Shown here: positions 1 to 64,000 of the stretch, piece after piece
Position numbering within the stretch: position 1 is the stretch's first letter
Layout: the number at the start of each line of letters is the position of its first letter
Assembly: GCA_049903315.1 (NCBI GenBank)
Contig: JBNGBT010000004.1
Span: forward strand, 192,001-256,000
DNA: 64,000 nt
Origin: Candidatus Cloacimonadota bacterium
GTDB lineage: Bacteria; Cloacimonadota; Cloacimonadia; JGIOTU-2
Direction of reading: 5' to 3'
Notes under the pieces: generated by a model
What the model was told of the DNA's origin: nothing
Seen by the model: only the letters and a program-made list of their open reading frames with translations
Databases searched by the model: none
Made by a program: the position numbers and the translations under genes

Positions 1-23
1 AGTCTTTTTAAAATATCATTCAT
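1..23 (-). CDS. 5' end of the next operon gene (MNDILKR...), probably a NuoC/MbsK-like subunit; truncated by the window edge
   Basis: ATG at 23 preceded by AGGA; position directly after the NuoB-like gene. Identity inferred from operon order only. Confidence 0.4.
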
Positions 24-35
24 GATTTCTTTATC

Positions 36-659
36 CTACCAATTATAATCAGGCATGTTCCAGTCTTTGATCACCTTTTTCTGGTTTGCCTTGTACCATT
101 CAAAATTTTCTATATATTCATTTGCCTTTTCAGCTTTGCCCTGTTTGATAAGTTCCTGCAATTTTCTCAGTCCTGCAATAAGAGCTTCGGGTCTGGGCAT
201 GCATCCTGTGACATACACATCGACTGGTATGTAGTGATCGATGCGGTTTATCGTGTTATAGGAGTCAAAATACATGCCACCATTGATCGTGCAGCTTCCG
301 AGAGCAAGCACGAATTTCGGTGCCTGGATCTGTTCATAACTTCGGACTATTCGCTTCAAAGTTTTTATGGATGCATAACCACCAATAACAAATACACAGG
401 ATTGACGTGGCGTGGGACGCGGAGCCATACCATAACGGAACATGTCAAAACGGGCAGTCATCAGCGGACGAAGCTCGATCGCTCCGCAGCCTGTGCCGAA
501 TCCAAGAATCCATAACGAGTTTGCCCGAGCCCAATTGAGAAATTTCTCAATATATCCTTGAAGCGGTTTTACCTGCTCGGGATATGCATCGCAGAAGTAA
601 TCACGTTCAATATCGGGCATGTCTTTATTTGGTAATAATCTGTTATCTTTCTTCACCAA
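36..659 (-). CDS. NuoB/MbsJ(MbxJ)-like Fe-S subunit of a membrane-bound oxidoreductase
   Basis: GTGCGAIE, RPTPRQS, LGSCTINGGMYFDSY and IPVDVYVTGCMPRPEA motifs. Confidence 0.92.
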   Translation of the reverse strand: MVKKDNRLLPNKDMPDIERDYFCDAYPEQVKPLQGYIEKFLNWARANSLWILGFGTGCGAIELRPLMTARFDMFRYGMAPRPTPRQSCVFVIGGYASIKTLKRIVRSYEQIQAPKFVLALGSCTINGGMYFDSYNTINRIDHYIPVDVYVTGCMPRPEALIAGLRKLQELIKQGKAEKANEYIENFEWYKANQKKVIKDWNMPDYNW

Positions 660-665
660 AGCTCC

Positions 666-1580
666 TTATAAAACCATAATAATGATTGCAAGCAAAGCAA
701 TCAGCGTGGGAACAAAAAGGAAAAATTTTATTGATTGATCAGTTCTGAATCTCGGAAAGGAAACACCAACCACAACTGAAATCATATATATAGCAAAAGT
801 TTTTATGATCATGGCAAAGATGTTTGTCGCGCCTCCAAAGAACAGATTCATGTACAGCACAAGCTTGGCTGCATTGAAAATACCACGATTTGTCTGCATG
901 AGTCCGAGAAAGCTGCCGTGGAATTCGGTTGGTGGTCCAATTGGGATTTCCTGAGGTGCCAGCACCACGCTGAATGGATTGTGCATGTTCATCCCGAGCA
1001 TAGCGATGAGCGCTGCAGTGGTCGCAAGAGGATTGGTAAATAATGTCCAGTTCAGTATACTGCCCTGCTGTGCAACTACGATTGAAGTAATGTTCAATGT
1101 ATGATACTGAATTGCAATTGCAATAATAGAAAGTGCAAAGGGAACTTCGAACGCAGTCATCTGAGCGAGTCCTCTTGCCACACCGATCGCACTGTATGGA
1201 TGTCCACTCTCCCCAGCTCCCAAAGCCATGCCGAGCTGACCGAAAAAGATAAAATACATCACAAGCAGCACATCACCCGAAACACTGAAATTGCTGAAAA
1301 TCGTTGATCCAAGTATCGCTGGGATGAATAAATACGTGCCAATTCCGCCTGCAATTCTAAAAACCGGTCCAAGAAAAAACATGATCCCATGAGTAACTGC
1401 TGTCCTCTTACCATACGTTTTGATAATATCAATAAACGGCTGCCAGAATGGAGGTCCAATCCTGCCCTGTACTCGTGCATATATCTTGCGTACAATACCG
1501 CCGAGTGTTAATCCCCAGATTGTAATAACGGCAAGTGAGATGAGCGAGTAGAGAATTTTAAGTAGAAGGGGAGTAGTCAT
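666..1580 (-). CDS. NuoH/MbsM-like membrane subunit (complex I subunit 1 family)
   Basis: RKIYARVQGRIGPPFWQPFIDIIK, GPPTEF and FPRFRTDQ motifs; hydrophobic. Confidence 0.92.
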   Translation of the reverse strand: MTTPLLLKILYSLISLAVITIWGLTLGGIVRKIYARVQGRIGPPFWQPFIDIIKTYGKRTAVTHGIMFFLGPVFRIAGGIGTYLFIPAILGSTIFSNFSVSGDVLLVMYFIFFGQLGMALGAGESGHPYSAIGVARGLAQMTAFEVPFALSIIAIAIQYHTLNITSIVVAQQGSILNWTLFTNPLATTAALIAMLGMNMHNPFSVVLAPQEIPIGPPTEFHGSFLGLMQTNRGIFNAAKLVLYMNLFFGGATNIFAMIIKTFAIYMISVVVGVSFPRFRTDQSIKFFLFVPTLIALLAIIIMVL

Positions 1581-4500
1581 TATTTACCTCCCATAATGAA
1601 ATAGAGTACAACAAAATAGAGTAAAATATGCAAGAGATAGGTTTGCCCGTTTCCGGAATATATCTGCCGGACCGTACCTGCTATAGAACTGACCCATTCT
1701 CCAAGACTACTCCAGAATCCAGTAACGACAGGGCGCACAAACGTGCCAAGCGCTCTTCTGTAGTGAGCATAAAAGTTGTGTGCAAAATGAGTAGTAGTAG
1801 GTTTAAAAGGTCGTTCTGCTGCAAACACAATATTAAACTGTTTCACTTTCTGCACGCGACCGATCGAGACTATGAGCCAGATAAGAGGAAGCATGAATAC
1901 ACCCATTGTGACATACATAACGAGGTTGCCGTTCCAGTACCCCAAACTACTATACAGCGTGTTTCCCTGCCAATGAATTGTGGAAGCAAAATAAGGAGTG
2001 ATGAATGTGCTCAAGGGTTTGATTATCAAACTCGGGAACATTGAGATCGCCATGATCGCAAAAATAAATAGAAACTGGGGAACGAGGAAGAATGGAGAAG
2101 CTTCTTTTACATCTTTATGCTGGGGTTTGGGCTGTCCAAGGAATATCGTATGAATCAGTCTGAAAAGATACAGAAATGCGATAGCACTTGCAAAGAAGGA
2201 GAGTCCAGCCCGGAAATACCAACCCTTCTCAAGAAGCGCGGTGTATATAAGCCATTTGGCTCCAAATCCCGACAAAGGCGGCACACCGGAAAGTGCAATA
2301 ATACCGATCAATACAGATATGAAAGAATAGGGCATCTTTTTGATAAGACCACCCATCTCGTACATGTTACGTGTTCCAACCCTGGAAATAACACCTGCAA
2401 CTGTGAGGAGTATCATGGCTTTGAAAAACAGGTGATTTACTGCAAGATAGAGTCCGGATACCCAACCAAGATGTGACATCACTGCCATGCACAATACTAT
2501 ATAGCCAAGCTGTCCCATGCTTGAGTACGCAAGAAGGTATTTTACATCCTCCTGAAAAATCGCCATTAATGAGCCGAAAAACACAGTAAAGATGCCGATC
2601 CAACCAAGCATGCTTAAGAAAAGTGCGCTATGATGCATGTTCATTTTTATGAGAAATAGCAGTAAAATAAGCATACCGAAAATTCCTGTTTTACTCAGTA
2701 TGGAAGACATAAAGGAAGTTGTGTCATCTTCAGCTTCTGCATAGGAACCGGGAAGCCAGATATGAAATCCTATAGCTCCAACTTTGATGAGAAATGCACC
2801 TATGATAAGTACGAATGCAGTAATTGGTAAAATGTGTGCAGAAACAGGTATTGATCCTAAGCCGAAAAGTGAAAAGTCAATAGTATGAGCATAACTCAGT
2901 CCGCTGAGAAGCATATATGCTCCTGCCAGGGAAAAAGTAATAAAGAGGAGTGCTGGCTTTTCTGCTTTCTTGCCGCGAAGGACAAGCAAGTACGCAGCTA
3001 TAGTCATCATCTCCCATGCAAAGAAAAACTCAAGAGAATTCCTCGCGACAAGCATGGAACCCATTGAAAGGATCATTCCGACGAGGAAGGGGAAAAAGCC
3101 CCTGTCTTGTACTTCCCTGCCCATAGTCGCAATAAGCTGAATAAAGCTGCCGGCAAGGAATATAAAGGCAAATACAAGGCTTACCCCTGAAAGTACTGGA
3201 TAGATATAAAAAGTATAAGCCGCTACTATTAACATTGAAATAATCGCTTTCAATTTGGAGGGAAGGAAGTCAAATATACTCAGAACGAGTATTCCTGCAA
3301 GCGGCAATAGCGGCAGAATATCAAAATTGTAAATATGGATTGGGATGCCGAGAGAAATAATGATTAATATTAAGAAAAATAGTATAATTGGAACTGTTTT
3401 ATATGCAGGCTGTAAAAAGTGCTCTTCCTTTTGCTCTGATCTTACAATGCTTCCGAACCAGCGAAACAGGTAGAATGCTTCAAGAAGAGAGCCGATGAGA
3501 ATAAGGACTATCCAGACATGAAGTTTGGAAAGAGCCAGGAATCTTACTATTTCCCATTTAGCCCAGAAATTTGGAAAAGGAGGAATGCCGACCAGAGTAA
3601 AAATGAACACACTAAATATGATAAGCAAGCCCGGTTTGAAACGTAGTATTGCCCACTCCTTGATATGAGCTTTTTTGATAATCCCTGCAATCCAGAAAAG
3701 TCCGGCTTTCGCAATAAAATTACTTAAAAATATACTCGAAATAATAAAAAGTGAGGTCGAGCTTTTTACATGGAGATATCGCGTAAGTGCGGTTACAGTA
3801 ATGAGCAGACCAATCTGCGCAATTGATGAATATCCAAGAAGACGTCTCGCATCAGTTTGCTTGAGAGCTATTAGATTTGAGAAAACAAAAGATACTATCC
3901 CAATACCAGCAATGTAAAGTAATTGGTTGTGTGGAATAAGAGGAAGAAGCTTGTAAAATGCATAAAAAACTCCAGCCGAATTTGCCACAGCAATAATGGA
4001 TACAACTCCCGAAGTAGTAGTTTGATAGACATCAAGCGCCCATCCGTTTGCAGGAAATGGTTTAAGTTCTATGATCAGTGACATCAGAAGTGTAAATAGA
4101 GACAAAAATCCAAGTGTTGTTATTACAAAACTCTTTTGAGCAATGATCTGATCAATATTGAGTGTACCTGTGATATGATAGATAAAAATTGTGCCAAGAA
4201 GAAAGAATATTGAGGCCAGGCCGCTGGCGATCATATATTTGAAGCCCGATGCAAGACGCTGCTCGTTTTCTTTCAGTGTAATCAAAGCATAGGTGGAAAT
4301 GGATGAAATCTCCAGAAATACAAACAGGTTGAAAAGGTCGCGAGTCATCACAATGCCATTGATCCCCATAATCATCATGAGGTAGAGGACCATAGGATAG
4401 ATTTTTGACTGCTTGAAAGACTTAGTGAGATATAATGCGCTGAGGAGTCCTATAAGATTCACTGCAAAGAGTATAAATGCTTCTTCCAAACCCATCCTTA

Positions 4501-4720
4501 AATTGATTGAAAAAGGTGGTTTGAAACCTGCCGTGAAGATCATTACTGGCGTTTGTGAGGTAAAGACAAATTTATACAGCCACTGTCCAGCTATAAAAGT
4601 ATTTATAAGAAGAACAAGTTGTAAAATCCCAAGGGAAAATCTTCGATTTATTTTATCAAAAAGGGAAAGGAGAAATGAGGTTCCAAGAAAGAGAATAAAA
4701 ATTATAATTGGATTTACCAT
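1580..4720 (-). CDS. Fused double antiporter-like subunit (MrpD/NuoLMN family; MbsH+MbsH'-like)
   Basis: Two proton-antiporter modules: DLFNLFVFLEISS...KPFPANGW...RRLLGYSSIAQ and FFFAWEMM...IKVGAIGFHIWLP...KYLLAYSSMGQ...GVPPLSGF. Confidence 0.9.
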   Translation of the reverse strand: MVNPIIIFILFLGTSFLLSLFDKINRRFSLGILQLVLLINTFIAGQWLYKFVFTSQTPVMIFTAGFKPPFSINLRMGLEEAFILFAVNLIGLLSALYLTKSFKQSKIYPMVLYLMMIMGINGIVMTRDLFNLFVFLEISSISTYALITLKENEQRLASGFKYMIASGLASIFFLLGTIFIYHITGTLNIDQIIAQKSFVITTLGFLSLFTLLMSLIIELKPFPANGWALDVYQTTTSGVVSIIAVANSAGVFYAFYKLLPLIPHNQLLYIAGIGIVSFVFSNLIALKQTDARRLLGYSSIAQIGLLITVTALTRYLHVKSSTSLFIISSIFLSNFIAKAGLFWIAGIIKKAHIKEWAILRFKPGLLIIFSVFIFTLVGIPPFPNFWAKWEIVRFLALSKLHVWIVLILIGSLLEAFYLFRWFGSIVRSEQKEEHFLQPAYKTVPIILFFLILIIISLGIPIHIYNFDILPLLPLAGILVLSIFDFLPSKLKAIISMLIVAAYTFYIYPVLSGVSLVFAFIFLAGSFIQLIATMGREVQDRGFFPFLVGMILSMGSMLVARNSLEFFFAWEMMTIAAYLLVLRGKKAEKPALLFITFSLAGAYMLLSGLSYAHTIDFSLFGLGSIPVSAHILPITAFVLIIGAFLIKVGAIGFHIWLPGSYAEAEDDTTSFMSSILSKTGIFGMLILLLFLIKMNMHHSALFLSMLGWIGIFTVFFGSLMAIFQEDVKYLLAYSSMGQLGYIVLCMAVMSHLGWVSGLYLAVNHLFFKAMILLTVAGVISRVGTRNMYEMGGLIKKMPYSFISVLIGIIALSGVPPLSGFGAKWLIYTALLEKGWYFRAGLSFFASAIAFLYLFRLIHTIFLGQPKPQHKDVKEASPFFLVPQFLFIFAIMAISMFPSLIIKPLSTFITPYFASTIHWQGNTLYSSLGYWNGNLVMYVTMGVFMLPLIWLIVSIGRVQKVKQFNIVFAAERPFKPTTTHFAHNFYAHYRRALGTFVRPVVTGFWSSLGEWVSSIAGTVRQIYSGNGQTYLLHILLYFVVLYFIMGGK

Positions 4721-5067
4721 TTCAGCTCCCTGTAATCTTCGATTGAAAGCGATTTTCTGCGTTTGTACAATCGAACCACATAACTAAGCATCAGTGCGGT
4801 CACTGCAAGTCCGATAACAATAGCAGTGAGTACAAGGGCAGAAGGAATAGGATCAACTACTTTTTGGACTGCATTGTCCGGAGTGACCATTTTATCAAGA
4901 ATTGGAGCAGTTTTTCCCCTCAGATAGCCAATTGTTACAATGATGAGATGAATGCCTGTATCGATAATTGAGAATCCTATCACGATCTTAAATAGATTTT
5001 TCCGGGTGAGCATGCCCCAGAGTCCGATGACGAATAATATGAAGCCAAGTATAAGTGTATATCTCAT
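4714..5067 (-). CDS. MnhC/MrpC-like subunit
   Basis: KNLFKIVIG and VDPIPSALVLTAIVIG motifs. Confidence 0.92.
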   Translation of the reverse strand: MRYTLILGFILFVIGLWGMLTRKNLFKIVIGFSIIDTGIHLIIVTIGYLRGKTAPILDKMVTPDNAVQKVVDPIPSALVLTAIVIGLAVTALMLSYVVRLYKRRKSLSIEDYRELKW

Positions 5068-5765
5068 TCTTCGGCTCCTCTCATACTATCCAGCACATTG
5101 CTGAGTTCAGATCCAACTTTTAGACCGATGAATGAGTATATTAAAGGAATCGCACCTGCACTGAATAATTTTCCGAGCACACCGAGCGGGAGAAACGTAG
5201 AATTGAGAAAACTTCCTAATAAGACCAATCCAAGCAATCCCAGAAGTACGTAAAATGCCCCGGAAAGTGACTCAACCCAATGCAGAACTGTATGATTAAA
5301 TTGAAAATTGATATTTGATAATAAGAGAAGAAGGAATGCAGAAGCAAGCACAACACCTCCCTGGAATCCGCCGCCAGGGGTAAGGTGTCCATGAAGGAAA
5401 ATATACACACCAAACAAAATTGTGAGTGGAAACAGAAATGATGCACCTGTTTGCAGAATTTCTGATGCCGGACGCCGGTCGGATTTACTGTTCTTCTCAC
5501 CCTTTTTTCTTTTCAGGAGTAATCCCACTCCGGCAGTCGCGATAAAGAGAACAGTCACCTCGCCAAGAGTATCAAGTCCACGGAATGTAACCACAACAGC
5601 TGTGACAATATTCGCGGTTTTAAGATCGCTTACAGATTTTTCCACATATCCTGACGAGAGGGCATTAAGTGAGTCTTTAAGAATAACATTTTTCATGAAT
5701 GGAAGGAAGATGACAATAAGGACGATGAGCACTGCAATAGCGAGCATACGTTTAATCATCATCAA
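5064..5765 (-). CDS. MnhB/MrpB-like subunit
   Basis: NIVTAVVVTFRGLDTLGEVTVL and HGHLTPGGGFQGG motifs. Confidence 0.92.
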   Translation of the reverse strand: MMMIKRMLAIAVLIVLIVIFLPFMKNVILKDSLNALSSGYVEKSVSDLKTANIVTAVVVTFRGLDTLGEVTVLFIATAGVGLLLKRKKGEKNSKSDRRPASEILQTGASFLFPLTILFGVYIFLHGHLTPGGGFQGGVVLASAFLLLLLSNINFQFNHTVLHWVESLSGAFYVLLGLLGLVLLGSFLNSTFLPLGVLGKLFSAGAIPLIYSFIGLKVGSELSNVLDSMRGAEE

Positions 5766-6009
5766 CCTCCTTATTTATCTTCTTGATCCTGCTGAGTGCA
5801 TAGAGAAATACAATAGTCGTAAGCCCCGAACCGATCGCAGCTTCCGTCATTGCAACATCCGGTGCAGAAAGGATAAGATAAATAATGCTTGCAAGGAGAC
5901 TGATCACTCCTGAGGTGATAATTGCTGTCAGCAGGTTTTTGGACATCACTGCAATGACTGCGGCGAGTATCATAATGATTCCTAAAATGATGATGAAAAC
6001 TGTGATCAT
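5752..6009 (-). CDS. MbhD/DUF4040-like small membrane subunit
   Basis: APDVAMTEAAIGSGL motif. Confidence 0.9.
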   Translation of the reverse strand: MITVFIIILGIIMILAAVIAVMSKNLLTAIITSGVISLLASIIYLILSAPDVAMTEAAIGSGLTTIVFLYALSRIKKINKEVDDD

Positions 6010-6359
6010 ACAGACGCTCCTTCCTGCTCTTGTTCATCATCTTTCAAGCAGTCTCTGATAGAGACATCTGCAAGCTTTATCCCGGCATGATGAGCAGCTC
6101 TGGCAAGAGCATGTGAGGATATTGGATTGGTGAATAAAATGAAAAGTATCAACACTATTATCCTTCCTATGCAGCCGCATTCGATATATGAAATTCCCAA
6201 ACCAAGCAAGAACAGCATACTTCCGAGAGTGGTTGCTTTTGTGCCTGCCTGCATCCTGTTATATACATCCGGCATACGAAGTATTCCAATAGACCCAAGC
6301 AGAAGAAAAAGGGATCCTATCAGGGTAATAAAAGCTCCGATTATATCAAGCACAGCCAC
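6006..6359 (-). CDS. MnhG/MrpG-like subunit
   Basis: GILRMPDVYNRMQAGTKATTLG and TNPISSHALARAA motifs. Confidence 0.92.
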   Translation of the reverse strand: MAVLDIIGAFITLIGSLFLLLGSIGILRMPDVYNRMQAGTKATTLGSMLFLLGLGISYIECGCIGRIIVLILFILFTNPISSHALARAAHHAGIKLADVSIRDCLKDDEQEQEGASV

Positions 6360-6619
6360 TAGATCCCCCTTTCGATATAGCGCGCAACAGCAATAACACC
6401 AAGAAAGCTTATCAGTGCATACACCGTCGCGACATCAAGATAAATGATTCTCATTGATTTGGAAGCGATGAATGCGATTAAGGAAATACTGATGATGGTC
6501 ATTGTGTCGAGTGCAATTGCTCGATCAGCAGTGGTAGGACCTAGTATCATTCTTATGAATGAAAGAGCCAGTGCAAAAAGTGCGATATATCCGGCAATGT
6601 TAATAATTATCTCAGCCAA
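6359..6619 (-). CDS. MnhF/MrpF-like subunit
   Basis: GPTTADRAIALD motif. Confidence 0.92.
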   Translation of the reverse strand: MAEIIINIAGYIALFALALSFIRMILGPTTADRAIALDTMTIISISLIAFIASKSMRIIYLDVATVYALISFLGVIAVARYIERGI

Positions 6620-7106
6620 AGATCACCTCCAAATAACGTTCGAATCGTGCAACGATCTCTCTGCTGGTATCATCGATATTATCTGTCGATATATTGATCC
6701 AATGTATATAGAAAAATTCATCTCTGGTTTCCACGGTCAATGTGCCGGGAGTGAGTGTTATGGAATTTGCAAGAATGAGCTTACCCATTTTTGATTTCAG
6801 TTTGGTTTTCACTTTTACTATCCCGGGTTGTATAGGCAGTTTCGGATGTGCGACACGGAATGCAACATCAAAGTTGGATTTTATGAGTTCAAGAAGAAAT
6901 ACAAAAACATATAATATGCTGTATAGAATCGATTTGGGAGTGAGTCTGAGTTCTTCAAAGGCAAGTGCTTTTGAATTGTATATGACAGTAATAATAAGGC
7001 ATACCACTGCGCCTGCAATGAGTTCCTGTATTTTAAAACCAGTGAACAAAAACCAGATCAAGAATAAGAAAAGATAAAGCAGAATACTTCGTTTAAAAAT
7101 TTTCAT
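6612..7106 (-). CDS. MnhE/MrpE-like subunit
   Basis: SNFDVA...PGIV...LANSITLTPGTLTV...IHWI motifs. Confidence 0.92.
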   Translation of the reverse strand: MKIFKRSILLYLFLFLIWFLFTGFKIQELIAGAVVCLIITVIYNSKALAFEELRLTPKSILYSILYVFVFLLELIKSNFDVAFRVAHPKLPIQPGIVKVKTKLKSKMGKLILANSITLTPGTLTVETRDEFFYIHWINISTDNIDDTSREIVARFERYLEVIFG

Positions 7107-7328
7107 GAGCCCACCTTTCTACAGTATGATAACATGCTTCAAACATTTAGGATAAACTCTTTCCGCCGATTCCGAAGTTTTCGCGGGGAACTTCGTCTAT
7201 ACGGACATAAATATATTTTTCATTTTTTCCTGTAATTTCAGCCGCAACCTCTGTCAATCTTTTAATTAAAAGTTGTTTTTGTTCCTTTGATAATTCACCT
7301 GCATTTTCAAGAGTTATGATCGGCATAC

Positions 7329-9254
7329 TTACTCCTTATTTTCCTGTTGAAAGGCGTCGAGATCAGCCCATTCTTTGAGCAGATCATCTAATTTATTCTG
7401 TAAATATTTTCTCTGATCGTAGAGTTCAAGCAATTTCTTGTAGTCTTTCCCAAAGGCACTGATGTCTTTATCAGTTTGCTCGATTTGATCTTCAGTCTTT
7501 TCCACTTCGTTTTCAATATCCAGAAGCCGTCTCACCCTGCTTTTCTTTTCATTTGCAGCTTTTCTGCGTGAGGCGTGATCCAGTTGGGATATTGGCTTTT
7601 CACCAATTATTTTATGAGGTGTATCTTCTTGTGAATCATGTTTTTTCTTATTTCTATAGAAATCATAATTACCGGGATATTCATAGAGTTTTCGCTGCTC
7701 AAGTTCGATAACTTTATGTGCTATTTTGTTGATAAAATATCGGTCATGAGAGATGAAGAGTATCGTGCCTTTATAGTCGAGCAATGCTTCTTCCAGCATT
7801 TCCATAGAATCGATATCAAGGTGATTCGTGGGCTCATCCAGAAGCAGTAAATTGGGATTCTTTTTCATGAGAATACAAAGCTGGAAACGTACTTTCTCAC
7901 CTCCGGAAAGGTCGTCCAATCTTTTGAAAACATCATTTCCAAAAAAGAGAAAACGAGCAAGAGCAGTCCGGGCTCTATCCTCATGCATGGGAAACATCCT
8001 GCGGTATGCATCGAGAACTGATTCTGTGGGATTCTCAAAATGTACTTCCTGCTCAAGGTAACCGATATTCAATCTCGAGCCAAGCTTCACCTCTCCGGAA
8101 TCCGGCTGTATTTGATTCAGAATGATCTTAAAAATGGTTGTTTTGCCTGTACCGTTCTTGCCGAGAATACATATATGTTCCTTATAATAAACAAACAGGT
8201 CAATCGAATCTAATAAAACAAGGTTTTCATAAGTCTTTGTTACATCCTTGAGTTTGATCACATCTTTGCCTGAACGCTGCACAGATGAGAGATCGAGTCC
8301 CATTTTTTTAGCTTCTGTGGGTCTATCCACTCTATCAATCCGCTCAAGACGGCGTTCCATGTTCATTGCTTTTTTGAACATATCTGGATTATCTGTGCGT
8401 GTTCCCCAATCCCGGAACCGCTTGATTGCTTCTTCCATTGCTTCGATCTTTTTCTGCTGATTCTTGTATGCGGAAAATTGGCGCTGTATTTCTTCCTCGC
8501 GAAGCTCGATATATTTTGAATAATTACCCTTGTATGTTTTTGTTCTGCCATTTTCCAACTCAATTACTTTTGATACTGTCGCATCCAAAAAATAGCGGTC
8601 GTGGGCAACGATTATTGCGCTTCCTTTATACTGGGAAATAAAGTCTTCAAGCCATTCGATCGATTCGATGTCCAGATGATTTGTTGGTTCGTCCAATAGC
8701 AGGATGTCAGGATGATTAAGAAATATCTGCCCGAGCATTACTCTTGTCTTTTCTCCTCCGCTCAGGGAATTATAATCCCGATGCAGCATCTGGTCTGTGA
8801 TCTTGAGACCGGTACATACTTTCTCAAGTTTGACATCGATATCATATCCTTCAAGATGCTCAAACCGCATCAATAGTTTTTCATATTTTGAGATCAGTTT
8901 TGTTTGAGCATTTTTATCTTTCGTACTCGAAATGCGCTGTTCGAGAATTCGAAGATTGTCTCGCAGGTCAAAAATATGCTGGCAGGATTGTTTGAGTACT
9001 TCGATGACTTCAGTGCCTTCAGGATAATCGGGAATTTGCTCGATATATCCGATAGTTGATCCTTTTGCAACACTGATTGCTCCAGCATCTGCATCTGCGG
9101 CGCCGGTGATCAAACGGAAAATTGTCGTCTTGCCGCTTCCATTCCTGCCGATAAGACCGACCTTCTCTCCTCGAATAAGATCGAAGGAAGCATTTTGGAG
9201 AATTTCATACCCTCCAAATGATTTTTTCACCGCGTTCAAACTAATATCTTTCAT
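7329..9254 (-). CDS. ABC-F family ATPase
   Basis: Two ABC domains (GRNGSGKT, LSGGEK, LLLDEPTNHLD, twice), no TM segments, coiled-coil tail. Confidence 0.93.
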   Translation of the reverse strand: MKDISLNAVKKSFGGYEILQNASFDLIRGEKVGLIGRNGSGKTTIFRLITGAADADAGAISVAKGSTIGYIEQIPDYPEGTEVIEVLKQSCQHIFDLRDNLRILEQRISSTKDKNAQTKLISKYEKLLMRFEHLEGYDIDVKLEKVCTGLKITDQMLHRDYNSLSGGEKTRVMLGQIFLNHPDILLLDEPTNHLDIESIEWLEDFISQYKGSAIIVAHDRYFLDATVSKVIELENGRTKTYKGNYSKYIELREEEIQRQFSAYKNQQKKIEAMEEAIKRFRDWGTRTDNPDMFKKAMNMERRLERIDRVDRPTEAKKMGLDLSSVQRSGKDVIKLKDVTKTYENLVLLDSIDLFVYYKEHICILGKNGTGKTTIFKIILNQIQPDSGEVKLGSRLNIGYLEQEVHFENPTESVLDAYRRMFPMHEDRARTALARFLFFGNDVFKRLDDLSGGEKVRFQLCILMKKNPNLLLLDEPTNHLDIDSMEMLEEALLDYKGTILFISHDRYFINKIAHKVIELEQRKLYEYPGNYDFYRNKKKHDSQEDTPHKIIGEKPISQLDHASRRKAANEKKSRVRRLLDIENEVEKTEDQIEQTDKDISAFGKDYKKLLELYDQRKYLQNKLDDLLKEWADLDAFQQENKE

Positions 9255-9357
9255 GTCAGTAAAAGTAATGTAGTTTATTGAGTGTGTCTGTCAAATCTTA
9301 AAGATCATAATGAGAAGTTATCCATTTTGAGAAGCTGTTTTCGCAAGAACTTATCCA

Positions 9358-10359
9358 TTAGTCATGGATTAAATACCACTCGACAGTGGATGTGAGATTT
9401 TTGTTAAAATTATGAGAAGGTTTCCATCCGATCTCTGCCTGTACTTTTGAACAATCCATTGAATAGCGTAGATCGTGACCGGGTCTGTCTTTTGTAAATG
9501 TAATGTATTTTTTGTAATAATCTTTCTCTTTATTTGTATGAGAAGCAACAATTTCGCAGAGCTGGTTCACGAGTGTAATATTGTCGACCTCGTATTCTCC
9601 ATTGATATTATATATTTCACCAATCTTGCCTTTTTCTAATACTCCAAGTAATACTTTGCAGTGATCTTCCACATATATCCAATCACGAACATTCAAGCCG
9701 TTTCCATAAATTGGAAGTGGTTTTTCATTCTTCATGTTGAGGATCATGAGGGGAATCAGCTTTTCCGGGTACTGATAAGGACCGAAATTATTGGAACATC
9801 GGGTGATAAGAATGGGGAATCCGAATGACTCAAAATAGGATTGAGCAAGAAGGTCTGCTGCCGCTTTGGATGCTGCATAAGGTGAGCGCGGTTTAAGAGG
9901 GGAATCTTCAGTAAATTTCTCTTTTCCTTCGAGTGGTAAAGAGCCATACACTTCGTCTGTGGAGATATGCAGAAATCTATTGGATTCCAACTCATCTTTT
10001 TTCCAGGATTCTTGTGCAGCTTGAAGCAGAACTGAAGTGCCGAGTACATTGGTTTTCATGAAAAGTTGCGGATCATCAAAAGAGCGGTCAACATGAGATT
10101 CTGCAGCGAAGTGAATGACAAAATCGATTTCATTTTCTGTAAAAATTTTTCGTACAAGTTTTTGGTCAGCAATATCTCCTTTTATAAAAGTATAACGCTC
10201 AGGATAGAGGTTCTCAATTTCTTCAACATTCAATACATTTCCTGCATAAGTGAGTGCATCAAGATTCAGGATGTGAGCATTCGATTTTTGCTTTAGAAGA
10301 TATCGGATGAAATTCGATCCGATGAAACCGCAACCGCCTGTGATCAAATAGGTTTTCAT
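9358..10359 (-). CDS. rfbB: dTDP-glucose 4,6-dehydratase
   Basis: TGGCGFIGSNF, HFAAESHVDRS, HISTDEVYGS, SPYAASKA and DRPGHDLRY motifs; start taken at ATG 10359. Confidence 0.93.
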   Translation of the reverse strand: MKTYLITGGCGFIGSNFIRYLLKQKSNAHILNLDALTYAGNVLNVEEIENLYPERYTFIKGDIADQKLVRKIFTENEIDFVIHFAAESHVDRSFDDPQLFMKTNVLGTSVLLQAAQESWKKDELESNRFLHISTDEVYGSLPLEGKEKFTEDSPLKPRSPYAASKAAADLLAQSYFESFGFPILITRCSNNFGPYQYPEKLIPLMILNMKNEKPLPIYGNGLNVRDWIYVEDHCKVLLGVLEKGKIGEIYNINGEYEVDNITLVNQLCEIVASHTNKEKDYYKKYITFTKDRPGHDLRYSMDCSKVQAEIGWKPSHNFNKNLTSTVEWYLIHD

Positions 10360-10585
10360 CTCTGCTCCGGAATTCTTTTTCAAAGAAGGAGTGATTATGA
10401 GGAGTATTCTTTGTCAAGACTTTGGTGTATTATGAGCTATACATTCTAAATATATTGCTGATAAAGAATATTAAATTTTCTTTTTTTTAGAGGGTGTAAA
10501 TTGTAAATGATTAATAATTTCTTGACATCCGATATGGTCAGTTAAGCTCACACAATATTTCAAATTATTCAAAAGGAGCATACAC

Positions 10586-11587
10586 ATGAAGAAAGTACGG
10601 TTAATTTTCACTCTTTTACTTCTCATTACAATTTTTTCATGCACAAAGCATGATACCACATTCGTTACCATTGGTACAGGCGGGGTGACAGGAGTGTATT
10701 ATCCTACAGGTGGCGCAATCAGCAGAATGGTGAACAAGAACTTTAAAGAGTACGGAATAAAAGCAACTGTCGAATCCACAGCAGGTTCTGTGTATAATAT
10801 AAACTTCGTGCTGAGCGGAGATCTTGATTTTGGTATCGCACAATCGGACAGGCAGTACCAGGCAGTAAAAGGATTGTCAGATTGGGCAGAGATCGGACCG
10901 CAGGAAAAACTTCGCTCTGTATTTTCAATACATCCGGAAGCGATTACCCTTATTGCAGCTGATAAAAGCGGAATCAGCAGAATAACTGATCTTGTCGGAG
11001 CACGAGTAAATCTCGGCAATCCCGGCTCAGGTCAACTCCAGAATTCCAGAGATGTACTTGCGGCTTTTGGTGTGAGTGAGGATATGCTCAAAGGTGAGTA
11101 TGTCAAAGCAGCTGAAGCCCCCGGACTCGTTCAGGATGAACGCATGGATGCATTTTTCTATACTGTTGGGCATCCTAATGAAAATATCAAAGAAGCTACA
11201 TCAGGTCGCATCAAAGTACACATTGTTCCTATCGAAAGCGCTCCTATTGACTCATTGCTGGAAGCATTACCCTATTATGATAAAGCGATCATTCCTCATG
11301 CATATTATGAACTTGCTTCCAATTTAACTGATGTACCGACTATTGGCGTAAAAGCCACATTGATCACGTCGGCAGATGTTTCCGATGATGTCGTGTATGC
11401 GTTGACTAAAGAGGTGTTTGAGAATTTTGATGAATTTAAAACCCTTCATTCGGCTTATGGTACACTCACCAAAGAAAGCATGCTTAAAGGACTATCCGCT
11501 CCCATTCATCCTGGTGCGCTGAAGTATTATAAAGAAGCAGGTTTGACAGAACATATCAAGCCGTCACTCATACATGCAGAAAAGTAA
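10586..11587 (+). CDS. TAXI-family TRAP transporter solute-binding lipoprotein
   Basis: Lipobox IFSC; IGTGGVTGVYYP, STAGSVYN, GNPGSG and PIHPGALKYY motifs. Confidence 0.92.
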   Translation: MKKVRLIFTLLLLITIFSCTKHDTTFVTIGTGGVTGVYYPTGGAISRMVNKNFKEYGIKATVESTAGSVYNINFVLSGDLDFGIAQSDRQYQAVKGLSDWAEIGPQEKLRSVFSIHPEAITLIAADKSGISRITDLVGARVNLGNPGSGQLQNSRDVLAAFGVSEDMLKGEYVKAAEAPGLVQDERMDAFFYTVGHPNENIKEATSGRIKVHIVPIESAPIDSLLEALPYYDKAIIPHAYYELASNLTDVPTIGVKATLITSADVSDDVVYALTKEVFENFDEFKTLHSAYGTLTKESMLKGLSAPIHPGALKYYKEAGLTEHIKPSLIHAEK

Positions 11588-11601
11588 GTTCAATTAAGGA
11601 G

Positions 11602-12225
11602 GTGGGATTGATGGTAAAGTATAATGCCCTAAAGAATATTACGTGTGTGATAATTGTAACACTTGTGATTTCTCGTTGCTCTATGATGTCATCAATGCAG
11701 ACTGGACGAACAATGAAGAAGGGTGATGTTGGATTAGCTGTTGGCTATGGGAATTTGCTGAGTAGTGAAAGCAGCAATGTCTTCTCGGACGCTCATTTCT
11801 GGGAAATGAATCTTAGATATGGATTATTCAACCATTTTGATGTTGGTTTAGAGTTTGCAAGCGCTTATCCAACAACATTTGACGTGAAATATCAATTTGC
11901 AGGAACTGATTGTTCCTTATTCGCATTGAGCATTGGAGCTGGTTTCACCGTTCAATCTGTACGATCTGGCTTCAGGGAAATTGGACTTCTTGCGCCGTTG
12001 TACACTTCCTTGCATCCTATTAAAGAAGTTGCTGTATTTCTGAGTCCTAGAATATATTATTATCATGATAATATGAACTGGGTTACCTATGCTGGATTAT
12101 CAACGGGCTTCCGGCTTGGTGGTATGCTTGCATTAGTTCTTGAATACGATATCTATAAAATTATATCAAAAGATTCTAAAACATTTTCCCAGGCAATTGT
12201 AGGATTGTCGTATAATATTCCTTAA
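11602..12225 (+). CDS. Hypothetical exported / outer-membrane beta-barrel-like protein
   Basis: N-terminal hydrophobic segment with Cys; alternating beta-strand pattern; GGAGG RBS. Confidence 0.6.
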   Translation: MGLMVKYNALKNITCVIIVTLVISRCSMMSSMQTGRTMKKGDVGLAVGYGNLLSSESSNVFSDAHFWEMNLRYGLFNHFDVGLEFASAYPTTFDVKYQFAGTDCSLFALSIGAGFTVQSVRSGFREIGLLAPLYTSLHPIKEVAVFLSPRIYYYHDNMNWVTYAGLSTGFRLGGMLALVLEYDIYKIISKDSKTFSQAIVGLSYNIP

Positions 12226-12243
12226 TAGAATTTTGGAGTTCTT

Positions 12244-13089
12244 ATGATAATAATGAATTTAATAAAAAACTGGTTGATAATTGTTGGTGCGTTAATCTTG
12301 ATTATTTCTCTGTCACCAATACAGAAATTAAAGCAGCAATTACCCGCAAGTTCTCTTCGCAGTAGATGGGATATGCTCAGTATACTCATGCTTTTTTTCT
12401 TTGCGGGTTATGTCGTTTATGTGGTTGCTCAGTGGAATGTATACCTGGATGCATCGGATCTGATTGTCCCGTTTGTGTTTTTCTTCGGAGCGATTTTTGC
12501 ACTTCTCACGAGTTCTCTTGCAGTACAGACAGCTCGCGATATTTTGCGGATCAGTACACTCGAACAGGAAAATATTACCGATCCTCTTATGGAAATCCAT
12601 AATCGAAGACATTTTGACAGACGTCTCAAAGAAGAAATAAATCGCGCTCACAGGTACGCTTCTCCTCTCGCTCTATTTATGATTGATATAGATCATTTTA
12701 AAAAAGTAAATGATACATATGGACATGATGCAGGTGACCAGGTATTGAAAAAAATCGGAGTTCTTATTCAAGATCGTGTACGTAGAACTGATATTGTTGC
12801 CCGTTATGGGGGAGAGGAAATTGCGATCATTGCACCGGAAACTACCCTCGAAGTGGCAGATGTTTTAGGAGAACGACTTCGTGAATCAATTGAGAATACT
12901 GTATTAGCACCTGCGAACAACGAACATCCTGATATTAAAGCAACAATCAGCGTTGGCATCGCAGGATTAGAAAGTGATACTGCAAGCAATGAGAGATTCA
13001 TTCAATGCGCGGATATTGCCTTATACGATGCAAAAGAAGCGGGACGAAACCGAGTTGTGATTTACAAGTGTACTCAAGAAAATGTGTAG
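12244..13089 (+). CDS. Membrane-anchored diguanylate cyclase (GGDEF domain)
   Basis: Three TM segments; DPL..NRR, DIDHFKKVNDTYGH, RRTD (I-site RxxD) and RYGGEE motifs. Confidence 0.93.
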   Translation: MIIMNLIKNWLIIVGALILIISLSPIQKLKQQLPASSLRSRWDMLSILMLFFFAGYVVYVVAQWNVYLDASDLIVPFVFFFGAIFALLTSSLAVQTARDILRISTLEQENITDPLMEIHNRRHFDRRLKEEINRAHRYASPLALFMIDIDHFKKVNDTYGHDAGDQVLKKIGVLIQDRVRRTDIVARYGGEEIAIIAPETTLEVADVLGERLRESIENTVLAPANNEHPDIKATISVGIAGLESDTASNERFIQCADIALYDAKEAGRNRVVIYKCTQENV

Positions 13090-13092
13090 ATT

Positions 13093-13458
13093 ATGGAGAT
13101 TATATATGTTCGCAACGAGAATGATGTCACTTTTGCGGAGTGTAAACCGTCAGAAAAACTTATTACTTCTGAACAGGATGCAGTTGACCTTATCGGCTTG
13201 TGCGGATATCACCAAACAAATAATCTGCTGCTCTATGCAAAGAATGTTGATAAGAGTTTCTTTGATCTGAAATCCAAACTTGCAGGCGAAATTCTCCAAA
13301 AATGCATGAATTATTATATGAGACTGGCAATGGTGTTGCCGTCTGAAGTTGAGAATAATAAACGATTTACTGAAATGGCACTCGAGACAAACAAGGGGAA
13401 TCATTTCCGTATTTTTAAAACTCGAGAGGAAGCAATTGAGTGGCTCACACATGGATAA
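13093..13458 (+). CDS. DUF4180 family protein
   Basis: FFDLKSKLAGEILQKCMNY and ETNKGNHF motifs. Confidence 0.85.
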   Translation: MEIIYVRNENDVTFAECKPSEKLITSEQDAVDLIGLCGYHQTNNLLLYAKNVDKSFFDLKSKLAGEILQKCMNYYMRLAMVLPSEVENNKRFTEMALETNKGNHFRIFKTREEAIEWLTHG

Positions 13459-13849
13459 AAGGTTTGAAATTCGATTTGAAATCAATAATGAAGTAATCCC
13501 AGAAGAGCTTATCGAAGTATTCCAAAGCGTAGGATGGAGAAAGAATCCGAACAACATTGTTGCAGCATTCAAGAATTCCTATTATATTACGGCATATCAC
13601 GGAAAAAAGCTTATTGGATTTGCACGTGCAATTTCGGATAATTGTTACTACACAAATATCTTCGACGTGATCGTGCGTCCGGAATATCAAAGGCAGGGCA
13701 TAGGCAAAAAAATGATGCTCATGCTGAGAGATACCTTCAAAGAAACCTATTTCTTTTTGACCTATACAGAAGGAAGAAAAGAGTTTTATGAGAAATGCGG
13801 CTTTGAAGAGAATGATCGGGCAATGTGGATTCATATTCATAATTCATAA
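13451..13849 (+). CDS. GNAT family N-acetyltransferase
   Basis: LIGFARAISD, DVIVRPEYQRQGIGK and FYEKCGF motifs; start ATG 13451. Confidence 0.9.
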   Translation: MDKRFEIRFEINNEVIPEELIEVFQSVGWRKNPNNIVAAFKNSYYITAYHGKKLIGFARAISDNCYYTNIFDVIVRPEYQRQGIGKKMMLMLRDTFKETYFFLTYTEGRKEFYEKCGFEENDRAMWIHIHNS

Positions 13850-13866
13850 GTTCTTTTTATCGGGAC

Positions 13867-14571
13867 ATGCCGCAAACAGACTTAGAGAATGTTGAAAATT
13901 ATATAGGAACATTAAACGAAAAATCCCTGCATGCCGACCTTAAAAAGTGGTATGCAAGACCGGGTGACAAATTGGAAGTCCCGCTTGATGGATACTATAT
14001 TGATATTGTCAGGGGCAACAACCTGATCGAGATCCAAACACGAAATTTTTCTTCAATAAAGAAAAAAATACTCTATCTCGTAGAAACATATCCTGTACAT
14101 CTCGTTCATGCGATTGCTCAGGAGAAATGGTTGGTAAAACTTCCGAAAGAAGGAATTGGGGAATCGGTAAGAAGAAAATCTCCCAGGCGGGGTTCCATCT
14201 ACGATATCCTCGATGAACTGGTGAGTTTCCCATCACTGCTCATGCATGATAATTTCACACTGGAAATACTGTTTATTAAAGAAGAGGAAGTGCGCACATT
14301 CGACAGGAGAAGGGGCTGGCGCAAGCATGGTTGGATTACGCTTGAAAGAAAACTCCTTGATGTTGTTGATTCTGTTCGTATTGAAAAACCGGATAATCTG
14401 AAAATACTTTTGCCAACCGACCTGCCGGATACTTTTACGACCGAAGATGTTTCACTCACACTTGGACGGTCAAAATGGTTTGCACAAAAAATGGTCTATT
14501 GCCTTAAGAAGATGGGCATTATTGAGAAGGTCGGATCAAAAAATAGATTTTATCTTTATCGAATAAAATAA
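13867..14571 (+). CDS. Conserved hypothetical, PD-(D/E)XK nuclease-like fold with C-terminal HTH-like region
   Basis: EKSLH...EVP..GYYIDIV...IEIQT pattern; fold is inference. Confidence 0.55.
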   Translation: MPQTDLENVENYIGTLNEKSLHADLKKWYARPGDKLEVPLDGYYIDIVRGNNLIEIQTRNFSSIKKKILYLVETYPVHLVHAIAQEKWLVKLPKEGIGESVRRKSPRRGSIYDILDELVSFPSLLMHDNFTLEILFIKEEEVRTFDRRRGWRKHGWITLERKLLDVVDSVRIEKPDNLKILLPTDLPDTFTTEDVSLTLGRSKWFAQKMVYCLKKMGIIEKVGSKNRFYLYRIK

Positions 14572-14583
14572 TTGGGAGTGCTC

Positions 14584-14928
14584 ATGAATATAGAAGAAAA
14601 ACTAAATTTGAATGGGGAGTTTCTGGGGGTGACCTCAATGGCTGTGTACAGCGCGCCATGGTTCCTGAAAGTCGGGTTGCTTGTACTCGTCGGATTTCTC
14701 TTCTCTGTAAAAATTGCCCAGGATTCTAGGAATTTTAAAGGGGAACTCGAAGATATTGCAGATGAAGATCAGGATGATTATCTTAAGCTCATGAATGATT
14801 TTAATAAGTTCTTTTTTGGATTCACTGTTGCGAAGAAAAACCTGCCTGTATATTGGCTTGGATTCGCTATTTTTGCTATTACTTTTGTGTATTCTGTATT
14901 TGAAACATTAACAAAAATCTTATTGTAA
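14584..14928 (+). CDS. Small hypothetical membrane protein
   Basis: GGGAG RBS before ATG 14584; two or three hydrophobic segments. Confidence 0.6.
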   Translation: MNIEEKLNLNGEFLGVTSMAVYSAPWFLKVGLLVLVGFLFSVKIAQDSRNFKGELEDIADEDQDDYLKLMNDFNKFFFGFTVAKKNLPVYWLGFAIFAITFVYSVFETLTKILL

Positions 14929-15099
14929 ACATGATGCAAACAGGTAATATTTGTAGATAACACGATTTTTCTACAGATTACTCAATTTCATAAAAACTTC
15001 GAAAAAATACATACCTGAAAACCGAGTTTCAAAATTCTTGACACATATAATGAATATAAAAATCTGTAAAAAAACAGAAATTTAGTTAGAGGCGTGTAC

Positions 15100-16434
15100 A
15101 TGAGAAAAATTATTATTTTTCTCTTTATCTTTTTAATGATTTGTTTTTCGGTTTTTGCTGCCAAAAAACCGGACTGGGTAAACAAGAGACCAATTGATAA
15201 CAATTCCTATATTGGTATTGGTGTTGCAGAAAAAGATACTGAGACCAGCGAATATATCCAAAAAGCAAAAGACCGCGCACTGCGGGAGATCGCTTCCGAG
15301 ATTACCGTCACTATTAGCGGTGCCACGTTGAACCAGATCCTCGAAAAAGCAGGTGTGGTCAAAGAAGAATTTGAATCCCAAATCCAATCTTCAACGCAGG
15401 CACAATTGGAAGGATACGAACTGGTAGATACATGGCAAGATAAAAATCAATACTGGGTTTATTACAAATTATCAAAAGAAAAATATGCACAGCTTCGTAA
15501 AGCAAAGACTGATAAAGCGATTTCTCTTTCCCTGGATTTTTATTTAAAAGCTGAGCAGAAGAAAGCAGACAGTCATATAACTGAAGCATTACAACTCTAT
15601 CTGCAGGCGTTCAATCCGATCGAGCCATTTATTTCTGAACCTCTCGAAACGAGGTATAATGAGCAAAATATCTATCTATTAAACACGATTCATTCCTCAT
15701 TGCAGCAGGTTCTTGGAACGATTTCTCTTAAACCGGTTGAGCCCGAGATCGATGCGACAATTGGGAAGAGTTTGGAAGATCCTATTCTTTTCAATGCGCT
15801 CTACATGCAAAGTCCGATTGCAAATTTCCCGCTTCATTTCAGTTTTATAAAAGGCGAAGGCGAGTTGATCGAATATACGAAGTCTGCTGCTGATGGCATC
15901 GTATTGTGCAGAGTTTCTAACATTCTTTCTGCTGATAAAATGCAGGTTATTAAAGCAGAATTGGCAATAAACAAACTCATATCACAGGATGATGTAAATC
16001 CTATTATTCAGGATATTATTAAAAGTCTTACAATTCCTTCTGCGAATGTCATATTAAATGTATCCGGACCACAGGTTTTTATTGAATCAACCGAGTTAAA
16101 TTTTGGAAATCCCCTGGAAGTTACCTATATTGAGCCAAAACTGAAAGAGAAACTCTCCGGTTACGGATATAGTTTTGTGGATATGAAGTCTGATGCCGAT
16201 TATGTTATTATGATCGATGCACAGTCCAGGAAAGGTTCAACAGTTTATCAAATGTGTTCGGCTTTTGTAGATGTAACTGTCTCCGTGATGGACATGTCTA
16301 CGTATGAGGAAATTTACAAGAATACCTTTTCTAATGCGAAAGGCATCAATACGGATATGGACAAAGCAGGTCTGGCAGCGTTCGATAATGCAGCAAAACA
16401 GATCTCAGAAGAGATCATTGAAATCATGCAATAA
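15100..16434 (+). CDS. LPP20-domain exported protein
   Basis: Signal peptide; KPDWV...YIGIG...AKDRALREIASEITV motif. Confidence 0.75.
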   Translation: MRKIIIFLFIFLMICFSVFAAKKPDWVNKRPIDNNSYIGIGVAEKDTETSEYIQKAKDRALREIASEITVTISGATLNQILEKAGVVKEEFESQIQSSTQAQLEGYELVDTWQDKNQYWVYYKLSKEKYAQLRKAKTDKAISLSLDFYLKAEQKKADSHITEALQLYLQAFNPIEPFISEPLETRYNEQNIYLLNTIHSSLQQVLGTISLKPVEPEIDATIGKSLEDPILFNALYMQSPIANFPLHFSFIKGEGELIEYTKSAADGIVLCRVSNILSADKMQVIKAELAINKLISQDDVNPIIQDIIKSLTIPSANVILNVSGPQVFIESTELNFGNPLEVTYIEPKLKEKLSGYGYSFVDMKSDADYVIMIDAQSRKGSTVYQMCSAFVDVTVSVMDMSTYEEIYKNTFSNAKGINTDMDKAGLAAFDNAAKQISEEIIEIMQ

Positions 16435-16448
16435 TTTTTGGAGCTTTA

Positions 16449-17789
16449 ATGAAAAAAATAATATTATTTTTACTTATGCTTCTGCTCTGTACGAGCTTTC
16501 TACACGGACTTGAAAAATTTTATCAGTACTATGATAAGGGTTTGGAATATATGGAGAAAGGTGACTGGCTGCGTGCGATCGAGGAGTTCAAGAGTGCGGC
16601 ATCCCTCGAATTTGAGGATACAAAAAAAATGCGCACGTATGGCACGAGATTCATTAAATATTTTCCTCACAGAGAGATGGGTATTGCCTATTATCAACTC
16701 GGGGAATTTGATATCGCTAAAGAAGAGCTTGAACTTTCAATTGCCTATAAGAAAACGAGTGAAGCAGAAGAATATCTTGAAAGAGTTCTTCTTGGCATTG
16801 CTCCGGAGCAGGATATCATAGTTCAGGAAGAGATCATAGAGGAAGTTATCGAAGAAAAGCAGAAAGAGCAAGTGATTGAGAAAGAACCGGAAAAGGTCAT
16901 CACAGAACCTAAAGAGAAAGAGGATGTCAGGAAGAAACCGGTACAAATTGCCTCTATCGATAAAGATGTGATTAAAAGAGAGAAAGAGAAAGAAAAGGAA
17001 AGAGCAATTGTCCCAACTTTGAAGAGAGATGAAGAAAGAGTGACATTAGAACCCCCAACTGATAAAGTTCCGGTTGGCGCTCTTACTTATGACCCTTCCA
17101 AAGTCACACAGGTGGGCTCACGTCTTTCAATCGCAGTGATGCCATTTGAAGCAAAGGGACAGGCACACGAATATGAATTCACTCTTATGGAGAAATTGGT
17201 CACGCAGCTTGTTAACTTGAGAAGATTCAGGGTTATAGAGCGCGGTGCGATGGACCAGGTCATGAATGAGCAGGCATTGGGAATGTCTGGCATGGTCGAT
17301 GAAGAGACTGCGGTCGAGGTGGGGAAACTTGCAGGTGCGGATGTGATCGTGGTCGGAACCATAAATATTGCAGAGGGTTTCGGAAAAGTGAGTGCACGCG
17401 GTATTGATACTGAAACTGCAGAAATGATCGTTGCAAAAGAATCCCAAACTGGTGAACCCAGCATGTCTAATCTTGAATCGCTGGTGGAGAATGTCGCGAT
17501 CTTGATCTATAATGCCCTCCCGCTCGTAGAAGGATATATAGTTAATATCGATGAAAATGTCCTGTATCTTGACATGGGCAGCAATGTGGGCATCCGAAAG
17601 GGAACGAAGTGTGTCGCTTTCCGGGAAGGTGATGAGATCATTCATCCTATTACAAAAGAAGTTCTGGGCACGAAGGTCACTATGCTCGGTGAATTGATCG
17701 TTACACAGGTTCAGGAAAAGATGTCTATCGCAAAAGTTTTGGCAAAAGAAGGTACTATTAAAATTGGAGATAAAGTAGTCGTAAAATAA
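16449..17789 (+). CDS. Exported TPR + CsgG/FlgT-like protein
   Basis: Signal peptide; N-terminal TPR-like helices; FRVIERGAMDQVMNEQ...VGKLAGADVIVVG (CsgG-like); FlgT-C-like tail. Confidence 0.78.
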   Translation: MKKIILFLLMLLLCTSFLHGLEKFYQYYDKGLEYMEKGDWLRAIEEFKSAASLEFEDTKKMRTYGTRFIKYFPHREMGIAYYQLGEFDIAKEELELSIAYKKTSEAEEYLERVLLGIAPEQDIIVQEEIIEEVIEEKQKEQVIEKEPEKVITEPKEKEDVRKKPVQIASIDKDVIKREKEKEKERAIVPTLKRDEERVTLEPPTDKVPVGALTYDPSKVTQVGSRLSIAVMPFEAKGQAHEYEFTLMEKLVTQLVNLRRFRVIERGAMDQVMNEQALGMSGMVDEETAVEVGKLAGADVIVVGTINIAEGFGKVSARGIDTETAEMIVAKESQTGEPSMSNLESLVENVAILIYNALPLVEGYIVNIDENVLYLDMGSNVGIRKGTKCVAFREGDEIIHPITKEVLGTKVTMLGELIVTQVQEKMSIAKVLAKEGTIKIGDKVVVK

Positions 17790-17802
17790 ATAAGGAGTAT
17801 TC

Positions 17803-18927
17803 ATGAAAAAATTTATCATTGTTATTATTTCAATCCTCTTCTGTGTAACTTCCTTAAGCTATGCACAGAATATTAACTGGAATCTGACCGGTGCCGGTGC
17901 CCGAGCTGCAGGTTTTGGCGGAGCATTTATCGGTGTGGCAGATGATGCAACAGCAATCAGCTGGAATCCTGCAGGTCTTACCCAGCTCATCGATCCGGAA
18001 TTCTCAGCCGTGATGCGTTATATTAATGACAGCTATGATTTTGTGAGAATGGGTTCGGGAAACACTCTTGGCATCGGGCATGTTGTACCGAACTTTATGA
18101 GTGCAGTCTATCCTTTCAACTTTGGAAGTCGAAGCATCGTAGCAGGTATTGCATATCAGCAAATGCTTGATTTCTATTCAGAAGGGGAAGATTATTATGG
18201 TGACGATTATAAAACAACCGGTGGGGTGTACACAATGAGTTTGGGGCTTGGTGCGCAAATAATACCGGTTTTTTCAGTCGGTGTCACTTCTAATGTGTGG
18301 ACAGGAAATTATAAATATGAATTGATAAGCAAAGATGACAACGCTGAACACTTCTCTGGTTTCAATTTTAATCTTGGTGCAATGATCAATCTTGAAAACT
18401 TAAATTCTCCGCTTCCGGTAAAATTCGGTTTTGGTTTTAAATCTCCATTTGATCTTAATAGCGATTTTGATTATACAGTTGAGATGCCCACCATGCTTGG
18501 ATTTGGAGGTTCGGTACGTCTTGGTGATAATTTGACCGTTGCTTGTGATTATGAAACAAGAGCTTACGGTTCAAGCAAGATCGTGTATGATGGCGGTGGA
18601 GAAACTCCTTTGTCTGATTATGATCTGAATCAGCTAAGATTTGGCGCAGAGTATTTGCTTGTGACAGATTTTGCTGTCATTCCTGTTCGGGCTGGATTCC
18701 ATACACTTCCAACGACATATTCAAATTTTGATGATTATGGTGATCCGGTTGATCAGGTTGTTGGCTCAGGATTTGCATTTGGCACAGGATTGATCTTTGA
18801 AAAGATAGCTATAGATGCTACCGTAACAATGGATTCCTTTAAACAAAATATTGCCGAAACAGAAGGAAATTACACTAAACTTTCAACTACGACTTTCACT
18901 CTTTCAGGAATTCTCTATTTGAACTAA
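17803..18927 (+). CDS. FadL/PorV-like outer-membrane beta-barrel
   Basis: GARAAGFGGAFIGVADDATAISWNPAGL motif. Confidence 0.8.
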   Translation: MKKFIIVIISILFCVTSLSYAQNINWNLTGAGARAAGFGGAFIGVADDATAISWNPAGLTQLIDPEFSAVMRYINDSYDFVRMGSGNTLGIGHVVPNFMSAVYPFNFGSRSIVAGIAYQQMLDFYSEGEDYYGDDYKTTGGVYTMSLGLGAQIIPVFSVGVTSNVWTGNYKYELISKDDNAEHFSGFNFNLGAMINLENLNSPLPVKFGFGFKSPFDLNSDFDYTVEMPTMLGFGGSVRLGDNLTVACDYETRAYGSSKIVYDGGGETPLSDYDLNQLRFGAEYLLVTDFAVIPVRAGFHTLPTTYSNFDDYGDPVDQVVGSGFAFGTGLIFEKIAIDATVTMDSFKQNIAETEGNYTKLSTTTFTLSGILYLN

Positions 18928-18946
18928 ACAATATTAAACATGATTC

Positions 18947-18976
18947 AGGGCTTCTGCGTGTCAGGAGCCCTTTTTT
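18947..18976 (+). terminator. Rho-independent terminator
   Basis: AGGGCTTCTG-cgtgt-CAGGAGCCCT followed by a T-run. Confidence 0.8.
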
Positions 18977-19140
18977 AATTGCCATTGATATTGAAGGCGA
19001 CAATGGCCATTATCGCCTTCTGTATTTGTATATTTTTTTCAATTAAATCTGTACGAACGTGTCCCTCGGCTGGCGGATCGTGAGTTATTTTTTTAACCGT
19101 TACGAAGGTTTCCTTCATCAACCGTTCGCAAGATTTTAGA

Positions 19141-19800
19141 TTATCTGTGTTTTTCTACTCCTCTTTTGGGACAAAAATTCTCGATCGGGCATGTCGAGCA
19201 GAGAGGAGAGATCGGTTTGCAGAGATGCTGACCAAAGGACACAAGATAGTCATTATAAATTTTCCAATATTCTTTTGGTAATTTCTCCCGAAGTGCAAAC
19301 TCGGTCTGCTCGGGCGTTTTTGTTTGCACATAATCCCATCTATTGGAAATCCGGCGCACATGAGTATCCACACAAATGCCGTATTTATCATATCCAAGTA
19401 CAATTACAAGATTTGCTGTTTTACGACCGACTCCGGGGAGTGCAAGCAGATCATCAAGATTATTCGGCACTTTTCCATCATACTTATCGAGTAATATTTT
19501 GCATACCTGAAGAATGTGTTCCGCTTTTCTGTGATAAAAACCAACAGGAAAAATGAGCTTTTCTATCTGCACATTGCTGAGTTTAAGCATCTCATCCGGA
19601 GTTGAAGCCACATTAAATAATCGGTATGATGCTTCTGCAGTGACTTCGTCTTTTGTGCGTAGACTAAGAATTGTGCTGATCAAAATGAGAAAGGGATTTC
19701 TCTGTTTCTCAGAAATTTTTGTGACAATTGGTTTGCGGTTTTTATTGTATTCAGTTTCTATCAGCGAGAGGATCTCGCCAATATTGGAATTATCAATCAT
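19141..19800 (-). CDS. nth: Endonuclease III
   Basis: HhH motif LPGVGRKTA, VDTHV, and C-x6-C-x2-C-x5-C Fe-S motif. Confidence 0.93.
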   Translation of the reverse strand: MIDNSNIGEILSLIETEYNKNRKPIVTKISEKQRNPFLILISTILSLRTKDEVTAEASYRLFNVASTPDEMLKLSNVQIEKLIFPVGFYHRKAEHILQVCKILLDKYDGKVPNNLDDLLALPGVGRKTANLVIVLGYDKYGICVDTHVRRISNRWDYVQTKTPEQTEFALREKLPKEYWKIYNDYLVSFGQHLCKPISPLCSTCPIENFCPKRGVEKHR

Positions 19801-19808
19801 AGAGAGGA

Positions 19809-21431
19809 TTAATCGGGCTTCTGTTCGATAATATAGCCGTCGATCGCCTTGATCATGTCTGCGAGTTTCGGGGATTTTTTCTTGATTTCCTCGTATGATG
19901 CGCCGTGCATATACTTTTTCCCTGTCTTCGGCTCTTCAAACTCGAATACAACCTTAACCGGTGTGTGGAAATGCTCGGAAAAAATCGTTGCGATCTTATC
20001 AATATCTTCATTCAGCATCTGGTATGTAATTCTGGAATTGGTCGAGTAATGAATAAAATTGTTGGAAATATTTTTTATTGTTGTTTTGGAAAAATGATTT
20101 GAAATAATTGGCATTTCGTCCTGTAATTTCTTTCTCAGTGCTTGCCACTCACTTTGTATGATATCCTCTGTAAGATTTATTTCCGGATCAGTTTTTTCAG
20201 ATTTGATCTCTTCTGTTTTTTCAGGACGTTTATTTTTTTTAACTGATCTTTTCTCAAACAAAACTTTTTCAGAGGGTTTTTTTTCTTTCTGTGTACGTGG
20301 AGTAAAAGAGGGCATTTGTTTGTGCTGACCCATATCTTCAACCTGAACTAACCGGCTGATATTAGCCAATTTAAGCAAACTTGTTTCGAGAAGAAGCACA
20401 GGATGTGAACAGGTGCGCAACTTGTCTTTTGTGTCCACGAGCAAAGTAATGACGTACAGGAGATCTTCTTCGGAAAAATATTCGCTGATAGGGGAGAGAG
20501 CATCGATTTCATCCGAGTGCACTTCCTCTGGAATGATGCCGATTTTTATCATAAGGATATTTCTGAAATATTCGATCATGCCGAGGGTGAGTTCATTTAT
20601 GTCATTGCCTTCTGCCACGACATTATGAAAATTTTCGATCAGACCCTTTTCGTCATCTCCAATGATCTTCTGCACTAGCGAATGATATACATCGACATTC
20701 ACAATCCCGAACACCTGGAGTACATCTTCCTTCGTGATCTTGTCCTTACCAATAGATACGATCTGGTCCATCAAACTCAATGCATCACGCAGGCTTCCAT
20801 CTGCTTTTTTTGCCACAAGAAAGATCGCAGCGTCATTAAAAGTAATATGTTCTTTTGGGGTAATAGTATGTATCTGCTCGATGATCTGTTTGATGGGTAT
20901 TCGATGGAAATCATAACGCTGGCATCGTGAAGTGATCGTTGCCAGAACTTTATGAGGTTCAGTTGTTGCAAAGATGAATTTCACGTTTTTAGGTGGTTCT
21001 TCGAGGGTCTTCAGGAGTGCATTGAATGCATTTTTAGAAAGCATGTGCACTTCATCGATGATGTATATCTTATATTTTGAACTTTGCGGAGGGTATAAGA
21101 GCTCGTTTTGCAGACCGCGAATATCTTCTACGCTTGTGTTTGATGCACCATCGATCTCGATCACATCAACCGAGTTCGAGCGTGTGATCTCCACGCAGTT
21201 CTTGCATTCGTTGCAAGGAGTATCTGTGGGTCCCTTTTCGCAGTTAAGTGCTTTAGCCAGGATGCGTGCCATCGAGGTTTTTCCCACACCACGCGGTCCG
21301 GTAAAAAGGAATGCCTGCGCAATATGATCGGTCTTGATCGCATTTTTCAGCGTGCGGGTAATATGCTCTTGAGCAATGACCTCATCAAAGGTCTGGGGTC
21401 GGTATTTTCGTGCGAGTACTATGTATGCCAT
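19809..21431 (-). CDS. dnaX: DNA polymerase III subunit tau/gamma
   Basis: [18 protein letters not shown], zinc cysteines, [18 protein letters not shown] and SRC motifs. Confidence 0.97.
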
Positions 21432-21492
21432 GGTGTAATTGTAGATTTATAATTTTGCTGTCAAATTTTATGAATTTATCTTGGGAACAAAC

Positions 21493-21524
<32 letters not shown>

Positions 21525-21581
21525 AGAACGTATAGAAATGTAGCACAAGATTCCGATCTTATGTAAGTAAAAGAGATAGTC

Positions 21582-21771
21582 GTTCATTTTCTCCTTGATG
21601 AGAAAACGAACCAAATGAATCACACGCTGATCAAGAAAACACTAAAATTTCATTCATTCAGCTAAAAGAAAAGAACTTATTCTTCCGACACTTCGGAAGA
21701 ATTCAAACAGCTTTCCTTTTTTAACACCTCATTCACAAAATTTCTTAACGTGTTTTCTTAATAGGCGGGAA
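21582..21771. repeat. ~190 bp structured non-coding repeat, copy 1
   Basis: Near-identical to 22052-22241; several nested inverted repeats. Confidence 0.9.
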
Positions 21772-22051
21772 TGGATAAGAAAAAATCAAATCCTCTCTAA
21801 ATAAGGGGAGTACGCCAACTGGCGGATACATCATCGCAGGTAAAGCCCAAAGAGATAGTTGCATAATTTAATAATGAAAATTCTAAAGAAGTAAAAATAC
21901 TCATGAATTTTAATCAATCGAAATTGAGAAATTATTGAAAAAGTAACGCATGATTCCAATCTTGCGCGATTCATAACTGAACTGAACACATTAATTATAA
22001 CGATGAGTCGGGTAAATAGTTGGAATTGAAATATAACTGAAAGATAATTAT

Positions 22052-22241
22052 GTTCATTTTCTCCTTGATGAGAAAACGAACCAAAAGAATCACCCGCTGA
22101 TCAAGAAAACACTAAAATTTCATTCATTCAGCTAAAAGAAAAGAACTTGTTCTTCCGACACTTCGGAAGAACTCAGACAGCTTTTCTTTTTAAACGCTTC
22201 ATTCACAAAATTTCTTAACGTATTTTCTTAATAGGCGGGAA
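22052..22241. repeat. ~190 bp structured non-coding repeat, copy 2
   Basis: Direct repeat of 21582-21771. Confidence 0.9.
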
Positions 22242-22359
22242 AGCAAATACCTGATCCTGACTGTATGATCTAAATTTTATTATGAGTTAAATATGTCGCT
22301 TAACGAATTTCTTGTATATTTGTTGAGGTTGTGGGACAACCCCGCGATTTTATTTCTTA

Positions 22360-22919
22360 TTATTTATACAAATTTTTCATTCGCTGCAGAAGTTCATCAT
22401 TTTCAAGTAAGGCAACAGAATTTGTAATCTGATTTACTGATCCGATTTCAGATTTTATGTGCAGAATGGCTTTGTTCTTTATCTGTTTTTTTTATATGTC
22501 TTGCAAAAATTCCACCATTAATAACGAGATATGGTCTATCATAAAATTCAGTGACTTTAACTTTAAGGGGCTTGGTAATTTTTAAATTATTGTGCATGTG
22601 TGCAATACTTTCATATGCTTTCGAGAGATATTTTTCTCTTTCTTTCCAATTTTCAGAAGAGATAATTTTGTGGAAAAGAGGAGTGAGTTCTTTTGCTGAT
22701 CTTAATTGTGCCAAAGCAGTTCCAAACCATTTGCTGTAAGGCACATATTCTTTTTCCATTAAAAAGCAAAGTCTCATGAGTGACTGGACTAATCGAGCAG
22801 CAATAATGCGAGAACCTAACTCATCCTCCGCATCTCCGCATCTGCCGACAAAAGGTTCCTCTTCAGCAATGTTAGTCCATTCCGATGCAAGAAGGTAAAG
22901 CCAAATATCATGAGGATAA
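22360..22919 (-). pseudogene. 3' half of a DUF4037-family gene, 5'-truncated at the array end and frameshifted
   Basis: YPHDIWLYLLASEW..EEEPFVGRCG..DELGSRIIAARLV..LCFLMEKEYVPYSKWFGT. Removing one A from the A8 tract (22486-22493) restores ...IGSVNQITNS...LYK* ending at 22360. Confidence 0.8.
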
Positions 22920-23036
22920 TGTTTTGCGCATACGGCGGAATCAGCAGGATTCCGTCGTAAAACGAACAGCCAAACACCTGAGCCGGAAGGTTCAGGCAAA
23001 AAGCACTGACCAAACCAACTGACGACACGGCTGTTA
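22917..23036 (-). repeat. attC-like site 6 (distal; outer stem degenerate)
   Basis: + strand TAATgttttgcgcatacggc...cctgagccGGAAggttcagg...gacacggctGTTA, 120 bp. Confidence 0.88.
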
Positions 23037-23162
23037 CACGAATTTTTAGTTATTAATCTCGAAAGAATTAGAAAAAAGCTAACCCTGGTAGCTGACTGGG
23101 ACAATGCCCCAGCCAACGACAGCACCTCGCTCTCCAAATAAATGGAGATCCAGGGAGTTGCT

Positions 23163-23981
23163 TTATTTTCTACGAATTTCATCTATTTGTTTTTTTGCGC
23201 AATGTTTTTTTTTCATCGAAAGACCATCACATATTTCAAAATTATCATTTCGCCATTCAATTTGATTGAAATTTGAAGTTCCTGGCACTTCTGAACCAAG
23301 GAAATACCTTTTATTATTATGAATAATGCCAAAATTTATCGAAGCAGAATCCGGTTTTCTATATAAACCAATTAGTTGTGGAGAACCTCCACAGTTTTTA
23401 TCTCTTATATTAAATAAAGTATCACAAAAACAATGAAAGACATTTCTACTGGTGCTTTTATTTACACCCTGTTGATATCTTTTGTAGTTCTCAATAAATT
23501 CTTGTCTACCAGAACCGAGAACAAATAGTAAATCTGATTGCATAGGCAAATTCATTGTTTCTCTTTTAGAAGTAATTGAGTTTGACCAAGTCATTTTATA
23601 ACATTTGAAATTAGGATAATTATTAACAATTGTGTCTCTGGTAATGTGCATTATGTTTACGATGTTACTTACCAATTTCGGATATTTTGAAAAAGAATGT
23701 GATATTTTTTCGAATACAAGTTTGTTTTTTTTATCACAATTTAGGGTTTTTGTAAAAAGAATATTGGAATCTATCATCTCGATTATTTGAGATAATACTA
23801 TTGATGGAAATAACACATCGCCAGAATAAGCTAATATTTCAGGATATTCTTTTGAGGAAAAAACTTTTTTACCATAATCAAATTTGGTTGTACTATTCCA
23901 TGTAAACCGGCTATCGCCAGCAATATATGCTGACGTTGGTCCGTGTGTGTCAACGCCTAACCAAGAAACGATTAAGGTCAC
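23163..23981 (-). CDS. Cassette 6: Ntn-hydrolase / proteasome-beta-like putative Thr peptidase
   Basis: GGAG RBS then GTG at 23981 gives M-TLIVSW...AGDSR; later VLGSG and GGSPQ motifs. Confidence 0.65.
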   Translation of the reverse strand: MTLIVSWLGVDTHGPTSAYIAGDSRFTWNSTTKFDYGKKVFSSKEYPEILAYSGDVLFPSIVLSQIIEMIDSNILFTKTLNCDKKNKLVFEKISHSFSKYPKLVSNIVNIMHITRDTIVNNYPNFKCYKMTWSNSITSKRETMNLPMQSDLLFVLGSGRQEFIENYKRYQQGVNKSTSRNVFHCFCDTLFNIRDKNCGGSPQLIGLYRKPDSASINFGIIHNNKRYFLGSEVPGTSNFNQIEWRNDNFEICDGLSMKKKHCAKKQIDEIRRK

Positions 23982-24012
23982 TTTTATCTCCAACTAATTA
24001 CAAAATTTCGTG

Positions 24013-24130
24013 TAATGTTTTGCGTGTGCGGCGGAATCAGAATGATTCAGCCGAGACAAACAGCCCAAACCCTGAACCGGAAGGTTCAGGACAGAAGCAC
24101 TGACCAGCCCTACAGCCGACACGCTTGTTA
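24013..24130 (-). repeat. attC-like site 5
   Basis: TAATgttttgcgtgtgcggc...gccgacacgcttGTTA, 118 bp. Confidence 0.92.
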
Positions 24131-24136
24131 AGTGCA

Positions 24137-25168
24137 TCAATCCAAAACATCTCTTCCACTTGTATAAGTAACTTCAATTGTTTCATTGAAAACTAATTTT
24201 TGGCTATCACTTGTAAATGATCTTGCAGAAGAAGCCGGAGTTTCAGATAATAATGTTATTTGATCAGTTACCATATCCCAAACCATGAATTTAGAGAACT
24301 CATCTATATAGGCAAGTTTATTTCCGTCAGGAGAGATTTTAGGAAAGGTTCCTGAGAATAAATGTGAAACGGAATAGTTAGATGTATTGAGTAGATAAAT
24401 TTCATCATCGTCCTCAAAAACAACTTTTGATCTATCTTCGCACATTGATAATTGTATTAAAAATCCTTCATAAATGTATTGATTATTAGTACCATCAGTA
24501 TTAATTACATAGATACCTGGTTCAGAGAAGTATTTGCCATTTACATAGATAAGAGTGTTTTCATCAATCCAATCAACAGATGAATATGAGTTTTCCGATG
24601 AAAATTCAGAATCAACTACTACATCGATGTAACCGTCTAAATTGCGAAATTTAAGTGACCAAAGAACACTGTCTGGTAGCTCAAAATAATGTTTCTGAAT
24701 ATATGCAAAATATTCATAATTTGGTGATGGTTTTACATAACCTTCTACGATAGAATCAGTATTTGTTAGAACCTCAACAGTTCCAGATTCAATCGAACCT
24801 AAATAAATGTCACAATCAATTGAAGTTGGACCCCAGAAGATTATTTTGTTTAAATTTGGGAACAACTCAAAATCACTAATATCGTAATTGGTTGTATCAG
24901 TTGGTAGGATAGTATTTATACTTAAAGTGTTTAAATCGAGTGAAACAATTTGATCATAAGGGTAACTAATCTTAGTTTTATGTAGGATTTTTGAGTTATT
25001 ATCATAAAAAATAGAATGTCCTGCACTATAATCTGTGAGTTGAATTTTGTTTGTACCATCGCAATTAATCATTGTTAGATAGTCATAATAGTAAGTTTCA
25101 GTTATTGGTTCACAACCAATTATAAATAGAACTAATACAACCGAAATGCTATAAGCTAAATATTTCAT
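24137..25168 (-). CDS. Cassette 5: lipoprotein with a TolB-like beta-propeller
   Basis: MKYLAYSISVVLVLFIIGC lipobox; INTDGTN and ISPDGNKLAY repeats. Confidence 0.75.
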   Translation of the reverse strand: MKYLAYSISVVLVLFIIGCEPITETYYYDYLTMINCDGTNKIQLTDYSAGHSIFYDNNSKILHKTKISYPYDQIVSLDLNTLSINTILPTDTTNYDISDFELFPNLNKIIFWGPTSIDCDIYLGSIESGTVEVLTNTDSIVEGYVKPSPNYEYFAYIQKHYFELPDSVLWSLKFRNLDGYIDVVVDSEFSSENSYSSVDWIDENTLIYVNGKYFSEPGIYVINTDGTNNQYIYEGFLIQLSMCEDRSKVVFEDDDEIYLLNTSNYSVSHLFSGTFPKISPDGNKLAYIDEFSKFMVWDMVTDQITLLSETPASSARSFTSDSQKLVFNETIEVTYTSGRDVLD

Positions 25169-25196
25169 TCCTTTTACTCCATACTTTTGATGCACT

Positions 25197-25314
25197 TAAT
25201 GTCTTGCGTATGCGGCGGGATCAGAATGATCACGCCAAAACAACCAAGCAAACACCTGAGCCGGAAGGCTCAGGACAAAAGAACCGAAAAGCCCAACAGC
25301 CGATACGCCTGTTA
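25197..25314 (-). repeat. attC-like site 4
   Basis: TAATgtcttgcgtatgcggc...gccgatacgcctGTTA, 118 bp. Confidence 0.92.
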
Positions 25315-25353
25315 CAGGCAGTTTAAGATGAAATATTCTACACATAATTTAAA

Positions 25354-25866
25354 TCACCAGATATATTTGCATCTTACAAGGTATTTTACACCTTCATCAG
25401 TAACTGTATATGATTTTCGTCTTTTCTTATTAATAAATCCATCTAAATATCCATTATCTTTTAAATATCCAAATGCAATTAGTGTTTTAAGATATGCAGT
25501 TATTGTTGATTCTTTGAAACCTACCGCTTCGGCATATTTATCTTTAAAAAAACAAGGTGCTTCGTTCGTTAACAAAACAAATAAAAGTCTTCTTAGGTGT
25601 TTTTTATTTGGTAGTTTTAATTTACGATTTTTATATAAGCAAATAGAGGTGTAGACAAGTGATAGAATTACAAAACACATTAATATTATTGATAATCTCA
25701 ACATTGGTAGTGATATTTTACTGTGTAACGATAACTGCTGTAATAATTTTGAGAAAAATGGGAAAAATTGAAGACCTGAAGGAGATAAAATTGGGATTAC
25801 TATTTGTAGGATTGATACAATATCTCTCCATGTTAATTTGTTGTTATTTTTATCTTTTTCACTCAC
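25354..25866 (-). CDS. Cassette 4: hypothetical membrane protein with a possible C-terminal winged helix
   Basis: GAGG RBS and GTG start; hydrophobic N-half; YLKTLIAFGYL...YTVTDEGVKYL wHTH-like tail. Confidence 0.6.
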   Translation of the reverse strand: MSEKDKNNNKLTWRDIVSILQIVIPILSPSGLQFFPFFSKLLQQLSLHSKISLPMLRLSIILMCFVILSLVYTSICLYKNRKLKLPNKKHLRRLLFVLLTNEAPCFFKDKYAEAVGFKESTITAYLKTLIAFGYLKDNGYLDGFINKKRRKSYTVTDEGVKYLVRCKYIW

Positions 25867-25911
25867 TTCATCCTCTCAATTAAAACAATAAAAAAATACA
25901 GCAACTGCCTG

Positions 25912-26031
25912 TAATGTTTGGCGTGTGCGGCGGAATCAGAAGGATTCCGTCGTAAAACAAACAACCCAAACCCTGAACCGAAAGGTTCAGGCAAAACACA
26001 CCACGAAACCGAACAGCCGACACGCTTGTTA
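25912..26031 (-). repeat. attC-like site 3
   Basis: TAATgtttggcgtgtgcggc...gccgacacgcttGTTA, 120 bp. Confidence 0.92.
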
Positions 26032-26061
26032 AACGCATATATCATAAAATTTCACCGAAAC

Positions 26062-26712
26062 TCAATTACGAAAATAATCTGAATCAGCCAAGATTATTTG
26101 CTTATTCGTATGAAAAATTCCTGTAACATTTGTATATATTTTTGAAATTACTGGTGGAGGATAATTTGTTTTAATTAAAAAAACAACCCAACCATTATTC
26201 TCACTAATTTGATTTCCTCTCCAGTTAAACTTTTTCCCATTATCATATAATCCTTTTCCACCTGTAAAATTAGAACTTGATCTTCGATACTCATAATTTA
26301 TTGAATCAACAGGTTGTTCAAATATTAGAGTAAATTCAAAATTATTAATTGGTTTTTTAGTAATGTTTTTGAAACCAAGCTCATAATATTTATTTGTATT
26401 TTGGTAGGGTTGAGGATTTTTAATTTTTTGATAGAACAATTCATATTTGGGAATAGAAACATTGTCTTCAGAGTTTTCAAAATTGTAGTTAATTATTACA
26501 TCACTATTATCACCTTCCGTTGAAATTGCAGGTGAGAAAGAACCATCTGTAGTATTATGTATTTCCTTATACTCATCTTCTTTTGGATTAATAATGAATT
26601 TAGTTACCAGAGTTAATGCGAATGATATTATTGCTAAATAAGATACAAAGACAGTTATCTTTGTTGGAAAACTCCAAGCTTTCCATTGTTTTCTTGAAGG
26701 AATAAATTTCAT
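26062..26712 (-). CDS. Cassette 3: hypothetical protein with an N-terminal membrane anchor
   Basis: ORF fills the cassette; single TM segment near the N-terminus. Confidence 0.65.
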   Translation of the reverse strand: MKFIPSRKQWKAWSFPTKITVFVSYLAIISFALTLVTKFIINPKEDEYKEIHNTTDGSFSPAISTEGDNSDVIINYNFENSEDNVSIPKYELFYQKIKNPQPYQNTNKYYELGFKNITKKPINNFEFTLIFEQPVDSINYEYRRSSSNFTGGKGLYDNGKKFNWRGNQISENNGWVVFLIKTNYPPPVISKIYTNVTGIFHTNKQIILADSDYFRN

Positions 26713-26749
26713 TTATCAACCCCACAAAACTCAATAATTAATATGCGTT

Positions 26750-26868
26750 TAATGTTTTGCGTGTGCGGTGTGATCGGAACGATCACGCCAACCCAAACAA
26801 ACCAGCCGTTTGAATCGTAAGATTCAAACAAAGAGCACTGACCAACCCGAACAACGACACGCCTGTTA
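26750..26868 (-). repeat. attC-like site 2
   Basis: TAATgttttgcgtgtgcg...tttgaatcGTAAgattcaaa...cgacacgcctGTTA, 119 bp. Confidence 0.92.
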
Positions 26869-26880
26869 GGCACATTTTAC

Positions 26881-27522
26881 TTATGTAGAAAAATCAAGTT
26901 CCTGAGATCTTGTATATGATTGTGCTCTGGGAATTGATATTGGTATATTCTGAATTATGGGATTATTTTTTTGAGGTTCATAAATTATTGATAAATCAGC
27001 ATTAACAGGTAACAAATTGGAACTAATTTCATGTGTTAAACCATAGTCTTTTGCTTCAGTCGGATTAAGTGTAGTTCGATTATTCATGTCCTCGAATATT
27101 TTATCGGTTGATTTTCCTGTATTGTCAGCTATAACTCTTGCAATATTTAATTGATCAATTTTTAATCCATTTAAGTGTTCTTCTATTTGCTTTTCGTCTA
27201 AGCTAACGTTACCATTGAAATTAAATCTTACTCCATGAAGAAGGAACCTTGAGTGGGGAACTGAAAAACGTTTTTCTCCAGCGCAATAAATTACAACACC
27301 AATTGAATCAACGCTACCAAAATTATACGTGTCAATTTTTATTGGAGCTCCTTTGAGATAGTTATAAATGGACAGACCATGAAAGACAGAACCTCCTGGA
27401 GAAGAAATCATTAAATGTAGTTTTTCAAATTTTTGAGCGATTTTTTGATCAATTATCCGTAATAGTTGATCACTTGTTTGCGGAATTACGGGAGCCATAA
27501 ATCTAATGTAACATTCTTTCAT
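26881..27522 (-). CDS. Cassette 2: ClpP-family protease subunit (divergent)
   Basis: ISSPGGSV, GSVDSIG (Ser), RFLLH (His) and LNPTEAKDYGL motifs; GGAGG RBS. Confidence 0.85.
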   Translation of the reverse strand: MKECYIRFMAPVIPQTSDQLLRIIDQKIAQKFEKLHLMISSPGGSVFHGLSIYNYLKGAPIKIDTYNFGSVDSIGVVIYCAGEKRFSVPHSRFLLHGVRFNFNGNVSLDEKQIEEHLNGLKIDQLNIARVIADNTGKSTDKIFEDMNNRTTLNPTEAKDYGLTHEISSNLLPVNADLSIIYEPQKNNPIIQNIPISIPRAQSYTRSQELDFST

Positions 27523-27556
27523 TTTACTTTACCTCCAATTTTTTTTTAAATGTGCC

Positions 27557-27676
27557 TAATGTTTGGCGTGTGCGACGGGATCGGAACGATCACGCCCAAA
27601 ACAAACCGACCAGCCGTTTGAATCGGAAGATTCAAACAAAGAGCACTGACCAACCCTACTGCCGACACGCTTGTTA
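27557..27676 (-). repeat. attC-like site 1 (proximal)
   Basis: TAATgtttggcgtgtgcg...cgacacgcttGTTA, 120 bp. Confidence 0.92.
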
Positions 27677-27774
27677 GCTACATCTTTTTCTATTTCAATT
27701 ACTTACATTTTAAACTTATTTAAGTAAAGAATTTTATTGTTGTTCTTGGATAAATGGGTGTCATAATTAATTCT

Positions 27775-28248
27775 TCATTTTTTTATCTGAAACCATTCTG
27801 ATTCAATTTTACCTTGTGGATAAAAACCTTTGTAAGGCGACCCAGGCATATTTATAAATGGCGAGTGCATATATATAATGTCTCCAATTAATTTAAAGCT
27901 ATATTTGCCTTTGATTGGGGCAATTACTTTATATTTGTCAGGATAATTGAAAATTGTGAAACCCTGTTTAGTCGGTAATAAACGTTTTTTTTTGAGCTTA
28001 TTATTTTCATTTTTATAAAGAATAAAAAGATTTGACGAATAATAAAAATCAGGATTATCAATTCCTTTAATATCTACAGAAAAAGTTAGAGTATCTAATT
28101 TTGTGGAAATGTCAGAAGTTATTAAAGAAATACTTCTATGTTTATAAAGATTCGAGATATAATTATAACTTACTTTAGTATTGAAGTTATATGCACATGA
28201 AGATAACAAAAATAAGAAACACGCTGATTTTAATAATTTTATTAGCAT
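27775..28248 (-). CDS. Cassette 1: hypothetical lipoprotein
   Basis: MLIKLLKSACFLFLLSSC lipobox; ORF fills the cassette. Confidence 0.65.
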   Translation of the reverse strand: MLIKLLKSACFLFLLSSCAYNFNTKVSYNYISNLYKHRSISLITSDISTKLDTLTFSVDIKGIDNPDFYYSSNLFILYKNENNKLKKKRLLPTKQGFTIFNYPDKYKVIAPIKGKYSFKLIGDIIYMHSPFINMPGSPYKGFYPQGKIESEWFQIKK

Positions 28249-28302
28249 ATTATTAACCTAAAAATATTTTCCAATTCTCCATCCATTTCATTTAGATGTA
28301 GC

Positions 28303-28400
28303 TAATGTTTGTATACCCGACCAAAAGGTCGTGTATATTACGATTAAATTTCCTATAAGGTCGTATACAATACAATATATAAGTTATATACGAACTTGTT
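28303..28400 (-). other. attI-like primary insertion site directly downstream of the recombinase
   Basis: Carries the same TAATgtttg end as the attC-like sites but an unrelated body; AAGGTCGT direct repeats at 28325 and 28357; hairpin 28311-28338. Confidence 0.7.
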
Positions 28401-28412
28401 TTAATTATGAAA

Positions 28413-29477
28413 TTATGTTTCATCTAACTTCAAATTATCCAATGGACTTTTAATTTTGTTTCTTGCTGTATGTGTAACATGGGTATATATCTCTGTTGTT
28501 CTTGAGCTTTTGTGCCCTAAAAGTTCTTGAATATACCTCAAATCAGTCCCATGCTCCAATAAATGAGTAGCAAAACTATGCCGTAAAGTATGTATTGAAG
28601 CATGTTTCTTTACTCCAGATTTGTTTACAGCTGCTTTAAATAATTTTTGTATTACTCTCCTACTGAATTGTTCTCCGTATTTGCTTTCAAACAGCCATTT
28701 CTTTGGTTTATAAACCTTATAATATGTTCTTAGTAAATCTAATACGGTATCTGAAAGAATGCCGTATCTATCCTTGTTGCCTTTTGCGCTTCGAATAAAT
28801 ATCTGTTTTCGATCAGAATGAATGTCGGATATTCTCAAATGTACAACTTCTGTTAAACGTAATCCTGCAGAATAGATCAAATAGATAATACATTTATATT
28901 TCAGGTTCTTGACCTGTTTCAATATTTTTGTTACTTCTTCCTCGCTTAGAACTTCCGGTAGCTTTTTTTCTTTTCTTGGTCGAGGAACGTAATATTTTTC
29001 AACAGGTTTTCCCAGCACTTTTTCATAATAAAACTTTATACTGTTTATTGCTTGATTCTGTGCAGAAGTGGAATATTTCTTCTTATCTACCAGGTATAAC
29101 AAATATTTACGGATCTGTTCATGTGTGATATCTTTCAATTTAGTGTTTTGATAATATTTTAAAAACCGCTGAAAATGAAGACGATAAGTTTTAATGGTTG
29201 CGTCACTATAGTTTTTCAATTTCAAAGTTTCAATGTATTCAGAAGGGAAATCTAGTTTTGTATCAGTATCTTCTATGAATTCTAATTTACCTTTGAATTT
29301 CGTATGTAAAACACTAATGATATTTTTTTGATAGGGGATATGCCAGAACTTATTTGAAGCAGACCACTTTCTGCCTTCTATCTGTTTAATCTGTCTAATC
29401 GTATTTATGTCATAATCAAACAGTAGAGCAATACGTCTCTGCTTATCAATCAAATATTCCTTAGTCTTTATCTGCAT
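28413..29477 (-). CDS. Tyrosine recombinase (array-associated integrase) with a SAM-like core-binding domain and an extra N-terminal domain
   Basis: YSAGLR, AKGNKDR, HTLRHSFATH, LLGH and TTEIYTH catalytic motifs intact; NYS..TIKTY...STSAQNQAINSIKFYY. Confidence 0.95.
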   Translation of the reverse strand: MQIKTKEYLIDKQRRIALLFDYDINTIRQIKQIEGRKWSASNKFWHIPYQKNIISVLHTKFKGKLEFIEDTDTKLDFPSEYIETLKLKNYSDATIKTYRLHFQRFLKYYQNTKLKDITHEQIRKYLLYLVDKKKYSTSAQNQAINSIKFYYEKVLGKPVEKYYVPRPRKEKKLPEVLSEEEVTKILKQVKNLKYKCIIYLIYSAGLRLTEVVHLRISDIHSDRKQIFIRSAKGNKDRYGILSDTVLDLLRTYYKVYKPKKWLFESKYGEQFSRRVIQKLFKAAVNKSGVKKHASIHTLRHSFATHLLEHGTDLRYIQELLGHKSSRTTEIYTHVTHTARNKIKSPLDNLKLDET

Positions 29478-29519
29478 ACTATATCCTTCAGGTCATAATT
29501 TGGAGAATCATATTCCTCT

Positions 29520-29525
29520 TGTCAA
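29520..29525 (-). promoter_or_regulatory. TTGACA -35 element upstream of the recombinase
   Basis: Perfect TTGACA ~42 nt before the ATG; same motif precedes most transcription units in the window. Confidence 0.5.
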
Positions 29526-29542
29526 AGTAAATATTTTTTTCA

Positions 29543-30184
29543 TTAAAATCCCATATTCTCCTTAATTAAAAATATCTTTATCCTGTCCGGAATATTCTGG
29601 CGCATATTAATGGTCAGGTGTTTGCAGATACGCTCCTCAGCATCGCAGTCTGTGCAATAGCCGTTTTCAGCGCATGGAGTATTTCGTTTCAGCCGCTTTG
29701 CATTAATGGGAGCAGCCACATCGAGTACCCGGTCAATCGCCTGCTGCCTGTCCATCACGATCTTGTTCATGCCGGCAAAGAGGAATATTTTTCTTGGTCC
29801 AAAAATAATAGCTGAAACCCGGTTGCCATACCCGTCGATATTCACGATCTCACCTTCTGTGGTAATTGCATTGCATCCGGCAAGGAAGAAGTCGGACATG
29901 AGTGTTTTTCTGCGAAGTTCAAAAATTTCATCTCTGCTAAGGTTGGGGAGATAGGGATTAATAATATTGTAGTTATTGTCTTTGAGATGATCGAACAGTC
30001 CGATCTCCCGCACGGTCATGGAGCCGCCTATGCCGATGGATGATTTCTTATCGAGTTCCTTCAATGCTTTTTCACGGGCATCGTCACTATTTTCACAGAG
30101 TTCTACAAGGAAGTTATGTTTTTCCAGCGCTTCTTTTGCCTTTTTCATCATTGTTTCGTTGTGCCAGTTCACGAATTCAGACAT
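29543..30184 (-). CDS. LUD-domain (lactate utilisation-like, DUF1121-type) protein
   Basis: GIGGSMTV, NAITTEGEIVNIDGYGNRVSA, AAPINA, TPC...CTDC...IC motifs; GGAGG RBS before ATG 30184. Confidence 0.85.
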   Translation of the reverse strand: MSEFVNWHNETMMKKAKEALEKHNFLVELCENSDDAREKALKELDKKSSIGIGGSMTVREIGLFDHLKDNNYNIINPYLPNLSRDEIFELRRKTLMSDFFLAGCNAITTEGEIVNIDGYGNRVSAIIFGPRKIFLFAGMNKIVMDRQQAIDRVLDVAAPINAKRLKRNTPCAENGYCTDCDAEERICKHLTINMRQNIPDRIKIFLIKENMGF

Positions 30185-30243
30185 GGTACCTCCGTTTTTT
30201 GCAAAAATTGTTATATTCTGTTTTATGGGGTCAAGAGAAAAGA

Positions 30244-30682
30244 TTTCACGCAAAGAACGTCCGTCTTCACCACCTGCCGGTGGCTACGACGTGGCACGCA
30301 AAGAAACGCAGAGGTCGCAAAGAAAAAGATTGCGCAGAGAACGCAGAGAAAAATATAATCAGTGTGTTTTTAAGATGAAGAGTGGATGATACAGAGCGGA
30401 GGATGGAGGAGGGAGTATCGATTGCAGATTTCAGATTGAAGATTTATGATTTAAGACCTTCGCAACGGTTTTTAACCTTGCGAACGGTCAAAAGGGAGAA
30501 AAGAGGACGGAAGAGGGAGGAGGGGAGTGATTTGAAACTTGAAATTTGAGATTTGAGGTTTCAGAAACTATCATTTTTTAATTATTAAACATTGTCACTC
30601 TGAGCTTGCTTGCTGCGCTATAGCAAAGCGAAGGCGAGTCGAAGGGTTTTTGACACCCATGCTTCGAGAACCTCAGCATGAC
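30244..30682. repeat. Intergenic patchwork of REP-like palindromes and short tandem repeats
   Basis: cacgcaaag units, gattt 7-mer iterations, accttcgcaacggtt pair, gtcactctgagcttg...cctcagcatgac. Confidence 0.65.
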
Positions 30683-30816
30683 ATTAATTTGTTGAATCGA
30701 AAGCAAAAATGAGGACTTTAGGCTTTATATTAAATTCATTCCTAAATTATTTGACAGGATATTTAATCATTCACCTGTACTGTAATACAAATAATCAATG
30801 GTAATGAGGATAATTT

Positions 30817-32055
30817 ATGCCAGATATCAGACCCTTTAAAGGACTTCGGCCAGACCAAAAATATGCTGATAAAGTAGCAGCTCCACCTTACGATGTATTA
30901 AATTCCGAAGAAGCAAGAGAGCTCGCAAAAGATAATCCATACAGCTTCCTTCATGTGTCTAAACCTGAGATCGATCTGCCTGCTGATATTGATGTTCATG
31001 ATGAACAGGTGTATGAAAAAGGGGTAGAGAATTTCAAAAAAATGATCGCTGAAAACCTCCTTATTCAGGATGATGAGCCGTGTTTCTATATCTACCGCCA
31101 AATTATGGGAGATCATGAGCAGAGTGGTATTGTAGCAGCGGCTTCAGTCGAAGATTATGACAACGGCATCATAAAAATACATGAATACACACGCGAGGAT
31201 AAAGAGCAGGACAGAGCAAAACATGTGGATATGCTCAGCGCTAATACAGGTCCGGTTTTTCTCACGTATCATGCAAAAAAGAAAATAGACAAAATCGTGG
31301 AAGCGTGCCAAAAAGAGGAACCTCTGTATGATTTCACGAGCAGCGACGGCATTCGTCACACAGTGTGGAAAATCAGCGACCAAAATATCATACAAGAGAT
31401 CATCAAAGAATTTGCTGGGCTCGATTTTCTGTATGTGTCTGATGGACATCACCGCTCCGCAGCGGCATCTCGGGTACAGAAGATCAGAAAAGATAATAAT
31501 CCCGCTCATACAGGAGACGAAGAGTACAATTATTTCCTCACGGTTATCTTCCCTGACGATCAGATGTATATTATGGATTACAATCGAGTGGTCACAGACC
31601 TGAACGGACTTTCGGACGATGAATTTATTGAAAAAGTAACTGATAAGTTTTATCTTGATAAGCAAGCATCACAAAGTAAACCAGAGAAGAAACACTCGTT
31701 TGGAATGTACATCGATGGTAAGTGGTACAAAATCACGGCAAAGCCCGAAATTTTTGATGAGAATGATCCTGTCGATTCTCTCGACGTGAGTATCTTACAT
31801 AAAAATATTATGGAACCCATTCTTGGTATACTCAATCCAAGAAAGGATAAAAGAATAGATTTCGTGGGCGGCATTCGAGGACTTGGAGAGCTCGAAAAAC
31901 TTGTGGACAGCGGCAAATTCAAAGTTGCATTTGCACTTTTCCCGACCTCGATAGATGACCTTATGAATGTCGCAGACTCGAATAATGTCATGCCTCCGAA
32001 ATCAACATGGTTTGAACCAAAATTGCGAAGCGGTTTAATCACGCATTTAATTTGA
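30817..32055 (+). CDS. DUF1015 family protein
   Basis: APPYDV, IHEYT, DGHHRSAAA and MPPKSTWFEPKLRSGL motifs. Confidence 0.9.
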   Translation: MPDIRPFKGLRPDQKYADKVAAPPYDVLNSEEARELAKDNPYSFLHVSKPEIDLPADIDVHDEQVYEKGVENFKKMIAENLLIQDDEPCFYIYRQIMGDHEQSGIVAAASVEDYDNGIIKIHEYTREDKEQDRAKHVDMLSANTGPVFLTYHAKKKIDKIVEACQKEEPLYDFTSSDGIRHTVWKISDQNIIQEIIKEFAGLDFLYVSDGHHRSAAASRVQKIRKDNNPAHTGDEEYNYFLTVIFPDDQMYIMDYNRVVTDLNGLSDDEFIEKVTDKFYLDKQASQSKPEKKHSFGMYIDGKWYKITAKPEIFDENDPVDSLDVSILHKNIMEPILGILNPRKDKRIDFVGGIRGLGELEKLVDSGKFKVAFALFPTSIDDLMNVADSNNVMPPKSTWFEPKLRSGLITHLI

Positions 32056-32146
32056 AGATAATAAGAAAGCAGCACAGCCCGAAAGATTTTTGTAAAATTC
32101 GATTTTACAACGAGGGAGCTGTTTTCTTCTACTACAGCTATCAACC

Positions 32147-32184
32147 AAGTCATCCTGAGCTTGTCAAAGGGTGACTTTTTTTTT
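32147..32184 (+). terminator. Terminator-like hairpin (REP-derived) immediately before pyrB
   Basis: AAGTCATCC-13 nt-GGGTGACTT followed by a T-run. Confidence 0.7.
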
Positions 32185-32206
32185 ATCAACAAAAGAGGAG
32201 AAGTGT

Positions 32207-33160
32207 ATGAAGCATACGCTCAATCTCACAGGCAGGAATCTATTTGATCTTGATAATTACTCTGTTGAGGAGATCGAGACCATCTTTGAAACTGCCAAGG
32301 TGATGAAGGAAATTAATAGCAGGGAGTATAAAAAAATACCAACCCTGCGCGGAAAAACCGTTGCCACACTCTTTTTTGAGGACAGCACACGAACCAGAAT
32401 ATCTTTTGAACTGGCTGCAAAACGCCTGAGCGCGGATGTGGTGAGCTTCACAACTGCTGGTTCCGCCATGAAAAAGGGTGAAAGCATCCAGGATACAGTG
32501 TACACACTCAATGCAATGGGCATCGACCTTTATGTGGTCCGGCATAGTTGCCCTGGCGTACCACAACTCGTGAATAAATACTCAAAAAAACCGGTTCTCA
32601 ATGCTGGGGACGGAAGACATGCACATCCCACCCAAGCGCTTCTGGATATGTTCAGCATCTGGGAGAAGAGAGGTTCTCTCAAAGGTTTGAGGATCGCGAT
32701 AATCGGTGACATACTGCATTCACGTGTGGTGCGTTCAAACCTGATCGGCATGAAAAAAATGGGTGCAAATGTCGTGGTATGCGGACCTCGTACTTTGATG
32801 CCGCCGAAGATTGAAGAAGTATACGGCATTCAGTGCGAATATGATCTGAAAACAGCGATCAAAGATGCTGATGTGGTCATGGGATTGCGCATGCAGTTAG
32901 AACGTCAGACAGAAGGACTCTTCCCCGGACTCGGTGAATACACAGGCAGGTATGGTTTGAGTAACAAGATACTGGAATACGCAAAGGACGATGTGCTGGT
33001 CATGCACCCCGGACCTATGAACAGGGGAGTCGAAATCCTTCCCGAAGTGGCGGATAGTGAGCATAGTATTATTATTGAGCAGGTTACAAACGGAGTGGCT
33101 GTACGCATGGCGCTCCTGTTCCTGATACTTGGCGGGAAACCGGGAAGGGAGGTCGCATGA
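32207..33160 (+). CDS. pyrB: Aspartate carbamoyltransferase catalytic subunit
   Basis: FFEDSTRTRISF, NAGDGRHAHPTQ, LRMQLER and MHPGPMNRG motifs. Confidence 0.96.
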   Translation: MKHTLNLTGRNLFDLDNYSVEEIETIFETAKVMKEINSREYKKIPTLRGKTVATLFFEDSTRTRISFELAAKRLSADVVSFTTAGSAMKKGESIQDTVYTLNAMGIDLYVVRHSCPGVPQLVNKYSKKPVLNAGDGRHAHPTQALLDMFSIWEKRGSLKGLRIAIIGDILHSRVVRSNLIGMKKMGANVVVCGPRTLMPPKIEEVYGIQCEYDLKTAIKDADVVMGLRMQLERQTEGLFPGLGEYTGRYGLSNKILEYAKDDVLVMHPGPMNRGVEILPEVADSEHSIIIEQVTNGVAVRMALLFLILGGKPGREVA

Positions 33161-34428
33161 TACTCTTAAAGAACGGAATGGTTTATCTCTCAGATGAGAA
33201 AAAAATCAAAAAAGCAGATATATTGATCGACAAAAAAGTCATAAAAAAGATAGCGCCCTCAATTGAGGAGAAAAATGCTGAAGTGATCGACTGCTCGGGA
33301 ATGCATATTTTCCCCGGATTTGTCGATATGCACTGCCACCTGAGAGAACCTGGTTATACGTATAAAGAAGATATCGCAAGCGGAGCAGTGTCCGCAGCAA
33401 AAGGCGGATTTACGAGCATCTGCTGCATGCCGAATACAAAACCGGCAATAGACAATCTTTCTACACTCGACTATATAATGAGAAAAGCCCGTGATGTGGG
33501 CAAAACCAAGATATTCGTGATCGGTGCAATGTCAAAAGGAATCGAGGGCAAAGAGATCGCAAATATTGCCTCCCTGATAAAAGGAGGAGTCGTTGGTTTA
33601 AGTGATGACGGCAACTGCATACAGGTTGCAAAACTGCAACTTAATGTGATGAGATATGCTTCCATTTATGATATTCCAATGATCTGTCACTCGGAAGATT
33701 ATTCTCTTTCCGGAGACGGACAGGTGAACTACGGACCGATGTCCACAAAACTTGGATTACCCGGTATTCCTACCCTCGCAGAAGAAATCATGGTGAGCAG
33801 GGATATAATGCTGGCAGATGTGACCGGTTCACGTGTTCATATTGCCCACGCTTCTACAAAGAGGACGGTCGAGCTTATTCGTCAGGCAAAGAAGGACGGC
33901 ATTAAGGTGACTGCGGAAGTAACTCCTCATCATCTTGTGCTCAACGAAGATGCTTGTGACGGATTCGATACGAATACTAAGATGAAGCCACCCCTGCGAT
34001 CGGAAGAAGATAGAAAAGCACTCATAGAAGGACTGTTGGATGGTACGATCGATGTGATCGCCACAGATCATGCGCCGCATTCAGACTACGAGAAAGAACT
34101 GGAATTCATGAAAGCACCCTTTGGTGTGATTGGGTTCGAAAGCGCATTCCCCGTGCTTTATACAACATTTGTGAAGAACAAACAAATGAAACTTGAAGAG
34201 CTTGTTGAAAAAATGACGTCCATGCCTGCAGAAATCATAAAAAAGGAAGTGGGAGTGCTTAAAATAGGGACTCCTGCTGATCTTAATATATTTAATCTTG
34301 ATGAATCCTTTACCTTTGATGAAAATGAAATTCTATCGAAATCAAAGAACAGCCCATTCCTTGGCATGAATATGTCGGGCAAAATATACTATACGATCTG
34401 TGACGGAAAATTTACCTGGGAAAAATAA
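33157..34428 (+). CDS. pyrC: Dihydroorotase
   Basis: DMHCHLREPG, MPNTKP, EVTPHH and ATDHAPH motifs. Confidence 0.95.
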   Translation: MILLKNGMVYLSDEKKIKKADILIDKKVIKKIAPSIEEKNAEVIDCSGMHIFPGFVDMHCHLREPGYTYKEDIASGAVSAAKGGFTSICCMPNTKPAIDNLSTLDYIMRKARDVGKTKIFVIGAMSKGIEGKEIANIASLIKGGVVGLSDDGNCIQVAKLQLNVMRYASIYDIPMICHSEDYSLSGDGQVNYGPMSTKLGLPGIPTLAEEIMVSRDIMLADVTGSRVHIAHASTKRTVELIRQAKKDGIKVTAEVTPHHLVLNEDACDGFDTNTKMKPPLRSEEDRKALIEGLLDGTIDVIATDHAPHSDYEKELEFMKAPFGVIGFESAFPVLYTTFVKNKQMKLEELVEKMTSMPAEIIKKEVGVLKIGTPADLNIFNLDESFTFDENEILSKSKNSPFLGMNMSGKIYYTICDGKFTWEK

Positions 34429-35183
34429 TGTATTTTAAGAAACTGCCTGTTTTGAAGATCGAGGAACTCAATAAAGATTATTTTGTGCTTGGAGTCCGAG
34501 ATAAAGAACTCACACAAAAAATCAAACCGGGACAGTTTTTTCAGGTGAAAGATCCTGATGCAAAAATACCATTACTACCACGTCCGTTCAGTGTGTACAA
34601 AGTCAGAAATGATGAACTGGAATTTCTTATAAAAATAGTCGGCGAAGCCACGAGAAAATTATCGGAGTTGAAAGAAGGAAACATCGTTCAGGTTCTCGGT
34701 CCTCTTGGAAATGGTTTCCCATCTTTTGAAAATAAAAGAGTACTTCTTGCAAGCGGAGGAATAGGATTTGCGCCCATGCTGTATCTCGAGCAAAAGCTGA
34801 AAGAAGCGGGTAATGAAGTCCATTTCTATCATGGCGGCAGAAATAAAAAAGATATTTTCTGTGATGATGTGATAAATTGTACAGATGATGGCTCATGCGG
34901 GCATTTCGGTTTGATCACCACGCATATTAAAAAATATCTCGATTCGACTGAGATCGATGTCGTGTATGGCTGCGGACCAGAACCGATGTTGGAAGCGGTA
35001 GTAGAGATGTGCGTAGAGAAAAATATTTCTATATATGTTTCTCTGGAAAGAGTCATGGCGTGCGGAGTCGGGGCGTGCTGCGGGTGTGTCGTTAAAATAA
35101 GAGAAAATAGCAAGGTCGTGTATAAAAAGGTGTGCAAAGACGGACCTGTTTTTGATGGCAAAAAGGTGGTATGGGATGAATAG
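34428..35183 (+). CDS. pyrK: Dihydroorotate dehydrogenase electron-transfer subunit
   Basis: RPFS, GPLGNGF, GGIGFAP, CGPEPM and MACGVGACCGC...CKDGPVF motifs. Confidence 0.94.
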   Translation: MYFKKLPVLKIEELNKDYFVLGVRDKELTQKIKPGQFFQVKDPDAKIPLLPRPFSVYKVRNDELEFLIKIVGEATRKLSELKEGNIVQVLGPLGNGFPSFENKRVLLASGGIGFAPMLYLEQKLKEAGNEVHFYHGGRNKKDIFCDDVINCTDDGSCGHFGLITTHIKKYLDSTEIDVVYGCGPEPMLEAVVEMCVEKNISIYVSLERVMACGVGACCGCVVKIRENSKVVYKKVCKDGPVFDGKKVVWDE

Positions 35184-36078
35184 GTGTGAAATCATTTTCG
35201 GAAAAATGAAATGGCAAAATCCCGTTACCGTTGCCTCAGGCACTTTCGGACTGGAATATGCAGAACTCTTCGATCTGTCAAAGCTGGGTGCTTTGACCAC
35301 GAAAACTATTACCCCTGAACCAAAAACCGGCAACAAACCTCAAAGAATAGTTGAGACTGAAGCGGGATTATTAAATTCTATCGGTTTGCAGAATCCGGGT
35401 GTGGATGAATTCATAACAAATGATCTGCCTGAATACCGAAAAATCAAAACGAATCTTATCGTGAGTGTGTCCGCATCTTCAATTGAGGAATTTGTAAAAT
35501 TGGTGAAGAAGCTGGATTTTGAATCAGGCATCGATGCATACGAGATAAACGTGTCCTGCCCGAATGTTGAGAACGAAGGCATTACATTCGGTACTGACCC
35601 GGAAATTGTTTTTGATCTCACAAAGAAGTTGAGAGAAGCAACAGAGCGAACACTTATTATCAAACTTTCACCGAATGTAACTTCGATCACGGATATTGCC
35701 AAGCAGGTGGTAAATGCAGGTGCAGATGGACTTGCGCTTATAAATACCCTATATGGCATGGCAGTCGATGTGAACACTAGAAAGCCGAAACTGCATAATA
35801 TTATTGGCGGTTATTCGGGACCTGCCATCAAGCCGGTTGCATTGCAAAATGTATATAAAGTGGCACAAGCTGTAAATGTCCCAATCCTTGCAATGGGCGG
35901 AATTTCTTCTGTGAATGATGCACTGGAATTTATCATTGCCGGTGCTAGAGCAGTAGCAATAGGCACAAATAATTTTGTGAATCCTTTTGGAACAATAGAG
36001 ATCATTCAAGGAATTCAGGAATATTGCATAAATAATAATATCCATTACAAAAACTTAATTGGTTCTATACAAACATAA
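35176..36078 (+). CDS. pyrD: Dihydroorotate dehydrogenase class 1B catalytic subunit
   Basis: ASGTFG, NSIGLQNPG, INVSCPN, KLSPNVT and GGYSGPAIKP motifs. Confidence 0.95.
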   Translation: MNRCEIIFGKMKWQNPVTVASGTFGLEYAELFDLSKLGALTTKTITPEPKTGNKPQRIVETEAGLLNSIGLQNPGVDEFITNDLPEYRKIKTNLIVSVSASSIEEFVKLVKKLDFESGIDAYEINVSCPNVENEGITFGTDPEIVFDLTKKLREATERTLIIKLSPNVTSITDIAKQVVNAGADGLALINTLYGMAVDVNTRKPKLHNIIGGYSGPAIKPVALQNVYKVAQAVNVPILAMGGISSVNDALEFIIAGARAVAIGTNNFVNPFGTIEIIQGIQEYCINNNIHYKNLIGSIQT

Positions 36079-36088
36079 GGAAAAAAAT

Positions 36089-36625
36089 ATGAGTAATACA
36101 AAGAAAATATTAGATGAAAAAGAGATGGAGCGGATTCTCAAACGCCTGGCAAACGAAATCATAGAAAAGAATAAGGGCTGTGAGAATCTCTATATTGTCG
36201 GCATTCACACGCGCGGAGTTCCTCTTGCCAAAAGGATAGCGGACTATATTGAAAAATTTGAAAATGAGTCAATCAGAGTCGGCGCTCTGGATATCACACT
36301 CTATCGGGATGACCTTGCGTACATAGAGCATCAGCCGGTTATTCAGGATTCAATTCTCAATTTTGATATCGAAGGAAAGCATATTCTGCTAGTTGATGAT
36401 GTGCTCAATACCGGCAGAACAGCCCGGGCAGCGCTCAATGCAATTCTGGATTACGGTAGACCGGCATCGATACAGTTTTTGGTTATTGTTGATAGGGGAA
36501 ATAGAGAGTTGCCGATCCAGGCAGATTTTGTGGGCAAAAACCTGCCGACCGCGAAATCGGAATCAGTGCAGGTTCACTTACAAGAAATAGATGGCGAAGA
36601 TGAGGTCTTGATCATCAAAGAATAA
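36089..36625 (+). CDS. pyrR: PyrR bifunctional regulator / UPRTase
   Basis: LDITLYRDDL, LVDDVLNTGRT and DRGNRELPIQADFVGK motifs. Confidence 0.93.
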   Translation: MSNTKKILDEKEMERILKRLANEIIEKNKGCENLYIVGIHTRGVPLAKRIADYIEKFENESIRVGALDITLYRDDLAYIEHQPVIQDSILNFDIEGKHILLVDDVLNTGRTARAALNAILDYGRPASIQFLVIVDRGNRELPIQADFVGKNLPTAKSESVQVHLQEIDGEDEVLIIKE

Positions 36626-36637
36626 AAGGAATATCCT

Positions 36638-37444
36638 ATGAAATCCAAAGAAAAATACTATCAGATTGCTGAGAAAAATAACTCACTTGTATGTGTGGGA
36701 CTGGATTCCGATATAGAGAAAATTCCAATACATCTTAGAAAAGAATACGAGTTACCCCAGTTTGAGTTCAACAAACGCATCATAGATTCTACAAAAGATC
36801 TTGTTGCAGCATATAAACCGAATTTTGCATTTTATGTCTCACAGGGAATAAAAGGCATCGAGTCCTTGCAGAAAACCATATCCTATATTCCTGATGACAT
36901 TCCGGTGATCCTCGATGTGAAAGTAGGGGATATCGGCAATACGATGAAGCATTATGCAAAGGCATATTTCGATGTTTTCAACGTTGATGCACTGACAGTA
37001 AATCCTTTGATGGGTTATGATGTCATTGATCCGTTTGAGAAATATAAAGATAAATACCTCTTTGTTCTCGCACTCACTTCCAACCCATCCAATACTGATT
37101 TTCTAAACTCTGAATACATGCTTTATGAAGGAATTTGTGAGAAGATCAATGAGTGGGATCAGGACATGCTTGGTGCAGTTGTCGGTGCAACAAATGATGA
37201 AGAAATGAGTGCGATCAGGGGCATGCTTCCTGATTCAATATTTCTTATTCCCGGCATCGGTGCGCAGGGTGGTAATCTTGAAAAAGTGATGAAATATACT
37301 ACCGGAAAAGAACACCCAAATATACTCATCAATTCCTCGAGAGGTATTATTTTTTCTTACTCCAAAGAAAATGAAAATGATTTTAATGCGTCAGCCCGTG
37401 AAGCCTGCAAAGAGTTACAGGAGAGGATCAATAATTTACTATAA
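36638..37444 (+). CDS. pyrF: Orotidine-5'-phosphate decarboxylase
   Basis: CVGLD, YKPN, LDVKVGDIGNT, GAVVGAT, PGIGAQGG and NSSRGI motifs. Confidence 0.94.
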   Translation: MKSKEKYYQIAEKNNSLVCVGLDSDIEKIPIHLRKEYELPQFEFNKRIIDSTKDLVAAYKPNFAFYVSQGIKGIESLQKTISYIPDDIPVILDVKVGDIGNTMKHYAKAYFDVFNVDALTVNPLMGYDVIDPFEKYKDKYLFVLALTSNPSNTDFLNSEYMLYEGICEKINEWDQDMLGAVVGATNDEEMSAIRGMLPDSIFLIPGIGAQGGNLEKVMKYTTGKEHPNILINSSRGIIFSYSKENENDFNASAREACKELQERINNLL

Positions 37445-37456
37445 TGCTCAATAAAC

Positions 37457-38215
37457 TTAATTGATACTTTCTAATAGCATCTCCAGTCTCTTGAATCGTA
37501 ACATTCGTCGATCCCGAGTAATAATGTCTTTCCATAATATATAATGCTTTTCTGACAATCCAATTGAATAAACTATACAAGATCCAAAATAACAATAATT
37601 ATACGTTGCGAAATATATAAGCAAATCTTCAATTTGATAGTAATCATTATAATATTTTTTTGCTATATTATATTGACTTCTTGGTCCTTTAAAAGTCCAG
37701 CTATTCATCTCTTCTGTGTCATTGTGATACATAACATCACAAAGACAAAAGTATAGATCCGGTTCCTCTGGTATAGTCCAGGTAAATGTATAATCTTCAT
37801 TCATATCGAAAGTGTCAGGCCATGTTGTTTCTGGTTGATAGGTCAAATTCATCCCACCAGAATATGTTTTTTCATTAACTTTAAGAGTATATGAAATGCT
37901 GTCGCCTGGATTAAGTGGGGTAAAGGTGCTGTCAAAGGTGGGACTATACGTCCACAAAAAAAACCAACCGCTTATCTCGAGTGGAGCTGTACAACCGTTG
38001 ATCGTTATCTCACCCGAAGTAAGACTATCATGAGTTACAACTGTAATTTCTACGTCTTTGCTGTTGGAAACATCGATCTCCATAATCTACGGAATAGAAA
38101 GCCACTCAAGAGGATTATCAGGGAAATCTCCCGGTTCTGTTGTGTTCTTTGAGCAACTGAACACCAGTGCTAAAGCCAGCATGATGCAGATTAAAAATAT
38201 TATTTTATCTTTCAT
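37457..38215 (-). pseudogene. Lipoprotein gene interrupted by an in-frame TAG (38087-38089)
   Basis: GGAGG RBS, ATG 38215, MKDKIIFLICIMLALALVFSC lipobox; same frame as the 208-aa ORF 37457-38083. Confidence 0.75.
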
Positions 38216-38457
38216 GCTATCCTCCTTGAACGTATTAACCATTTATCGTAAGAGTTTTGTCAAATATTTCTCTATGTATTTAGATTTTTTTTAATATGAA
38301 TGCTTCTACAGTATCTTGGGGAAAAAGAAAATTTAAATATTGCTACTTATGATAATAAAAGATAAAATTCACACAAATTCTTGACACAACCGATTATTAC
38401 TACAATCAAAACCATTAAATAATGTGATCATTGAAAATATTAGAGGAGTATTAACTA

Positions 38458-40734
38458 ATGAGAACAAAAATTTTTATATGTTTATTAATTATTGGAATTT
38501 GTTCCTTTGCTTTCGCAGATGAAAGAGGATGCACACACAAAGAAATTCATCCAGATGGTTTTATTTCTGTTGGAAATGCAACTCCATATAACCCACCGGA
38601 AAAAACGGGGCGTGAGCCAACCGCAATTACCAGGGACGGAAATTGGGTTGTGGTTGATTCATTGGAGCTTTCTCATTATGTTAATGCAGGGAGTATGTAC
38701 AGTGTCTATTTCAATAATGATAATGATTCACTCGAGCAGTATCCGATCTATTCCGAATATACCTTATTGAACGAGTCGAAACTGGCGATTGCAAAAGCTC
38801 CCAAGTGGTTGAGAAAAGATCTGTACAATGTGCTGTCCCATGTGAACGAACTGCATCAGCCGGAATGGGCATCTGCGATCAACGATGCGGAGGATCCTTA
38901 TATAGATGAGATTGCCTTTTGTATTGCTCACCTTTCACCAGAATATCTTTCTGCAAATGTCGCAGGGGACCTGTATGGTTCTGCAGAACTTATACAGGAA
39001 AATGCAGAGATGATCTATAACAATGCCCAATATCTGGATTATGTTGAAGTGGTTGATTATGGAAGCTCGACAACAGATGAGAATTACTATTCTACAACAC
39101 GTTACACCAAAGTGAATGCTCGTGGAGACACTGTACATGTAGAAGTTCCAAAGGAAATCTATTACTGGTATATTGTCGATCCAAAAATCACTGATGAGAT
39201 TCCTGCGTATATTGATCCAGATATTGTTGAGGATAATAGCACTCATACTAATAATTTTGCCGATCCGCCAGTTGGAGTTTTCTGGAGGAATTACCTTTTT
39301 AATCATGCAGATGTTGACTACCCAATCTTGAGGGACTCATTGGCAAATTGCGCGGTTGTCTGGGACGGTACACAGAATGTGAATGCTTCGAAAACACATG
39401 CACTTGCGGTCATAACCCGTTGGATTAATGCAACAATGGATTTTACATCGAACTATGAAAGACCCCACCAACCGGTACGCATTTATAAGAAGCATATCGG
39501 CAGATGCGGAGAACATGCGGATATATCTGCAGCAGCAGCGCGTTCCGCACTCATTCCCTGCACAAGCATTTTGGCTATATCGGGCGATCATACATGGAAT
39601 GAATTCTGGGATGATGGCTGGGTGCAATGGGAGCCGGTCAACAACTCTCTTGATAATCCTCTCGTGTATGAAAATGGATGGGGTAAGGTCTTTGGTTCTG
39701 TATTCGAAATTCGAAGTGACGGTTGGCTTAATTCTGTAACAGAGAGATATTCCGAAGGTTCAGCAACCATCACGATCTATGCATTGGACAATCTTGGCAA
39801 TCCGATTGACGGTGCTGAAGTGTTACTTGGCGTACAGTCGGGAACAAGTATTTTAGTGGATAATTATGGCATAACAGATAATGACGGGAAGTATACATTC
39901 ATAGTAGGTGAAGGAAGACATTATCATGCGCGAATCGATACAGATATCGGTAGCTATCCTGTTGCAAGCGGTACTCTGGAAAGTTTGGTGGAAAATTCCG
40001 TGAACGGAGAAGAATATACATTTTCAATGACAGTTTCCGGTACGATGCCTGTTTTGAATCATGTCGAGGTTGATGTGCCGGAGGATACAGTAGATGATTA
40101 TCTCGTTTCTGTCGAATTTACTGTTCCTTCCCAGATTGTTTCCGGTCTGTCACTTATGGACGATTTGGATAACTCGACCCTGTATAAAAAAGAAGCAACA
40201 GGCAGCATCGATTATGTCATGACCGATGATCTCAATTTCATCTGGTTCATGATGAACATACCCTTTGAATGCTTTAATATGTTTTTAGGTGTGGATCAGG
40301 GTCAGGTTGATTTTAATATTCCTGTTGGCTCTGATTGGTATTGCAACTATTCCAATATTTTGCACCTCAATAATCTGCAGGATGTTGAGGGATTTGCACG
40401 CTTATATTCTTATGTGCCAATTTCCGTTGATGAACCTGGTCAAAGTGTAAATTCTGATATTTTGTTGATGAATTCTCCTAACCCCTTCAATGGATCGACC
40501 ACTATATCCTTTGTTGGAACCACGAATTTACACGAATTTACACGAATTGAAATCTATAATATAAAAGGGCAGCAGGTTAGAGAATTGGAGCTTGAATGCT
40601 CCAAATCAGGATCAAGTGCAGTATGGGACGGCAAAGATCATGAGGGGAAAAAAGTGAGTCCGGGCATTTACTTCTTTTCATTATGTCTGAATGGTGTTGA
40701 TAAACAAATCAGGAAAATGTTGTTGATTCAGTAA
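38458..40734 (+). CDS. Secreted transglutaminase-like protein with a FlgD/T9SS-like C-terminal domain
   Basis: Signal peptide; GRCGEH and DHTWNE motifs; NSPNPFN...IYNIKGQ...WDGKD...PGIYF tail. Confidence 0.8.
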   Translation: MRTKIFICLLIIGICSFAFADERGCTHKEIHPDGFISVGNATPYNPPEKTGREPTAITRDGNWVVVDSLELSHYVNAGSMYSVYFNNDNDSLEQYPIYSEYTLLNESKLAIAKAPKWLRKDLYNVLSHVNELHQPEWASAINDAEDPYIDEIAFCIAHLSPEYLSANVAGDLYGSAELIQENAEMIYNNAQYLDYVEVVDYGSSTTDENYYSTTRYTKVNARGDTVHVEVPKEIYYWYIVDPKITDEIPAYIDPDIVEDNSTHTNNFADPPVGVFWRNYLFNHADVDYPILRDSLANCAVVWDGTQNVNASKTHALAVITRWINATMDFTSNYERPHQPVRIYKKHIGRCGEHADISAAAARSALIPCTSILAISGDHTWNEFWDDGWVQWEPVNNSLDNPLVYENGWGKVFGSVFEIRSDGWLNSVTERYSEGSATITIYALDNLGNPIDGAEVLLGVQSGTSILVDNYGITDNDGKYTFIVGEGRHYHARIDTDIGSYPVASGTLESLVENSVNGEEYTFSMTVSGTMPVLNHVEVDVPEDTVDDYLVSVEFTVPSQIVSGLSLMDDLDNSTLYKKEATGSIDYVMTDDLNFIWFMMNIPFECFNMFLGVDQGQVDFNIPVGSDWYCNYSNILHLNNLQDVEGFARLYSYVPISVDEPGQSVNSDILLMNSPNPFNGSTTISFVGTTNLHEFTRIEIYNIKGQQVRELELECSKSGSSAVWDGKDHEGKKVSPGIYFFSLCLNGVDKQIRKMLLIQ

Positions 40735-40988
40735 TGTTTACGGCAGTTTTTCGGTAAAAAATTGGAAATTTTAGTTTATAATACCCATACTGCAAGTTAT
40801 ACGATTACTGATCATAAACGTGAAGAGGGAATACCGGCAGGATTGTTGAGGGATTGAGATAAATTCTTGACAGACTCCATTGAGTATATCGAAACCATAA
40901 TCAAATAATTATGCTGTTAATAGAGATACAATTTGCTATTAATGTACATTCATAAACTGTAATTTATAAATGAAACTGGAGATAGAAA

Positions 40989-42461
40989 ATGAAAAAAAGA
41001 TTTATTGCTTTTAGTGTTGTATTTTTTACTATGTTATTTGTCTTTACAAGCATAAAATTAACACAATGTTATGCACACGACAGCGAAGAAGTAAATCTTC
41101 AGATCATCACAGAGGATTTAGCGCCTTATAATTTTAGATCTGAAGATGGAGAGATCACTGGTCGATCCACAGATGTGGTGAAGGAGATATTATCTCGGCT
41201 TAGTTTGAATATCGAAATTCAACTTATGAATTGGAATAAGGCGTATGCAATGGCTCTTTCTAAGCCGGATGTCATCCTTTATTCAACCTTTCGCACCGAC
41301 GATCGCGAAAATCTATTCCAATGGGTTGGTCCAATTGCATCTGATGAGATATTGTTCTATGCATTAAAGGGATCGGCTCTTGTCATCCGCAGTCTTGAAG
41401 ATGCTAAAGCAGTTTCAGCGATCGGGGTAGTAAAGGATGATGCTCGTCATCAACTGCTTGTGCAGAATAATTTCACGAATTTGAAACTTTATCCAACTGA
41501 TGTGGAGTGTTACAAAGCTCTTGCAAATGGAGAAGTTGATCTCGTATTGGGAATCAATGCAAGTATGGCTATGATGGCAGGTCAGGCGGGTTTGGATCCG
41601 TCTGAATTGACATCGGTTTATTCCGTAAGAAAAACTCCGATCTATATTGCTTTTAATAAAAATATTTCGTCCGATATTGTGGAAGAGTGGCAGAACACAC
41701 TTAATCAAATAAAACGAGACGGGACATTTGATAATATAAATGAACGTTGGGGTGGCGGAACTATACAGGGTTACACGAAATCAGATACAGGCATTGGGAT
41801 AACCTCGATTGCCGCAACACAACTCCTTGCAGGATATGTTGACCTTCGTCTTGGTGAATTTCTTGCTGTGTTGCAAACTTTATCCTATACAGATCAAGTC
41901 CGTTCAGGAAACTGGGAAAAAATGAAACCACTTCTCGTTGAGCGCGAAAACGCAGAGCAAGCTGGACGCATTTGGTACCTGTTACCTGATGGTTCATATT
42001 GTACTACTGTGGATGATCTCACGAGCAAGAATCTAAAAAGCCGTTCATATTTCCCTGGTTTGATCGCAGGAAACTCCGTTCTTGGTTCAGTCGTTGTGAG
42101 TAAATCTACAGGCAAACCAGTAGCCGTTGTAGCTGCTCCGATTATAAAGAATGACAAGGTAGCAGGAGCACTCGGCACTTCGATCTACATGCAGGAAATT
42201 AATGATGAAATCCGAGATACATTCCCGTTACAGTCTAATCAGATGTTTTTTGCAGTCGCAAATGATGGGGTCATTTCTTTACATTCAGATGATGAATGGA
42301 TAGGGCAGCAGATAGGTAATATCAACAGTGATCTGGAGTCAAATTTAGTTAAGGATTCTGGTGAGTGCAATTTTACATTTGACGGAAAGGACTGGCATGC
42401 AGTGTGGACAACTGCACCCAAAACAGGATGGCGCATTGTCATCGCTAGTATAATGAATTAA
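40989..42461 (+). CDS. Family-3 (polar amino acid) solute-binding domain fused to a Cache domain
   Basis: TEDLAPYNF...RTDDRENLFQWVGP; C-half RSYF...VSKSTGKPVAVVAAPI...TGWRIV. Confidence 0.8.
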   Translation: MKKRFIAFSVVFFTMLFVFTSIKLTQCYAHDSEEVNLQIITEDLAPYNFRSEDGEITGRSTDVVKEILSRLSLNIEIQLMNWNKAYAMALSKPDVILYSTFRTDDRENLFQWVGPIASDEILFYALKGSALVIRSLEDAKAVSAIGVVKDDARHQLLVQNNFTNLKLYPTDVECYKALANGEVDLVLGINASMAMMAGQAGLDPSELTSVYSVRKTPIYIAFNKNISSDIVEEWQNTLNQIKRDGTFDNINERWGGGTIQGYTKSDTGIGITSIAATQLLAGYVDLRLGEFLAVLQTLSYTDQVRSGNWEKMKPLLVERENAEQAGRIWYLLPDGSYCTTVDDLTSKNLKSRSYFPGLIAGNSVLGSVVVSKSTGKPVAVVAAPIIKNDKVAGALGTSIYMQEINDEIRDTFPLQSNQMFFAVANDGVISLHSDDEWIGQQIGNINSDLESNLVKDSGECNFTFDGKDWHAVWTTAPKTGWRIVIASIMN

Positions 42462-42536
42462 TTTTATGTGATTTCTTGACAGAAATTGCACTCTAGTTTG
42501 GAAGGTTAATAGTCAATAATCTTCGAGGAGAAAAGA

Positions 42537-43331
42537 ATGAAAAACAGGATGATTGTTTTTGGTGTTGTATTTTTTGCCATAATATTTATATTTACAGGTC
42601 AGAAAATAACAAAATGTTTTGCGCAGGACAATGAAGAAGTAAACTTACAGATCATCACAGAGGATTTCGCTCCCTATAATTTTAGATCTGAAGATGGAGA
42701 GATCACGGGACGTTCTACAGATGTGGTTGAGGAAATATTATCACGACTTAGTTTGAATATCGAAATTCAACTTATGAACTGGAATAAGGCCTATGCAATG
42801 GCTCTCTCGAAGCCGGATGTAATTCTTTATTCAACCTTTCGCACCGATGATCGTGAAAATCTTTTTCAATGGGTTGGTCCAATTGCAACTGATGAAATGT
42901 TGTTCTATGCGCTTCAAGGTTCAGATATTGTGATCGACAGTCTGGAAGATGTAAAGGAAGTTGCAGCGATTGGAGTAGTGAAGGATGATGCCCGTCATCA
43001 ACTGCTTGTACGGAACAATATAATGAATCTGAAACTTTATCCGACCGATATGCAGTGTTACAGGGCTTTGGCAACCGGTGAAGTCGAACTCGTACTTGGA
43101 AGCAATGCGACCATGGCTATGATGGCAGGCCAGGCAGGTGTGGCTGCATCTGAACTGAAACCGGTCTATTCCGTGAAAAAGACTCCACTCTATATTGCTT
43201 TTAGTAAAAATATTTCACCAGATATTGTGGAAGAATGGCAAAGTACACTTAATGAAATGATACAAGATGGAACATTGGATACTATCAATCAAAGTTGGAC
43301 TGTTACAGCCATACAGGATAGCACGCAATAA
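42537..43331 (+). CDS. Family-3 solute-binding protein, paralog of the N-half of the upstream gene
   Basis: Long near-identical stretches with 40989-41750. Confidence 0.87.
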   Translation: MKNRMIVFGVVFFAIIFIFTGQKITKCFAQDNEEVNLQIITEDFAPYNFRSEDGEITGRSTDVVEEILSRLSLNIEIQLMNWNKAYAMALSKPDVILYSTFRTDDRENLFQWVGPIATDEMLFYALQGSDIVIDSLEDVKEVAAIGVVKDDARHQLLVRNNIMNLKLYPTDMQCYRALATGEVELVLGSNATMAMMAGQAGVAASELKPVYSVKKTPLYIAFSKNISPDIVEEWQSTLNEMIQDGTLDTINQSWTVTAIQDSTQ

Positions 43332-43476
43332 GACTCAATCCTCATGCTCCAGCACAAAAACTGAATAGAGATTAGTCATAATGCATTTCATAAAGTAGTT
43401 CCGTATATTTTCTTGACAGAAATATTAAATGAAGGTGTAAATTTTTCTTAATTAAAAAATTCCGCGGAGGAAAAAA

Positions 43477-46400
43477 ATGAAAAAATTAATAATTGTTTGT
43501 ATTTTTCTTGTATGTGGTTTTTCTTATCTCAATGCTCTTATTACTCAATGGACAGGAAATACTGATACTGCATGGAATACCCCTACAAATTGGTCCGATG
43601 GTCTTCCTGATGCGACTCACTCGGTCATCATTCCGTCATCCGTAACAAGTGGAAACTGGCCGACCTATAGTACTGGCTCAAGTACATGCTATGAAGTAGC
43701 AAATTATGGAACATTGAATATTACTGGCGGCCAACTTAACGCAGCCTACGATTTTACAAGTGCAACTGGTTCGAGTACTACTTTAAGCGGACATGGTGGT
43801 CTTGCTTATGGGCAGATCGATGGAGATTTTAATTGTGATGGAACTGTGAATGTAAATGATAATGCCACACTTTCCGGAAAGGATTTCATATCTTCTTCGG
43901 GAAGCACGGTAAATCTTAATGGAGGATATTTCTCGATTGATGGTGATTTTGATGCTGATGGCACTGTAAATATTGACGATGCGGCAGTATATGCTACAAA
44001 TTTCCTGGTTGGAGGAACGGTGAACCAATATGGGGGATCCATCAATGTGATGGAGGATATGAATAATAGCGGTAACTTCAACCAAACTGGCGGCACAACG
44101 AATGTAACTGAAACATTAACAAATTCAGGAGTACTATATAATCATACTGCTCAATGCACTATTGGTATTGCTGTAATAAATGATCCAGATGGCACATGGG
44201 AGAATGATGGGGGAGATCAAACTGTAGAGGATTTTACGAACCAGGGTACTTTTATTCAAACAAGCGGGACCACTGATGTGAATGGAACATTATTAAATGA
44301 CACTGGAGGGTCCTTTGGGATTTCAGCAGGTTATGTCGATATCGGTCATGGTACATTCAATGGTACGTTAAATCAGTCAGGTGGCACATTAAATGTGAAT
44401 AACAATCTTGTGTTCGGTGGTTCAAGTAGTAATACTCAATCTGGTGGAAGTTTCACTGCAGAAAGTGGAGGAACATTTGATCCCAACTCAGTACTCAACA
44501 TTAGCGGTAATGCTAGCTTTCAGTACAAGGGCGACTTTAATTGTAATGGAGTTGTTACTGTTGATGGCGGTACACTATGGGCTGGCGGCAGCAGTGATCC
44601 TAATTTTGTTGGGGGAGCAACCAGCCAGATAGACCTCAATTCCGGTTATTTTTCCATAAATTCTTACGCAACCAGCGGTGTGACAAATGTACAAGGTGGA
44701 GAAGCTTATTGGAGTTCTGCCACAAATAACGGGACATTTAATCTTTCCAGCGGGACCGCAAATACCTACGCTGGATTTACTAATAATGGAACATACAATC
44801 AAACAGGCGGAACAGCATCATTTAATGGAGGTTTTACTCTATCCAGCACGAGTACCAATACACAAAGTGGCGGCACATTGAATATCGGAGGTGATGCCTC
44901 TTTCAGCAGCTCATTTATCAATACTGGATCGAATGGCGAAATTGTATTTAATGGCGGCACCACACAATCTGTAACGAATCCCACCACCTTCCCGAATACA
45001 AATATGATTCCTAATCTGAAAGTGAATAATAATTCAACTGTTGTTTTTGATGAAAAAACCTCTTTTGCCGCAGGGAATGTTGAAGTTAATAGTGGGACGT
45101 TGGATATAGGATCAGGTTTTCTGGAACCAACTAGTCCCGGTATGGGAAACTGGGCTGTAGGTGCAAATAGCGAAATTATCATCGGGGGTAATAATACGTT
45201 ACCAAATTATGGAACAAACAATTTTGATCCCAGCTCCAAAGTTACCTACAATAGCACAACTCACAGTCAGGCAGTCAAAGGTATAACATATCCAATATTG
45301 GAAGTATCAGGCACTACAAAAATGTTGGCTGGAAATACCAATGTAAGCCAGGCATTGCTTCTAAACACTCTTATTGATGTCGGAAATTATAATCTTACTT
45401 TATTAAATGGAGCCACACTTACTCCCGGTTCGAATTCCTATGTTGCCACAACAGGTTCCGGCTATTTAATTAAAAACAATGTCTCTTCAGGAGATTTCCC
45501 GATTGGACCTGATGTATCAAATTATAATGGTTTCAGCTTTGATAATAACGGTGTTGCGTTGACCTCAATCGGTGCACGTGTTGAAACTGGGATTACACCA
45601 ACTCATCCGAATGCAATGTACTGCCTGCAACGCACATGGGATATCATAAAAGAGGGTATATTATATGCTGATTTTGCCTTTTATTGGCTTCAAACTCAGG
45701 AAACACAACCCTTCGAACAAGCAAGAGTTAATAGCAGGATCGTTGGACATTTATGTCATACACCTCCAAGCTGGCAGGTTATCAGCACTCCTTCAGGCGC
45801 AACCGGTACAGGAATGCTGGGTGACCCCTATAAAGTTGATTTCGGCGATATAGCAATTGTTTCAGGTTTCTGTCTTGGTGATGGTGACCATACACTCCCC
45901 GTACAACTTTCGTCTTTCAATGCAGTGTATTCAAATGAGAGTGGGCTTGAATTCGTGCAGGTCAACTGGGCAACTTCAACTGAAACTGACGTGCTTGGGT
46001 ATAATGTATATCAATCCACAACTGATGAATTTGATGATGCAATGAAAATTAATGCGGGACTTATTCCCGGTCAAGGAACCACAACAGTTGGGCATTCATA
46101 TTCTTATGATGATCTTGATGCAGACATTGATCTCAGGAATTATTATTGGATCGAGCAGATGGACTACAGTGGATTGAGTGAGTTATTTGGACCAGCTGTG
46201 TACATACCGGAAAGCGGCGGAGAACCTGGTCCCGATGATTTTACAGAAACACTAGTCTTACAACACTATCCAAATCCTGTTGAAAATAATATGAAAATCG
46301 AGTACCAGATAAAGGGTAGCGCAGACCAGCAGGATGTAGTGATTTACATTTATAATATGAAAGGTGAATATATCGATACTGTTTTCGGACAAAATGGTTC

Positions 46401-46500
46401 TGCCGAAATAGACCTTTCACGTTATGCGACAGGTGTGTATTTTTACAGATTGCAAGATACTTCTTTTGGAGAGACCTATAAATTTGTGGTAATCAGATAG
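43477..46500 (+). CDS. Large secreted G/N/T/S-rich beta-solenoid-like protein with a T9SS-like C-terminal sorting domain
   Basis: Signal peptide; W..PTNWS; repeated N.GT.NQ.GGT; LPVQLSSF; YPNP...GVYFY tail. Confidence 0.8.
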   Translation: MKKLIIVCIFLVCGFSYLNALITQWTGNTDTAWNTPTNWSDGLPDATHSVIIPSSVTSGNWPTYSTGSSTCYEVANYGTLNITGGQLNAAYDFTSATGSSTTLSGHGGLAYGQIDGDFNCDGTVNVNDNATLSGKDFISSSGSTVNLNGGYFSIDGDFDADGTVNIDDAAVYATNFLVGGTVNQYGGSINVMEDMNNSGNFNQTGGTTNVTETLTNSGVLYNHTAQCTIGIAVINDPDGTWENDGGDQTVEDFTNQGTFIQTSGTTDVNGTLLNDTGGSFGISAGYVDIGHGTFNGTLNQSGGTLNVNNNLVFGGSSSNTQSGGSFTAESGGTFDPNSVLNISGNASFQYKGDFNCNGVVTVDGGTLWAGGSSDPNFVGGATSQIDLNSGYFSINSYATSGVTNVQGGEAYWSSATNNGTFNLSSGTANTYAGFTNNGTYNQTGGTASFNGGFTLSSTSTNTQSGGTLNIGGDASFSSSFINTGSNGEIVFNGGTTQSVTNPTTFPNTNMIPNLKVNNNSTVVFDEKTSFAAGNVEVNSGTLDIGSGFLEPTSPGMGNWAVGANSEIIIGGNNTLPNYGTNNFDPSSKVTYNSTTHSQAVKGITYPILEVSGTTKMLAGNTNVSQALLLNTLIDVGNYNLTLLNGATLTPGSNSYVATTGSGYLIKNNVSSGDFPIGPDVSNYNGFSFDNNGVALTSIGARVETGITPTHPNAMYCLQRTWDIIKEGILYADFAFYWLQTQETQPFEQARVNSRIVGHLCHTPPSWQVISTPSGATGTGMLGDPYKVDFGDIAIVSGFCLGDGDHTLPVQLSSFNAVYSNESGLEFVQVNWATSTETDVLGYNVYQSTTDEFDDAMKINAGLIPGQGTTTVGHSYSYDDLDADIDLRNYYWIEQMDYSGLSELFGPAVYIPESGGEPGPDDFTETLVLQHYPNPVENNMKIEYQIKGSADQQDVVIYIYNMKGEYIDTVFGQNGSAEIDLSRYATGVYFYRLQDTSFGETYKFVVIR

Positions 46501-46522
46501 TATTTTCGTAATTCGTATAAAC

Positions 46523-46546
46523 AAAGCCCGGAGAAATTCGGGCTTT
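46523..46546. terminator. Bidirectional terminator-like hairpin between convergent genes
   Basis: AAAGCCCG-gagaaatt-CGGGCTTT. Confidence 0.75.
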
Positions 46547-46583
46547 CTTCATTGTTAATGTTATTTCTTAATTGATTATTAAA

Positions 46584-48272
46584 TTATTGTTCAAATTTCA
46601 AATCTTCCAAAACACTGCGTAATTTATTTAAAGAATCAATTACTGATTTAAGAGTTTTATTGGCATCTTGTATTAAAGAACCATCTGGTACTTTCCAGTT
46701 ACCGTGAGTTTTTCCTTGCCCTCTCTTTTTTTGTAAGTCTTGAAGCACTCCGTGTATATCAGCAATAAGAGATTTATTATTAGATTTTTCTAATATAAAC
46801 TTAATTAATCCTAATTGTCTTAAATCCTTATCTAGTTCTCCATATTTATTAGCTATTGTTTTTAAGGTTTTTTGTTGCAAACCTTCAATAGTAGTATTGG
46901 ATAAAGCAATAATAAAATCTTGCCACTGATTTGAATTTTCAGTTTTCATATAATGTAATTGCTTAGTTGCAGTTTCCCATGATCCACCTTTTGGCAACCA
47001 GATTTTATATATGTTATCTCCAATTTTGCATTTACTTAGATTGTCTAATCTTTTTCTTAATGTTTCAAATGGGGATTCTGTGTCAGGAAATTCACCCTTA
47101 AAATCTGTTTTAATAGCTCTTTTAGAAATGGGACCCCTCGGATTTTCATTATACTGTTGCCAATGTAATTGTTCTTCATAGGGTAAACGACTAAGGTATA
47201 TAGCGTAAGTATGAACTTGATTAAATTCATTCATATCATAGGTTTTAAGATACCAACCTCCACGACAGGATATTGTTCTTTCTTTTAATTCATATTTGTC
47301 CGGATTGTTTTTATATTTATCTAAGACTTCAGCTTTAAAAAAAATTGGACTTATTTCATAAGGGAGTTTACTCTCAGTAAAATAGTTAACGAAATTTTTG
47401 GGATTCAAAGAATAATCTTCTATAATTTTTTTATTTTTCAAATCATGTACAATAAATTTCCCATATTTTCTTTTTTTTACATTGTTATCGGAAAATATTG
47501 TATTATAATCAGTTTTTGGCGATGATATTTGTGCCCCTCTATACATGATATATTGTTTTTTATATGAAGCAATTTCGCATTTAAGGTGGTGTTTCTTAGA
47601 TTCATAATCACTGTATTGTAATTGATTAGGTGTTGGAAAATCATTTTTTCTTTTATCAATTTCAAAATATCGTATTAGTATCCAATTTCCCAGATAGAGG
47701 AGTGTGTCAATAATATCTCTTTTCATTAATATTAATTTAACATCTGTATTATTAATTAGCTTTATTTTTTCAACCTCTTCACCAAGTGAATTTAAAACAC
47801 AATATGCATTCTTATTTGGGGACCAATGTAAATCTATAGGATGTGTTACAAGTTGATTAAACTCATAATAATGTTCTTTACCTTTGGGATAACCATAATA
47901 ATCTCTATGAAAGAAAAGAGGAATTTCAGCTTTTTGAAAATTATCAAACTCATCCCAGTATGTTTCGAGCCAATTGTTCTTACCGTTTGATACCTGACCA
48001 TAGGCAACACACGATTGAATAAAATCGAAATGTGGTAATTGTTGTTCTATTTTTTCTATTTGATTCTTAGGATAAAAAGTTGGATATATCCAACAACTTC
48101 TAAAATCAGAATATAAAGAGCAGTAAGTTATAATCCATTGATCAAAATCAGAAAAAAGTTCCAACCAATCTTTGGAGAATATAGCATTCTCATCTGCAAT
48201 TTCAATGTGAGAATTCATGGTATTAGAAATTTTTGTTAAAATGTTTTGATATATTAATTCGAGCTTTTCCAT
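46584..48272 (-). CDS. AT-rich hypothetical protein with a possible C-terminal HEPN-like domain
   Basis: 562-aa ORF with AGGAG RBS; R-x5-H (RGQGKTH) in a helical C-terminus. Confidence 0.7.
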   Translation of the reverse strand: MEKLELIYQNILTKISNTMNSHIEIADENAIFSKDWLELFSDFDQWIITYCSLYSDFRSCWIYPTFYPKNQIEKIEQQLPHFDFIQSCVAYGQVSNGKNNWLETYWDEFDNFQKAEIPLFFHRDYYGYPKGKEHYYEFNQLVTHPIDLHWSPNKNAYCVLNSLGEEVEKIKLINNTDVKLILMKRDIIDTLLYLGNWILIRYFEIDKRKNDFPTPNQLQYSDYESKKHHLKCEIASYKKQYIMYRGAQISSPKTDYNTIFSDNNVKKRKYGKFIVHDLKNKKIIEDYSLNPKNFVNYFTESKLPYEISPIFFKAEVLDKYKNNPDKYELKERTISCRGGWYLKTYDMNEFNQVHTYAIYLSRLPYEEQLHWQQYNENPRGPISKRAIKTDFKGEFPDTESPFETLRKRLDNLSKCKIGDNIYKIWLPKGGSWETATKQLHYMKTENSNQWQDFIIALSNTTIEGLQQKTLKTIANKYGELDKDLRQLGLIKFILEKSNNKSLIADIHGVLQDLQKKRGQGKTHGNWKVPDGSLIQDANKTLKSVIDSLNKLRSVLEDLKFEQ

Positions 48273-48704
48273 ACATTAAACTCCTTTTAAATAACTTTGG
48301 TTTTTACTATATTTTAATCATGTTTATGTCAACTTTTCATATTTATTCCTAAGTTTTCCTTCAATCCGAGCCGTCATGGACCATTCCATGACAGCATGTT
48401 AATAACAAAAATCGAACAACAATTTATGATTTAGGAATTATAATTCTCAATCATTCCCAATCTCCTGTTTATCGGGGCAGAATGGAATGGAAACTGGTTT
48501 GGGGATGCAATTGATGACGTTTGAAAACGAGAGACATTAATCTGAGAAAGCTTAACAATCTCCGGTTATAACCAAAAATTGTTTAAACAATTTTGGATTA
48601 GGTTGGAAAAATCAAACGAATTATTCTTCATTTGAAGGATCTATTTCTAAATGACATATTCCCAAAAACTTGACATCCAAACTAATTCAAACGGTTTCAA
48701 ATAT

Positions 48705-49523
48705 ATGAATAATCCTATCGGTATTTTTGATTCCGGCGTTGGAGGACTCACTGTTTTCCACGAAATAAAAAAGGCGATGCCGCACAAAGATATTGTGTAT
48801 TTTGGCGACACTGCGCGTGTGCCGTACGGCTCGAAATCGCAGAGAACGATTATCCAATATTCCCTGCAGAATATGATCTTCCTTCTTCAGCAAAAGATCG
48901 AACTTCTCGTGGTTGCGTGTAATACGTCATCTGCCTATGCTTTGGAGGAGTTAAGAAAACGAAGCGATATTCCGATCATTGGTGTGATCGAGCCGGGTGC
49001 AAAAAAAGCATTGCAGGTTACCAAAAACAAACGAATCGGCGTGATTGGTACAGAAGGTACAATTAAAAGCGGATCTTATGAAAAGGCATTGAGGTCATTG
49101 GATGAAACATGCACAGTATTCAGCAAACCAACTCCATTGCTCGTACCACTCGTAGAGGAGAACTGGATAACGCACAAAGTTACGAAAGAGATTGTTCAAG
49201 AATACCTGCAGGAATTTTTGGAAAAAGACATCGATACAATCATTATGGGATGCACGCATTATCCTGTGCTGAAGCATGTGATCCAGGAAGTGGTCGCAGA
49301 GAGCATTACTCTTGTTGATTCTGCCGAGTCGATTGCTCTTGAATTGAAAAAGATGTACTCATCCAATCCCGTACAAAAAAAATCAGGCAATTATTTGTTT
49401 TATGTCAGTGATAACCCGGAAAAGTTCAAAAAGATCGGTTGGCAGATTCTGGGTGAAGAACTTAGACAAGTGAAAAAAGTCTTTTTTTCTGATGCCTGGG
49501 TTATGGATAATTACGAGCGTTAA
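48705..49523 (+). CDS. murI: Glutamate racemase
   Basis: FDSGVGGLTV, DTARVPYG, VACNTSS and MGCTHYP motifs. Confidence 0.96.
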   Translation: MNNPIGIFDSGVGGLTVFHEIKKAMPHKDIVYFGDTARVPYGSKSQRTIIQYSLQNMIFLLQQKIELLVVACNTSSAYALEELRKRSDIPIIGVIEPGAKKALQVTKNKRIGVIGTEGTIKSGSYEKALRSLDETCTVFSKPTPLLVPLVEENWITHKVTKEIVQEYLQEFLEKDIDTIIMGCTHYPVLKHVIQEVVAESITLVDSAESIALELKKMYSSNPVQKKSGNYLFYVSDNPEKFKKIGWQILGEELRQVKKVFFSDAWVMDNYER

Positions 49524-49528
49524 AAATT

Positions 49529-50242
49529 ATGGATATTATCGAAAACCAGATACAGGAATTTCTTCGCGATCGCAGCTCCGGCTCACACGAACTTGCCCGA
49601 CATGCACTTGGAATTATCATACGATTGCATACGAAAGGCAACAACACTGCAAGGATCATGAATTTTTTAGAAAAAGCTGTTGAGCGATTTCCACAGATGG
49701 TTGCTATTACTAAGCTCAAAGAACAATTTTATGATAAAGTATCTGAAAAAACTATCAAGGAATTTGAATTTCTGTTATCGGATAAGTCCTATATTGTAAA
49801 TGCTCAGTTTCTCTTTGATGCGCCGAAGAAAGTTGTCTCATTCAGTAGAAGTTCCGCAGTAGAAGATGTGATACTTTATTATACAAAATCTGTCGAGAAG
49901 GTAACCTGTTGCTATTCACTTCCGCTTGGTGAAGGGAAGAAATTTTCTGAGGATCTCAATAAAAATAATATTAATTCTCACTTAATCCAAGACTCAGAAC
50001 TGTCCAAAGTTATTCCTAATGCCGATTTCATACTTCTTGGTGCTGATGCAATTGCTAAAGATTTTTTTGTGAATAAAATAGGTTCTTTGCAGGTGGTTCT
50101 TCTTGCACAATATTTCAAAAAACCGGTCTATGTCATATCCTCACCATTAAAGAAGATCAAGAAAAGTAGCTATTCTTTAGAAAAACTTGGACAGTATTTC
50201 GAGGTAATTGATAATTCATTGATCACTGATTTTATATATTAA
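49529..50242 (+). CDS. eIF-2B alpha/beta/delta-family protein (sugar-phosphate isomerase-like)
   Basis: DRSSGS, FSRSSAV, SLPLGEG and LGADAI...NKIGS motifs. Confidence 0.7.
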   Translation: MDIIENQIQEFLRDRSSGSHELARHALGIIIRLHTKGNNTARIMNFLEKAVERFPQMVAITKLKEQFYDKVSEKTIKEFEFLLSDKSYIVNAQFLFDAPKKVVSFSRSSAVEDVILYYTKSVEKVTCCYSLPLGEGKKFSEDLNKNNINSHLIQDSELSKVIPNADFILLGADAIAKDFFVNKIGSLQVVLLAQYFKKPVYVISSPLKKIKKSSYSLEKLGQYFEVIDNSLITDFIY

Positions 50243-50255
50243 ATTCGAGGAGTTT

Positions 50256-52277
50256 ATGCAATATAATGTAGATGTTTCCAAAGCCATGACTATCGTACTA
50301 TCAAAGGAATTTCCACCTGATCCGATTTTCAAAAAAGGGATAAGGAGAGCGCCGGGCAGGGGATTGAATCTCTCGAAAAATGAGATAAAGACAGCATTGA
50401 AAAATGCTTTGCGATATATTCCTTCCGAACTGCATAAAAAGCTTGCACCGGAATTTCTTGAAGAGCTTAAAACCAGAGGACGTATTTATGGATATCGCTA
50501 TCGTCCACAGGATGAGATAAAAGCAAAACCAATACACGACTATAAAGGGAATACACTGGAAGGAAAAGCGCTGCAAGTCATGATTGATAATAATCTCGAT
50601 TTTGATGTGGCACTTTATCCTTATGAGCTTGTTACATATGGCGAAAGTGGGCAGGTTTGCCAGAACTGGATGCAGTATCAGATCATAAAGAAATATCTTG
50701 AAGTAATGACAGATAATCTAACACTTGTTGTTGCGTCGGGGCATCCACTTGGATTGTTTCCTTCACGACCTGAAAGTCCCCGTGTGATAAGCACGAACGG
50801 CTTAATGGTCGGCATGTTTGACAATTCCGAGGATTTCAAAGCAGCTGCTGCAATGGGCGTCACAAATTATGGACAAATGACTGCGGGTGGGTGGATGTAT
50901 ATCGGTCCGCAGGGTATCGTGCATGGAACGTATATAACACTTTTGAATGCAGGCAGAATGTATCTTGGCATTCCTGAAGATGAAGATCTAAAAGGAAAAA
51001 TATTCGTAACCTCCGGACTTGGCGGGATGAGCGGCGCACAGGCAAAAGCAGTCGAGATCGCAGGTGGCGTGGGTGTGATCGCAGAAGTCGATCTTTCACG
51101 CATCAAAACCCGTCATGAGCAGGGCTGGCTTTCTAAATATTCTGATAACCTCGAACAGGTTGTGAGCTGGATGCAGGAAAGCAAGGCAAAAGGAGAAGCA
51201 GTCTCGATCGGATATTTTGGAAATGTGGTCGACCTCTTGCAATATTTTGTTGATAACGATATTGAAATAGAACTCCTGTCTGACCAAACATCATGCCACG
51301 CAGTATATGAGGGCGGCTATACTCCGCAGGGAGTAAGTTTTGAAGAAGGTCGCGAACTCATCAAAAATGACATACAAGCTTTTAAAAAGAAAGTAGATGA
51401 ATCACTTATTAAGCAGTATGAACTCATAAAAAAAATGACCGAATACGGCACATATTTTTGGGATTACGGGAACAGTTTCATGAAAGCAGTTTTTGATGCA
51501 GGAGCACATGACATTGCAAAAAATGGTGAAAACACAAAAGATGGTTTTATCTTCCCATCCTATGTAGAAGATATTATGGGACCAATCTGTTTTGATTACG
51601 GCTACGGACCGTATCGTTGGGTGTGTCTGAGCGGCAAGCCCGAGGATCTTCATAAAACAGACCTCGCTGCAATGGCATGTATCGATCCTACAAGAAGAGC
51701 ACAGGATAGAGATAATTATCACTGGATAGAAAGTGCTGAAAAAAATAAACTCGTTGTCGGCTCTCAGGCGCGTATTCTCTATGCAGATGCACAGGGAAGA
51801 GTGAAGATCGCACTCAAATTCAATGAAATGGTTCGTGAACGTGAGGTTGGACCGATCATGATCGGGCGCGATCATCATGACACGGGCGGGACTGATTCAC
51901 CATTCCGCGAAACTGCGAATATAAAAGATGGAAGCAATGTGTGTGCAGATATGTCAATCCATTGTTTTGCAGGTAATGTAGCACGAGGCATGACACTCGT
52001 TGTAGAAAGCAACGGCGGCGGAGTGGGCATTGGGAAAGCATTCAACGGCGGTTTCGGACTGGTGCTCGACGGCAGCAAAAAAGTCGATGAAGTGATAAAG
52101 TCTGCACTGGATTGGGATGTGATGGGAGGAGTGGCTCGCAGAGCATGGGCGCGCAATCCACATGCAATAGAAACCTCAATTGAATGGAATGAGAGAAATA
52201 AAAATAATGGACATATAACGTTACCCTTCATCCCAGATGAAAAGCTGATAGATGAACTGGTAGATAAGGAATTTTAA
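50256..52277 (+). CDS. hutU: Urocanate hydratase (long form)
   Basis: YGQMTAGGWMYIGPQGIVHGT, GLGGMSGAQ, SDQTSCH and GRDHHD..GTDSPFRET motifs. Confidence 0.96.
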   Translation: MQYNVDVSKAMTIVLSKEFPPDPIFKKGIRRAPGRGLNLSKNEIKTALKNALRYIPSELHKKLAPEFLEELKTRGRIYGYRYRPQDEIKAKPIHDYKGNTLEGKALQVMIDNNLDFDVALYPYELVTYGESGQVCQNWMQYQIIKKYLEVMTDNLTLVVASGHPLGLFPSRPESPRVISTNGLMVGMFDNSEDFKAAAAMGVTNYGQMTAGGWMYIGPQGIVHGTYITLLNAGRMYLGIPEDEDLKGKIFVTSGLGGMSGAQAKAVEIAGGVGVIAEVDLSRIKTRHEQGWLSKYSDNLEQVVSWMQESKAKGEAVSIGYFGNVVDLLQYFVDNDIEIELLSDQTSCHAVYEGGYTPQGVSFEEGRELIKNDIQAFKKKVDESLIKQYELIKKMTEYGTYFWDYGNSFMKAVFDAGAHDIAKNGENTKDGFIFPSYVEDIMGPICFDYGYGPYRWVCLSGKPEDLHKTDLAAMACIDPTRRAQDRDNYHWIESAEKNKLVVGSQARILYADAQGRVKIALKFNEMVREREVGPIMIGRDHHDTGGTDSPFRETANIKDGSNVCADMSIHCFAGNVARGMTLVVESNGGGVGIGKAFNGGFGLVLDGSKKVDEVIKSALDWDVMGGVARRAWARNPHAIETSIEWNERNKNNGHITLPFIPDEKLIDELVDKEF

Positions 52278-52289
52278 TAAGGAGCAATA

Positions 52290-52751
52290 ATGGAAAAAAC
52301 ACATTTCGAATCAACTGAAGATATTCTGCAATTTGCAATAGATAGAGAGATAGATGCGCAGAATTTTTATAATAAATGGTCGGAAAAGGTAAAAAATCCA
52401 GCAATAGGAGAGATGCTGAAAGGGCTTGCGTTCCAGGAGAAAGGACACGAAGAACATCTAAAACGTGTAAAAAAGAGTGGTGAACTCAAACCTTCGGAAA
52501 AGCATATCGTAGATTTGAAGATCGCTGATTATCTCGTTGAAGTTAAACCATCAGAGGATATGGATTATCAGCAAGCACTCACCGTTGCCATGGAAAGAGA
52601 ACAGAGCTCGGTTAATCTGTATAAGACACTGGCAAAACTCGCTCCAAATGAGAAAATTCAAGACCTATTCCTCAACCTTGTGGAAGAAGAAGTACAGCAC
52701 AAAGCTCGTCTTGAAGATGAGTATGATGAGAATATTCTGAGAGATAATTAA
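52290..52751 (+). CDS. Ferritin/rubrerythrin-like di-iron protein
   Basis: AIDREIDAQNFY...EKGH and AMERE...EEVQH motifs. Confidence 0.88.
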   Translation: MEKTHFESTEDILQFAIDREIDAQNFYNKWSEKVKNPAIGEMLKGLAFQEKGHEEHLKRVKKSGELKPSEKHIVDLKIADYLVEVKPSEDMDYQQALTVAMEREQSSVNLYKTLAKLAPNEKIQDLFLNLVEEEVQHKARLEDEYDENILRDN

Positions 52752-52793
52752 AAAATTTGGTTTCATTAATGTGATATATATTCAAGGAGAAAT

Positions 52794-53255
52794 ATGCAAG
52801 ATATAAAAGTTGGTGACCTCGCACCCGATTTTACTTTAAAAGATCACCATAATAAGGAATTTACGTTATCTGAACTGAGAGGTAAGAAAGTGCTTCTCTC
52901 GTTTCATCCACTTGCCTGGACAAAGGTATGTGCTCAGCAGATGAAATCTCTTGAAGATAATAAAGAAGTTTTTGATGAGCTTAATACAGTTGCAGTAGGC
53001 TTCAGCGTGGATACCGTTCCATGCAAACATGCATGGGCAAAGGATTTGAAAGTCTGGAAAACTGCTCTCCTTTGTGATTTCTGGCCTCATGGTGAAGTGG
53101 CACAGAAATTTGGAATGTTCAAAACAGACAAGGGTTTTACTGAGAGAGCAAATATTATTGTCGATGAACAAGGCAAAGTGATCTTTATCAAAATTTACGA
53201 TATTCCTACACTCCCGGATATTCAGGAAATTATTGAATTTCTTAAGAGTTCGTAA
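52794..53255 (+). CDS. Peroxiredoxin (AhpC/TSA family, AhpE-like)
   Basis: APDFTL, FHPLAWTKVC, DFWPHG and ERA motifs. Confidence 0.9.
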   Translation: MQDIKVGDLAPDFTLKDHHNKEFTLSELRGKKVLLSFHPLAWTKVCAQQMKSLEDNKEVFDELNTVAVGFSVDTVPCKHAWAKDLKVWKTALLCDFWPHGEVAQKFGMFKTDKGFTERANIIVDEQGKVIFIKIYDIPTLPDIQEIIEFLKSS

Positions 53256-53271
53256 ATTTATTGGAGATGTG

Positions 53272-53871
53272 ATGAAAAATTTCTTAACTCTCTTTTTTAT
53301 TGCTGTTCTCTTATTCGGTTGTGCCTCTGTAGAAAATTTTGAGTATAAAGATGTGATGTATAAAGAAGTTCAGAAACAAGTATTTGGTTATGGTTTCTCA
53401 AAATCAATGAATGAAAAGCTCTCTGCGAATATGGCAGAAGCCACAGCACGAAAAAATATTGCAGAGCAGACTGCAGGTATGCATTTCACCTATACAAATA
53501 AAAATGAGGAAAGGGAAATGAAGCTCAGTATACGTAACGCTGAACTCTCGGAAGTAAGATTGGATAAGACAATCCGCTTGGACAAGACAGGTGTTTTCAT
53601 ATCAGTACTTCGTTATCAGGGGAAGATACAAAAACCTGTTGGGGAAGATGTGTTTTTTGGTGAAATGAAAATACAATTTTCAGACGATCTGCTTAAAATC
53701 TCCAAAAGCAGAACAAATGTTCTGCAGGAAATGATCTCGTCCAAATTCCCTAAAGCTCATGAAGTAAAAGGATTTATTCTCATCGATACAACAGATGTTG
53801 GCTGGACCACCCATACAGGAGTGATCCAATATTATGAAAGTTATTTAATCGTTATTGAATCAGTGATATAA
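53272..53871 (+). CDS. Hypothetical lipoprotein
   Basis: GGAG RBS; MKNFLTLFFIAVLLFGC lipobox. Confidence 0.7.
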   Translation: MKNFLTLFFIAVLLFGCASVENFEYKDVMYKEVQKQVFGYGFSKSMNEKLSANMAEATARKNIAEQTAGMHFTYTNKNEEREMKLSIRNAELSEVRLDKTIRLDKTGVFISVLRYQGKIQKPVGEDVFFGEMKIQFSDDLLKISKSRTNVLQEMISSKFPKAHEVKGFILIDTTDVGWTTHTGVIQYYESYLIVIESVI

Positions 53872-53882
53872 CAGGAGGTATC

Positions 53883-54950
53883 ATGAAAAATATTTTAGTG
53901 TTTATAAGCATAATTACTCTGGTCTTGTGCATGATCTCATGTGAAAAGACTTCAACAGACATTCCCTCGGATAACTCAGGCGTACTTATTGGTGCTGCCG
54001 TCTATGAGACGATCCAGGGCGCGATAGATGCTGCTGTAGATGGAGACACTCTTCGTCTCACACAGGGCATTTATGCCGGTACAAATAACACAAATTTGAT
54101 GTGGGATGGAGAAGAAAAACACCTGACAATTATGACCGATCTGCGCGGACACCAGCAGAATTATGCGATCATTGAAGGCAACGGAAAGGGAGCTGGCTTT
54201 TATTTTGATAACTCATTCCAAAGCAATGCAGATCTTATTTACGGCATTACTATTAGAAATATGGGTTCTGATGCAAATTATTACAATGCGGCATTTTATT
54301 GTGAAAATACAGAGCCGACCATTCAATATTGCTGGGTTCATGATTGCGGATGGTGCGCAGTGTACTGTTCTCATGCAAATCCTAGAATTGAGAATTCATG
54401 GTTTTATGATAATATGGCTGGTTTCATACTTGATTCAAATTCCAATCCTGTTCTCTTACTGAATTACATTGAGAAAAGCGAATTGGACGGCGTGTATGCG
54501 ATCGATGACTCCAATCCGTCGCTTTTCAATAATCTGATCGCTGGCAATAACCGTGGTGTGTATCTTCTTAATGCCAAATCCCTCATGGTCAATAACACTA
54601 TTGTTTCGAATACAAACTGGGGAGTACGGGTAAGCAGCGATGTACTCTCAACAATGTACAACTGTATCGTTTGGGATAACGGAACCGATTTGGAAATCCT
54701 CTCAAATAATAGTCTTAAAGCTATGAATTCCTGCTCATCTGTAGAGATACCAGATGTTAATCCTGATAGTCTGGGGAATATCTATGTCAATCCACAGTTC
54801 ATCACCAGCAATGACTATCATCTTAAATCTGTAAGTCCATGCCTGGATATCGGAATGACAGGAGTAGTATATTGGACAGGAGACCTGGATGGAGAGCCAC
54901 GAATCCATAATAACGAAATTGACCTCGGCGCTTACGAATGGCACCCATAG
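53883..54950 (+). CDS. Lipoprotein with right-handed parallel beta-helix repeats
   Basis: Lipobox MISC; TIQGAIDAA.DGDT; N-rich coils; DYHL...SPCLD.G...DLGAYE tail. Confidence 0.8.
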   Translation: MKNILVFISIITLVLCMISCEKTSTDIPSDNSGVLIGAAVYETIQGAIDAAVDGDTLRLTQGIYAGTNNTNLMWDGEEKHLTIMTDLRGHQQNYAIIEGNGKGAGFYFDNSFQSNADLIYGITIRNMGSDANYYNAAFYCENTEPTIQYCWVHDCGWCAVYCSHANPRIENSWFYDNMAGFILDSNSNPVLLLNYIEKSELDGVYAIDDSNPSLFNNLIAGNNRGVYLLNAKSLMVNNTIVSNTNWGVRVSSDVLSTMYNCIVWDNGTDLEILSNNSLKAMNSCSSVEIPDVNPDSLGNIYVNPQFITSNDYHLKSVSPCLDIGMTGVVYWTGDLDGEPRIHNNEIDLGAYEWHP

Positions 54951-54989
54951 AATACTGCTTATAGGAAATAAATTCTAGGATCTACGAAT

Positions 54990-57119
54990 ATGAAAAAATT
55001 TATCCTTATTGGGATAGCTCTGTCTCTCATTGCGTGTGCATATCTTCAACCTGTTAGCGAATCAAAAACAGCAATCAAGCCCGAACCTCCGATAGCAAAG
55101 AAAATTCCGTATGAAACTTCTATCCATGACACTTTTCTGGTTGATTACTACTATTGGATGAAAGATAAAACACGAACCGATCCCGACGTGATTGCGCATA
55201 TAGAAAAAGAAAATACTTATACTGATAGCATATTGCTTCACACAACTGAATTGCAGGAGCATCTTTACCAGGAGATTGTTGGCAGGATTCAGAAAACAGA
55301 TATTTCCGTTCCAGTCCGTATCGACAGTTTTTATTACTACTGGAAAGATATTGAAGGAAAAGAATATTCAATATATTGCAGAAAGAAATGCGTGCCCGAT
55401 GCTGAAGAGGAAATAATACTTGATGTGAATGAACTGGCCTCCGGGCATGAATTTTACGATGTATCTGATATTGCTTTGAGTCCGGATCATAAGTATATTG
55501 CGTATGCTGTTGATACAACCGGAGCAGAGCGTTACACGCTTACTATAGAGAATATTAATGAACATACCTTTTTACCTGATACTGCCTATCCCGTCAGTGA
55601 TGTTGTATGGGCAGAAGACAATAAGACGATGTTTTATACTATAGAAAATGAGGTGGGAAGAAGCGATAAACTCTATCGGCATGTTCTTGGTACTGAACGG
55701 AAAGAAGATGAACTGCTCTTTCAGGAAAATGATAGGGCATATTATGTGTGGATATATAAATCGAAAAATAGAGAATATCTAATATTTACTACTGGCAGTG
55801 AAACAACGTATGAAGTCCGATTCCTGAAAGCAGATGATCCATTTGGTGAATTTAAGATCGTCCAACCGCGGGAACAGGATCACAGGTATTATATCTGTCC
55901 CCATATGAATGACTTCTATATTGTATCAAATGATGATGCGCAAAATTATAAGGTGATGATCACTTCCGTTGACAATCCGGGGAAAGAAAACTGGAAGGAA
56001 ATCATTCCCCAGAGGGATTCAGTTTCAATTGATATTGAAATATTCAAAGATTATATGGTTATATATGAACAGCAAAATGCGTTACGAAAAATCAGAATAA
56101 TAAATATTAACACAAATGAAGAATATTATATAGATTTTCCTGAGCCGTTCTATTCTATTTTTGCAATGAGGAATCCTAATTTTGCTACTCATATTTTCAG
56201 ATTTTCCTATGAGTCTATGGTGACACCGAGATCTATTTATGACTATAATATGGAAACAAGGGAACGAGAATTGAGGAAAAGTCAGGAGATTCCAAGCGGG
56301 TATGATGCATCTCAATATAACTACGAAAGGGTTTTTGCAAAAGCTCTGGATGGCACACCAATTCCAATCTCGTTAGTGTATAAAAAAGATCTATTCTCAA
56401 AAGATGGTAAGAATCCTTTGGTGCTTTATGCCTATGGTTCTTATGGGGACTGCATTGATCCTTATTTTTCTACAAGTCGATTATCTCTTCTCAATCGTGG
56501 TTTTGTTTATGCGATTGCGCATGTGCGCGGGGGGGGTGAAAATGGGGAACAGTGGTATGATCAGGGAAGACTCCTCAATAAGAAGAATACATTCACGGAT
56601 TTCATTGCCTGCGAGGAATATCTTATTCAGGAACATTATACAAGCACGGAAAAACTCGTGATCGAAGGAGCAAGTGCAGGTGGCTTGCTTATAGGCGCGG
56701 TTTTGAATATGCGACCGGAATTATGCGAGATTGCAATTGCGGATGTCCCTTTTGTGGACTTGATCTATACATCACTTGATACAACTTTATCTGCAGTTGA
56801 ATGGCATTATGATGAATTTGGAAATCCTCTGAATGAAGAAGAATATGATTATATGATATCCTACTGTCCCTATCAAAATGTAAAAGCTCAGCGTTATCCT
56901 CATATTCTTGCGTTAGGTGGATTTTATGATCCCAGGGTCAACTACTGGGAGCCGGCGAAATGGATTGCAAAGATCCGCGAAAACAAGCTGGATGACAATC
57001 TTGCGCTGCTTAAAATTCAACTTTCTGGTCACGCTGGGGCAACAGGAAGATTTTCTTATTTACGAGAAGTGGCACTGAAGTATGCCTTTATATTTGATAT
57101 TCTCGGGATTCAGTTTTAG
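54990..57119 (+). CDS. ptrB: Oligopeptidase B (S9A) with a lipoprotein signal, paralog 1
   Basis: LIAC lipobox; AHVRGGGE, GASAGG, DPRVNYWEPAKW and GH motifs. Confidence 0.88.
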   Translation: MKKFILIGIALSLIACAYLQPVSESKTAIKPEPPIAKKIPYETSIHDTFLVDYYYWMKDKTRTDPDVIAHIEKENTYTDSILLHTTELQEHLYQEIVGRIQKTDISVPVRIDSFYYYWKDIEGKEYSIYCRKKCVPDAEEEIILDVNELASGHEFYDVSDIALSPDHKYIAYAVDTTGAERYTLTIENINEHTFLPDTAYPVSDVVWAEDNKTMFYTIENEVGRSDKLYRHVLGTERKEDELLFQENDRAYYVWIYKSKNREYLIFTTGSETTYEVRFLKADDPFGEFKIVQPREQDHRYYICPHMNDFYIVSNDDAQNYKVMITSVDNPGKENWKEIIPQRDSVSIDIEIFKDYMVIYEQQNALRKIRIININTNEEYYIDFPEPFYSIFAMRNPNFATHIFRFSYESMVTPRSIYDYNMETRERELRKSQEIPSGYDASQYNYERVFAKALDGTPIPISLVYKKDLFSKDGKNPLVLYAYGSYGDCIDPYFSTSRLSLLNRGFVYAIAHVRGGGENGEQWYDQGRLLNKKNTFTDFIACEEYLIQEHYTSTEKLVIEGASAGGLLIGAVLNMRPELCEIAIADVPFVDLIYTSLDTTLSAVEWHYDEFGNPLNEEEYDYMISYCPYQNVKAQRYPHILALGGFYDPRVNYWEPAKWIAKIRENKLDDNLALLKIQLSGHAGATGRFSYLREVALKYAFIFDILGIQF

Positions 57120-59246
57120 ATGAAAAAAGTTACTATTTTTATTTTTATTTTGTTTCTGGGTTCCTGTGCATCTCAAACAATCAAAAAAGAATATACTCTG
57201 TATCCGCACTTGGTGCCGCCAGTTGCAAAAAAAATCCCCACATCAACAACGCTGCATGGCGTCGAACTGAAAGATAATTATGCATGGATGATAGATGACA
57301 CACGAACCGACTCTGCTGTCATATCATATATCGAGGCAGAAAATCTCTATGCAGAGGAAATCCTTTCTGATATGTCTGCACTCAAAGATACGATATTCAA
57401 TGAGATAATTGGCAGGATAGGCGAAGAAGATGTGAATGCTCCCACTCGCTGGGGTGATTATTATTACTATTCACGAAGGGAAGAGGGTAAACCCTATTTG
57501 ATCTATTGCAGAAAATTGGGATCGCTTGCAGCCACAGAAGAGATTGTCCTGGATTTGAATAAACTTGCACAAGGGCACGATTTTTTTTCTGTAGGGAGAA
57601 GGGAGTACAGTCCTGACCAAACTTTGCTGGCATATACTGTTGACGTTACTGGTGATGAGCGATACACGCTATACATCAAGGATATTGAAGCTGACACATT
57701 GCTTTCCGATGAGATGTATCTCGTAAATGATGTGGAATGGGCAAATGATAATAAAACCATTTTTTATGTAACGCCAAATGAAGATAACCTGAAAAGTAAA
57801 CTCGCATATCGGCATGTTCTGGGAACCGATCCGTCAGAAGATGAGCTGCTCTACAGAGAAAATGATAATGCATTCTATGTGTGGTTTGGCAGAACGCGGT
57901 CGAATGATTATATCGTTCTTGGAACAAACAGCAGAACAACATCTGACGCTCGCTATCTCGATGCGGACAATCCCGAAGGAGACTTCACACTCTTTCAACC
58001 ACGAGTGCAGGATGTGAAGTATTATATGACCAATAATGATTCAACTTTATACATCAGAACTAATGAATCAGCTCCGAATTATAAGATCATGACCACTCAA
58101 TGGAACGATCGCTTTCAATGGAAAACCTTCATTCCGCACTGCGATTCTGTCTATATTGATGGATTCGATGTTTTTGAGAAGTATCTCGTTGTGTACGAGC
58201 AACATAGCGGTGTAATCAAACCACATATTTTCCTTCTTGAAGATGGTACGGATTATTATATGACATTTCCCGAAGATGTGTATGCTTTCTCCAGCAGATG
58301 GACTCCGGATTTTGATACGGACACATTATACTATTCCTATTCCTCGCTCACCACGCCATCGTCTGTATATGCGTATAATATGAAAACAAAAGAAAGAGTC
58401 CTTCTCAAACGATACGAGGTGATTGGGAGCTTCGATCCTGAACAGTATCAGTCCGAGCAGATCTATGCGACATCACACGACGGCACAAAGGTTCCGATTT
58501 CTCTTGTCTATAAAAAAGATCTCTTCAAACAAGACGGAACCAATCCGCTGTATCTCACTGCGTATGGCGCGTATGGGAGCAGCAGAAGTGCCGGGTTTTC
58601 TCGGATACGTATAAGTTTGCTTGATAGGGGATTTGTTTATGCAATTGCGCATGTCCGTGGTGGAAAAGAGAAGGGCGAGCAGTGGTATGAGCAAGGGAAA
58701 TTACTCAATAAGAAAAATACATTTCTCGATTATATCGCGTGTGCGGAATATTTAGTTGAGAATCATTACACAAATCCTTCAAAGCAAGCTGCTTTTGGTG
58801 CTAGTGCAGGTGGCATGTTGATGGGAGTTGTGGCAAACTGGCGTCCTGATCTTTTTGAAGTTATTGTTGCGGACGTGCCATCTATGGACAAGCTGACTGT
58901 GCTCATGGACTCGACTGCTTCCGGCACACAATATCATTATGATGAACTGGGGAATCCGTACAAGAAGGAGTATTTTGATTACCTGCTGTCCTGGGATACC
59001 TACCAAAACATCAAAAAACAGGACTACCCGAATATGATGCTCACTGCCGGCTTTAATGACAGCCGTGTCCGCTACTGGCAGCCCCTCCGCTGGACAGCAA
59101 AAGTCCGCGATATGAAAACAGACAATAATGTGATCATACTCAAAACAAATATGGCTGGACATTATGGAGGTTCTGGCAGATACACGCAATACGAGGATAT
59201 TGCAGAACGATATGCCTTTATTATTCGCATGTTGGGTGTAGAATGA
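57120..59246 (+). CDS. ptrB: Oligopeptidase B (S9A) with a lipoprotein signal, paralog 2
   Basis: LGSC lipobox; GASAGG, DSRVRYW and AGHYGGSGR motifs. Confidence 0.88.
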   Translation: MKKVTIFIFILFLGSCASQTIKKEYTLYPHLVPPVAKKIPTSTTLHGVELKDNYAWMIDDTRTDSAVISYIEAENLYAEEILSDMSALKDTIFNEIIGRIGEEDVNAPTRWGDYYYYSRREEGKPYLIYCRKLGSLAATEEIVLDLNKLAQGHDFFSVGRREYSPDQTLLAYTVDVTGDERYTLYIKDIEADTLLSDEMYLVNDVEWANDNKTIFYVTPNEDNLKSKLAYRHVLGTDPSEDELLYRENDNAFYVWFGRTRSNDYIVLGTNSRTTSDARYLDADNPEGDFTLFQPRVQDVKYYMTNNDSTLYIRTNESAPNYKIMTTQWNDRFQWKTFIPHCDSVYIDGFDVFEKYLVVYEQHSGVIKPHIFLLEDGTDYYMTFPEDVYAFSSRWTPDFDTDTLYYSYSSLTTPSSVYAYNMKTKERVLLKRYEVIGSFDPEQYQSEQIYATSHDGTKVPISLVYKKDLFKQDGTNPLYLTAYGAYGSSRSAGFSRIRISLLDRGFVYAIAHVRGGKEKGEQWYEQGKLLNKKNTFLDYIACAEYLVENHYTNPSKQAAFGASAGGMLMGVVANWRPDLFEVIVADVPSMDKLTVLMDSTASGTQYHYDELGNPYKKEYFDYLLSWDTYQNIKKQDYPNMMLTAGFNDSRVRYWQPLRWTAKVRDMKTDNNVIILKTNMAGHYGGSGRYTQYEDIAERYAFIIRMLGVE

Positions 59247-60556
59247 ATTATAATAAACAGGTTGATAGGATAGTAGAATATTTCCACAGACAGGAAAAGA
59301 CACCTGATAATCTGAAGATTGGAGCTGAATTCGAGCATTTTATTGTGCGGGAAAATGACCTCTCTGCAGTTCGTTATGACGAGATCAGCAAGGACGGCAT
59401 CAAAGACCTGCTCGAATATCTTCTCCAAAAGGGCTGGCGTGGCAATTTTGAGGGTGATAATCTCATCGGGTTGGAAAAACAAGGTTCGACAGTCACCCTG
59501 GAACCAGGCGCACAAATTGAACTCAGCACTCAGCATACATCCCACCTCTCTGAAATTGAGAAAACCTACAGGAACTTTGTGCTTGATCTCATGCCATGGC
59601 TGGAGGATAATCAGCAGCTTCTCATTGCACTTGGTTATCAACCTCATTCAAAGATAGAGGATATTCCTTTCATCCCGAAGCAGCGTTATGTATTTATGTC
59701 TGATTATCTCAGCCAGAAGGGAAAGTATGCGCTCAATATGATGAAGGGCACCGCATCAACCCAGCTTGCACTGGACTATCTGAACGAAGAAGATTATGCA
59801 CTGAAATTTCAGGTTGCATGCTACCTCTCACCTTTGATGGCAATTTTGACCGATAACAGTCCGATCTTTGAAGGTGAGCGGTATAAAAAATATGCATTGC
59901 GTACAAATATCTGGCTGCATTGTGATGATGAAAGGTGCGGAATAATACCCCATGCATTTGATACAGATTTCTGCTATGCGACGTATGCGAGGTATATACT
60001 TGAGAGACCACCGATCATAATTACACGGGCGGGGCAGTTATGCTCTACCGAAAATCAGCCGTTCAAAGCAATCTTTGATCCTGAAGAAAGCACGGATAAA
60101 GAACTGGAACAGGTGCTGACAATGTTTTTTCCGGATGTACGCACAAAGCAGTTCATAGAGATACGTACTGCGGACTCAATACCATATCCTCTTAATCTTG
60201 CTTATATTGCTTTTCTCAAGGGTCTGCTTTATGATTGTAAAAATATCAAAACGATACACCAAACCGTGACCGGATGTTTTGAGTTCAAAAAAATTCTCGC
60301 GCTCCAACACGAGATAATTAACAGGGGACTAAAAGCAAAGGCATGTGACAAGCATGTTATGGAGCCGATCCTGAAATTTTTAAATCTTGCAAAAGAAGGA
60401 CTGGTAAAAGAAGAGCAAAAATATCTCAATCCGCTTTACGAATTAGTTGAAATGAGAAAGAATCCCGTTACACTCATCAATCAGAAATTAAACGATCATG
60501 TGCCGCTGAAGGAATCTTTAAAAGACTGTATTATAAATAATTATTTCGCTGAATGA
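59243..60556 (+). CDS. gshA: Glutamate--cysteine ligase (GCS2 family)
   Basis: IGAEFEHF, TLEPGAQIELS, PKQRY, MMKGTASTQ and FFPDVRTKQFIEIRTADS motifs. Confidence 0.85.
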   Translation: MNYNKQVDRIVEYFHRQEKTPDNLKIGAEFEHFIVRENDLSAVRYDEISKDGIKDLLEYLLQKGWRGNFEGDNLIGLEKQGSTVTLEPGAQIELSTQHTSHLSEIEKTYRNFVLDLMPWLEDNQQLLIALGYQPHSKIEDIPFIPKQRYVFMSDYLSQKGKYALNMMKGTASTQLALDYLNEEDYALKFQVACYLSPLMAILTDNSPIFEGERYKKYALRTNIWLHCDDERCGIIPHAFDTDFCYATYARYILERPPIIITRAGQLCSTENQPFKAIFDPEESTDKELEQVLTMFFPDVRTKQFIEIRTADSIPYPLNLAYIAFLKGLLYDCKNIKTIHQTVTGCFEFKKILALQHEIINRGLKAKACDKHVMEPILKFLNLAKEGLVKEEQKYLNPLYELVEMRKNPVTLINQKLNDHVPLKESLKDCIINNYFAE

Positions 60557-61914
60557 AATCACTCTTGCCAATTTACGAAGAATATTCCAAAGAAGTATTA
60601 ACTAATCCAGAGAAATATTATAAGGATTTCACGCTTGTAGAGAATGCTGTTGCGAATTCCACTGCACTGTATAAAGGCGAACCGATTGATTTTCATTACC
60701 AGCCCATGTTTTTTGATCAGGATGATATAATCAGATTCGAACATCTCGTCACAACCTTTTCATCCATTCTTACAAAAGTGATTGATGAATACGTAAGAAA
60801 TCCTGTTTTCCGCTCATATTTTGAATTTCCGCCTTTAATGGAAAAACTTATACTTATCGATCCTGGCTACGCTATGCCTTTTCCCATGGCGCGGTTTGAT
60901 ATTTTCTATTCCTATGATGACGACTATAATTTTTGTGAGCTTAATACAGATGGCACCTCAGGTATGAATGAATCCAATCCTGTGGAAAAAGCGGTGCTGT
61001 CCTCACAGATACTGAAAGTGCTTCAGAAGAAATACCGCATCAGTTATTTTGAGCTTTTCCTGCCATGGATCGAGGAACTGCTTGCATGCTATGCAGAATA
61101 TTCGAATACATCTAATCACAAACCGAATATTGCCATCATGGATTGGGAAGGTGTGGCAACGATCGAGGAGTTCAAGGTTTTCCAGGATATTCTGATGCAA
61201 CGAGGATTTAGAACCGTTATCTGCGATCCCCGTGACCTTAAATATAGAGAAAATAAATTATACTTCCTCGATATGCCCATAGATCTGATCTATCGCCGTG
61301 CACTGACATTTGAGATGTGCGAAAGAGCGGATGAGGTAAATGATGTGCTCGATGCATATGCAAATGGAAATGTGTGTATGGTGGGAGCATTTCGTTCTCA
61401 CATCATTCATAATAAAAAAATATTTTCTATTCTTAGAGATACAGAGAAGACAGGATTCTTAAACGACCAAGAACGTGATTTTATTGAAAAGCATATTCCA
61501 TTTACAAAAGAGTTATCCGATCCTGATGCAGAGAAACTCGCACGAACATTAAAAGATGAGTATATTCTTAAGCCCATGGATAGGTATGCAGCAAAAGGCG
61601 TGTTCATCGGAGCTGACCATACTTCTGAAGAATGGAATAACACTCTCGACTCAATTCAAGATAAAAATTCCTATCTCGTGCAGCATTTTATCAAACCGCC
61701 TGTTCTGGAATGTGTGGAATTCGAAAAAGAAAATCCTGTTGTTAAACCATATAAATATATTACAGGATTGTTTGTTTATAATGGACGTTTTCACGGTGTG
61801 TACACACGCGCAGGCACCTCGAATGTGATCGCCAGCGTGACCGGGTGCAGGATCATGCCGAACCTGTATGTGAGAGATGTGATGGGGGATTTCACGCAAA
61901 GAACGCAAAGATGA
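60553..61914 (+). CDS. Circularly permuted ATP-grasp ligase (glutathionylspermidine-synthase-like)
   Basis: ARFDIF, FCELNTDGTSGMNE, DLIYRRA, HNKKIF and ILKPMDRYAAKGV motifs. Confidence 0.8.
   Translation: MKSLLPIYEEYSKEVLTNPEKYYKDFTLVENAVANSTALYKGEPIDFHYQPMFFDQDDIIRFEHLVTTFSSILTKVIDEYVRNPVFRSYFEFPPLMEKLILIDPGYAMPFPMARFDIFYSYDDDYNFCELNTDGTSGMNESNPVEKAVLSSQILKVLQKKYRISYFELFLPWIEELLACYAEYSNTSNHKPNIAIMDWEGVATIEEFKVFQDILMQRGFRTVICDPRDLKYRENKLYFLDMPIDLIYRRALTFEMCERADEVNDVLDAYANGNVCMVGAFRSHIIHNKKIFSILRDTEKTGFLNDQERDFIEKHIPFTKELSDPDAEKLARTLKDEYILKPMDRYAAKGVFIGADHTSEEWNNTLDSIQDKNSYLVQHFIKPPVLECVEFEKENPVVKPYKYITGLFVYNGRFHGVYTRAGTSNVIASVTGCRIMPNLYVRDVMGDFTQRTQR
61855..61905 (+). repeat. ~51 bp direct repeat, copy 1 (3' end of the ATP-grasp gene)
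   Basis: Matches 63162-63214 with 3 substitutions and a GA indel. Confidence 0.85.
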
Positions 61915-62039
61915 AAAGAACGCTGAGGGCGCAAAGAAAATAATATACTATAACTAAGAAGTCAGGGACCACTCCCTGACTTAGGACGATGTCACGGAAT
62001 GGTCCATGACACCTCTATATTGAATGAGGATAAACGACA

Positions 62040-63110
62040 TCATTTATTTTTATACTTATTCTTCTTATAGTTTTTAACCATTTTTCCAAATTTCTTATTC
62101 CTTCTTTTTCTCTCTATAACTGAAGTTTCAAAGTGCGCTTTTTCTTTTTCCAATTTTAGGTAATTCTCATATGAACTTCTGTCTAATTCACCATTTTGGA
62201 CGGCTTCAATAACAGCACAGCCGATCTCACTCGTATGGGTACAATCGTTGAATTTGCAGTATCGCGCAAGACTGACAATGTCGTCGAACGTTGTCTCAAA
62301 TCCACCTACATCATCGGTTATACCGATTTCACGCATTCCCGGATTGTCGATAAGTATTCCGCCACTATCGAGCACAATTAATTCCCTGTGGCTCGTCACA
62401 TGTTTGCCCTTGTTTGTACTCTGACTGATCACATCCGTGCGCATTACAGATTTCCCGGATAGATTGTTTAACAAAGTGGATTTGCCTACACCTGAAGAAC
62501 CAAGCATGCAATAGGTCTTTCCTTTTTCAATCATCTTTTTCAGGGCTTCATATCCATTTTGGGTTTCGTTGCTGACCGCAAAAACCGGAATATCGTTAAT
62601 TCGTTGTGTTATGCTATTCGACAGTTCGGCAGTTCGTTGTTCTGGTACCAAATCAGTTTTTGTTAATATAATTATCGGGTGTATTTCTGAGGAAAAACAT
62701 ATAGTCAGGTAGCGCTCGATTCGGTTAATATTGAAATCCCTGTCCACGGATTGAACTACGAAGGCATAATCGATATTTGCTGCAATGACCTGTATCTCGC
62801 CGTATCGTCCAACCGCTTGCCTGGTGAGTGTTGAAAATCGTGGCAGTATTTTATAAATAGTTGCAAAGTTATCATCGTAGATCGTGAGTGCTACCCAATC
62901 ACCGACTGCAGGAAAATCTTCACGACCTTGTGCCGAATACCGCAAATTCCCAGTTATTTCAGCATCAAAGTCACCCTTTGTTATCCTGACAGTGTAGCCG
63001 CCCTTATGCTGCGTAACAACTCGTCCGATCTCGAAATTATCGAGTTTGTGTTCAATCCTATACTTTTCGAATGCAGTGTTATATCCTAAATCTTCTAATG
63101 TTATTTCCAT
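62040..63110 (-). CDS. rsgA: Ribosome small subunit-dependent GTPase A
   Basis: PAVGDWV, TKTD, GSSGVGKSTL, KHVT, DNPGMRE and CKFNDCTH..E.GCAV motifs. Confidence 0.93.
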   Translation of the reverse strand: MEITLEDLGYNTAFEKYRIEHKLDNFEIGRVVTQHKGGYTVRITKGDFDAEITGNLRYSAQGREDFPAVGDWVALTIYDDNFATIYKILPRFSTLTRQAVGRYGEIQVIAANIDYAFVVQSVDRDFNINRIERYLTICFSSEIHPIIILTKTDLVPEQRTAELSNSITQRINDIPVFAVSNETQNGYEALKKMIEKGKTYCMLGSSGVGKSTLLNNLSGKSVMRTDVISQSTNKGKHVTSHRELIVLDSGGILIDNPGMREIGITDDVGGFETTFDDIVSLARYCKFNDCTHTSEIGCAVIEAVQNGELDRSSYENYLKLEKEKAHFETSVIERKRRNKKFGKMVKNYKKNKYKNK

Positions 63111-63161
63111 GTTTTGATGAGGAGAGATCTGTCCATTTTTTGTCAAATTATAAGATGTTGT

Positions 63162-63214
63162 ATGCCGAACTTGTATGTGAGAGAGATGTGATGGGGGAGT
63201 TCACGCAAAGGACG
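63162..63214 (+). repeat. ~53 bp direct repeat, copy 2
   Basis: Non-coding copy of 61855-61905. Confidence 0.85.
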
Positions 63215-63335
63215 TTGAAAATTGAAATTCTTGACCATATAAAGTAGATTGTTCAAAAACTCATTTGAGATTAAATCTATTTAGTAATGTATTTTTTTCG
63301 CTCTGTGTTCTCTGTGGTTGAAAGGATTTTGTAAT

Positions 63336-64000
63336 ATGCTCCTTTACATCATACTTTTTCTTGCCGGTGTTGCAGCCGGTTTCATGAACACCCTCGCAGG
63401 CGGCGGGTCAACGCTGACGCTTCCTGTTTTGGTACTGCTTGGACTTCCTTCTCCCATTGCCAACGCAACGAACCGGGTGGCGATACTTCTGCAAAATGTG
63501 GTTGGTACTGCACGTTTTGCAAAGTATAAAGAACTGAATGTCAAACCTGTCATACATATCACGATCGCTGCGATTGTCGGAGCGATTGTCGGCTCGCTAT
63601 TCGCTGTAGATATCAGTTCGCAGGTTTTTGATAAAGTACTCGGAGTAATGCTGATACTCGTTCTGGTACTTATATTTAAACCAAAGAGAAAAGCAACAGC
63701 AGAAAGAAAAAATATCCCCAAATGGCTCGAAGTGCTCATTTTTTTCTGTGTCGGACTGTATGGCGGATTCATTCAGGCAGGAGTTGGTTTTATTTTTCTT
63801 GCCACTTTAAATTTGGTTGAGGATTTTAATCTCATACGCGCAAATGCGGTAAAAGTTTTTATCGTTATGTGCTACACTTTCTTTGCAGTCATTGTTTTTG
63901 CAGTTTCAGATAAAATAATGTGGACATATGGTTTACTGCTTGCTGCCGGGAACATGCTCGGGGCATTTATAGGTGTGCGTGCTGCTGTGAAAAAGGGCGC
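63336..64000 (+). CDS. TauE/SafE (TSUP) family exporter, runs off the window end
   Basis: Manual translation: MLLYIILFLAGVAAGFMNTLAGGGSTLTLP...ANATNR...GLYGGFIQAGVG. Confidence 0.88.
   Translation, partial: MLLYIILFLAGVAAGFMNTLAGGGSTLTLPVLVLLGLPSPIANATNRVAILLQNVVGTARFAKYKELNVKPVIHITIAAIVGAIVGSLFAVDISSQVFDKVLGVMLILVLVLIFKPKRKATAERKNIPKWLEVLIFFCVGLYGGFIQAGVGFIFLATLNLVEDFNLIRANAVKVFIVMCYTFFAVIVFAVSDKIMWTYGLLLAAGNMLGAFIGVRAAVKKG

Follow-up and report, generated by a model that had tools for sequence, protein, structure and literature searches.

Our analysis of a 64,000 nt stretch of a Candidatus Cloacimonadota genome (the window) reveals a tyrosine recombinase gene that is followed by six gene cassettes. 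This locus is probably a chromosomal integron-like gene-capture platform, a member of the recombinase family that also includes rAID-1, with an enzyme that acts on cassettes folded into hairpins. The sequence-only reading had proposed a separate cassette-capture system driven by a recombinase other than IntI; the results support that proposal, and none of the observations it had named as speaking against it was made. The system is not categorically new: it is a marine relative of rAID-1 from gut Bacteroidales, which is a system of this kind (bioRxiv 10.1101/471110). The features of the locus are listed below; own-end pairing denotes the pairing of a cassette's first bases with its own right-hand site.

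28413-29477, minus strand: tyrosine recombinase, 354 aa, with a candidate HARP-like domain at the N-terminus, a Phage_int_SAM_4 core-binding domain and a catalytic domain without the IntI insertion
29262-29477, minus strand: candidate HARP-like domain of the recombinase, about residues 1-72, indicated by three weak, concordant results
28303-28400, minus strand: attI-like putative entry site past the stop codon of the recombinase, with two short inverted repeats ahead of an A|TT core; crossover between 28306 and 28305
27560-28305, minus strand: cassette 1, 746 nt; ORF 27775-28248, 157 aa, no family match; site R1 27557-27676; own-end pairing 12 nt
26753-27559, minus strand: cassette 2, 807 nt; ORF 26881-27522, 213 aa, ClpP-like (PF00574, 96.3 bits); site R2 26750-26868; own-end pairing 12 nt
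25915-26752, minus strand: cassette 3, 838 nt; ORF 26062-26712, 216 aa, no family match; site R3 25912-26031; own-end pairing 12 nt
25200-25914, minus strand: cassette 4, 715 nt; ORF 25354-25866, 170 aa; site R4 25197-25314; own-end pairing 12 nt
24016-25199, minus strand: cassette 5, 1184 nt; ORF 24137-25195, about 342-352 aa, lipoprotein-like start; site R5 24013-24130; own-end pairing 13 nt
22920-24015, minus strand: cassette 6, 1096 nt; ORF 23163-23993, 276 aa, widespread hypothetical family; site R6 22917-23036; own-end pairing 9 nt
22448-22919, minus strand: DUF4037 gene, 5'-truncated (PF13228 positions 42-101 only), fused to the last junction and without a site of its own

The recombinase gene is intact, as had been claimed from the sequence: the catalytic motifs (R207, H296-x-x-R299, H322 and Y331) are present. 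The absence of the IntI insertion is likewise borne out. Between the KG..K.R and H..RH motifs lie 58 aa; four IntI proteins from relatives have 100 aa there, and XerD has 65. The alignment with VchIntIA (2a3v) breaks between query residues 249 and 271 and chain residues 177 and 242, and alignment with IntI1 also shows the window enzyme to lack the IntI-specific insertion (the I2 helix). With 227.9 against a cut-off of 265, the IntI-specific model TIGR02249 is not passed, and it matches in two pieces that flank the insertion site; a passing score would have counted against the earlier reading. A second integron-integrase model, NF011946, is also not passed (143.7 against a cut-off of 435), NF040815 is just passed (221.1 against 220), and the XerC and XerD models are far from passed (195.8 against 329.6 and 187.5 against 335.15). 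The predicted fold is equally near to XerA and IntI (Z 23.1 and 21.9). The window recombinase is a close cousin of integron integrases that lacks their hallmark insertion.

In phylogenetic trees the window enzyme falls with IntI, the nearest characterised clade, and a long branch with good support parts it from XerC/D. The enzyme is accordingly not simply Xer-like, the word that the earlier reading applied to its short interval. Bootstrap values had not settled in the first tree, in which three alphaproteobacterial IS91 rows, probably wrong ORFs, sat on a branch of 6.08; the second tree left out these rows, one short recombinase and 21 further rows, and archaeal XerA is absent from the tree. 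AU tests reject neither a grouping of the window enzyme with IntI alone (p 0.38) nor a place as the first branch outside Xer (p 0.30), and so allow both a sister and an ancestral position. Recombinases coupled to IS91 elements and lacking an array also fall among the family, so that family membership alone does not predict cassette activity.

The array lies behind the 3' end of the recombinase gene on the same strand, and crossover junctions at 28305, 27559, 26752, 25914, 25199, 24015 and 22919 yield exactly the six units listed by the sequence-only reading. As that reading also stated, these units are AT-rich, with one long ORF apiece and all ORFs co-oriented; G+C content is 0.25-0.32 in the cassette bodies, 0.49-0.54 in the repeats and about 0.40 in the window. 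The repeats are indeed homologous, 118-120 nt long and with a mean column identity of 75%, but they are branched imperfect hairpins and not the simple palindromes first described. Their core in the window array is A|TT, not the classical G|TT. The first junction lies about 105 nt past the recombinase stop codon, in the site at 28303-28400; the layout of this site is also found behind close homologues, and it may act as the equivalent of attI.

No immunity family was recognised among the six ORFs with Pfam and NCBIfam, which left five of them without a firm family, and PADLOC gave no firm match on the six cassettes. The ORF of cassette 4 has weak C-terminal winged-helix matches (E 0.016) and that of cassette 5 a weak PD40 propeller match (E 0.036), both below cut-off. 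Look-alikes of the cassette 6 product form clusters at 0.98, one of which carries PF00227 on 14% of its members, a lead only. Homologues of the ClpP-like ORF in metagenomes show own-end pairing of at least 7 nt in 5 of 21 cases (2 of them near-identical), with different site sequences. The DUF4037 junction is probably an off-target crossover that terminates the array; a matching left arm was absent downstream, and a search of 20 relatives with the truncated gene as query did not find it. A promoter scan gave 6 hits where 8.1 were expected by chance, and an Rfam search of the window gave no match. Between dnaX and the array, at 21561-22241, lie two copies of a dispersed repeat of 190-210 nt, which is unrelated and does not represent cassette sites.

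The own-end pairing extends over 9-13 nt in the six cassettes and over 13 nt in a seventh on another contig, while junctions and arms that do not belong together pair over 3-5 nt in 36 of 36 combinations. This pairing would mark circles that can be excised and closed as hairpins, and excision is accordingly a prediction for this locus. The sites in circular form have folding z-scores of -2.4 to -5.7, and compensatory changes are seen at 10 of 18 consensus pairs over 14 sites, with covariation in three stems; sites that share an array do not count as independent evidence. Across the family, 62 of 72 sites have the better fold on the bottom strand, yet this is so for only 2 of the window's own 6. 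An inner stem is lacking in 15 of the 73 sites examined for loop asymmetry, and in a symmetric search all 58 sites with a perfect inner stem have an excess of 2-4 bases on the R' arm. Across the family the sites span 41 to about 125 nt and share little sequence, and this loop asymmetry stays constant. Classical attC sites have a symmetric central spacer with extrahelical bases on the R'' arm, which IntI docks with its I2 helix.

In the mechanism that we propose, the recombinase would excise the cassette between two sites as a circle, whose site would then fold up as a hairpin held shut by the 9-13 bp end pairing. Bound to the terminal box and to the inner stem (GCGTGT with ACACGC), the enzyme would join one strand to the attI-like site, which would place new cassettes first in line. 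Structure would be read through the asymmetric loop, with its 2-4 extra R' arm bases, instead of through extrahelical bases docked by an I2 helix. Transcription of the cassettes is probably read-through from the recombinase side. The I2 helix has been described as the feature that permits single-strand recombination (PMC7790495), and its absence from the window enzyme counts against this explanation, as do the better bottom-strand fold in only 2 of the window's own 6 sites and, described below, the lack of excision in reads and the homologues that are broken or have no array.

That absence also favours a second account, in which the same platform and enzyme recombine double strands in two exchanges, as Xer does, and the hairpin reflects inverted binding sites or a trace of cassette making. 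The fold being as near to XerA as to IntI, the inverted repeats in the attI-like site, the window's own sites having no bottom-strand preference and the ancestral double-strand activity that IntI retains all agree with it. We nevertheless consider it quite unlikely: the end pairing is kept while its sequence varies freely between cassettes, loop asymmetry is constant among sites of very different length and sequence, and changes in the stems are compensatory. The family may also work as described and the window copy be a frozen relic in which shuffling has ceased. The array is unchanged in assembled contigs of four runs from four studies, decayed recombinase fragments occupy the same locus in sister genomes, and a truncated gene ends the array. 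The search for cassette circles suggested earlier found no clean excision or circle joint in these four runs, which may all be the source sample and whose contigs drop rare variants. Joints listed within the array were set aside: with 16-25 additional letters and low depth, they look like related sites of other organisms. Against a relic speak the intact enzyme, the six intact ORFs and end pairings that are perfect over 9-13 nt in every cassette; it is unlikely, if somewhat less so than ordinary double-strand exchange.

Very improbable, in our view, is that a canonical IntI, since lost, unassembled or left in a donor, laid down the cassettes beside a bystander recombinase such as the helper of an IS91-like element. 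Such an account can draw on the IntI genes of relatives (L119-L123), on G|TT and TAAC cores that fit IntI preferences, on the close kinship of IS91-coupled recombinases and on a genome that is not closed. However, no canonical IntI was found elsewhere in this genome, which is 96.4% complete; its other three tyrosine recombinases have short intervals, and XerC/D-like genes are among its own set. No IS91 transposase lies beside the window gene, the first junction falls within a conserved site, about 105 nt from the stop codon, and the side of the array switches with the recombinase subtype. The stretches around seven canonical IntI loci, of which five come from relatives and some have short flanks, also lacked the window-type repeat.

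The combination of enzyme and array recurs in many other genomes. Of 120 Bacteroidota genomes sampled, 37 carry homologues of the recombinase, many of which stand at the head of arrays built in the same way. The window repeat family lies behind homologues in L007, L009, L093, L113 and L117, and the same holds for 11 of 60 further genomes from the phylum, so the association of homologues with arrays is found. Chains of at least two signature cassettes lie downstream at 5 of 24 loci and upstream at 0 of 56, with 14 cassettes in a row in Nibribacter; contigs end less than 600 nt from the gene downstream at 36 of 80 loci and upstream at 7 of 80. The signature-cassette detector finds chains below two at 19 of 24 and 24 of 33 loci, and many homologues have no detectable array. 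The co-oriented downstream array holds at the window locus but is not universal, since arrays are mostly divergent in members that lack the N-terminal domain. Of nine relatives, two have nothing at the array position, with a LUD gene adjoining dnaX, and three retain decayed remnants there; many recombinase copies in relatives are broken.

[quoted passage not shown] It is defined by a 5' recombinase more than 44% identical to BF9343_RS08045 and at least two co-oriented downstream genes of at most 41% G+C, with repeated intergenic motifs, orphan immunity genes as cargo and a Bacteroidales host as further traits (bioRxiv 10.1101/471110). The rAID-type recombinases of B. ovatus (L214) and P. distasonis (L213), used as stand-ins for BF9343_RS08045, are 48% and 47% identical to the window's over about 277 aa and nest in the family tree, and their arrays share the A|TT core, own-end pairing (8-11 nt) and the loop asymmetry. 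The window has six co-oriented genes of suitably low G+C and repeated intergenic motifs, though these differ in length and sequence from those of L213 and L214 (118-120 nt against 41-45 nt). Its host is a Cloacimonadota, to which the nearest named hits also point, and not a Bacteroidales; no immunity family is recognised in its cargo, and the N-terminus of rAID-type enzymes gives no match to the HARP-like profile. The accessible parts of the rAID-1 account (bioRxiv 10.1101/471110; PMC12247911) hold no analysis of crossover, circles or the missing insertion and no recombination assay. What had been thought possibly undescribed is partly described in Bacteroidales; in the literature searched, the cassette and crossover anatomy, the missing insertion, the attC-unlike asymmetry of the sites, the range beyond Bacteroidales and the nature of the 'xerD' beside tet(X3) were not found.

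With integrons, including the co-oriented 'inverted' type of Treponema, the locus shares cassettes of one gene each, a fixed crossover before TT, an inverse core of TAAC, ends that pair in the circle, a putative site of entry resembling attI and the Phage_int_SAM_4 domain. It differs in the missing I2 insertion, the A|TT core, an extra HARP-like domain (present in 6 of 150 IntI-like proteins too) and site geometry: the one classical site inspected, dfrA14, judged by eye, has a symmetric loop with its extra bases on the R'' arm. The IS91-coupled recombinases (NF040815 members in Clostridium and others) have an insertion-less catalytic domain in the same length class, but lie directly before an IS91 transposase and have neither N-terminal domain nor array. 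XerC, XerD and XerA share the catalytic motifs and the short interval, and databases label family members 'XerD', yet the window enzyme is far below XerC/XerD cut-offs and distant from them in trees.

The HARP-like assignment draws on PF07443, which at E<=0.05 matches 35 of the 84 homologues aligned (best E 1.2e-5, below the Pfam cut-off, with no match in the window protein itself), on the family profile against SMARCAL1 4o66 (E 0.086), and on modelled residues 1-72 against the T4 UvsW N-terminus 1rif (Z 5.8, rmsd 2.6 over 60 residues). Folded alone, the domain gave a poor model (pLDDT 52). Scores in an Atlas search with the domain were all under 0.9. The domain may aid binding of the folded junction; it cannot be generally required. 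A role as general substitute for I2 was rejected: rAID-type enzymes do not match the profile, the six IntI-like proteins that carry the domain all keep the 100-aa interval, and at 10 of 13 loci without it the sites are more numerous upstream, and divergent.

Surveys of integrons take the I2 insertion as the defining trait and record hardly any in Bacteroidetes (PMC4889954, PMC9024848). This gap would be filled by a cassette system that lacks I2 and is present in roughly three of every ten Bacteroidota genomes sampled. Evolutionary intermediates toward single-strand recombination are said to be lacking (PMC7790495), and the family would supply them, making the origin of this chemistry testable with a natural enzyme and its sites. 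It would also offer a mechanism for the acquisition of rAID-1 genes in the gut. More tentatively, and at somewhat less than an even chance, the insertion-less family may be a surviving sister or ancestral form of IntI that captured hairpin cassettes before I2 arose. It would then be what Bacteroidota, Cloacimonadota and allied phyla natively have in place of integrons, rAID-1 being one of its branches, and it may have made cassettes of tet(X), estT and further resistance genes from flavobacteria before they came to Proteobacteria. The same family does appear to have packaged tet(X) genes. Among the 15 resistance genes that were checked, two show the full signature: tet(X) in L131, with 9 nt, and estT in L132, with 8 nt. 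In L126, tet(X3) has a 5' junction and a left arm, which fail to pair (3 nt), and the remaining 12 genes score 0-5. The association of 'xerD' with tet(X) was left open by PMC7473080. The 'xerD' beside tet(X3) is a truncated family member ahead of an attI-like site, which would explain the recurrence of 'xerD' next to tet(X).

The recombinase of the window is encoded by an intact 354-aa ORF, its nearest named relatives (73-82% identity) are mostly from Cloacimonadota, pointing to that phylum as the probable host, and the cassette array behind it is a real feature of a 2.96 Mb genome (96.4% complete), lying within a 272-kb contig. The two elements at the head of the array are:

28413-29477, minus strand: tyrosine recombinase
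28303-28400, minus strand: attI-like site behind the recombinase stop codon

Downstream of the recombinase are six repeats of 118-120 nt each, and seven A|TT junctions on the minus strand (28305, 27559, 26752, 25914, 25199, 24015 and 22919) bound exactly the six units listed in the sequence-only reading. All six contain a single long co-oriented ORF in an AT-rich body. A motif match at 26363 was excluded as a further junction, as it lies inside an ORF and lacks a site. The array terminus falls inside a 5'-truncated DUF4037 gene, which would most simply reflect an off-target crossover. The window also contains a separate dispersed repeat of 190-210 nt (21561-21771 and 22031-22241), with more copies on contigs C4, C11 and C22, and two tandem paralogous gene pairs (40988-43284, spacing 1548 nt; 54990-58773, spacing about 2130 nt).

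In every unit the opening bases pair with the left arm of that unit's own site, over 12, 12, 12, 12, 13 and 9 nt, against 3-5 nt in all 36 non-own combinations of junction and arm. This end pairing is possible solely in a circularised unit. In the circular form the sites fold with z scores of -2.4 to -5.7 and are more stable than the in-array form in six of six cases. Compensatory changes occur at 10 of 18 predicted pairs, in the outer stem and two inner hairpins, among 14 sites drawn from this genome and its relatives. Eight arrays supplied 73 sites; the inner stem is perfect in 58 of these, and all 58 have an excess of 2-4 bases on the R' arm (one of the two arms of the hairpin site) in the core-adjacent loop. 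A seventh site, on another contig of the same genome, ends a 315-aa DUF4238 cassette with 13 nt of end pairing, an orphan attI-like stretch ahead and no recombinase nearby:

L110:6215-7377 (own genome, contig C69): solo DUF4238 cassette, same site family, matching the PADLOC candidate defence model DUF4238-Pers (E 1e-53)

Against profile models, the window recombinase narrowly passed NF040815 and failed TIGR02249, NF011946, XerC and XerD. The KG..K.R and H..RH motifs are 58-59 aa apart in 74 of the 76 locus proteins that parsed, and in 101 of the 102 homologues parsed from databases, compared with 65 aa in XerD, 100 aa in each of four IntI from relatives and 99-111 aa in all 90 IntI-like representatives that parsed (of 150). 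None of the four tyrosine recombinases in the 96.4% complete genome is an IntI. Residues 1-72 form a separate alpha/beta domain with a weak, concordant likeness to HARP and the T4 UvsW N-terminus; UvsW and HARP share a common fold. Some IntI-like proteins combine the full insertion with a HARP-like N-terminal domain (P0130, P0132, P0141, P0172, P0184, P0202), and some members of the insertion-less family (L129:11614-13068 and L157; 484 and 582 aa) have a long N-terminus in which the profile region of the N-terminal domain matches more than once.

In trees built from the recombinase core with insertion columns taken out, and with archaeal XerA and Treponema IntI absent from the sampling, IntI, the insertion-less family and IS91-coupled recombinases split from XerC/D (support 97/93 in the first tree, SH-aLRT 100 in the second). 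IntI is monophyletic (98/100 and 100), and the cassette-heading enzymes form one group with a support of only 84 in the second tree and no resolved group in the first; AU tests did not settle the branching order among the IntI and insertion-less lineages. Shorter recombinases present in multiple copies, located within arrays or next to them and in one case immediately after the array recombinase (G044:C1 near 5498298-5504793 and 1401900-1406334; G045:C3, C4), are probably IS91-coupled, and the array hairpins may be their target.

An even draw of 120 Bacteroidota genomes (centre genome excluded) has family members in 37, and the taxonomic family around a Bacteroides genome has them in 27 of its 38 genomes. 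The window's repeat family occurs behind homologues and is carried by 11 of 60 further genomes in the phylum, including 4/4 of its own taxonomic family and 0/28 of one other. Chains bearing the signature are built of dissimilar-looking sites (57-60, 81, 118 and 120-123 nt), with 14 in Nibribacter, 10-11 in a Bacteroidales genome and others elsewhere. The attI-like site is kept behind homologues, its core being A|TT in Cloacimonadota copies and G|TT in most Bacteroidota copies, a comparison drawn partly from ten hand-picked rows. Contig ends lie within 600 nt of the gene downstream in 36 of 80 loci and upstream in 7 of 80.

From the Bacteroidota sample, 40 of 43 other matches were taken (three at contig ends were omitted), 32 with 3 kb on both sides. 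Sites are commoner downstream of enzymes with the N-terminal domain, co-oriented in 17 of 19 loci, and upstream of those without it, divergent in 10 of 13, the loci being kin rather than independent trials. Divergent upstream arrays are also the layout of classical integrons. Members of roughly 280 aa with neither insertion nor domain head divergent arrays in the same site style (L167, L169, L172, L173, L175, L177, L178, L182, L183); the L173 upstream array has gene-less 93-nt units between neighbouring sites, three times, each with end pairing. Recombinase 3' fragments lie downstream of sites, as if within an array (L125:6503-9297; G009:C33), and IS110 elements and a group II intron are inserted in family arrays in opposite orientation (L128:16257-20039; L129:18905-19963). 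At the window's position in nine relatives, the LUD gene is directly beside dnaX in two, a 3' recombinase fragment and attI-like remains persist in two and the attI-like site alone in one; the platform is therefore gained, lost and decaying within the genus.

Plasmid searches led to Bacteroidales immunity-gene arrays behind homologues, which fit the rAID-1 of Ross et al. (10.1101/471110), defined by a 'XerD-family' recombinase, low-G+C co-oriented genes and integron-reminiscent intergenic repeats, and found there in 226 of 423 Bacteroidales genomes. The rAID-type sites are 41-45 nt long with own-end pairing of 8-11 nt and an A|TT core (5 units in P. distasonis L213; 9 in B. ovatus L214, leaving out one pairing from within a gene), and their enzymes nest inside the family. 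This kind of system is therefore already in print, and the window's array would operate like rAID-1 with a recombinase of the same family. The window system is rAID-type and integron-like. It is not classed as rAID-1, since its host and cargo do not fit and recombinase identity was compared through stand-ins only, nor as an integron, for lack of the I2 insertion (the IntI-specific helix). The sequence-only reading could not confirm that the system was undescribed: its kind is partly published, while the cassette anatomy, missing insertion and range outside Bacteroidales were not found in the literature searched, which took in PMC8618304, PMC4889954, PMC9024848, PMC11194056 and PMC12247911 and whose coverage excluded most subscription journals; the rAID-1 motif figure or supplements may describe the sites further. 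PMC8138268 calls the insertion 'not fully conserved' across its integron-like subgroup, and secondary-site insertion is the topic of 10.1101/2022.09.11.507474.

The observed anatomy, end pairing, co-occurrence of enzyme and array, and absence of IntI suggest a hairpin-based model, which we consider probable. The window recombinase would catalyse cassette recombination on a folded single strand, recognising the site via its asymmetric loop; cassettes would enter at the attI-like site and be expressed by read-through. Counting against this model, no rearrangement of the window array was seen in reads, the array has no bottom-strand folding preference, and the enzyme lacks the I2 helix that, according to PMC7790495, blocks a second exchange. 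Recombination between double strands is an unlikely alternative.

The family is also linked to resistance genes. The 'xerD' or 'tnpF' gene directly ahead of tet(X3) on Acinetobacter plasmids (L126:5986-8100; L127; L208) is a 5'-truncated member that matches residues 136-351 at 56.5% and has a member from Runella as its sister (97/96), and this segment is covered to at least 80% in 51 plasmid records. Between the recombinase gene and tet(X3) is an attI-like site whose core is G|TT; a left arm 3' of tet(X3) does not pair with this junction, and the site's right half is missing. Two papers (one PMC7473080) record xerD beside tet(X) and offer no mechanism. The complete signature was absent from 13 other resistance genes checked. 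The anatomy, breadth, IntI kinship and tet(X) link would be unexpected for integron specialists, and the origin of IntI would become testable. Judged by the signature, Empedobacter tet(X) and Riemerella estT each form a complete cassette.

Follow-up and report, generated by a model that had tools for sequence, protein, structure and literature searches.

An integron-like cassette array with ATT-core attC-like sites beside an insertion-less tyrosine recombinase in a Cloacimonadota bacterium

Background

The best-described counterparts of the locus reported here are the sedentary chromosomal integrons, exemplified by VchIntIA and its long, branched VCR sites (structure 2a3v). Like these, the locus carries promoterless-looking one-gene cassettes that each end in an imperfect palindrome of ~120 nt, complementary cassette ends and an insertion platform beside the recombinase gene, and its sites show the same bottom-strand G·T bias, GAA loops and branched terminal structure (PMC5027507, PMC5371416). 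A low predicted folding probability is shared with Vibrio sites. The GTT triplet is conserved in all characterised integrons, probably for cassette exchange between them (PMC2811028, Discussion). The I2 insertion of the integrase and the bulged bases of its sites are seen as a co-evolved pair that poses a chicken-and-egg problem (PMC4792948), and in the published view recombinases without the C-terminal IntI insertion that lie near attC sites are not integron integrases (PMC4889954).

The engineered ATT class 1 sites of Frumerie et al. (PMC2811028) showed that sites tolerate a G-to-A change of the first base, which leaves them nearly orthogonal to GTT partners. According to Table 4 of that paper, IntI1 recombines ATT with ATT at wild-type rate, whereas the reaction of wild-type attC with attI-ATT drops to 3.4e-3. 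As described there, those mutants carried the change on both arms (an A-T pair) and were recombined by IntI1; the ATT cores below are natural, affect one arm only and are fixed in a clade. In the full-text literature we found no description of natural ATT cores or of insertion-less or HARP integron-like systems; supplementary figures S1 and S5 of PMC4889954 could include members of this family.

Organisation of the cassette array

Within the window (the whole analysed stretch of 64,000 nt), six sites of 118-120 nt alternate with six same-direction genes downstream of a tyrosine recombinase gene (Table 1), which, other than in sedentary chromosomal integrons, lies upstream of its array and points in the same direction. 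The products of cassettes 1 and 3 had no match in Pfam, NCBIfam or PADLOC, and PADLOC gave weak matches only for the proteins of the window. At the distal end, the array abuts a truncated DUF4037 gene that covers PF13228 profile positions 33-101 only and is single-copy in the genome. That it starts exactly at the TT of site 1 likely marks an off-target junction; an intact relative was not found in the 30 related genomes searched with the window query.

Table 1. Predicted features of the array, listed by position in the window
Feature	Position	Strand	Description
DUF4037 gene, 3' part	22448..22919	-	starts at site 1 TT
attC-like site 1, most distal	22917..23036	+	decayed; A at bulge
Cassette 6 (22920-24015) gene	23163..23993	-	276 aa; sole match weak (RmrA, E 0.007)
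attC-like site 2	24013..24130	+	bulged G 24028; ends complementary over 10 nt
Cassette 5 (24016-25199) gene	24137..25195	-	~345 aa, lipoprotein-like; weak TolB-type beta-propeller match (E 0.0015)
attC-like site 3	25197..25314	+	bulged G 25212; compensatory gcgtAt/aTacgc; ends complementary over 9 nt
Cassette 4 (25200-25914) gene	25354..25866	-	170 aa; weak C-terminal Csa3 match (E 0.0016)
attC-like site 4	25912..26031	+	bulged G 25927; ends complementary over 9 nt
Cassette 3 (25915-26752) gene	26062..26712	-	216 aa
attC-like site 5	26750..26868	+	bulged G 26765; ends complementary over 9 nt; two compensatory T-A pairs in second half of outer stem
Cassette 2 (26753-27559) gene	26881..27522	-	213 aa; ClpP-like protease (PF00574, E 2.7e-27)
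attC-like site 6	27557..27676	+	TAAT core, 5-nt spacer, bulged G 27572, 2-nt spacer, GTTA; right flank complementary to attI flank over 9 nt
Site 6, hairpin 1	27579-27591	+	GAA loop
Site 6, hairpin 2	27616-27637	+	GGAA loop
Cassette 1 (27560-28305) gene	27775..28248	-	157 aa; lipoprotein-like N-terminus
attI-like site	28303..28337	-	11-bp imperfect inverted repeat, 5-nt spacer, then A|TTA
Tyrosine recombinase gene	28413..29477	-	354 aa; PF00589 and PF13495

The two ends of each cassette are reverse complements, which argues for insertion from a circle. This holds for all six cassettes of the window (6-10 nt, versus 0-1 nt for a site's own flanks), for related sites (mean end identity 5.2/6 over 30 adjacent pairs, versus 2.3 over 70 own flanks) and for metagenome sites, where the end complement is perfect in 24/32 pairs but in 7/137 own flanks. 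From such signatures we infer recombination at the array. Four contig sets, in which rare forms are dropped by assembly, contained neither an excision joint nor a circle joint at a core; the joints among the matches fall inside sites and likely derive from other loci. Viral contigs gave no match.

A recombinase without the IntI insertion

The catalytic residues R207, K232, H296, R299, H322 and Y331 are conserved across 44 aligned proteins. In contrast to IntI, the enzyme lacks the 43-residue insertion (21 residues, compared with 64 in VchIntIA, 2a3v) and bears an extra HARP-like domain. The integron-integrase model TIGR02249 scores 228 bits, below its cut-off of 265, with the match split into two stretches, and no integron integrase above cut-off was found in the 96% complete genome. 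The best sequence and structure matches are Xer-type enzymes (XerA, 5hxy/4a8e; XerC/D), colinear over the patch III region; from these it differs in heading cassette arrays and in its extra N-terminal domain. XerC and XerD models score far below cut-off, the XerA model is marginal (221 versus 220), the half-sites lie ~110 nt apart, unlike those of the 28-bp dif-like sites of XerC/XerD, and the genome has separate Xer-like genes.

Evidence for the HARP-like nature of residues 1-72 is indirect. PF07443 (HARP) matches 12 of the 44 aligned members (best 3e-7), the window protein not being among them, and in the predicted structure residues 1-73 resemble the N-terminus of T4 UvsW (Z 5.9, rmsd 3.1, 61 aligned residues). 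An atlas search with this domain returned matches below 0.9 and unnamed. The AlphaFold model was built with an alignment (pLDDT 87), the single-sequence model being unusable (pLDDT 38).

A hybrid AAC/ATT core

A preliminary description of this DNA had noted that the six sites read TAAC...acATTA on the gene strand (TAAT...TGTTA on the + strand) and that the attI-like site also ends in acATTA, which we confirm. Its further statement that ATT replaces the invariant GTT of integrons applies to the R' arm; the R'' arm still reads AAC. The first base of R' is A in 67/70 sites of the related-genome set (G in 3) and, with this base left free in the search, in 135/137 new metagenome sites (T in 2, G in none). 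Overall this makes A in 202/207 sites, in place of the invariant GTT triplet of integrons, with GTT cassettes accounting for 3/207. The fourth base of R'' is C in 69/70 and 135/137 sites, so that the pairing partner is G in 204/207. Since R' has A while R'' stays AAC, folding of the non-coding strand would set T against G as a wobble pair (T·G) at the position of crossover. ATT on one arm is common to about 200 related sites and fixed in the clade.

Compared with classical attC sites (PMC5027507), the departures are this hybrid core (AAC/ATT, T·G when folded, versus AAC/GTT), a central spacer of 5/2 nt instead of 5-6 nt per arm, and the bulges: one G on the cut arm here, 2-3 on the opposite arm in classical sites.

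Fold and covariation

The preliminary description had made its branched single-stranded fold depend on covariation in a larger alignment. Across 51 sites, 94.4% of the cells pair and 14/30 pairs change on both sides, which was matched by 0/500 shuffles; sliding the pairing partners by 1-3 columns lowers pairing to 27-38%. Covariation extends over the 12-bp stem, from which a G bulges, and over two hairpins of GNA/GNNA type, whose stems change on both sides in 13-23 of the 51 sites while the loops keep G..A. The outer stem described earlier (gcgtgt[G]cg/cgacacgc), including the compensatory change at 25197, is present, its length being 12 bp (6 + bulge + 6) rather than 8; the extra G occurs in sites 2-6, whereas site 1 (22917) has A at this position and 3/6 broken pairs in the first stem. 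The remaining elements were found as described: GAA triloops in the first hairpins of four of the six sites, cGNAAg loops in all second hairpins with the stems quoted earlier, A/C-rich linkers (78-84% A+C on the + strand) and a branched multi-way fold, which RNAalifold recovers.

With z-scores of -2.5 to -5.5 on the + and -1.9 to -4.9 on the - strand, folding of the sites is not due to chance. The recombinogenic fold lies ~5 kcal/mol above the MFE, single-sequence MFE folds of window and related sites often miss the outer stem, and stem 1 has a mean pairing probability of 0.36 on the + versus 0.33 on the - strand. By MI-APC the outer-stem pairs rank low (the best is 35th), and the hairpin pairs that lead the ranking could stem from a small number of ancestral subtypes. 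An alternative helix between columns 18-22 and 37-41 pairs in 192/251 cells (77%), compared with 272/306 (~89%) for the outer stem, and lacks the G·T bias; we therefore ranked it lower, and it may be a real competing fold. Among relatives, the hairpins tolerate palindromic insertions and complete deletions, and one-hairpin deletion sites of 79-85 nt are flanked by good cassette signatures.

Strand choice

The + (non-coding, bottom) strand, proposed earlier as the folded substrate, is supported indirectly by crossover position, G·T bias and loop type. Platform sequence runs up to the ATT arm and the cassette ends are complementary, which places the crossover at R'; by tyrosine-recombinase chemistry it would then be the bottom strand that is cut. 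Top-strand recombination at R'', which would put the bulge in its classical position, was rejected, as it does not fit a platform that stops at the ATT arm. On the + strand, G·T outnumbers A·C by 49:0 in the core, 26:6 in stem 2 and 21:3 in hairpin 2, an independent set giving 76:10 for stem 2, and the loops are of GNA/GNNA type in 56/57 and 51/53 classified hairpins. A constrained fold is more stable on the + strand in 44/68 sites, by ~1 kcal/mol, and so favours it only weakly; the plain MFE, lower on + in 42/68 sites, is uninformative as a strand test. Bottom-strand folding cues, G·T bias, GAA loops and branched tops have also been described for classical attC (PMC5027507), so it is not here that the novelty lies.

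The attI-like platform

We place the attI crossover between 28306 and 28305 on the basis of the sequence. The site is kept behind 12 close integrases, with differing sequence downstream of it, and over 30 platforms its inverted repeat has 7.6/11 Watson-Crick pairs, compared with 4.9 after shuffling. A search for a Pc promoter in the platform gave two matches at 9/12 consensus positions, ending at 28412 and 28404; the total of 34 matches does not exceed chance expectation (41.8).

The ATT core of the platform, true of the window, is not a rule: among relatives, 24 platforms read ATT and 12 of 36 read GTT. The first base travels with the platform, as it is G in 8/30 platforms versus 3/70 sites (Fisher p 0.0025, for kin that are not independent), which fits a crossover at N|TT. 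The first cassette is ATT at 15/15 ATT and 9/10 GTT platforms, the sole GTT first cassette adjoining a GTT platform; given the rarity of GTT cassettes, their absence from ATT platforms carries little statistical weight. One GTT site (L119) stands behind an ATT junction of unclear type.

Relatives and origin of the ATT core

Core type follows the recombinase tree. ATT integrases form one clade (13 rows, support 97/89) nested among GTT users, which is why we regard ATT as derived. The GTT-core insertion-less arrays of Bacteroidota and others share the enzyme family (45-57% identity), the +3 spacer register and the layout; their sites have AAC/GTT cores, an unbroken stem of ~11-12 bp and variable tops, whereas in the ATT clade a G bulges from mid-stem and the two-hairpin top is fixed. 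In distant relatives the +3 register was observed 39 times versus 2 after shuffling, with AAC/GTT in 35/39 and AAC/ATT in none, in plain hairpins of 52-63 nt; these sites come from a fixed-register test, a loose self-BLAST and a loose hairpin scanner having been too noisy. Alongside many related arrays, the recombinase gene is a remnant or missing. Rfam gave six weak chance matches, none of them relevant.

Proposed mechanism and alternatives

We consider it likely that the six repeats serve as cassette recombination sites for an integron-like platform, whose insertion-less, HARP-like recombinase cuts the folded non-coding strand at AA|T, with T·G replacing C-G. In this model, the bottom strand of a cassette circle would fold into a terminal stem, made of a cassette-specific complement of 6-10 bp plus TAAT/GTTA, followed by the unpaired 5/2-nt spacer, the 12-bp stem with its bulged G on the cut arm and, on top, two GNA/GNNA hairpins that meet the stem in a three-way junction. 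The recombinase would exchange one strand with the double-stranded attI behind its own gene, docking involving one base, and replication would likely resolve the junction. The branched top, most likely a variable terminal element, would aid folding and strand choice; the HARP-like domain may hold it, and recombination probably does not strictly need it. With G retained on the partner arm, docking of an ATT cassette would involve one wobble and one Watson-Crick pair whether the platform is ATT or GTT, while a GTT cassette at an ATT platform would meet a C·A mismatch. Compatibility would then likely be one-way, with ATT cassettes entering both platform types and GTT cassettes barred from ATT platforms. 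The wider reading is tentative, and we give it less than even credence: a second integron lineage that recombines folded single-stranded DNA without the I2 helix, with HARP fork-binding on the three-way junction, T·G picking the strand, and an ATT pool that exports to GTT platforms and refuses GTT cassettes.

The same cassette system might operate with ATT as neutral drift under a tolerant enzyme and the hairpins as a decoration of this lineage spread by homogenisation, without a compatibility barrier or junction role. IntI1 requires only first-base identity, according to the data in PMC2811028, the platforms switch between A and G (24 versus 12), and the hairpins survive palindromic insertions and whole deletions (79-85 nt) and are plain in relatives; still, drift does not explain why A persists in 202/207 sites and its partner remains G in 204/207 instead of turning Watson-Crick, nor the two-sided changes of the hairpin stems around loops that keep G..A, and we regard it as rather unlikely. 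Less probable again is a Xer/Cre-like use of double-stranded sites, the internal hairpins acting as terminator or stabiliser in cassette mRNA. This would suit an enzyme that has no insertion of the kind associated with single-strand recombination and stands as near to archaeal XerA as to IntI; on the gene strand, hairpin 2 and its T/G-rich tail score as terminator-like, and covariation alone cannot separate DNA from RNA. Yet the core sequence common to attI and attC is only ~5 nt long, too short for a Xer-type overlap, half-sites ~110 nt apart are brought together only by folding, both wobble bias and G..A loops point to the non-transcribed strand, and the T/G-rich tails are interrupted by G. 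To our knowledge, the gene-strand loops (TTCC, TTAC, TTC) match no known stable RNA loop, which also speaks against an RNA role.

Most arrays without IntI have been read as decayed integrons (PMC9024848, PMC4889954), and with many related arrays adjoining a gene remnant or no gene, the sites might be relics or served in trans by a classical IntI, the adjoining recombinase being incidental. This we judge very improbable, given the lack of an above-cut-off integron-integrase match in the genome, the same platform behind the same recombinase in 12 close loci, a core type that follows the recombinase tree, and a spacer and bulge arm that differ from classical bottom strands (PMC5027507).

Implications

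Searches that demand the IntI insertion would not report arrays of the proposed integron-like kind as complete integrons. An array without the classical insertion or bulges, and with a HARP-like domain, bears on the origin of single-strand recombination, and it offers DNA engineering a ready-made recombination pair that is possibly orthogonal. A natural clade in which ATT is fixed, the core is a T·G hybrid and platforms of either type occur makes the idea of GTT conserved for cassette exchange directly testable. For the lineage itself, ATT on one arm would likely provide its own, one-way-compatible pool of swappable genes.

Array and cassette ends

The array was borne out as first described: six repeats of 118-120 nt, each running from TAAT to TGTTA on the + (non-coding, or bottom) strand, alternate with six minus-strand genes. 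The array follows a tyrosine recombinase of 354 aa and lies in an island of low GC (29-36% versus about 40%). An assembly artefact is unlikely, because contigs from two public runs span positions 22119-29700 without any difference; these runs may themselves be the source of the window DNA. In all six cassettes of the window, the bases that follow GTTA are reverse-complementary to those preceding the next TAAT on the right, over 6, 10, 9, 9, 9 and 9 nt, the last partner being the attI-like platform at 28303; the own two flanks of a single site match over 0-1 nt. These complementary ends are the trace left by insertion of circular cassettes.

The site family was present in 18 of the 61 relatives' genomes searched. 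The window and 58 fetched stretches yielded 89 hits, 70 of them complete and unique (19 partial hits were not counted), whose 30 adjacent pairs, of which the window supplied five, agree on average at 5.2 of 6 bases, versus 2.3 when the two flanks of one site are compared. A second, independent scan of metagenomes (at least 145 stretches, 144 loci read) added at least 137 new complete sites; among the matches listed, 24 of 32 adjacent pairs were perfect as against 7 of 137 own flanks.

The joint between the distal site and a DUF4037 gene is likely an off-target recombination junction; the 5' part of this gene was not found in the window's genome. Reads showed copies related to the direct repeat next to the array to occur elsewhere.

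Locations of the array and associated features (L-numbers, fetched stretches of relatives)
Feature	Location	Description
attC-like sites (six)	window 22917-27676	
attI-like platform	window 28303-28337 (-)	
Tyrosine recombinase gene	window 28413-29477 (-)	
Distal joint	window 22448-22919	distal site joins the interior of a DUF4037 gene at the site's TT
Direct repeat	window 21561-21771 and 22031-22241	211 nt, 91% identity, terminator-like hairpin; between dnaX and array
Platform inverted repeat	window 28312-28337	11 bp, imperfect, 2-7 nt centre, 5 nt before core; kept in relatives
Second family cassette	L141:7200-8380 (own genome, contig C69)	solitary (DUF4238 gene), behind degenerate ATT platform
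Long array	L049:12067-20790 (Bacteroidales)	very homogeneous, at least 12 GTT-core sites of ~121 nt, behind family member
Sites with tip palindromes	L101:6928-7053, L109:9413-9548, L113, L119, L121-L123, L127	short palindromes at tips of either hairpin; sites 126-136 nt, stems unbroken
Short sites	L107:6610-6688, L120:6433-6511, L109:8393-8477	recurrent, 79-85 nt, minus one hairpin and linker
Platforms without intact adjoining recombinase (18)	L101, L102, L104, L107, L108, L112, L115, L123-L125, L127, L130, L131, L133, L135, L140, L141, L158	attI-like, heading arrays
Multiple family recombinase genes	L146, L147, L065, L068	at least two, in tandem or near one another

Core and fold of the sites

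Replacement of the GTT core by ATT, as claimed in the preliminary description, holds for the crossover arm R' but not for its partner arm R'', whose AAC did not follow. R' began with A at 67 of the 70 sites, the other 3 having G. Of 137 sites among the metagenome matches listed, 135 had A at this position, 2 had T and none had G, the search pattern having imposed nothing on this base. The fourth base of R'' was C in 69 of 70 sites and, among the matches listed, in 135 of 137 metagenome sites. With R' changed and R'' kept, the crossover pair is thus T·G on the folded + strand and A·C on the folded gene strand.

For 51 of the 70 sites (114-124 nt), RNAalifold recovered the proposed branched fold, comprising two hairpins and an outer stem whose bulged G is at column 16. 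The predicted covariation was likewise found: 94.4% of cells were paired, and 14 of 30 pairs had changed on both sides. None of 500 shuffles, which ignore relatedness, attained any measure of the full structure, and slid-partner controls reached only 27-38% paired. By MI-APC, hairpin pairs ranked 1, 2, 4 and 9 among 6903 column pairs, outer-stem pairs 35 and lower. The extra G occupied the bulge in 50 of 51 sites.

Wobbles point to the + strand, as had been proposed, with G·T versus A·C counts of 49:0 in the core, 26:6 in stem 2 (one of the outer-stem halves around the bulged G) and 21:3 in hairpin 2; stem 1 gave 23:13. Among the metagenome matches listed, stem 2 gave 76:10 on +; stem 1 and the bulge, fixed by the search pattern, were not counted as evidence there. 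GNA loops are specially stable in DNA. The GNA/GNNA loops expected on + occurred in 56 of 57 classified first hairpins and in 51 of 53 second ones, counts that leave out 10 and 14 hairpins with insertions or unparsed. Folding predictions speak against the fold: its constrained form was more stable on + in just 44 of 68 cases, its energy exceeded the MFE by about 5 kcal/mol, and there is a helix that competes with it. Vibrio sites likewise have a low folding probability, in the part available of PMC5371416.

The tip palindromes, one with six copies in the window's genome, are possibly REP-like elements. The short sites, two of which stand between good cassette signatures, probably arose by slippage between similar cores of both hairpins.

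Platforms and first cassettes

A platform search by cassette signature gave matches in 20 of 82 cases, compared with 14 of 1608 with foreign flanks. Platform cores were ATT in 22 and GTT in 8 of 30 (a further 2 ATT and 4 GTT among the metagenome matches listed). GTT is found in 8 of 30 platforms versus 3 of 70 sites (Fisher p 0.0025, kin not being independent), which suggests that the first core base remains with the platform and that crossover occurs at N|TT, the position known from class 1 integrons (PMC2811028, in part). Among the matches listed, an ATT cassette came first behind 15 of 15 ATT platforms for which a site was complete, and behind 9 of 10 GTT platforms; the sole GTT first cassette stands at a GTT platform. 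Some of these pairs are separated by more than 1.5 kb, and a further site between them may have escaped notice.

Wobbles in the platform inverted repeat favour the gene strand (33 versus 10), opposite to the cassette sites. Another pair resembling it is found farther upstream. There are several recombinase-less platforms per genome; five of the 18 have a 3' remnant of the recombinase gene directly upstream. The element seems to have been copied around genomes, the recombinase then being lost.

Recombinase family and origin of the ATT core

The closest recombinases (71-79% identity) are mostly from Cloacimonadota. Behind distant family members (49 of 71 loci, with at least 300 nt of downstream sequence), a fixed-register test gave 39 sites at offset +3 versus 2 in shuffled sequence; 35 were AAC/GTT and none AAC/ATT. 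Seven distant platforms, read by eye, were GTT. In a tree of 43 rows, none of them the classical integrase IntI, with two Xer-like genes from the window's genome as root, the ATT users fall together in a single clade (13 rows, 97/89) surrounded by GTT users. Judged from these sequences, the ATT core is derived. Both GTT-type and ATT-type systems are present in a related draft genome (G019) with 8% contamination. In Bacteroidota, many family proteins are extended by 100-250 aa at the N terminus.

The window recombinase is missing 43 residues relative to the Vibrio reference VchIntIA and scores under the integron-integrase cut-off. Its N-terminal domain weakly resembles T4 UvsW in fold (Z 5.9), and 12 of 44 relatives match the HARP profile there; UvsW uses an N-terminal HARP domain in fork regression (PMC4666394, in part).

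Proposed mechanism

The substrate would be a single-stranded site, with one strand exchanged, resolution by replication and the HARP-like domain binding the junction. By established chemistry, a tyrosine recombinase that crosses over at R' cleaves the strand leading from that arm into the spacer; here this is the + strand, which would be cut at AA|T. Contig GC skew, positive in 12 of 14 blocks of this draft contig, weakly suggests that + is the lagging-strand template, so that its folding would be favoured.

For IntI1, the available part of PMC2811028 gives docking by one base only, with ATT/ATT at wild-type rate and wild-type attC x attI-ATT falling to 3.4e-3. Under such a rule, sites that pair T on the cut arm with an opposing G would dock through a single wobble at ATT and GTT platforms alike; those with a full A-T pair would face a mismatch at GTT platforms, and GTT sites would face one at ATT platforms. 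The predicted rule would explain both the kept AAC and the first-cassette distribution, in which the GTT class is small.

Relation to classical integrons

Classical attC sites share bottom-strand use, G·T bias, GAA loops and, in some cases, branched tops (PMC5027507, in part), so these cues confirm the kind of object, yet are ordinary. The window sites differ in their AAC/ATT core, 2/5-nt spacer and bulge on the cut arm, whereas classical bottom strands have bulges on the other arm. The system is predicted to work integron-like, yet it lacks the IntI-specific insertion, the invariant GTT and the attC spacer/bulge geometry.

The insertion/bulge relation has been framed as a chicken-and-egg problem for I2 (PMC4792948), and insertion-less recombinases near attC were concluded not to be IntI (PMC4889954), both as far as the available parts go. 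In the part available of PMC9024848, complete integrons of the wider group are given solely for Chlorobi, Ignavibacteriae and Salinibacter. Full-text searches of main article texts returned no paper on an ATT-core, insertion-less integron-like system, nor do the available parts of bioRxiv 10.1101/2022.02.06.479319 and PMC13616975 describe one. It is well supported that the ATT-core array represents a real, so far undescribed variant of the integron kind.

Follow-up and report, generated by a model that had tools for sequence, protein, structure and literature searches.

An integron-like array in Cloacimonadota with self-matching cassette ends and a recombinase lacking the I2 insertion

In an array of gene cassettes from a marine bacterium of the Cloacimonadota, the two ends of each cassette are complementary to each other and not to those of its neighbours. 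These cassettes probably belong to an integron-like platform that recombines folded single strands by means of a tyrosine recombinase without the I2 insertion, with the matching ends as a recombinase-binding arm maintained by selection rather than a scar of cassette creation. We propose that the ends match because both form the outer stem of the folded recombination site. The I2 insertion, together with the extrahelical bases that it reads, is held to be what enables integron integrases to use folded single strands; an array that follows the same plan, but whose sites have a different geometry and whose enzyme has no I2, makes testable both what I2 is for and how the orientation of cassettes is ensured.

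The platform lies on the minus strand of the window (the whole stretch of 64,000 nucleotides that was analysed), as do all its features given below. The gene for an IntI-related recombinase of 354 aa (28413..29477; PF00589 and PF13495) is followed by an attI-like site (28303..28400), which consists of an inverted repeat (a hairpin at 28318-28331 plus flanks) and then ACAAACA^TTA, and, co-oriented downstream, by six single-gene cassettes, all six with a downstream att site of about 120 nt. Cassette 1 (27560..28305, 746 bp) has a gene for 157 aa of no family (27775-28248), an att core at 27560-27673 and paired arms of 12 bp at 28294-28305 and 27674-27685. The same arrangement, again with 12-bp arms, is repeated in cassette 2 (26753..27559, 807 bp; ClpP-like gene 26881-27522; core 26753-26865; arms 27548-27559 and 26866-26877), cassette 3 (25915..26752, 838 bp; gene 26062-26712, 216 aa, no family; core 25915-26028; arms 26741-26752 and 26029-26040) and cassette 4 (25200..25914, 715 bp; gene 25354-25866, 170 aa, no family; core 25200-25311; arms 25903-25914 and 25312-25323). 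Cassette 5 (24016..25199, 1184 bp; core 24016-24127) has 13-bp arms at 25187-25199 and 24128-24140, the latter containing the stop codon of its gene (24137-25168, 343 aa, weak matches to TolB-like propellers). In cassette 6 (22920..24015, 1096 bp; gene 23163-23993, 276 aa, no family; core 22920-23033), the arms at 24002-24015 and 23034-23047 pair over 9 bp and, after a mismatch at position 10, over 4 bp more. Promoter-like matches in 28200-29700, searched for a candidate cassette promoter (Pc) upstream of attI, number 6, against 7.3 expected by chance.

All six inverted-repeat pairs of the original prediction were found exactly where it had placed them. Counted from the TT, five cassettes have perfect runs of 12, 12, 12, 12 and 13 nt, and the ends of different cassettes match over runs of only 3-5 nt. 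At positions 4-12, 53 of 54 bases pair within their own cassette; among the 720 pairings of the six start and end arms the true one alone reaches this score (second best 48, mean 30.5), and nine matches out of nine have a chance probability of about 1e-5 per cassette at the local composition. A seventh cassette, on contig C69 of the source genome (12214-13265), has a 13-nt repeat, bringing private pairing to seven of seven cassettes in this genome. The matches are indeed private, but the accompanying claim that only TTA is shared was too strict: the six start arms have A at position 9 (6/6), C at position 8 and T at position 12 (5/6 each), and of 50 cassettes in the family 42 have G at position 7 and 40 have A at position 9. 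A partial consensus may be written as TTA-NNN-G-C-A-W-T-T, most bases being free. Since the covariation is private to each cassette, it points to base pairing rather than to a sequence read by a protein.

The rule of private repeats, which the original prediction had suggested checking in other arrays, holds in relatives. In 65 cassettes bounded by two sites, from 48 loci of the Cloacimonadota family, the paired fractions at positions 4-12 are 0.83, 0.88, 0.88, 0.94, 0.91, 0.88, 0.60, 0.69 and 0.55, against 0.27-0.65 for mismatched ends (0.34-0.48 at positions 10-12), and own-end pairing equals background from position 14 on. Pairing extends to about position 11-12, with runs mostly of 9-13 and a spread from 9 to 15, and 63 of the 65 genes are oriented as expected. 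When inverted repeats were sought blindly in 80 loci, chance matches dominated, and no site of the Cloacimonadota family adjoined the classical IntI genes present in five family genomes. The arms are, as predicted, longer than the 7-bp core of classical attC, but this is not new: most classical cassettes have 9-11 consecutive complementary nt at their ends (Bouvier 2009, PMC2727003), the excess in Cloacimonadota is only 2-4 nt and reflects in part the A/T-rich consensus, and pairing past 7 nt would not matter alone.

Classical and more distant I2-less arrays were compared in one pipeline, which required the core at positions 1-6 and chains of at least three cassettes, and which gave no chains in shuffled sequences; two earlier designs of the classical control were dropped, one with 24 pairs of which 7 were apparently true and one with 202 pairs in shuffles. 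For the classical set (95 cassettes from 19 of 47 loci, including two short chains that look false), the fractions at positions 7-14 are 0.81, 0.64, 0.35, 0.42, 0.26, 0.17, 0.24 and 0.23; pairing ends near position 8-10, with a median run of 8 from the TT. For the distant set (39 cassettes in 5 of 71 loci plus 4 from extension of one locus, 27 of these 43 coming from two loci, so that kin are not independent), they are 0.92, 0.85, 0.72, 0.05, 0.85, 0.87, 0.82 and 0.62. At least three of the four pairs at positions 11-14 are formed in 35 of 43 distant I2-less cassettes and in 1 of 95 classical ones. These distant relatives have 14-bp stems, and 35 of the 43 cassettes show a bottom-strand G.T pair at position 10 (A/G bases); the same dip, to 0.11 at position 10, appears when one first cassette is taken from each of 27 loci.

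It is worth considering whether such repeats are a by-product of cassette making or repair, one end having been copied from the other by template switching, hairpin-primed synthesis or stem repair, with pairing beyond about 8 bp unneeded. How cassettes form is described as an open question (PMC8618304), and the private, near-perfect repeats of the window would suit copying, as would the spread of run lengths in the family and the few distant cassettes that pair over 16-20 positions. Copying would not, however, fix a mismatch at position 10 with particular bases, nor would it make the pairing stop sharply at 14 or leave positions 7 and 9 with a consensus, and the arms can overlap stop codons (12 of 63 within the last 14 nt). 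Furthermore, two cassettes that are 76% alike over their length, the one full-length homologous pair from which this evidence comes, have different ends, each self-matching. The fixed length, the partial consensus, the relatives' fixed wobble and this homologous pair favour selection over the suggestion in the original prediction that the repeats hint at how cassettes are created, and we consider the by-product explanation unlikely.

The array ends, the orphan C69 cassette and the relatives define the unit as a gene with its downstream att site, crossing over within CA^TTA. The repeat alone cannot place the crossover, because a cut at the site's other end (AA^C on the gene strand, using the top strand, each att core then being owned by the downstream gene) yields an identical repeat, and the extra base lies on the arm that would favour the top strand by the IntI1 rule. 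A crossover there is nonetheless extremely improbable, given that the recombinase-proximal gene is preceded by an attI-like site and no core, that a complete core abuts a cut gene at the far end of the array, and that the C69 cassette has a core downstream only; likewise, among cassettes of relatives with one anchor, 43 of 54 have C(A/G) before the TT, many of them after attI-like sequence. The predicted crossover at about A^TTA on the gene strand is thus upheld by the attI-like ends, here and in relatives, by the cut gene and by C69, and at the attI-like site it would lie between 28306 and 28305. A motif ending in C(A/G)^TT recurs at the same position after close homologues of the recombinase, with different cassettes behind it; the sequence preceding the C69 cassette went undetected by an attI profile but was identified by homology to relatives. 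The cut gene (22448..22919) is the 3' part of a DUF4037 gene (PF13228 positions 36-101), fused at CA^TTA to the att site of cassette 6. Its full-length homologues (about 361 aa) have xYYP at this junction (Y in 85 of 90 motif matches, among 120 matches listed), where the remnant has KHYP. No intact DUF4037 gene was found among 20 other family genomes, and hence no empty site can be read at the DNA level. As to the idea that the repeat is an att stem made whole only in a circular cassette, an outer stem split between the two ends is supported, but neither circles nor excision joints at A^TTA appeared in four runs, these being assembled contigs, which drop rare forms. Three low-depth joints in the runs carried foreign letters between their sides and look like sites of other strains.

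Over 179 distinct cores, the family site has a loop of 2 nt against 5 nt, 6 bp and one extra base on the R' arm. The crossover triplet is ATT in 177 of 181 sites, under a scan pattern that allowed A or G, and in the same number the crossover base is mispaired, ATT standing against AAC; the AAC is kept, with C as first core base in 175 of 181, which the anchor pattern sets in part. Of 19 pairs predicted in the side hairpins, 8 have two-sided changes (11 sites).

The recombinase aligns with three IntI proteins such that the catalytic residues R207, K232, H296, R299, H322 and Y331 are all invariant and gaps of 29 and 11 residues mark the missing I2 insertion. Its best fold match is 2a3v (VchIntIA), and TIGR02249 gives 227.9 bits, below the cut-off of 265 and split over two stretches. 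No IntI above that cut-off was found in the source genome (96% complete), which holds three further tyrosine recombinase matches of 29-38% identity. An extra N-terminal domain of about 70 aa gave a poor single-sequence structure model (pLDDT 58) with all Atlas matches below 0.9; 10 of 27 members of the recombinase family, the one in the window not among them, match HARP (PF07443). A Xer chromosome-dimer resolvase with a housekeeping role at dif was rejected, the recombinase heading a variable array and scoring far below the cut-offs of the XerC and XerD models. It exceeds an archaeal XerA model by 1.1 bits. This score, the missing I2 and the AAACA that ends both the attI-like site and the att cores of the window would fit Xer- or Cre-like recombination of double-stranded DNA, in which the arms are inverted binding sites and AAACA provides overlap homology. 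We think this very unlikely: in the circle 114 nt separate the arms, more than one core site could span, the attI-like sites of relatives have only C(A/G) before TT in common, and private covariation and compensated hairpins require folding.

In the folded-strand mechanism that we propose, a cassette would consist of TT and a start arm, the gene, an end arm and AA, and then an att core of about 114 nt ending in A. In the circular cassette a single strand would fold, and analogy with IntI suggests the bottom one. Its end arm and start arm would pair as the outer stem, about 12 bp long here and 14 bp in the distant relatives; beyond this would come, in turn, the crossover base, an internal loop (5-by-2), an inner stem of 6 bp, a single extra G and two side hairpins that covary. 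This outer stem would be the binding arm for the recombinase subunit cutting at AA^T, and the folded site would recombine with the attI-like site at A^TTA. If the arm must be double-stranded, the two ends of a cassette would be kept complementary for that reason. With its own start arm rather than a foreign one, the folded bottom strand is about 3-8 kcal/mol more stable. Folding in the window does not support a choice of strand, because the bottom strand is not more stable than the top: its energy is lower in only two of six sites, the outer stem alone differs by no more than 0.6 kcal/mol, and in relatives the bottom strand folds lower in 13 of 23.

A T.G pair on the bottom strand may distinguish the strands, at position 10 in distant relatives and at the crossover base in Cloacimonadota. 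We would suggest, as a possibility that we hold more doubtful than probable, that the orientation code of I2-less arrays differs from that of IntI and consists of a long outer stem with one non-Watson-Crick pair (T.G on the bottom strand, C.A on the top). This pair would sit at position 10 in Bacteroidota-type sites and have moved to the crossover base in Cloacimonadota (ATT opposite AAC, attI also being ATT), only the bottom strand exchanging with attI and position 10 having relaxed. Position 10 is a normal pair in 32 of 50 cassettes of the Cloacimonadota family versus 2 of 43 distant I2-less ones; cases to show whether sites with G at the crossover retain the wobble were lacking (0 of 41). 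If this code is real, hairpin recombination needs neither the I2 helix nor the classical extrahelical bases, and a second, widespread integron lineage has been overlooked, one that may have captured tet(X3).

It is informative to set the array beside known systems. With classical integrons, whose attC folding and strand choice are treated by Bouvier 2009 (PMC2727003) and Nivina 2016 (PMC5027507), it shares a recombinase, an attI-like site and co-oriented single-gene cassettes with a downstream folding site, as well as AAC at the gene end, TT after the crossover, G beside the crossover base on the bottom strand, cassette ends that pair beyond 7 nt and the 2a3v fold. It differs in that the recombinase has no I2, carries the N-terminal domain and lies upstream and co-oriented; in ATT replacing GTT at the crossover; in a 5-by-2 loop with the extra base on the R' arm, where classical attC has a 5-6 nt spacer per arm and extrahelical bases on the R''-L'' arm (PMC5027507, PMC2727003); and in outer stems of 11-13 bp, which in distant relatives reach 14 and have a fixed wobble. 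An "integron-like" subgroup of simple tyrosine recombinases has been named by Smyshlyaev 2021 (PMC8138268), where the insertion is stated to be essential for integron function; we liken the two by description only, the available text describing neither cassette arrays nor att sites for members that lack the insertion. The TnpF/"xerD" protein upstream of tet(X3) on Acinetobacter plasmids (Chen 2020, PMC7722449) is 56.5% identical to residues 136-351 of the window recombinase, and its gene is followed by an attI-like sequence, ^TT, a gene, AAC and half an att site. On those plasmids, however, the gene for the recombinase is a truncated one, pairing of the arms is limited to 11 of 16 positions, and the available text treats the locus as part of an ISCR2 transposition unit and makes no mention of an integron. 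Complete integrons are reported to be very rare in Bacteroidetes (PMC9024848). Our literature search, whose coverage excluded most subscription papers and bioRxiv supplements, returned nothing on cassette arrays without I2, on outer stems marked by a wobble or on integrons in Cloacimonadota. The stem rule (8-10 positions in IntI arrays, 11-14 in I2-less ones) offers a means to find and delimit cassettes from sequence.

As to the cargo, PADLOC gave no match for the six window cassette genes, and Rfam gave two weak matches far below gathering scores, neither on an att site, so that the repeats are not a described RNA. Across 232 genomes, the homologues sought for three cassette genes amounted to a single outside match, with no detectable repeat there. 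Among the 232 genomes of the phylum the gene of cassette 6 occurs in one, its own, and the ClpP-like gene of cassette 2 has one close homologue among the 231 others.

The recombination system in the window functions like an integron, although it is not a classical one. A tyrosine recombinase gene (354 aa; 28413–29477, minus strand) lies upstream of all six cassette genes, which follow it on the same strand and are separated by six related att sites of 118–121 nt each, reading AA|C AA GCGTGT CG ... CG C ACACGC (A/C)AAAC A|TTA on the gene strand. In an alignment with three IntI proteins, the catalytic residues are intact and gaps of 29 and 11 residues fall at the IntI-specific insertion (I2). 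The integron integrase model TIGR02249 gives the protein 227.9, below the cut-off of 265, and no IntI above the cut-off was found in this genome, which is 96% complete. Classical integrons have the I2 insertion, the GTT triplet and attC geometry; we do not class the window system with them because each was looked for and all three are absent. The predicted fold is nearest to the V. cholerae integrase 2a3v and archaeal XerA, and the protein has an extra N-terminal domain of ~70 aa; HARP (PF07443) matches 10 of 27 recombinase family members, the window protein not among them. One of the cassettes carries a ClpP-like protease gene (26881–27522; PF00574, E 3e-27); a search of 231 further genomes of the phylum gave one close homologue (56%).

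Re-reading the sequence bore out the six inverted repeats between 23034 and 28305. Counted from the TT that opens each cassette, pairing is perfect and then ends at 12, 12, 12, 12 and 13 nt in five of them, and the sixth has 9 paired positions, one mismatch at position 10 and a further 4 paired. Between different cassettes the ends match over just 3–5 nt. When starts and ends are combined in all 720 ways, 53 of the 54 bases at positions 4–12 match in the true combination and in no other (next 48, mean 30.5). The original prediction erred in holding that only TTA is shared, as all six starts carry A at position 9 and five of them carry C at position 8.

The same pairing is found across the Cloacimonadota family, whose att site is present in 14 of 21 genomes and in at least 150 metagenome stretches. 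With anchors built on site-internal letters only, 198 loci (145 metagenome, 53 from relatives) yielded 65 cassettes bounded by two sites, in 48 loci. Their pairing at positions 4–12 is 0.83, 0.88, 0.88, 0.94, 0.91, 0.88, 0.60, 0.69 and 0.55, against 0.27–0.65 for mismatched ends, and true ends fall to background at position 14. Among 50 cassettes with perfect positions 4–6, runs are mostly 9–13 (9: 17, 10: 5, 11: 14, 12: 4, 13: 4), which places the window runs of 12–13 at the long end of the distribution. The site itself is regular: in 179 cores, 2 unpaired nt face 5 and are followed by 6 bp and a single extra base on the R' arm, and the two side hairpins covary. Of 181 distinct sites, from a scan that permitted A or G at the crossover, 177 have A there.

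The crossover had been placed at about A^TTA on the strength of the repeat, which alone cannot place it: cutting the att core at one end or the other yields an identical pattern. The boundaries of the arrays do support a cut within CA^TTA. The recombinase-proximal gene has no att core upstream and is preceded by an inverted repeat and ACAAACA^TTA, a motif that recurs with close homologues, followed there by different cassettes. At the far end, a complete core is fused to a DUF4037 gene of which just the 3' portion is present (22448–22919). There the window reads KHYP and homologues xYYP (Y in 85 of 90 motif-matching proteins, of 120 listed), which makes the C of CA^TTA the last foreign base; no DUF4037 gene turned up in 20 other family genomes, so the fragment, too, may be of foreign origin. 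A seventh cassette, on contig C69 of this genome, has a 13-nt repeat and a core downstream only; homologues of its upstream sequence in relatives likewise run as far as C(A/G)^TT, where other genes follow. Of 54 cassettes for which only their own downstream site served as anchor, 43 have a TT preceded by C(A/G). Sequence fixes only CA^TTA; the exact cut would be A^TT if it corresponds to that of IntI, G^TT. The C69 cassette (12214–13379) is an orphan with no adjoining recombinase gene, and the attI-like sequence in front of it is found again in relatives, ahead of other cassettes; the gene of the orphan (DUF4238) matches the PADLOC candidate defence model PDLC03000 (E 1e-53). A 211-nt direct repeat, 91% alike, lies at window 21561–21771 and 22031–22241, and has no Rfam match; contigs C11, C22 and C4 of the genome carry further copies.

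A match confined to one cassette must reflect base pairing, and since the two ends meet only in the circle, the repeat reads as the outer stem of the folded att site. Consistent with this, the folded bottom strand is ~3–8 kcal/mol lower in energy with a cassette's own start arm than with a foreign arm. No circle junction appeared in four runs kept as contigs, which cannot reveal rare forms. It had been suggested that the pairing may hint at how cassettes are created, and a scar of that process is one conceivable origin; we consider it less likely than a requirement of the I2-less enzyme. The fixed length, partial consensus and fixed wobble, together with two cassettes that are 76% identical and yet have different self-matching ends, favour such a requirement and point to selection for the stem, putatively because the cutting subunit binds it as its arm. 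In simple tyrosine recombinases, Xer and Cre among them, the arms bound are 11–13 bp long. Copying or repair between arms may help to maintain the stem.

The comparison with other arrays used a single pipeline for the classical and distant sets (positions 1–6 required, chains of at least 3, zero chains in shuffled DNA). Beside above-cut-off IntI genes, 19 of 47 loci, from Gammaproteobacteria and one cyanobacterial plasmid, gave 95 cassettes with pairing at positions 7–14 of 0.81, 0.64, 0.35, 0.42, 0.26, 0.17, 0.24 and 0.23; runs are 6–8 in 78 of these and 11–12 in 8. At least three of positions 9–12 are paired in 36/50 Cloacimonadota cassettes versus 11/95 classical ones, the two sets being delimited with different anchors. 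The stem is longer than in the classical controls; pairing of cassette ends beyond 7 nt was already known in principle. Distant I2-less arrays (43 cassettes: 39 from 5 of 71 loci, 4 from extension of one locus) give 0.92, 0.85, 0.72, 0.05, 0.85, 0.87, 0.82 and 0.62, an outer stem of 14 bp with a hole at position 10. At least three of positions 11–14 are paired in 35/43 of them versus 1/95 classical cassettes. As 27 of the 43 come from two loci, one first cassette per locus was also counted (27 loci, some probably false), giving 0.11 at position 10 and 0.59–0.74 at 11–14; four cassettes of a Chryseobacterium plasmid have the same stem and position-10 pattern.

The hole itself is specific, with start A and end C in 35 of 43 distant cassettes, a G.T pair on the bottom strand. 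Position 10 forms a normal pair in 32/50 Cloacimonadota cassettes versus 2/43 distant ones, with G.T in 6 of the former, and the sixth window cassette retains a mismatch there; in the window lineage the mispair lies instead at the crossover base, where attI is also A. Such a non-Watson-Crick pair (T.G on the bottom strand, C.A on the top) is a candidate strand mark. The bottom-strand outer stem is the more stable in 35/37 distant cases, but in the window the bottom strand is more stable than the top in only 2/6 sites, which counts against this role, and the covariation test of crossover base against position 10 had zero cases with G at the crossover. For IntI1, extrahelical bases opposite the cut arm are described as marking the bottom strand (PMC5027507), whereas the extra G of the window sites is on the cut arm.

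The system departs from known integrons in its longer stem, in site geometry and in an enzyme that lacks I2. The window adds a lineage with a nearly perfect stem and a mispair at the crossover, and with it come classical arrays as a matched control and evidence from array boundaries on where the cut lies. We found no paper describing I2-less arrays or their outer stems in a search that covered mainly open-access papers; Neron 2022 reports one complete integron in Bacteroidetes (PMC9024848).

The nearest recombinase homologues (73–79% identical) are mostly from Cloacimonadota genomes, and those at 45–58% mostly from Bacteroidota; on this basis the host probably belongs to Cloacimonadota. Among 80 homologue loci, many contigs run for no more than a few hundred bases past the recombinase gene, the pattern that a variable array would give if assemblies broke in it. 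Five family genomes also have a classical IntI above the cut-off, amid housekeeping genes, with no site of the Cloacimonadota family beside any of the five. In genome G009, another member of the phylum, an attI-like site (stretch L221, 1740–2975) is occupied by a cassette of another att type, with a 15-bp stem and the wobble at position 10; this suggests a common cassette pool for the two types of site. On plasmid pHH1107 (5986–8100 of stretch L163), tet(X3) lies behind a truncated family member, TnpF (56.5% identical), and an attI-like sequence; it starts ^TT and ends AAC plus half an att site, with arms paired at 11/16 positions, and looks like a cassette that once stood first in an I2-less array and was then moved by ISCR2. 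On a Chryseobacterium plasmid, NZ_CP041688, the array behind a homologue (13100–22200 of stretch L164) has a near-identical gene-less unit of ~190 nt four times at cassette borders, and its cassette ends are interrupted by an IS110 and a group II intron.
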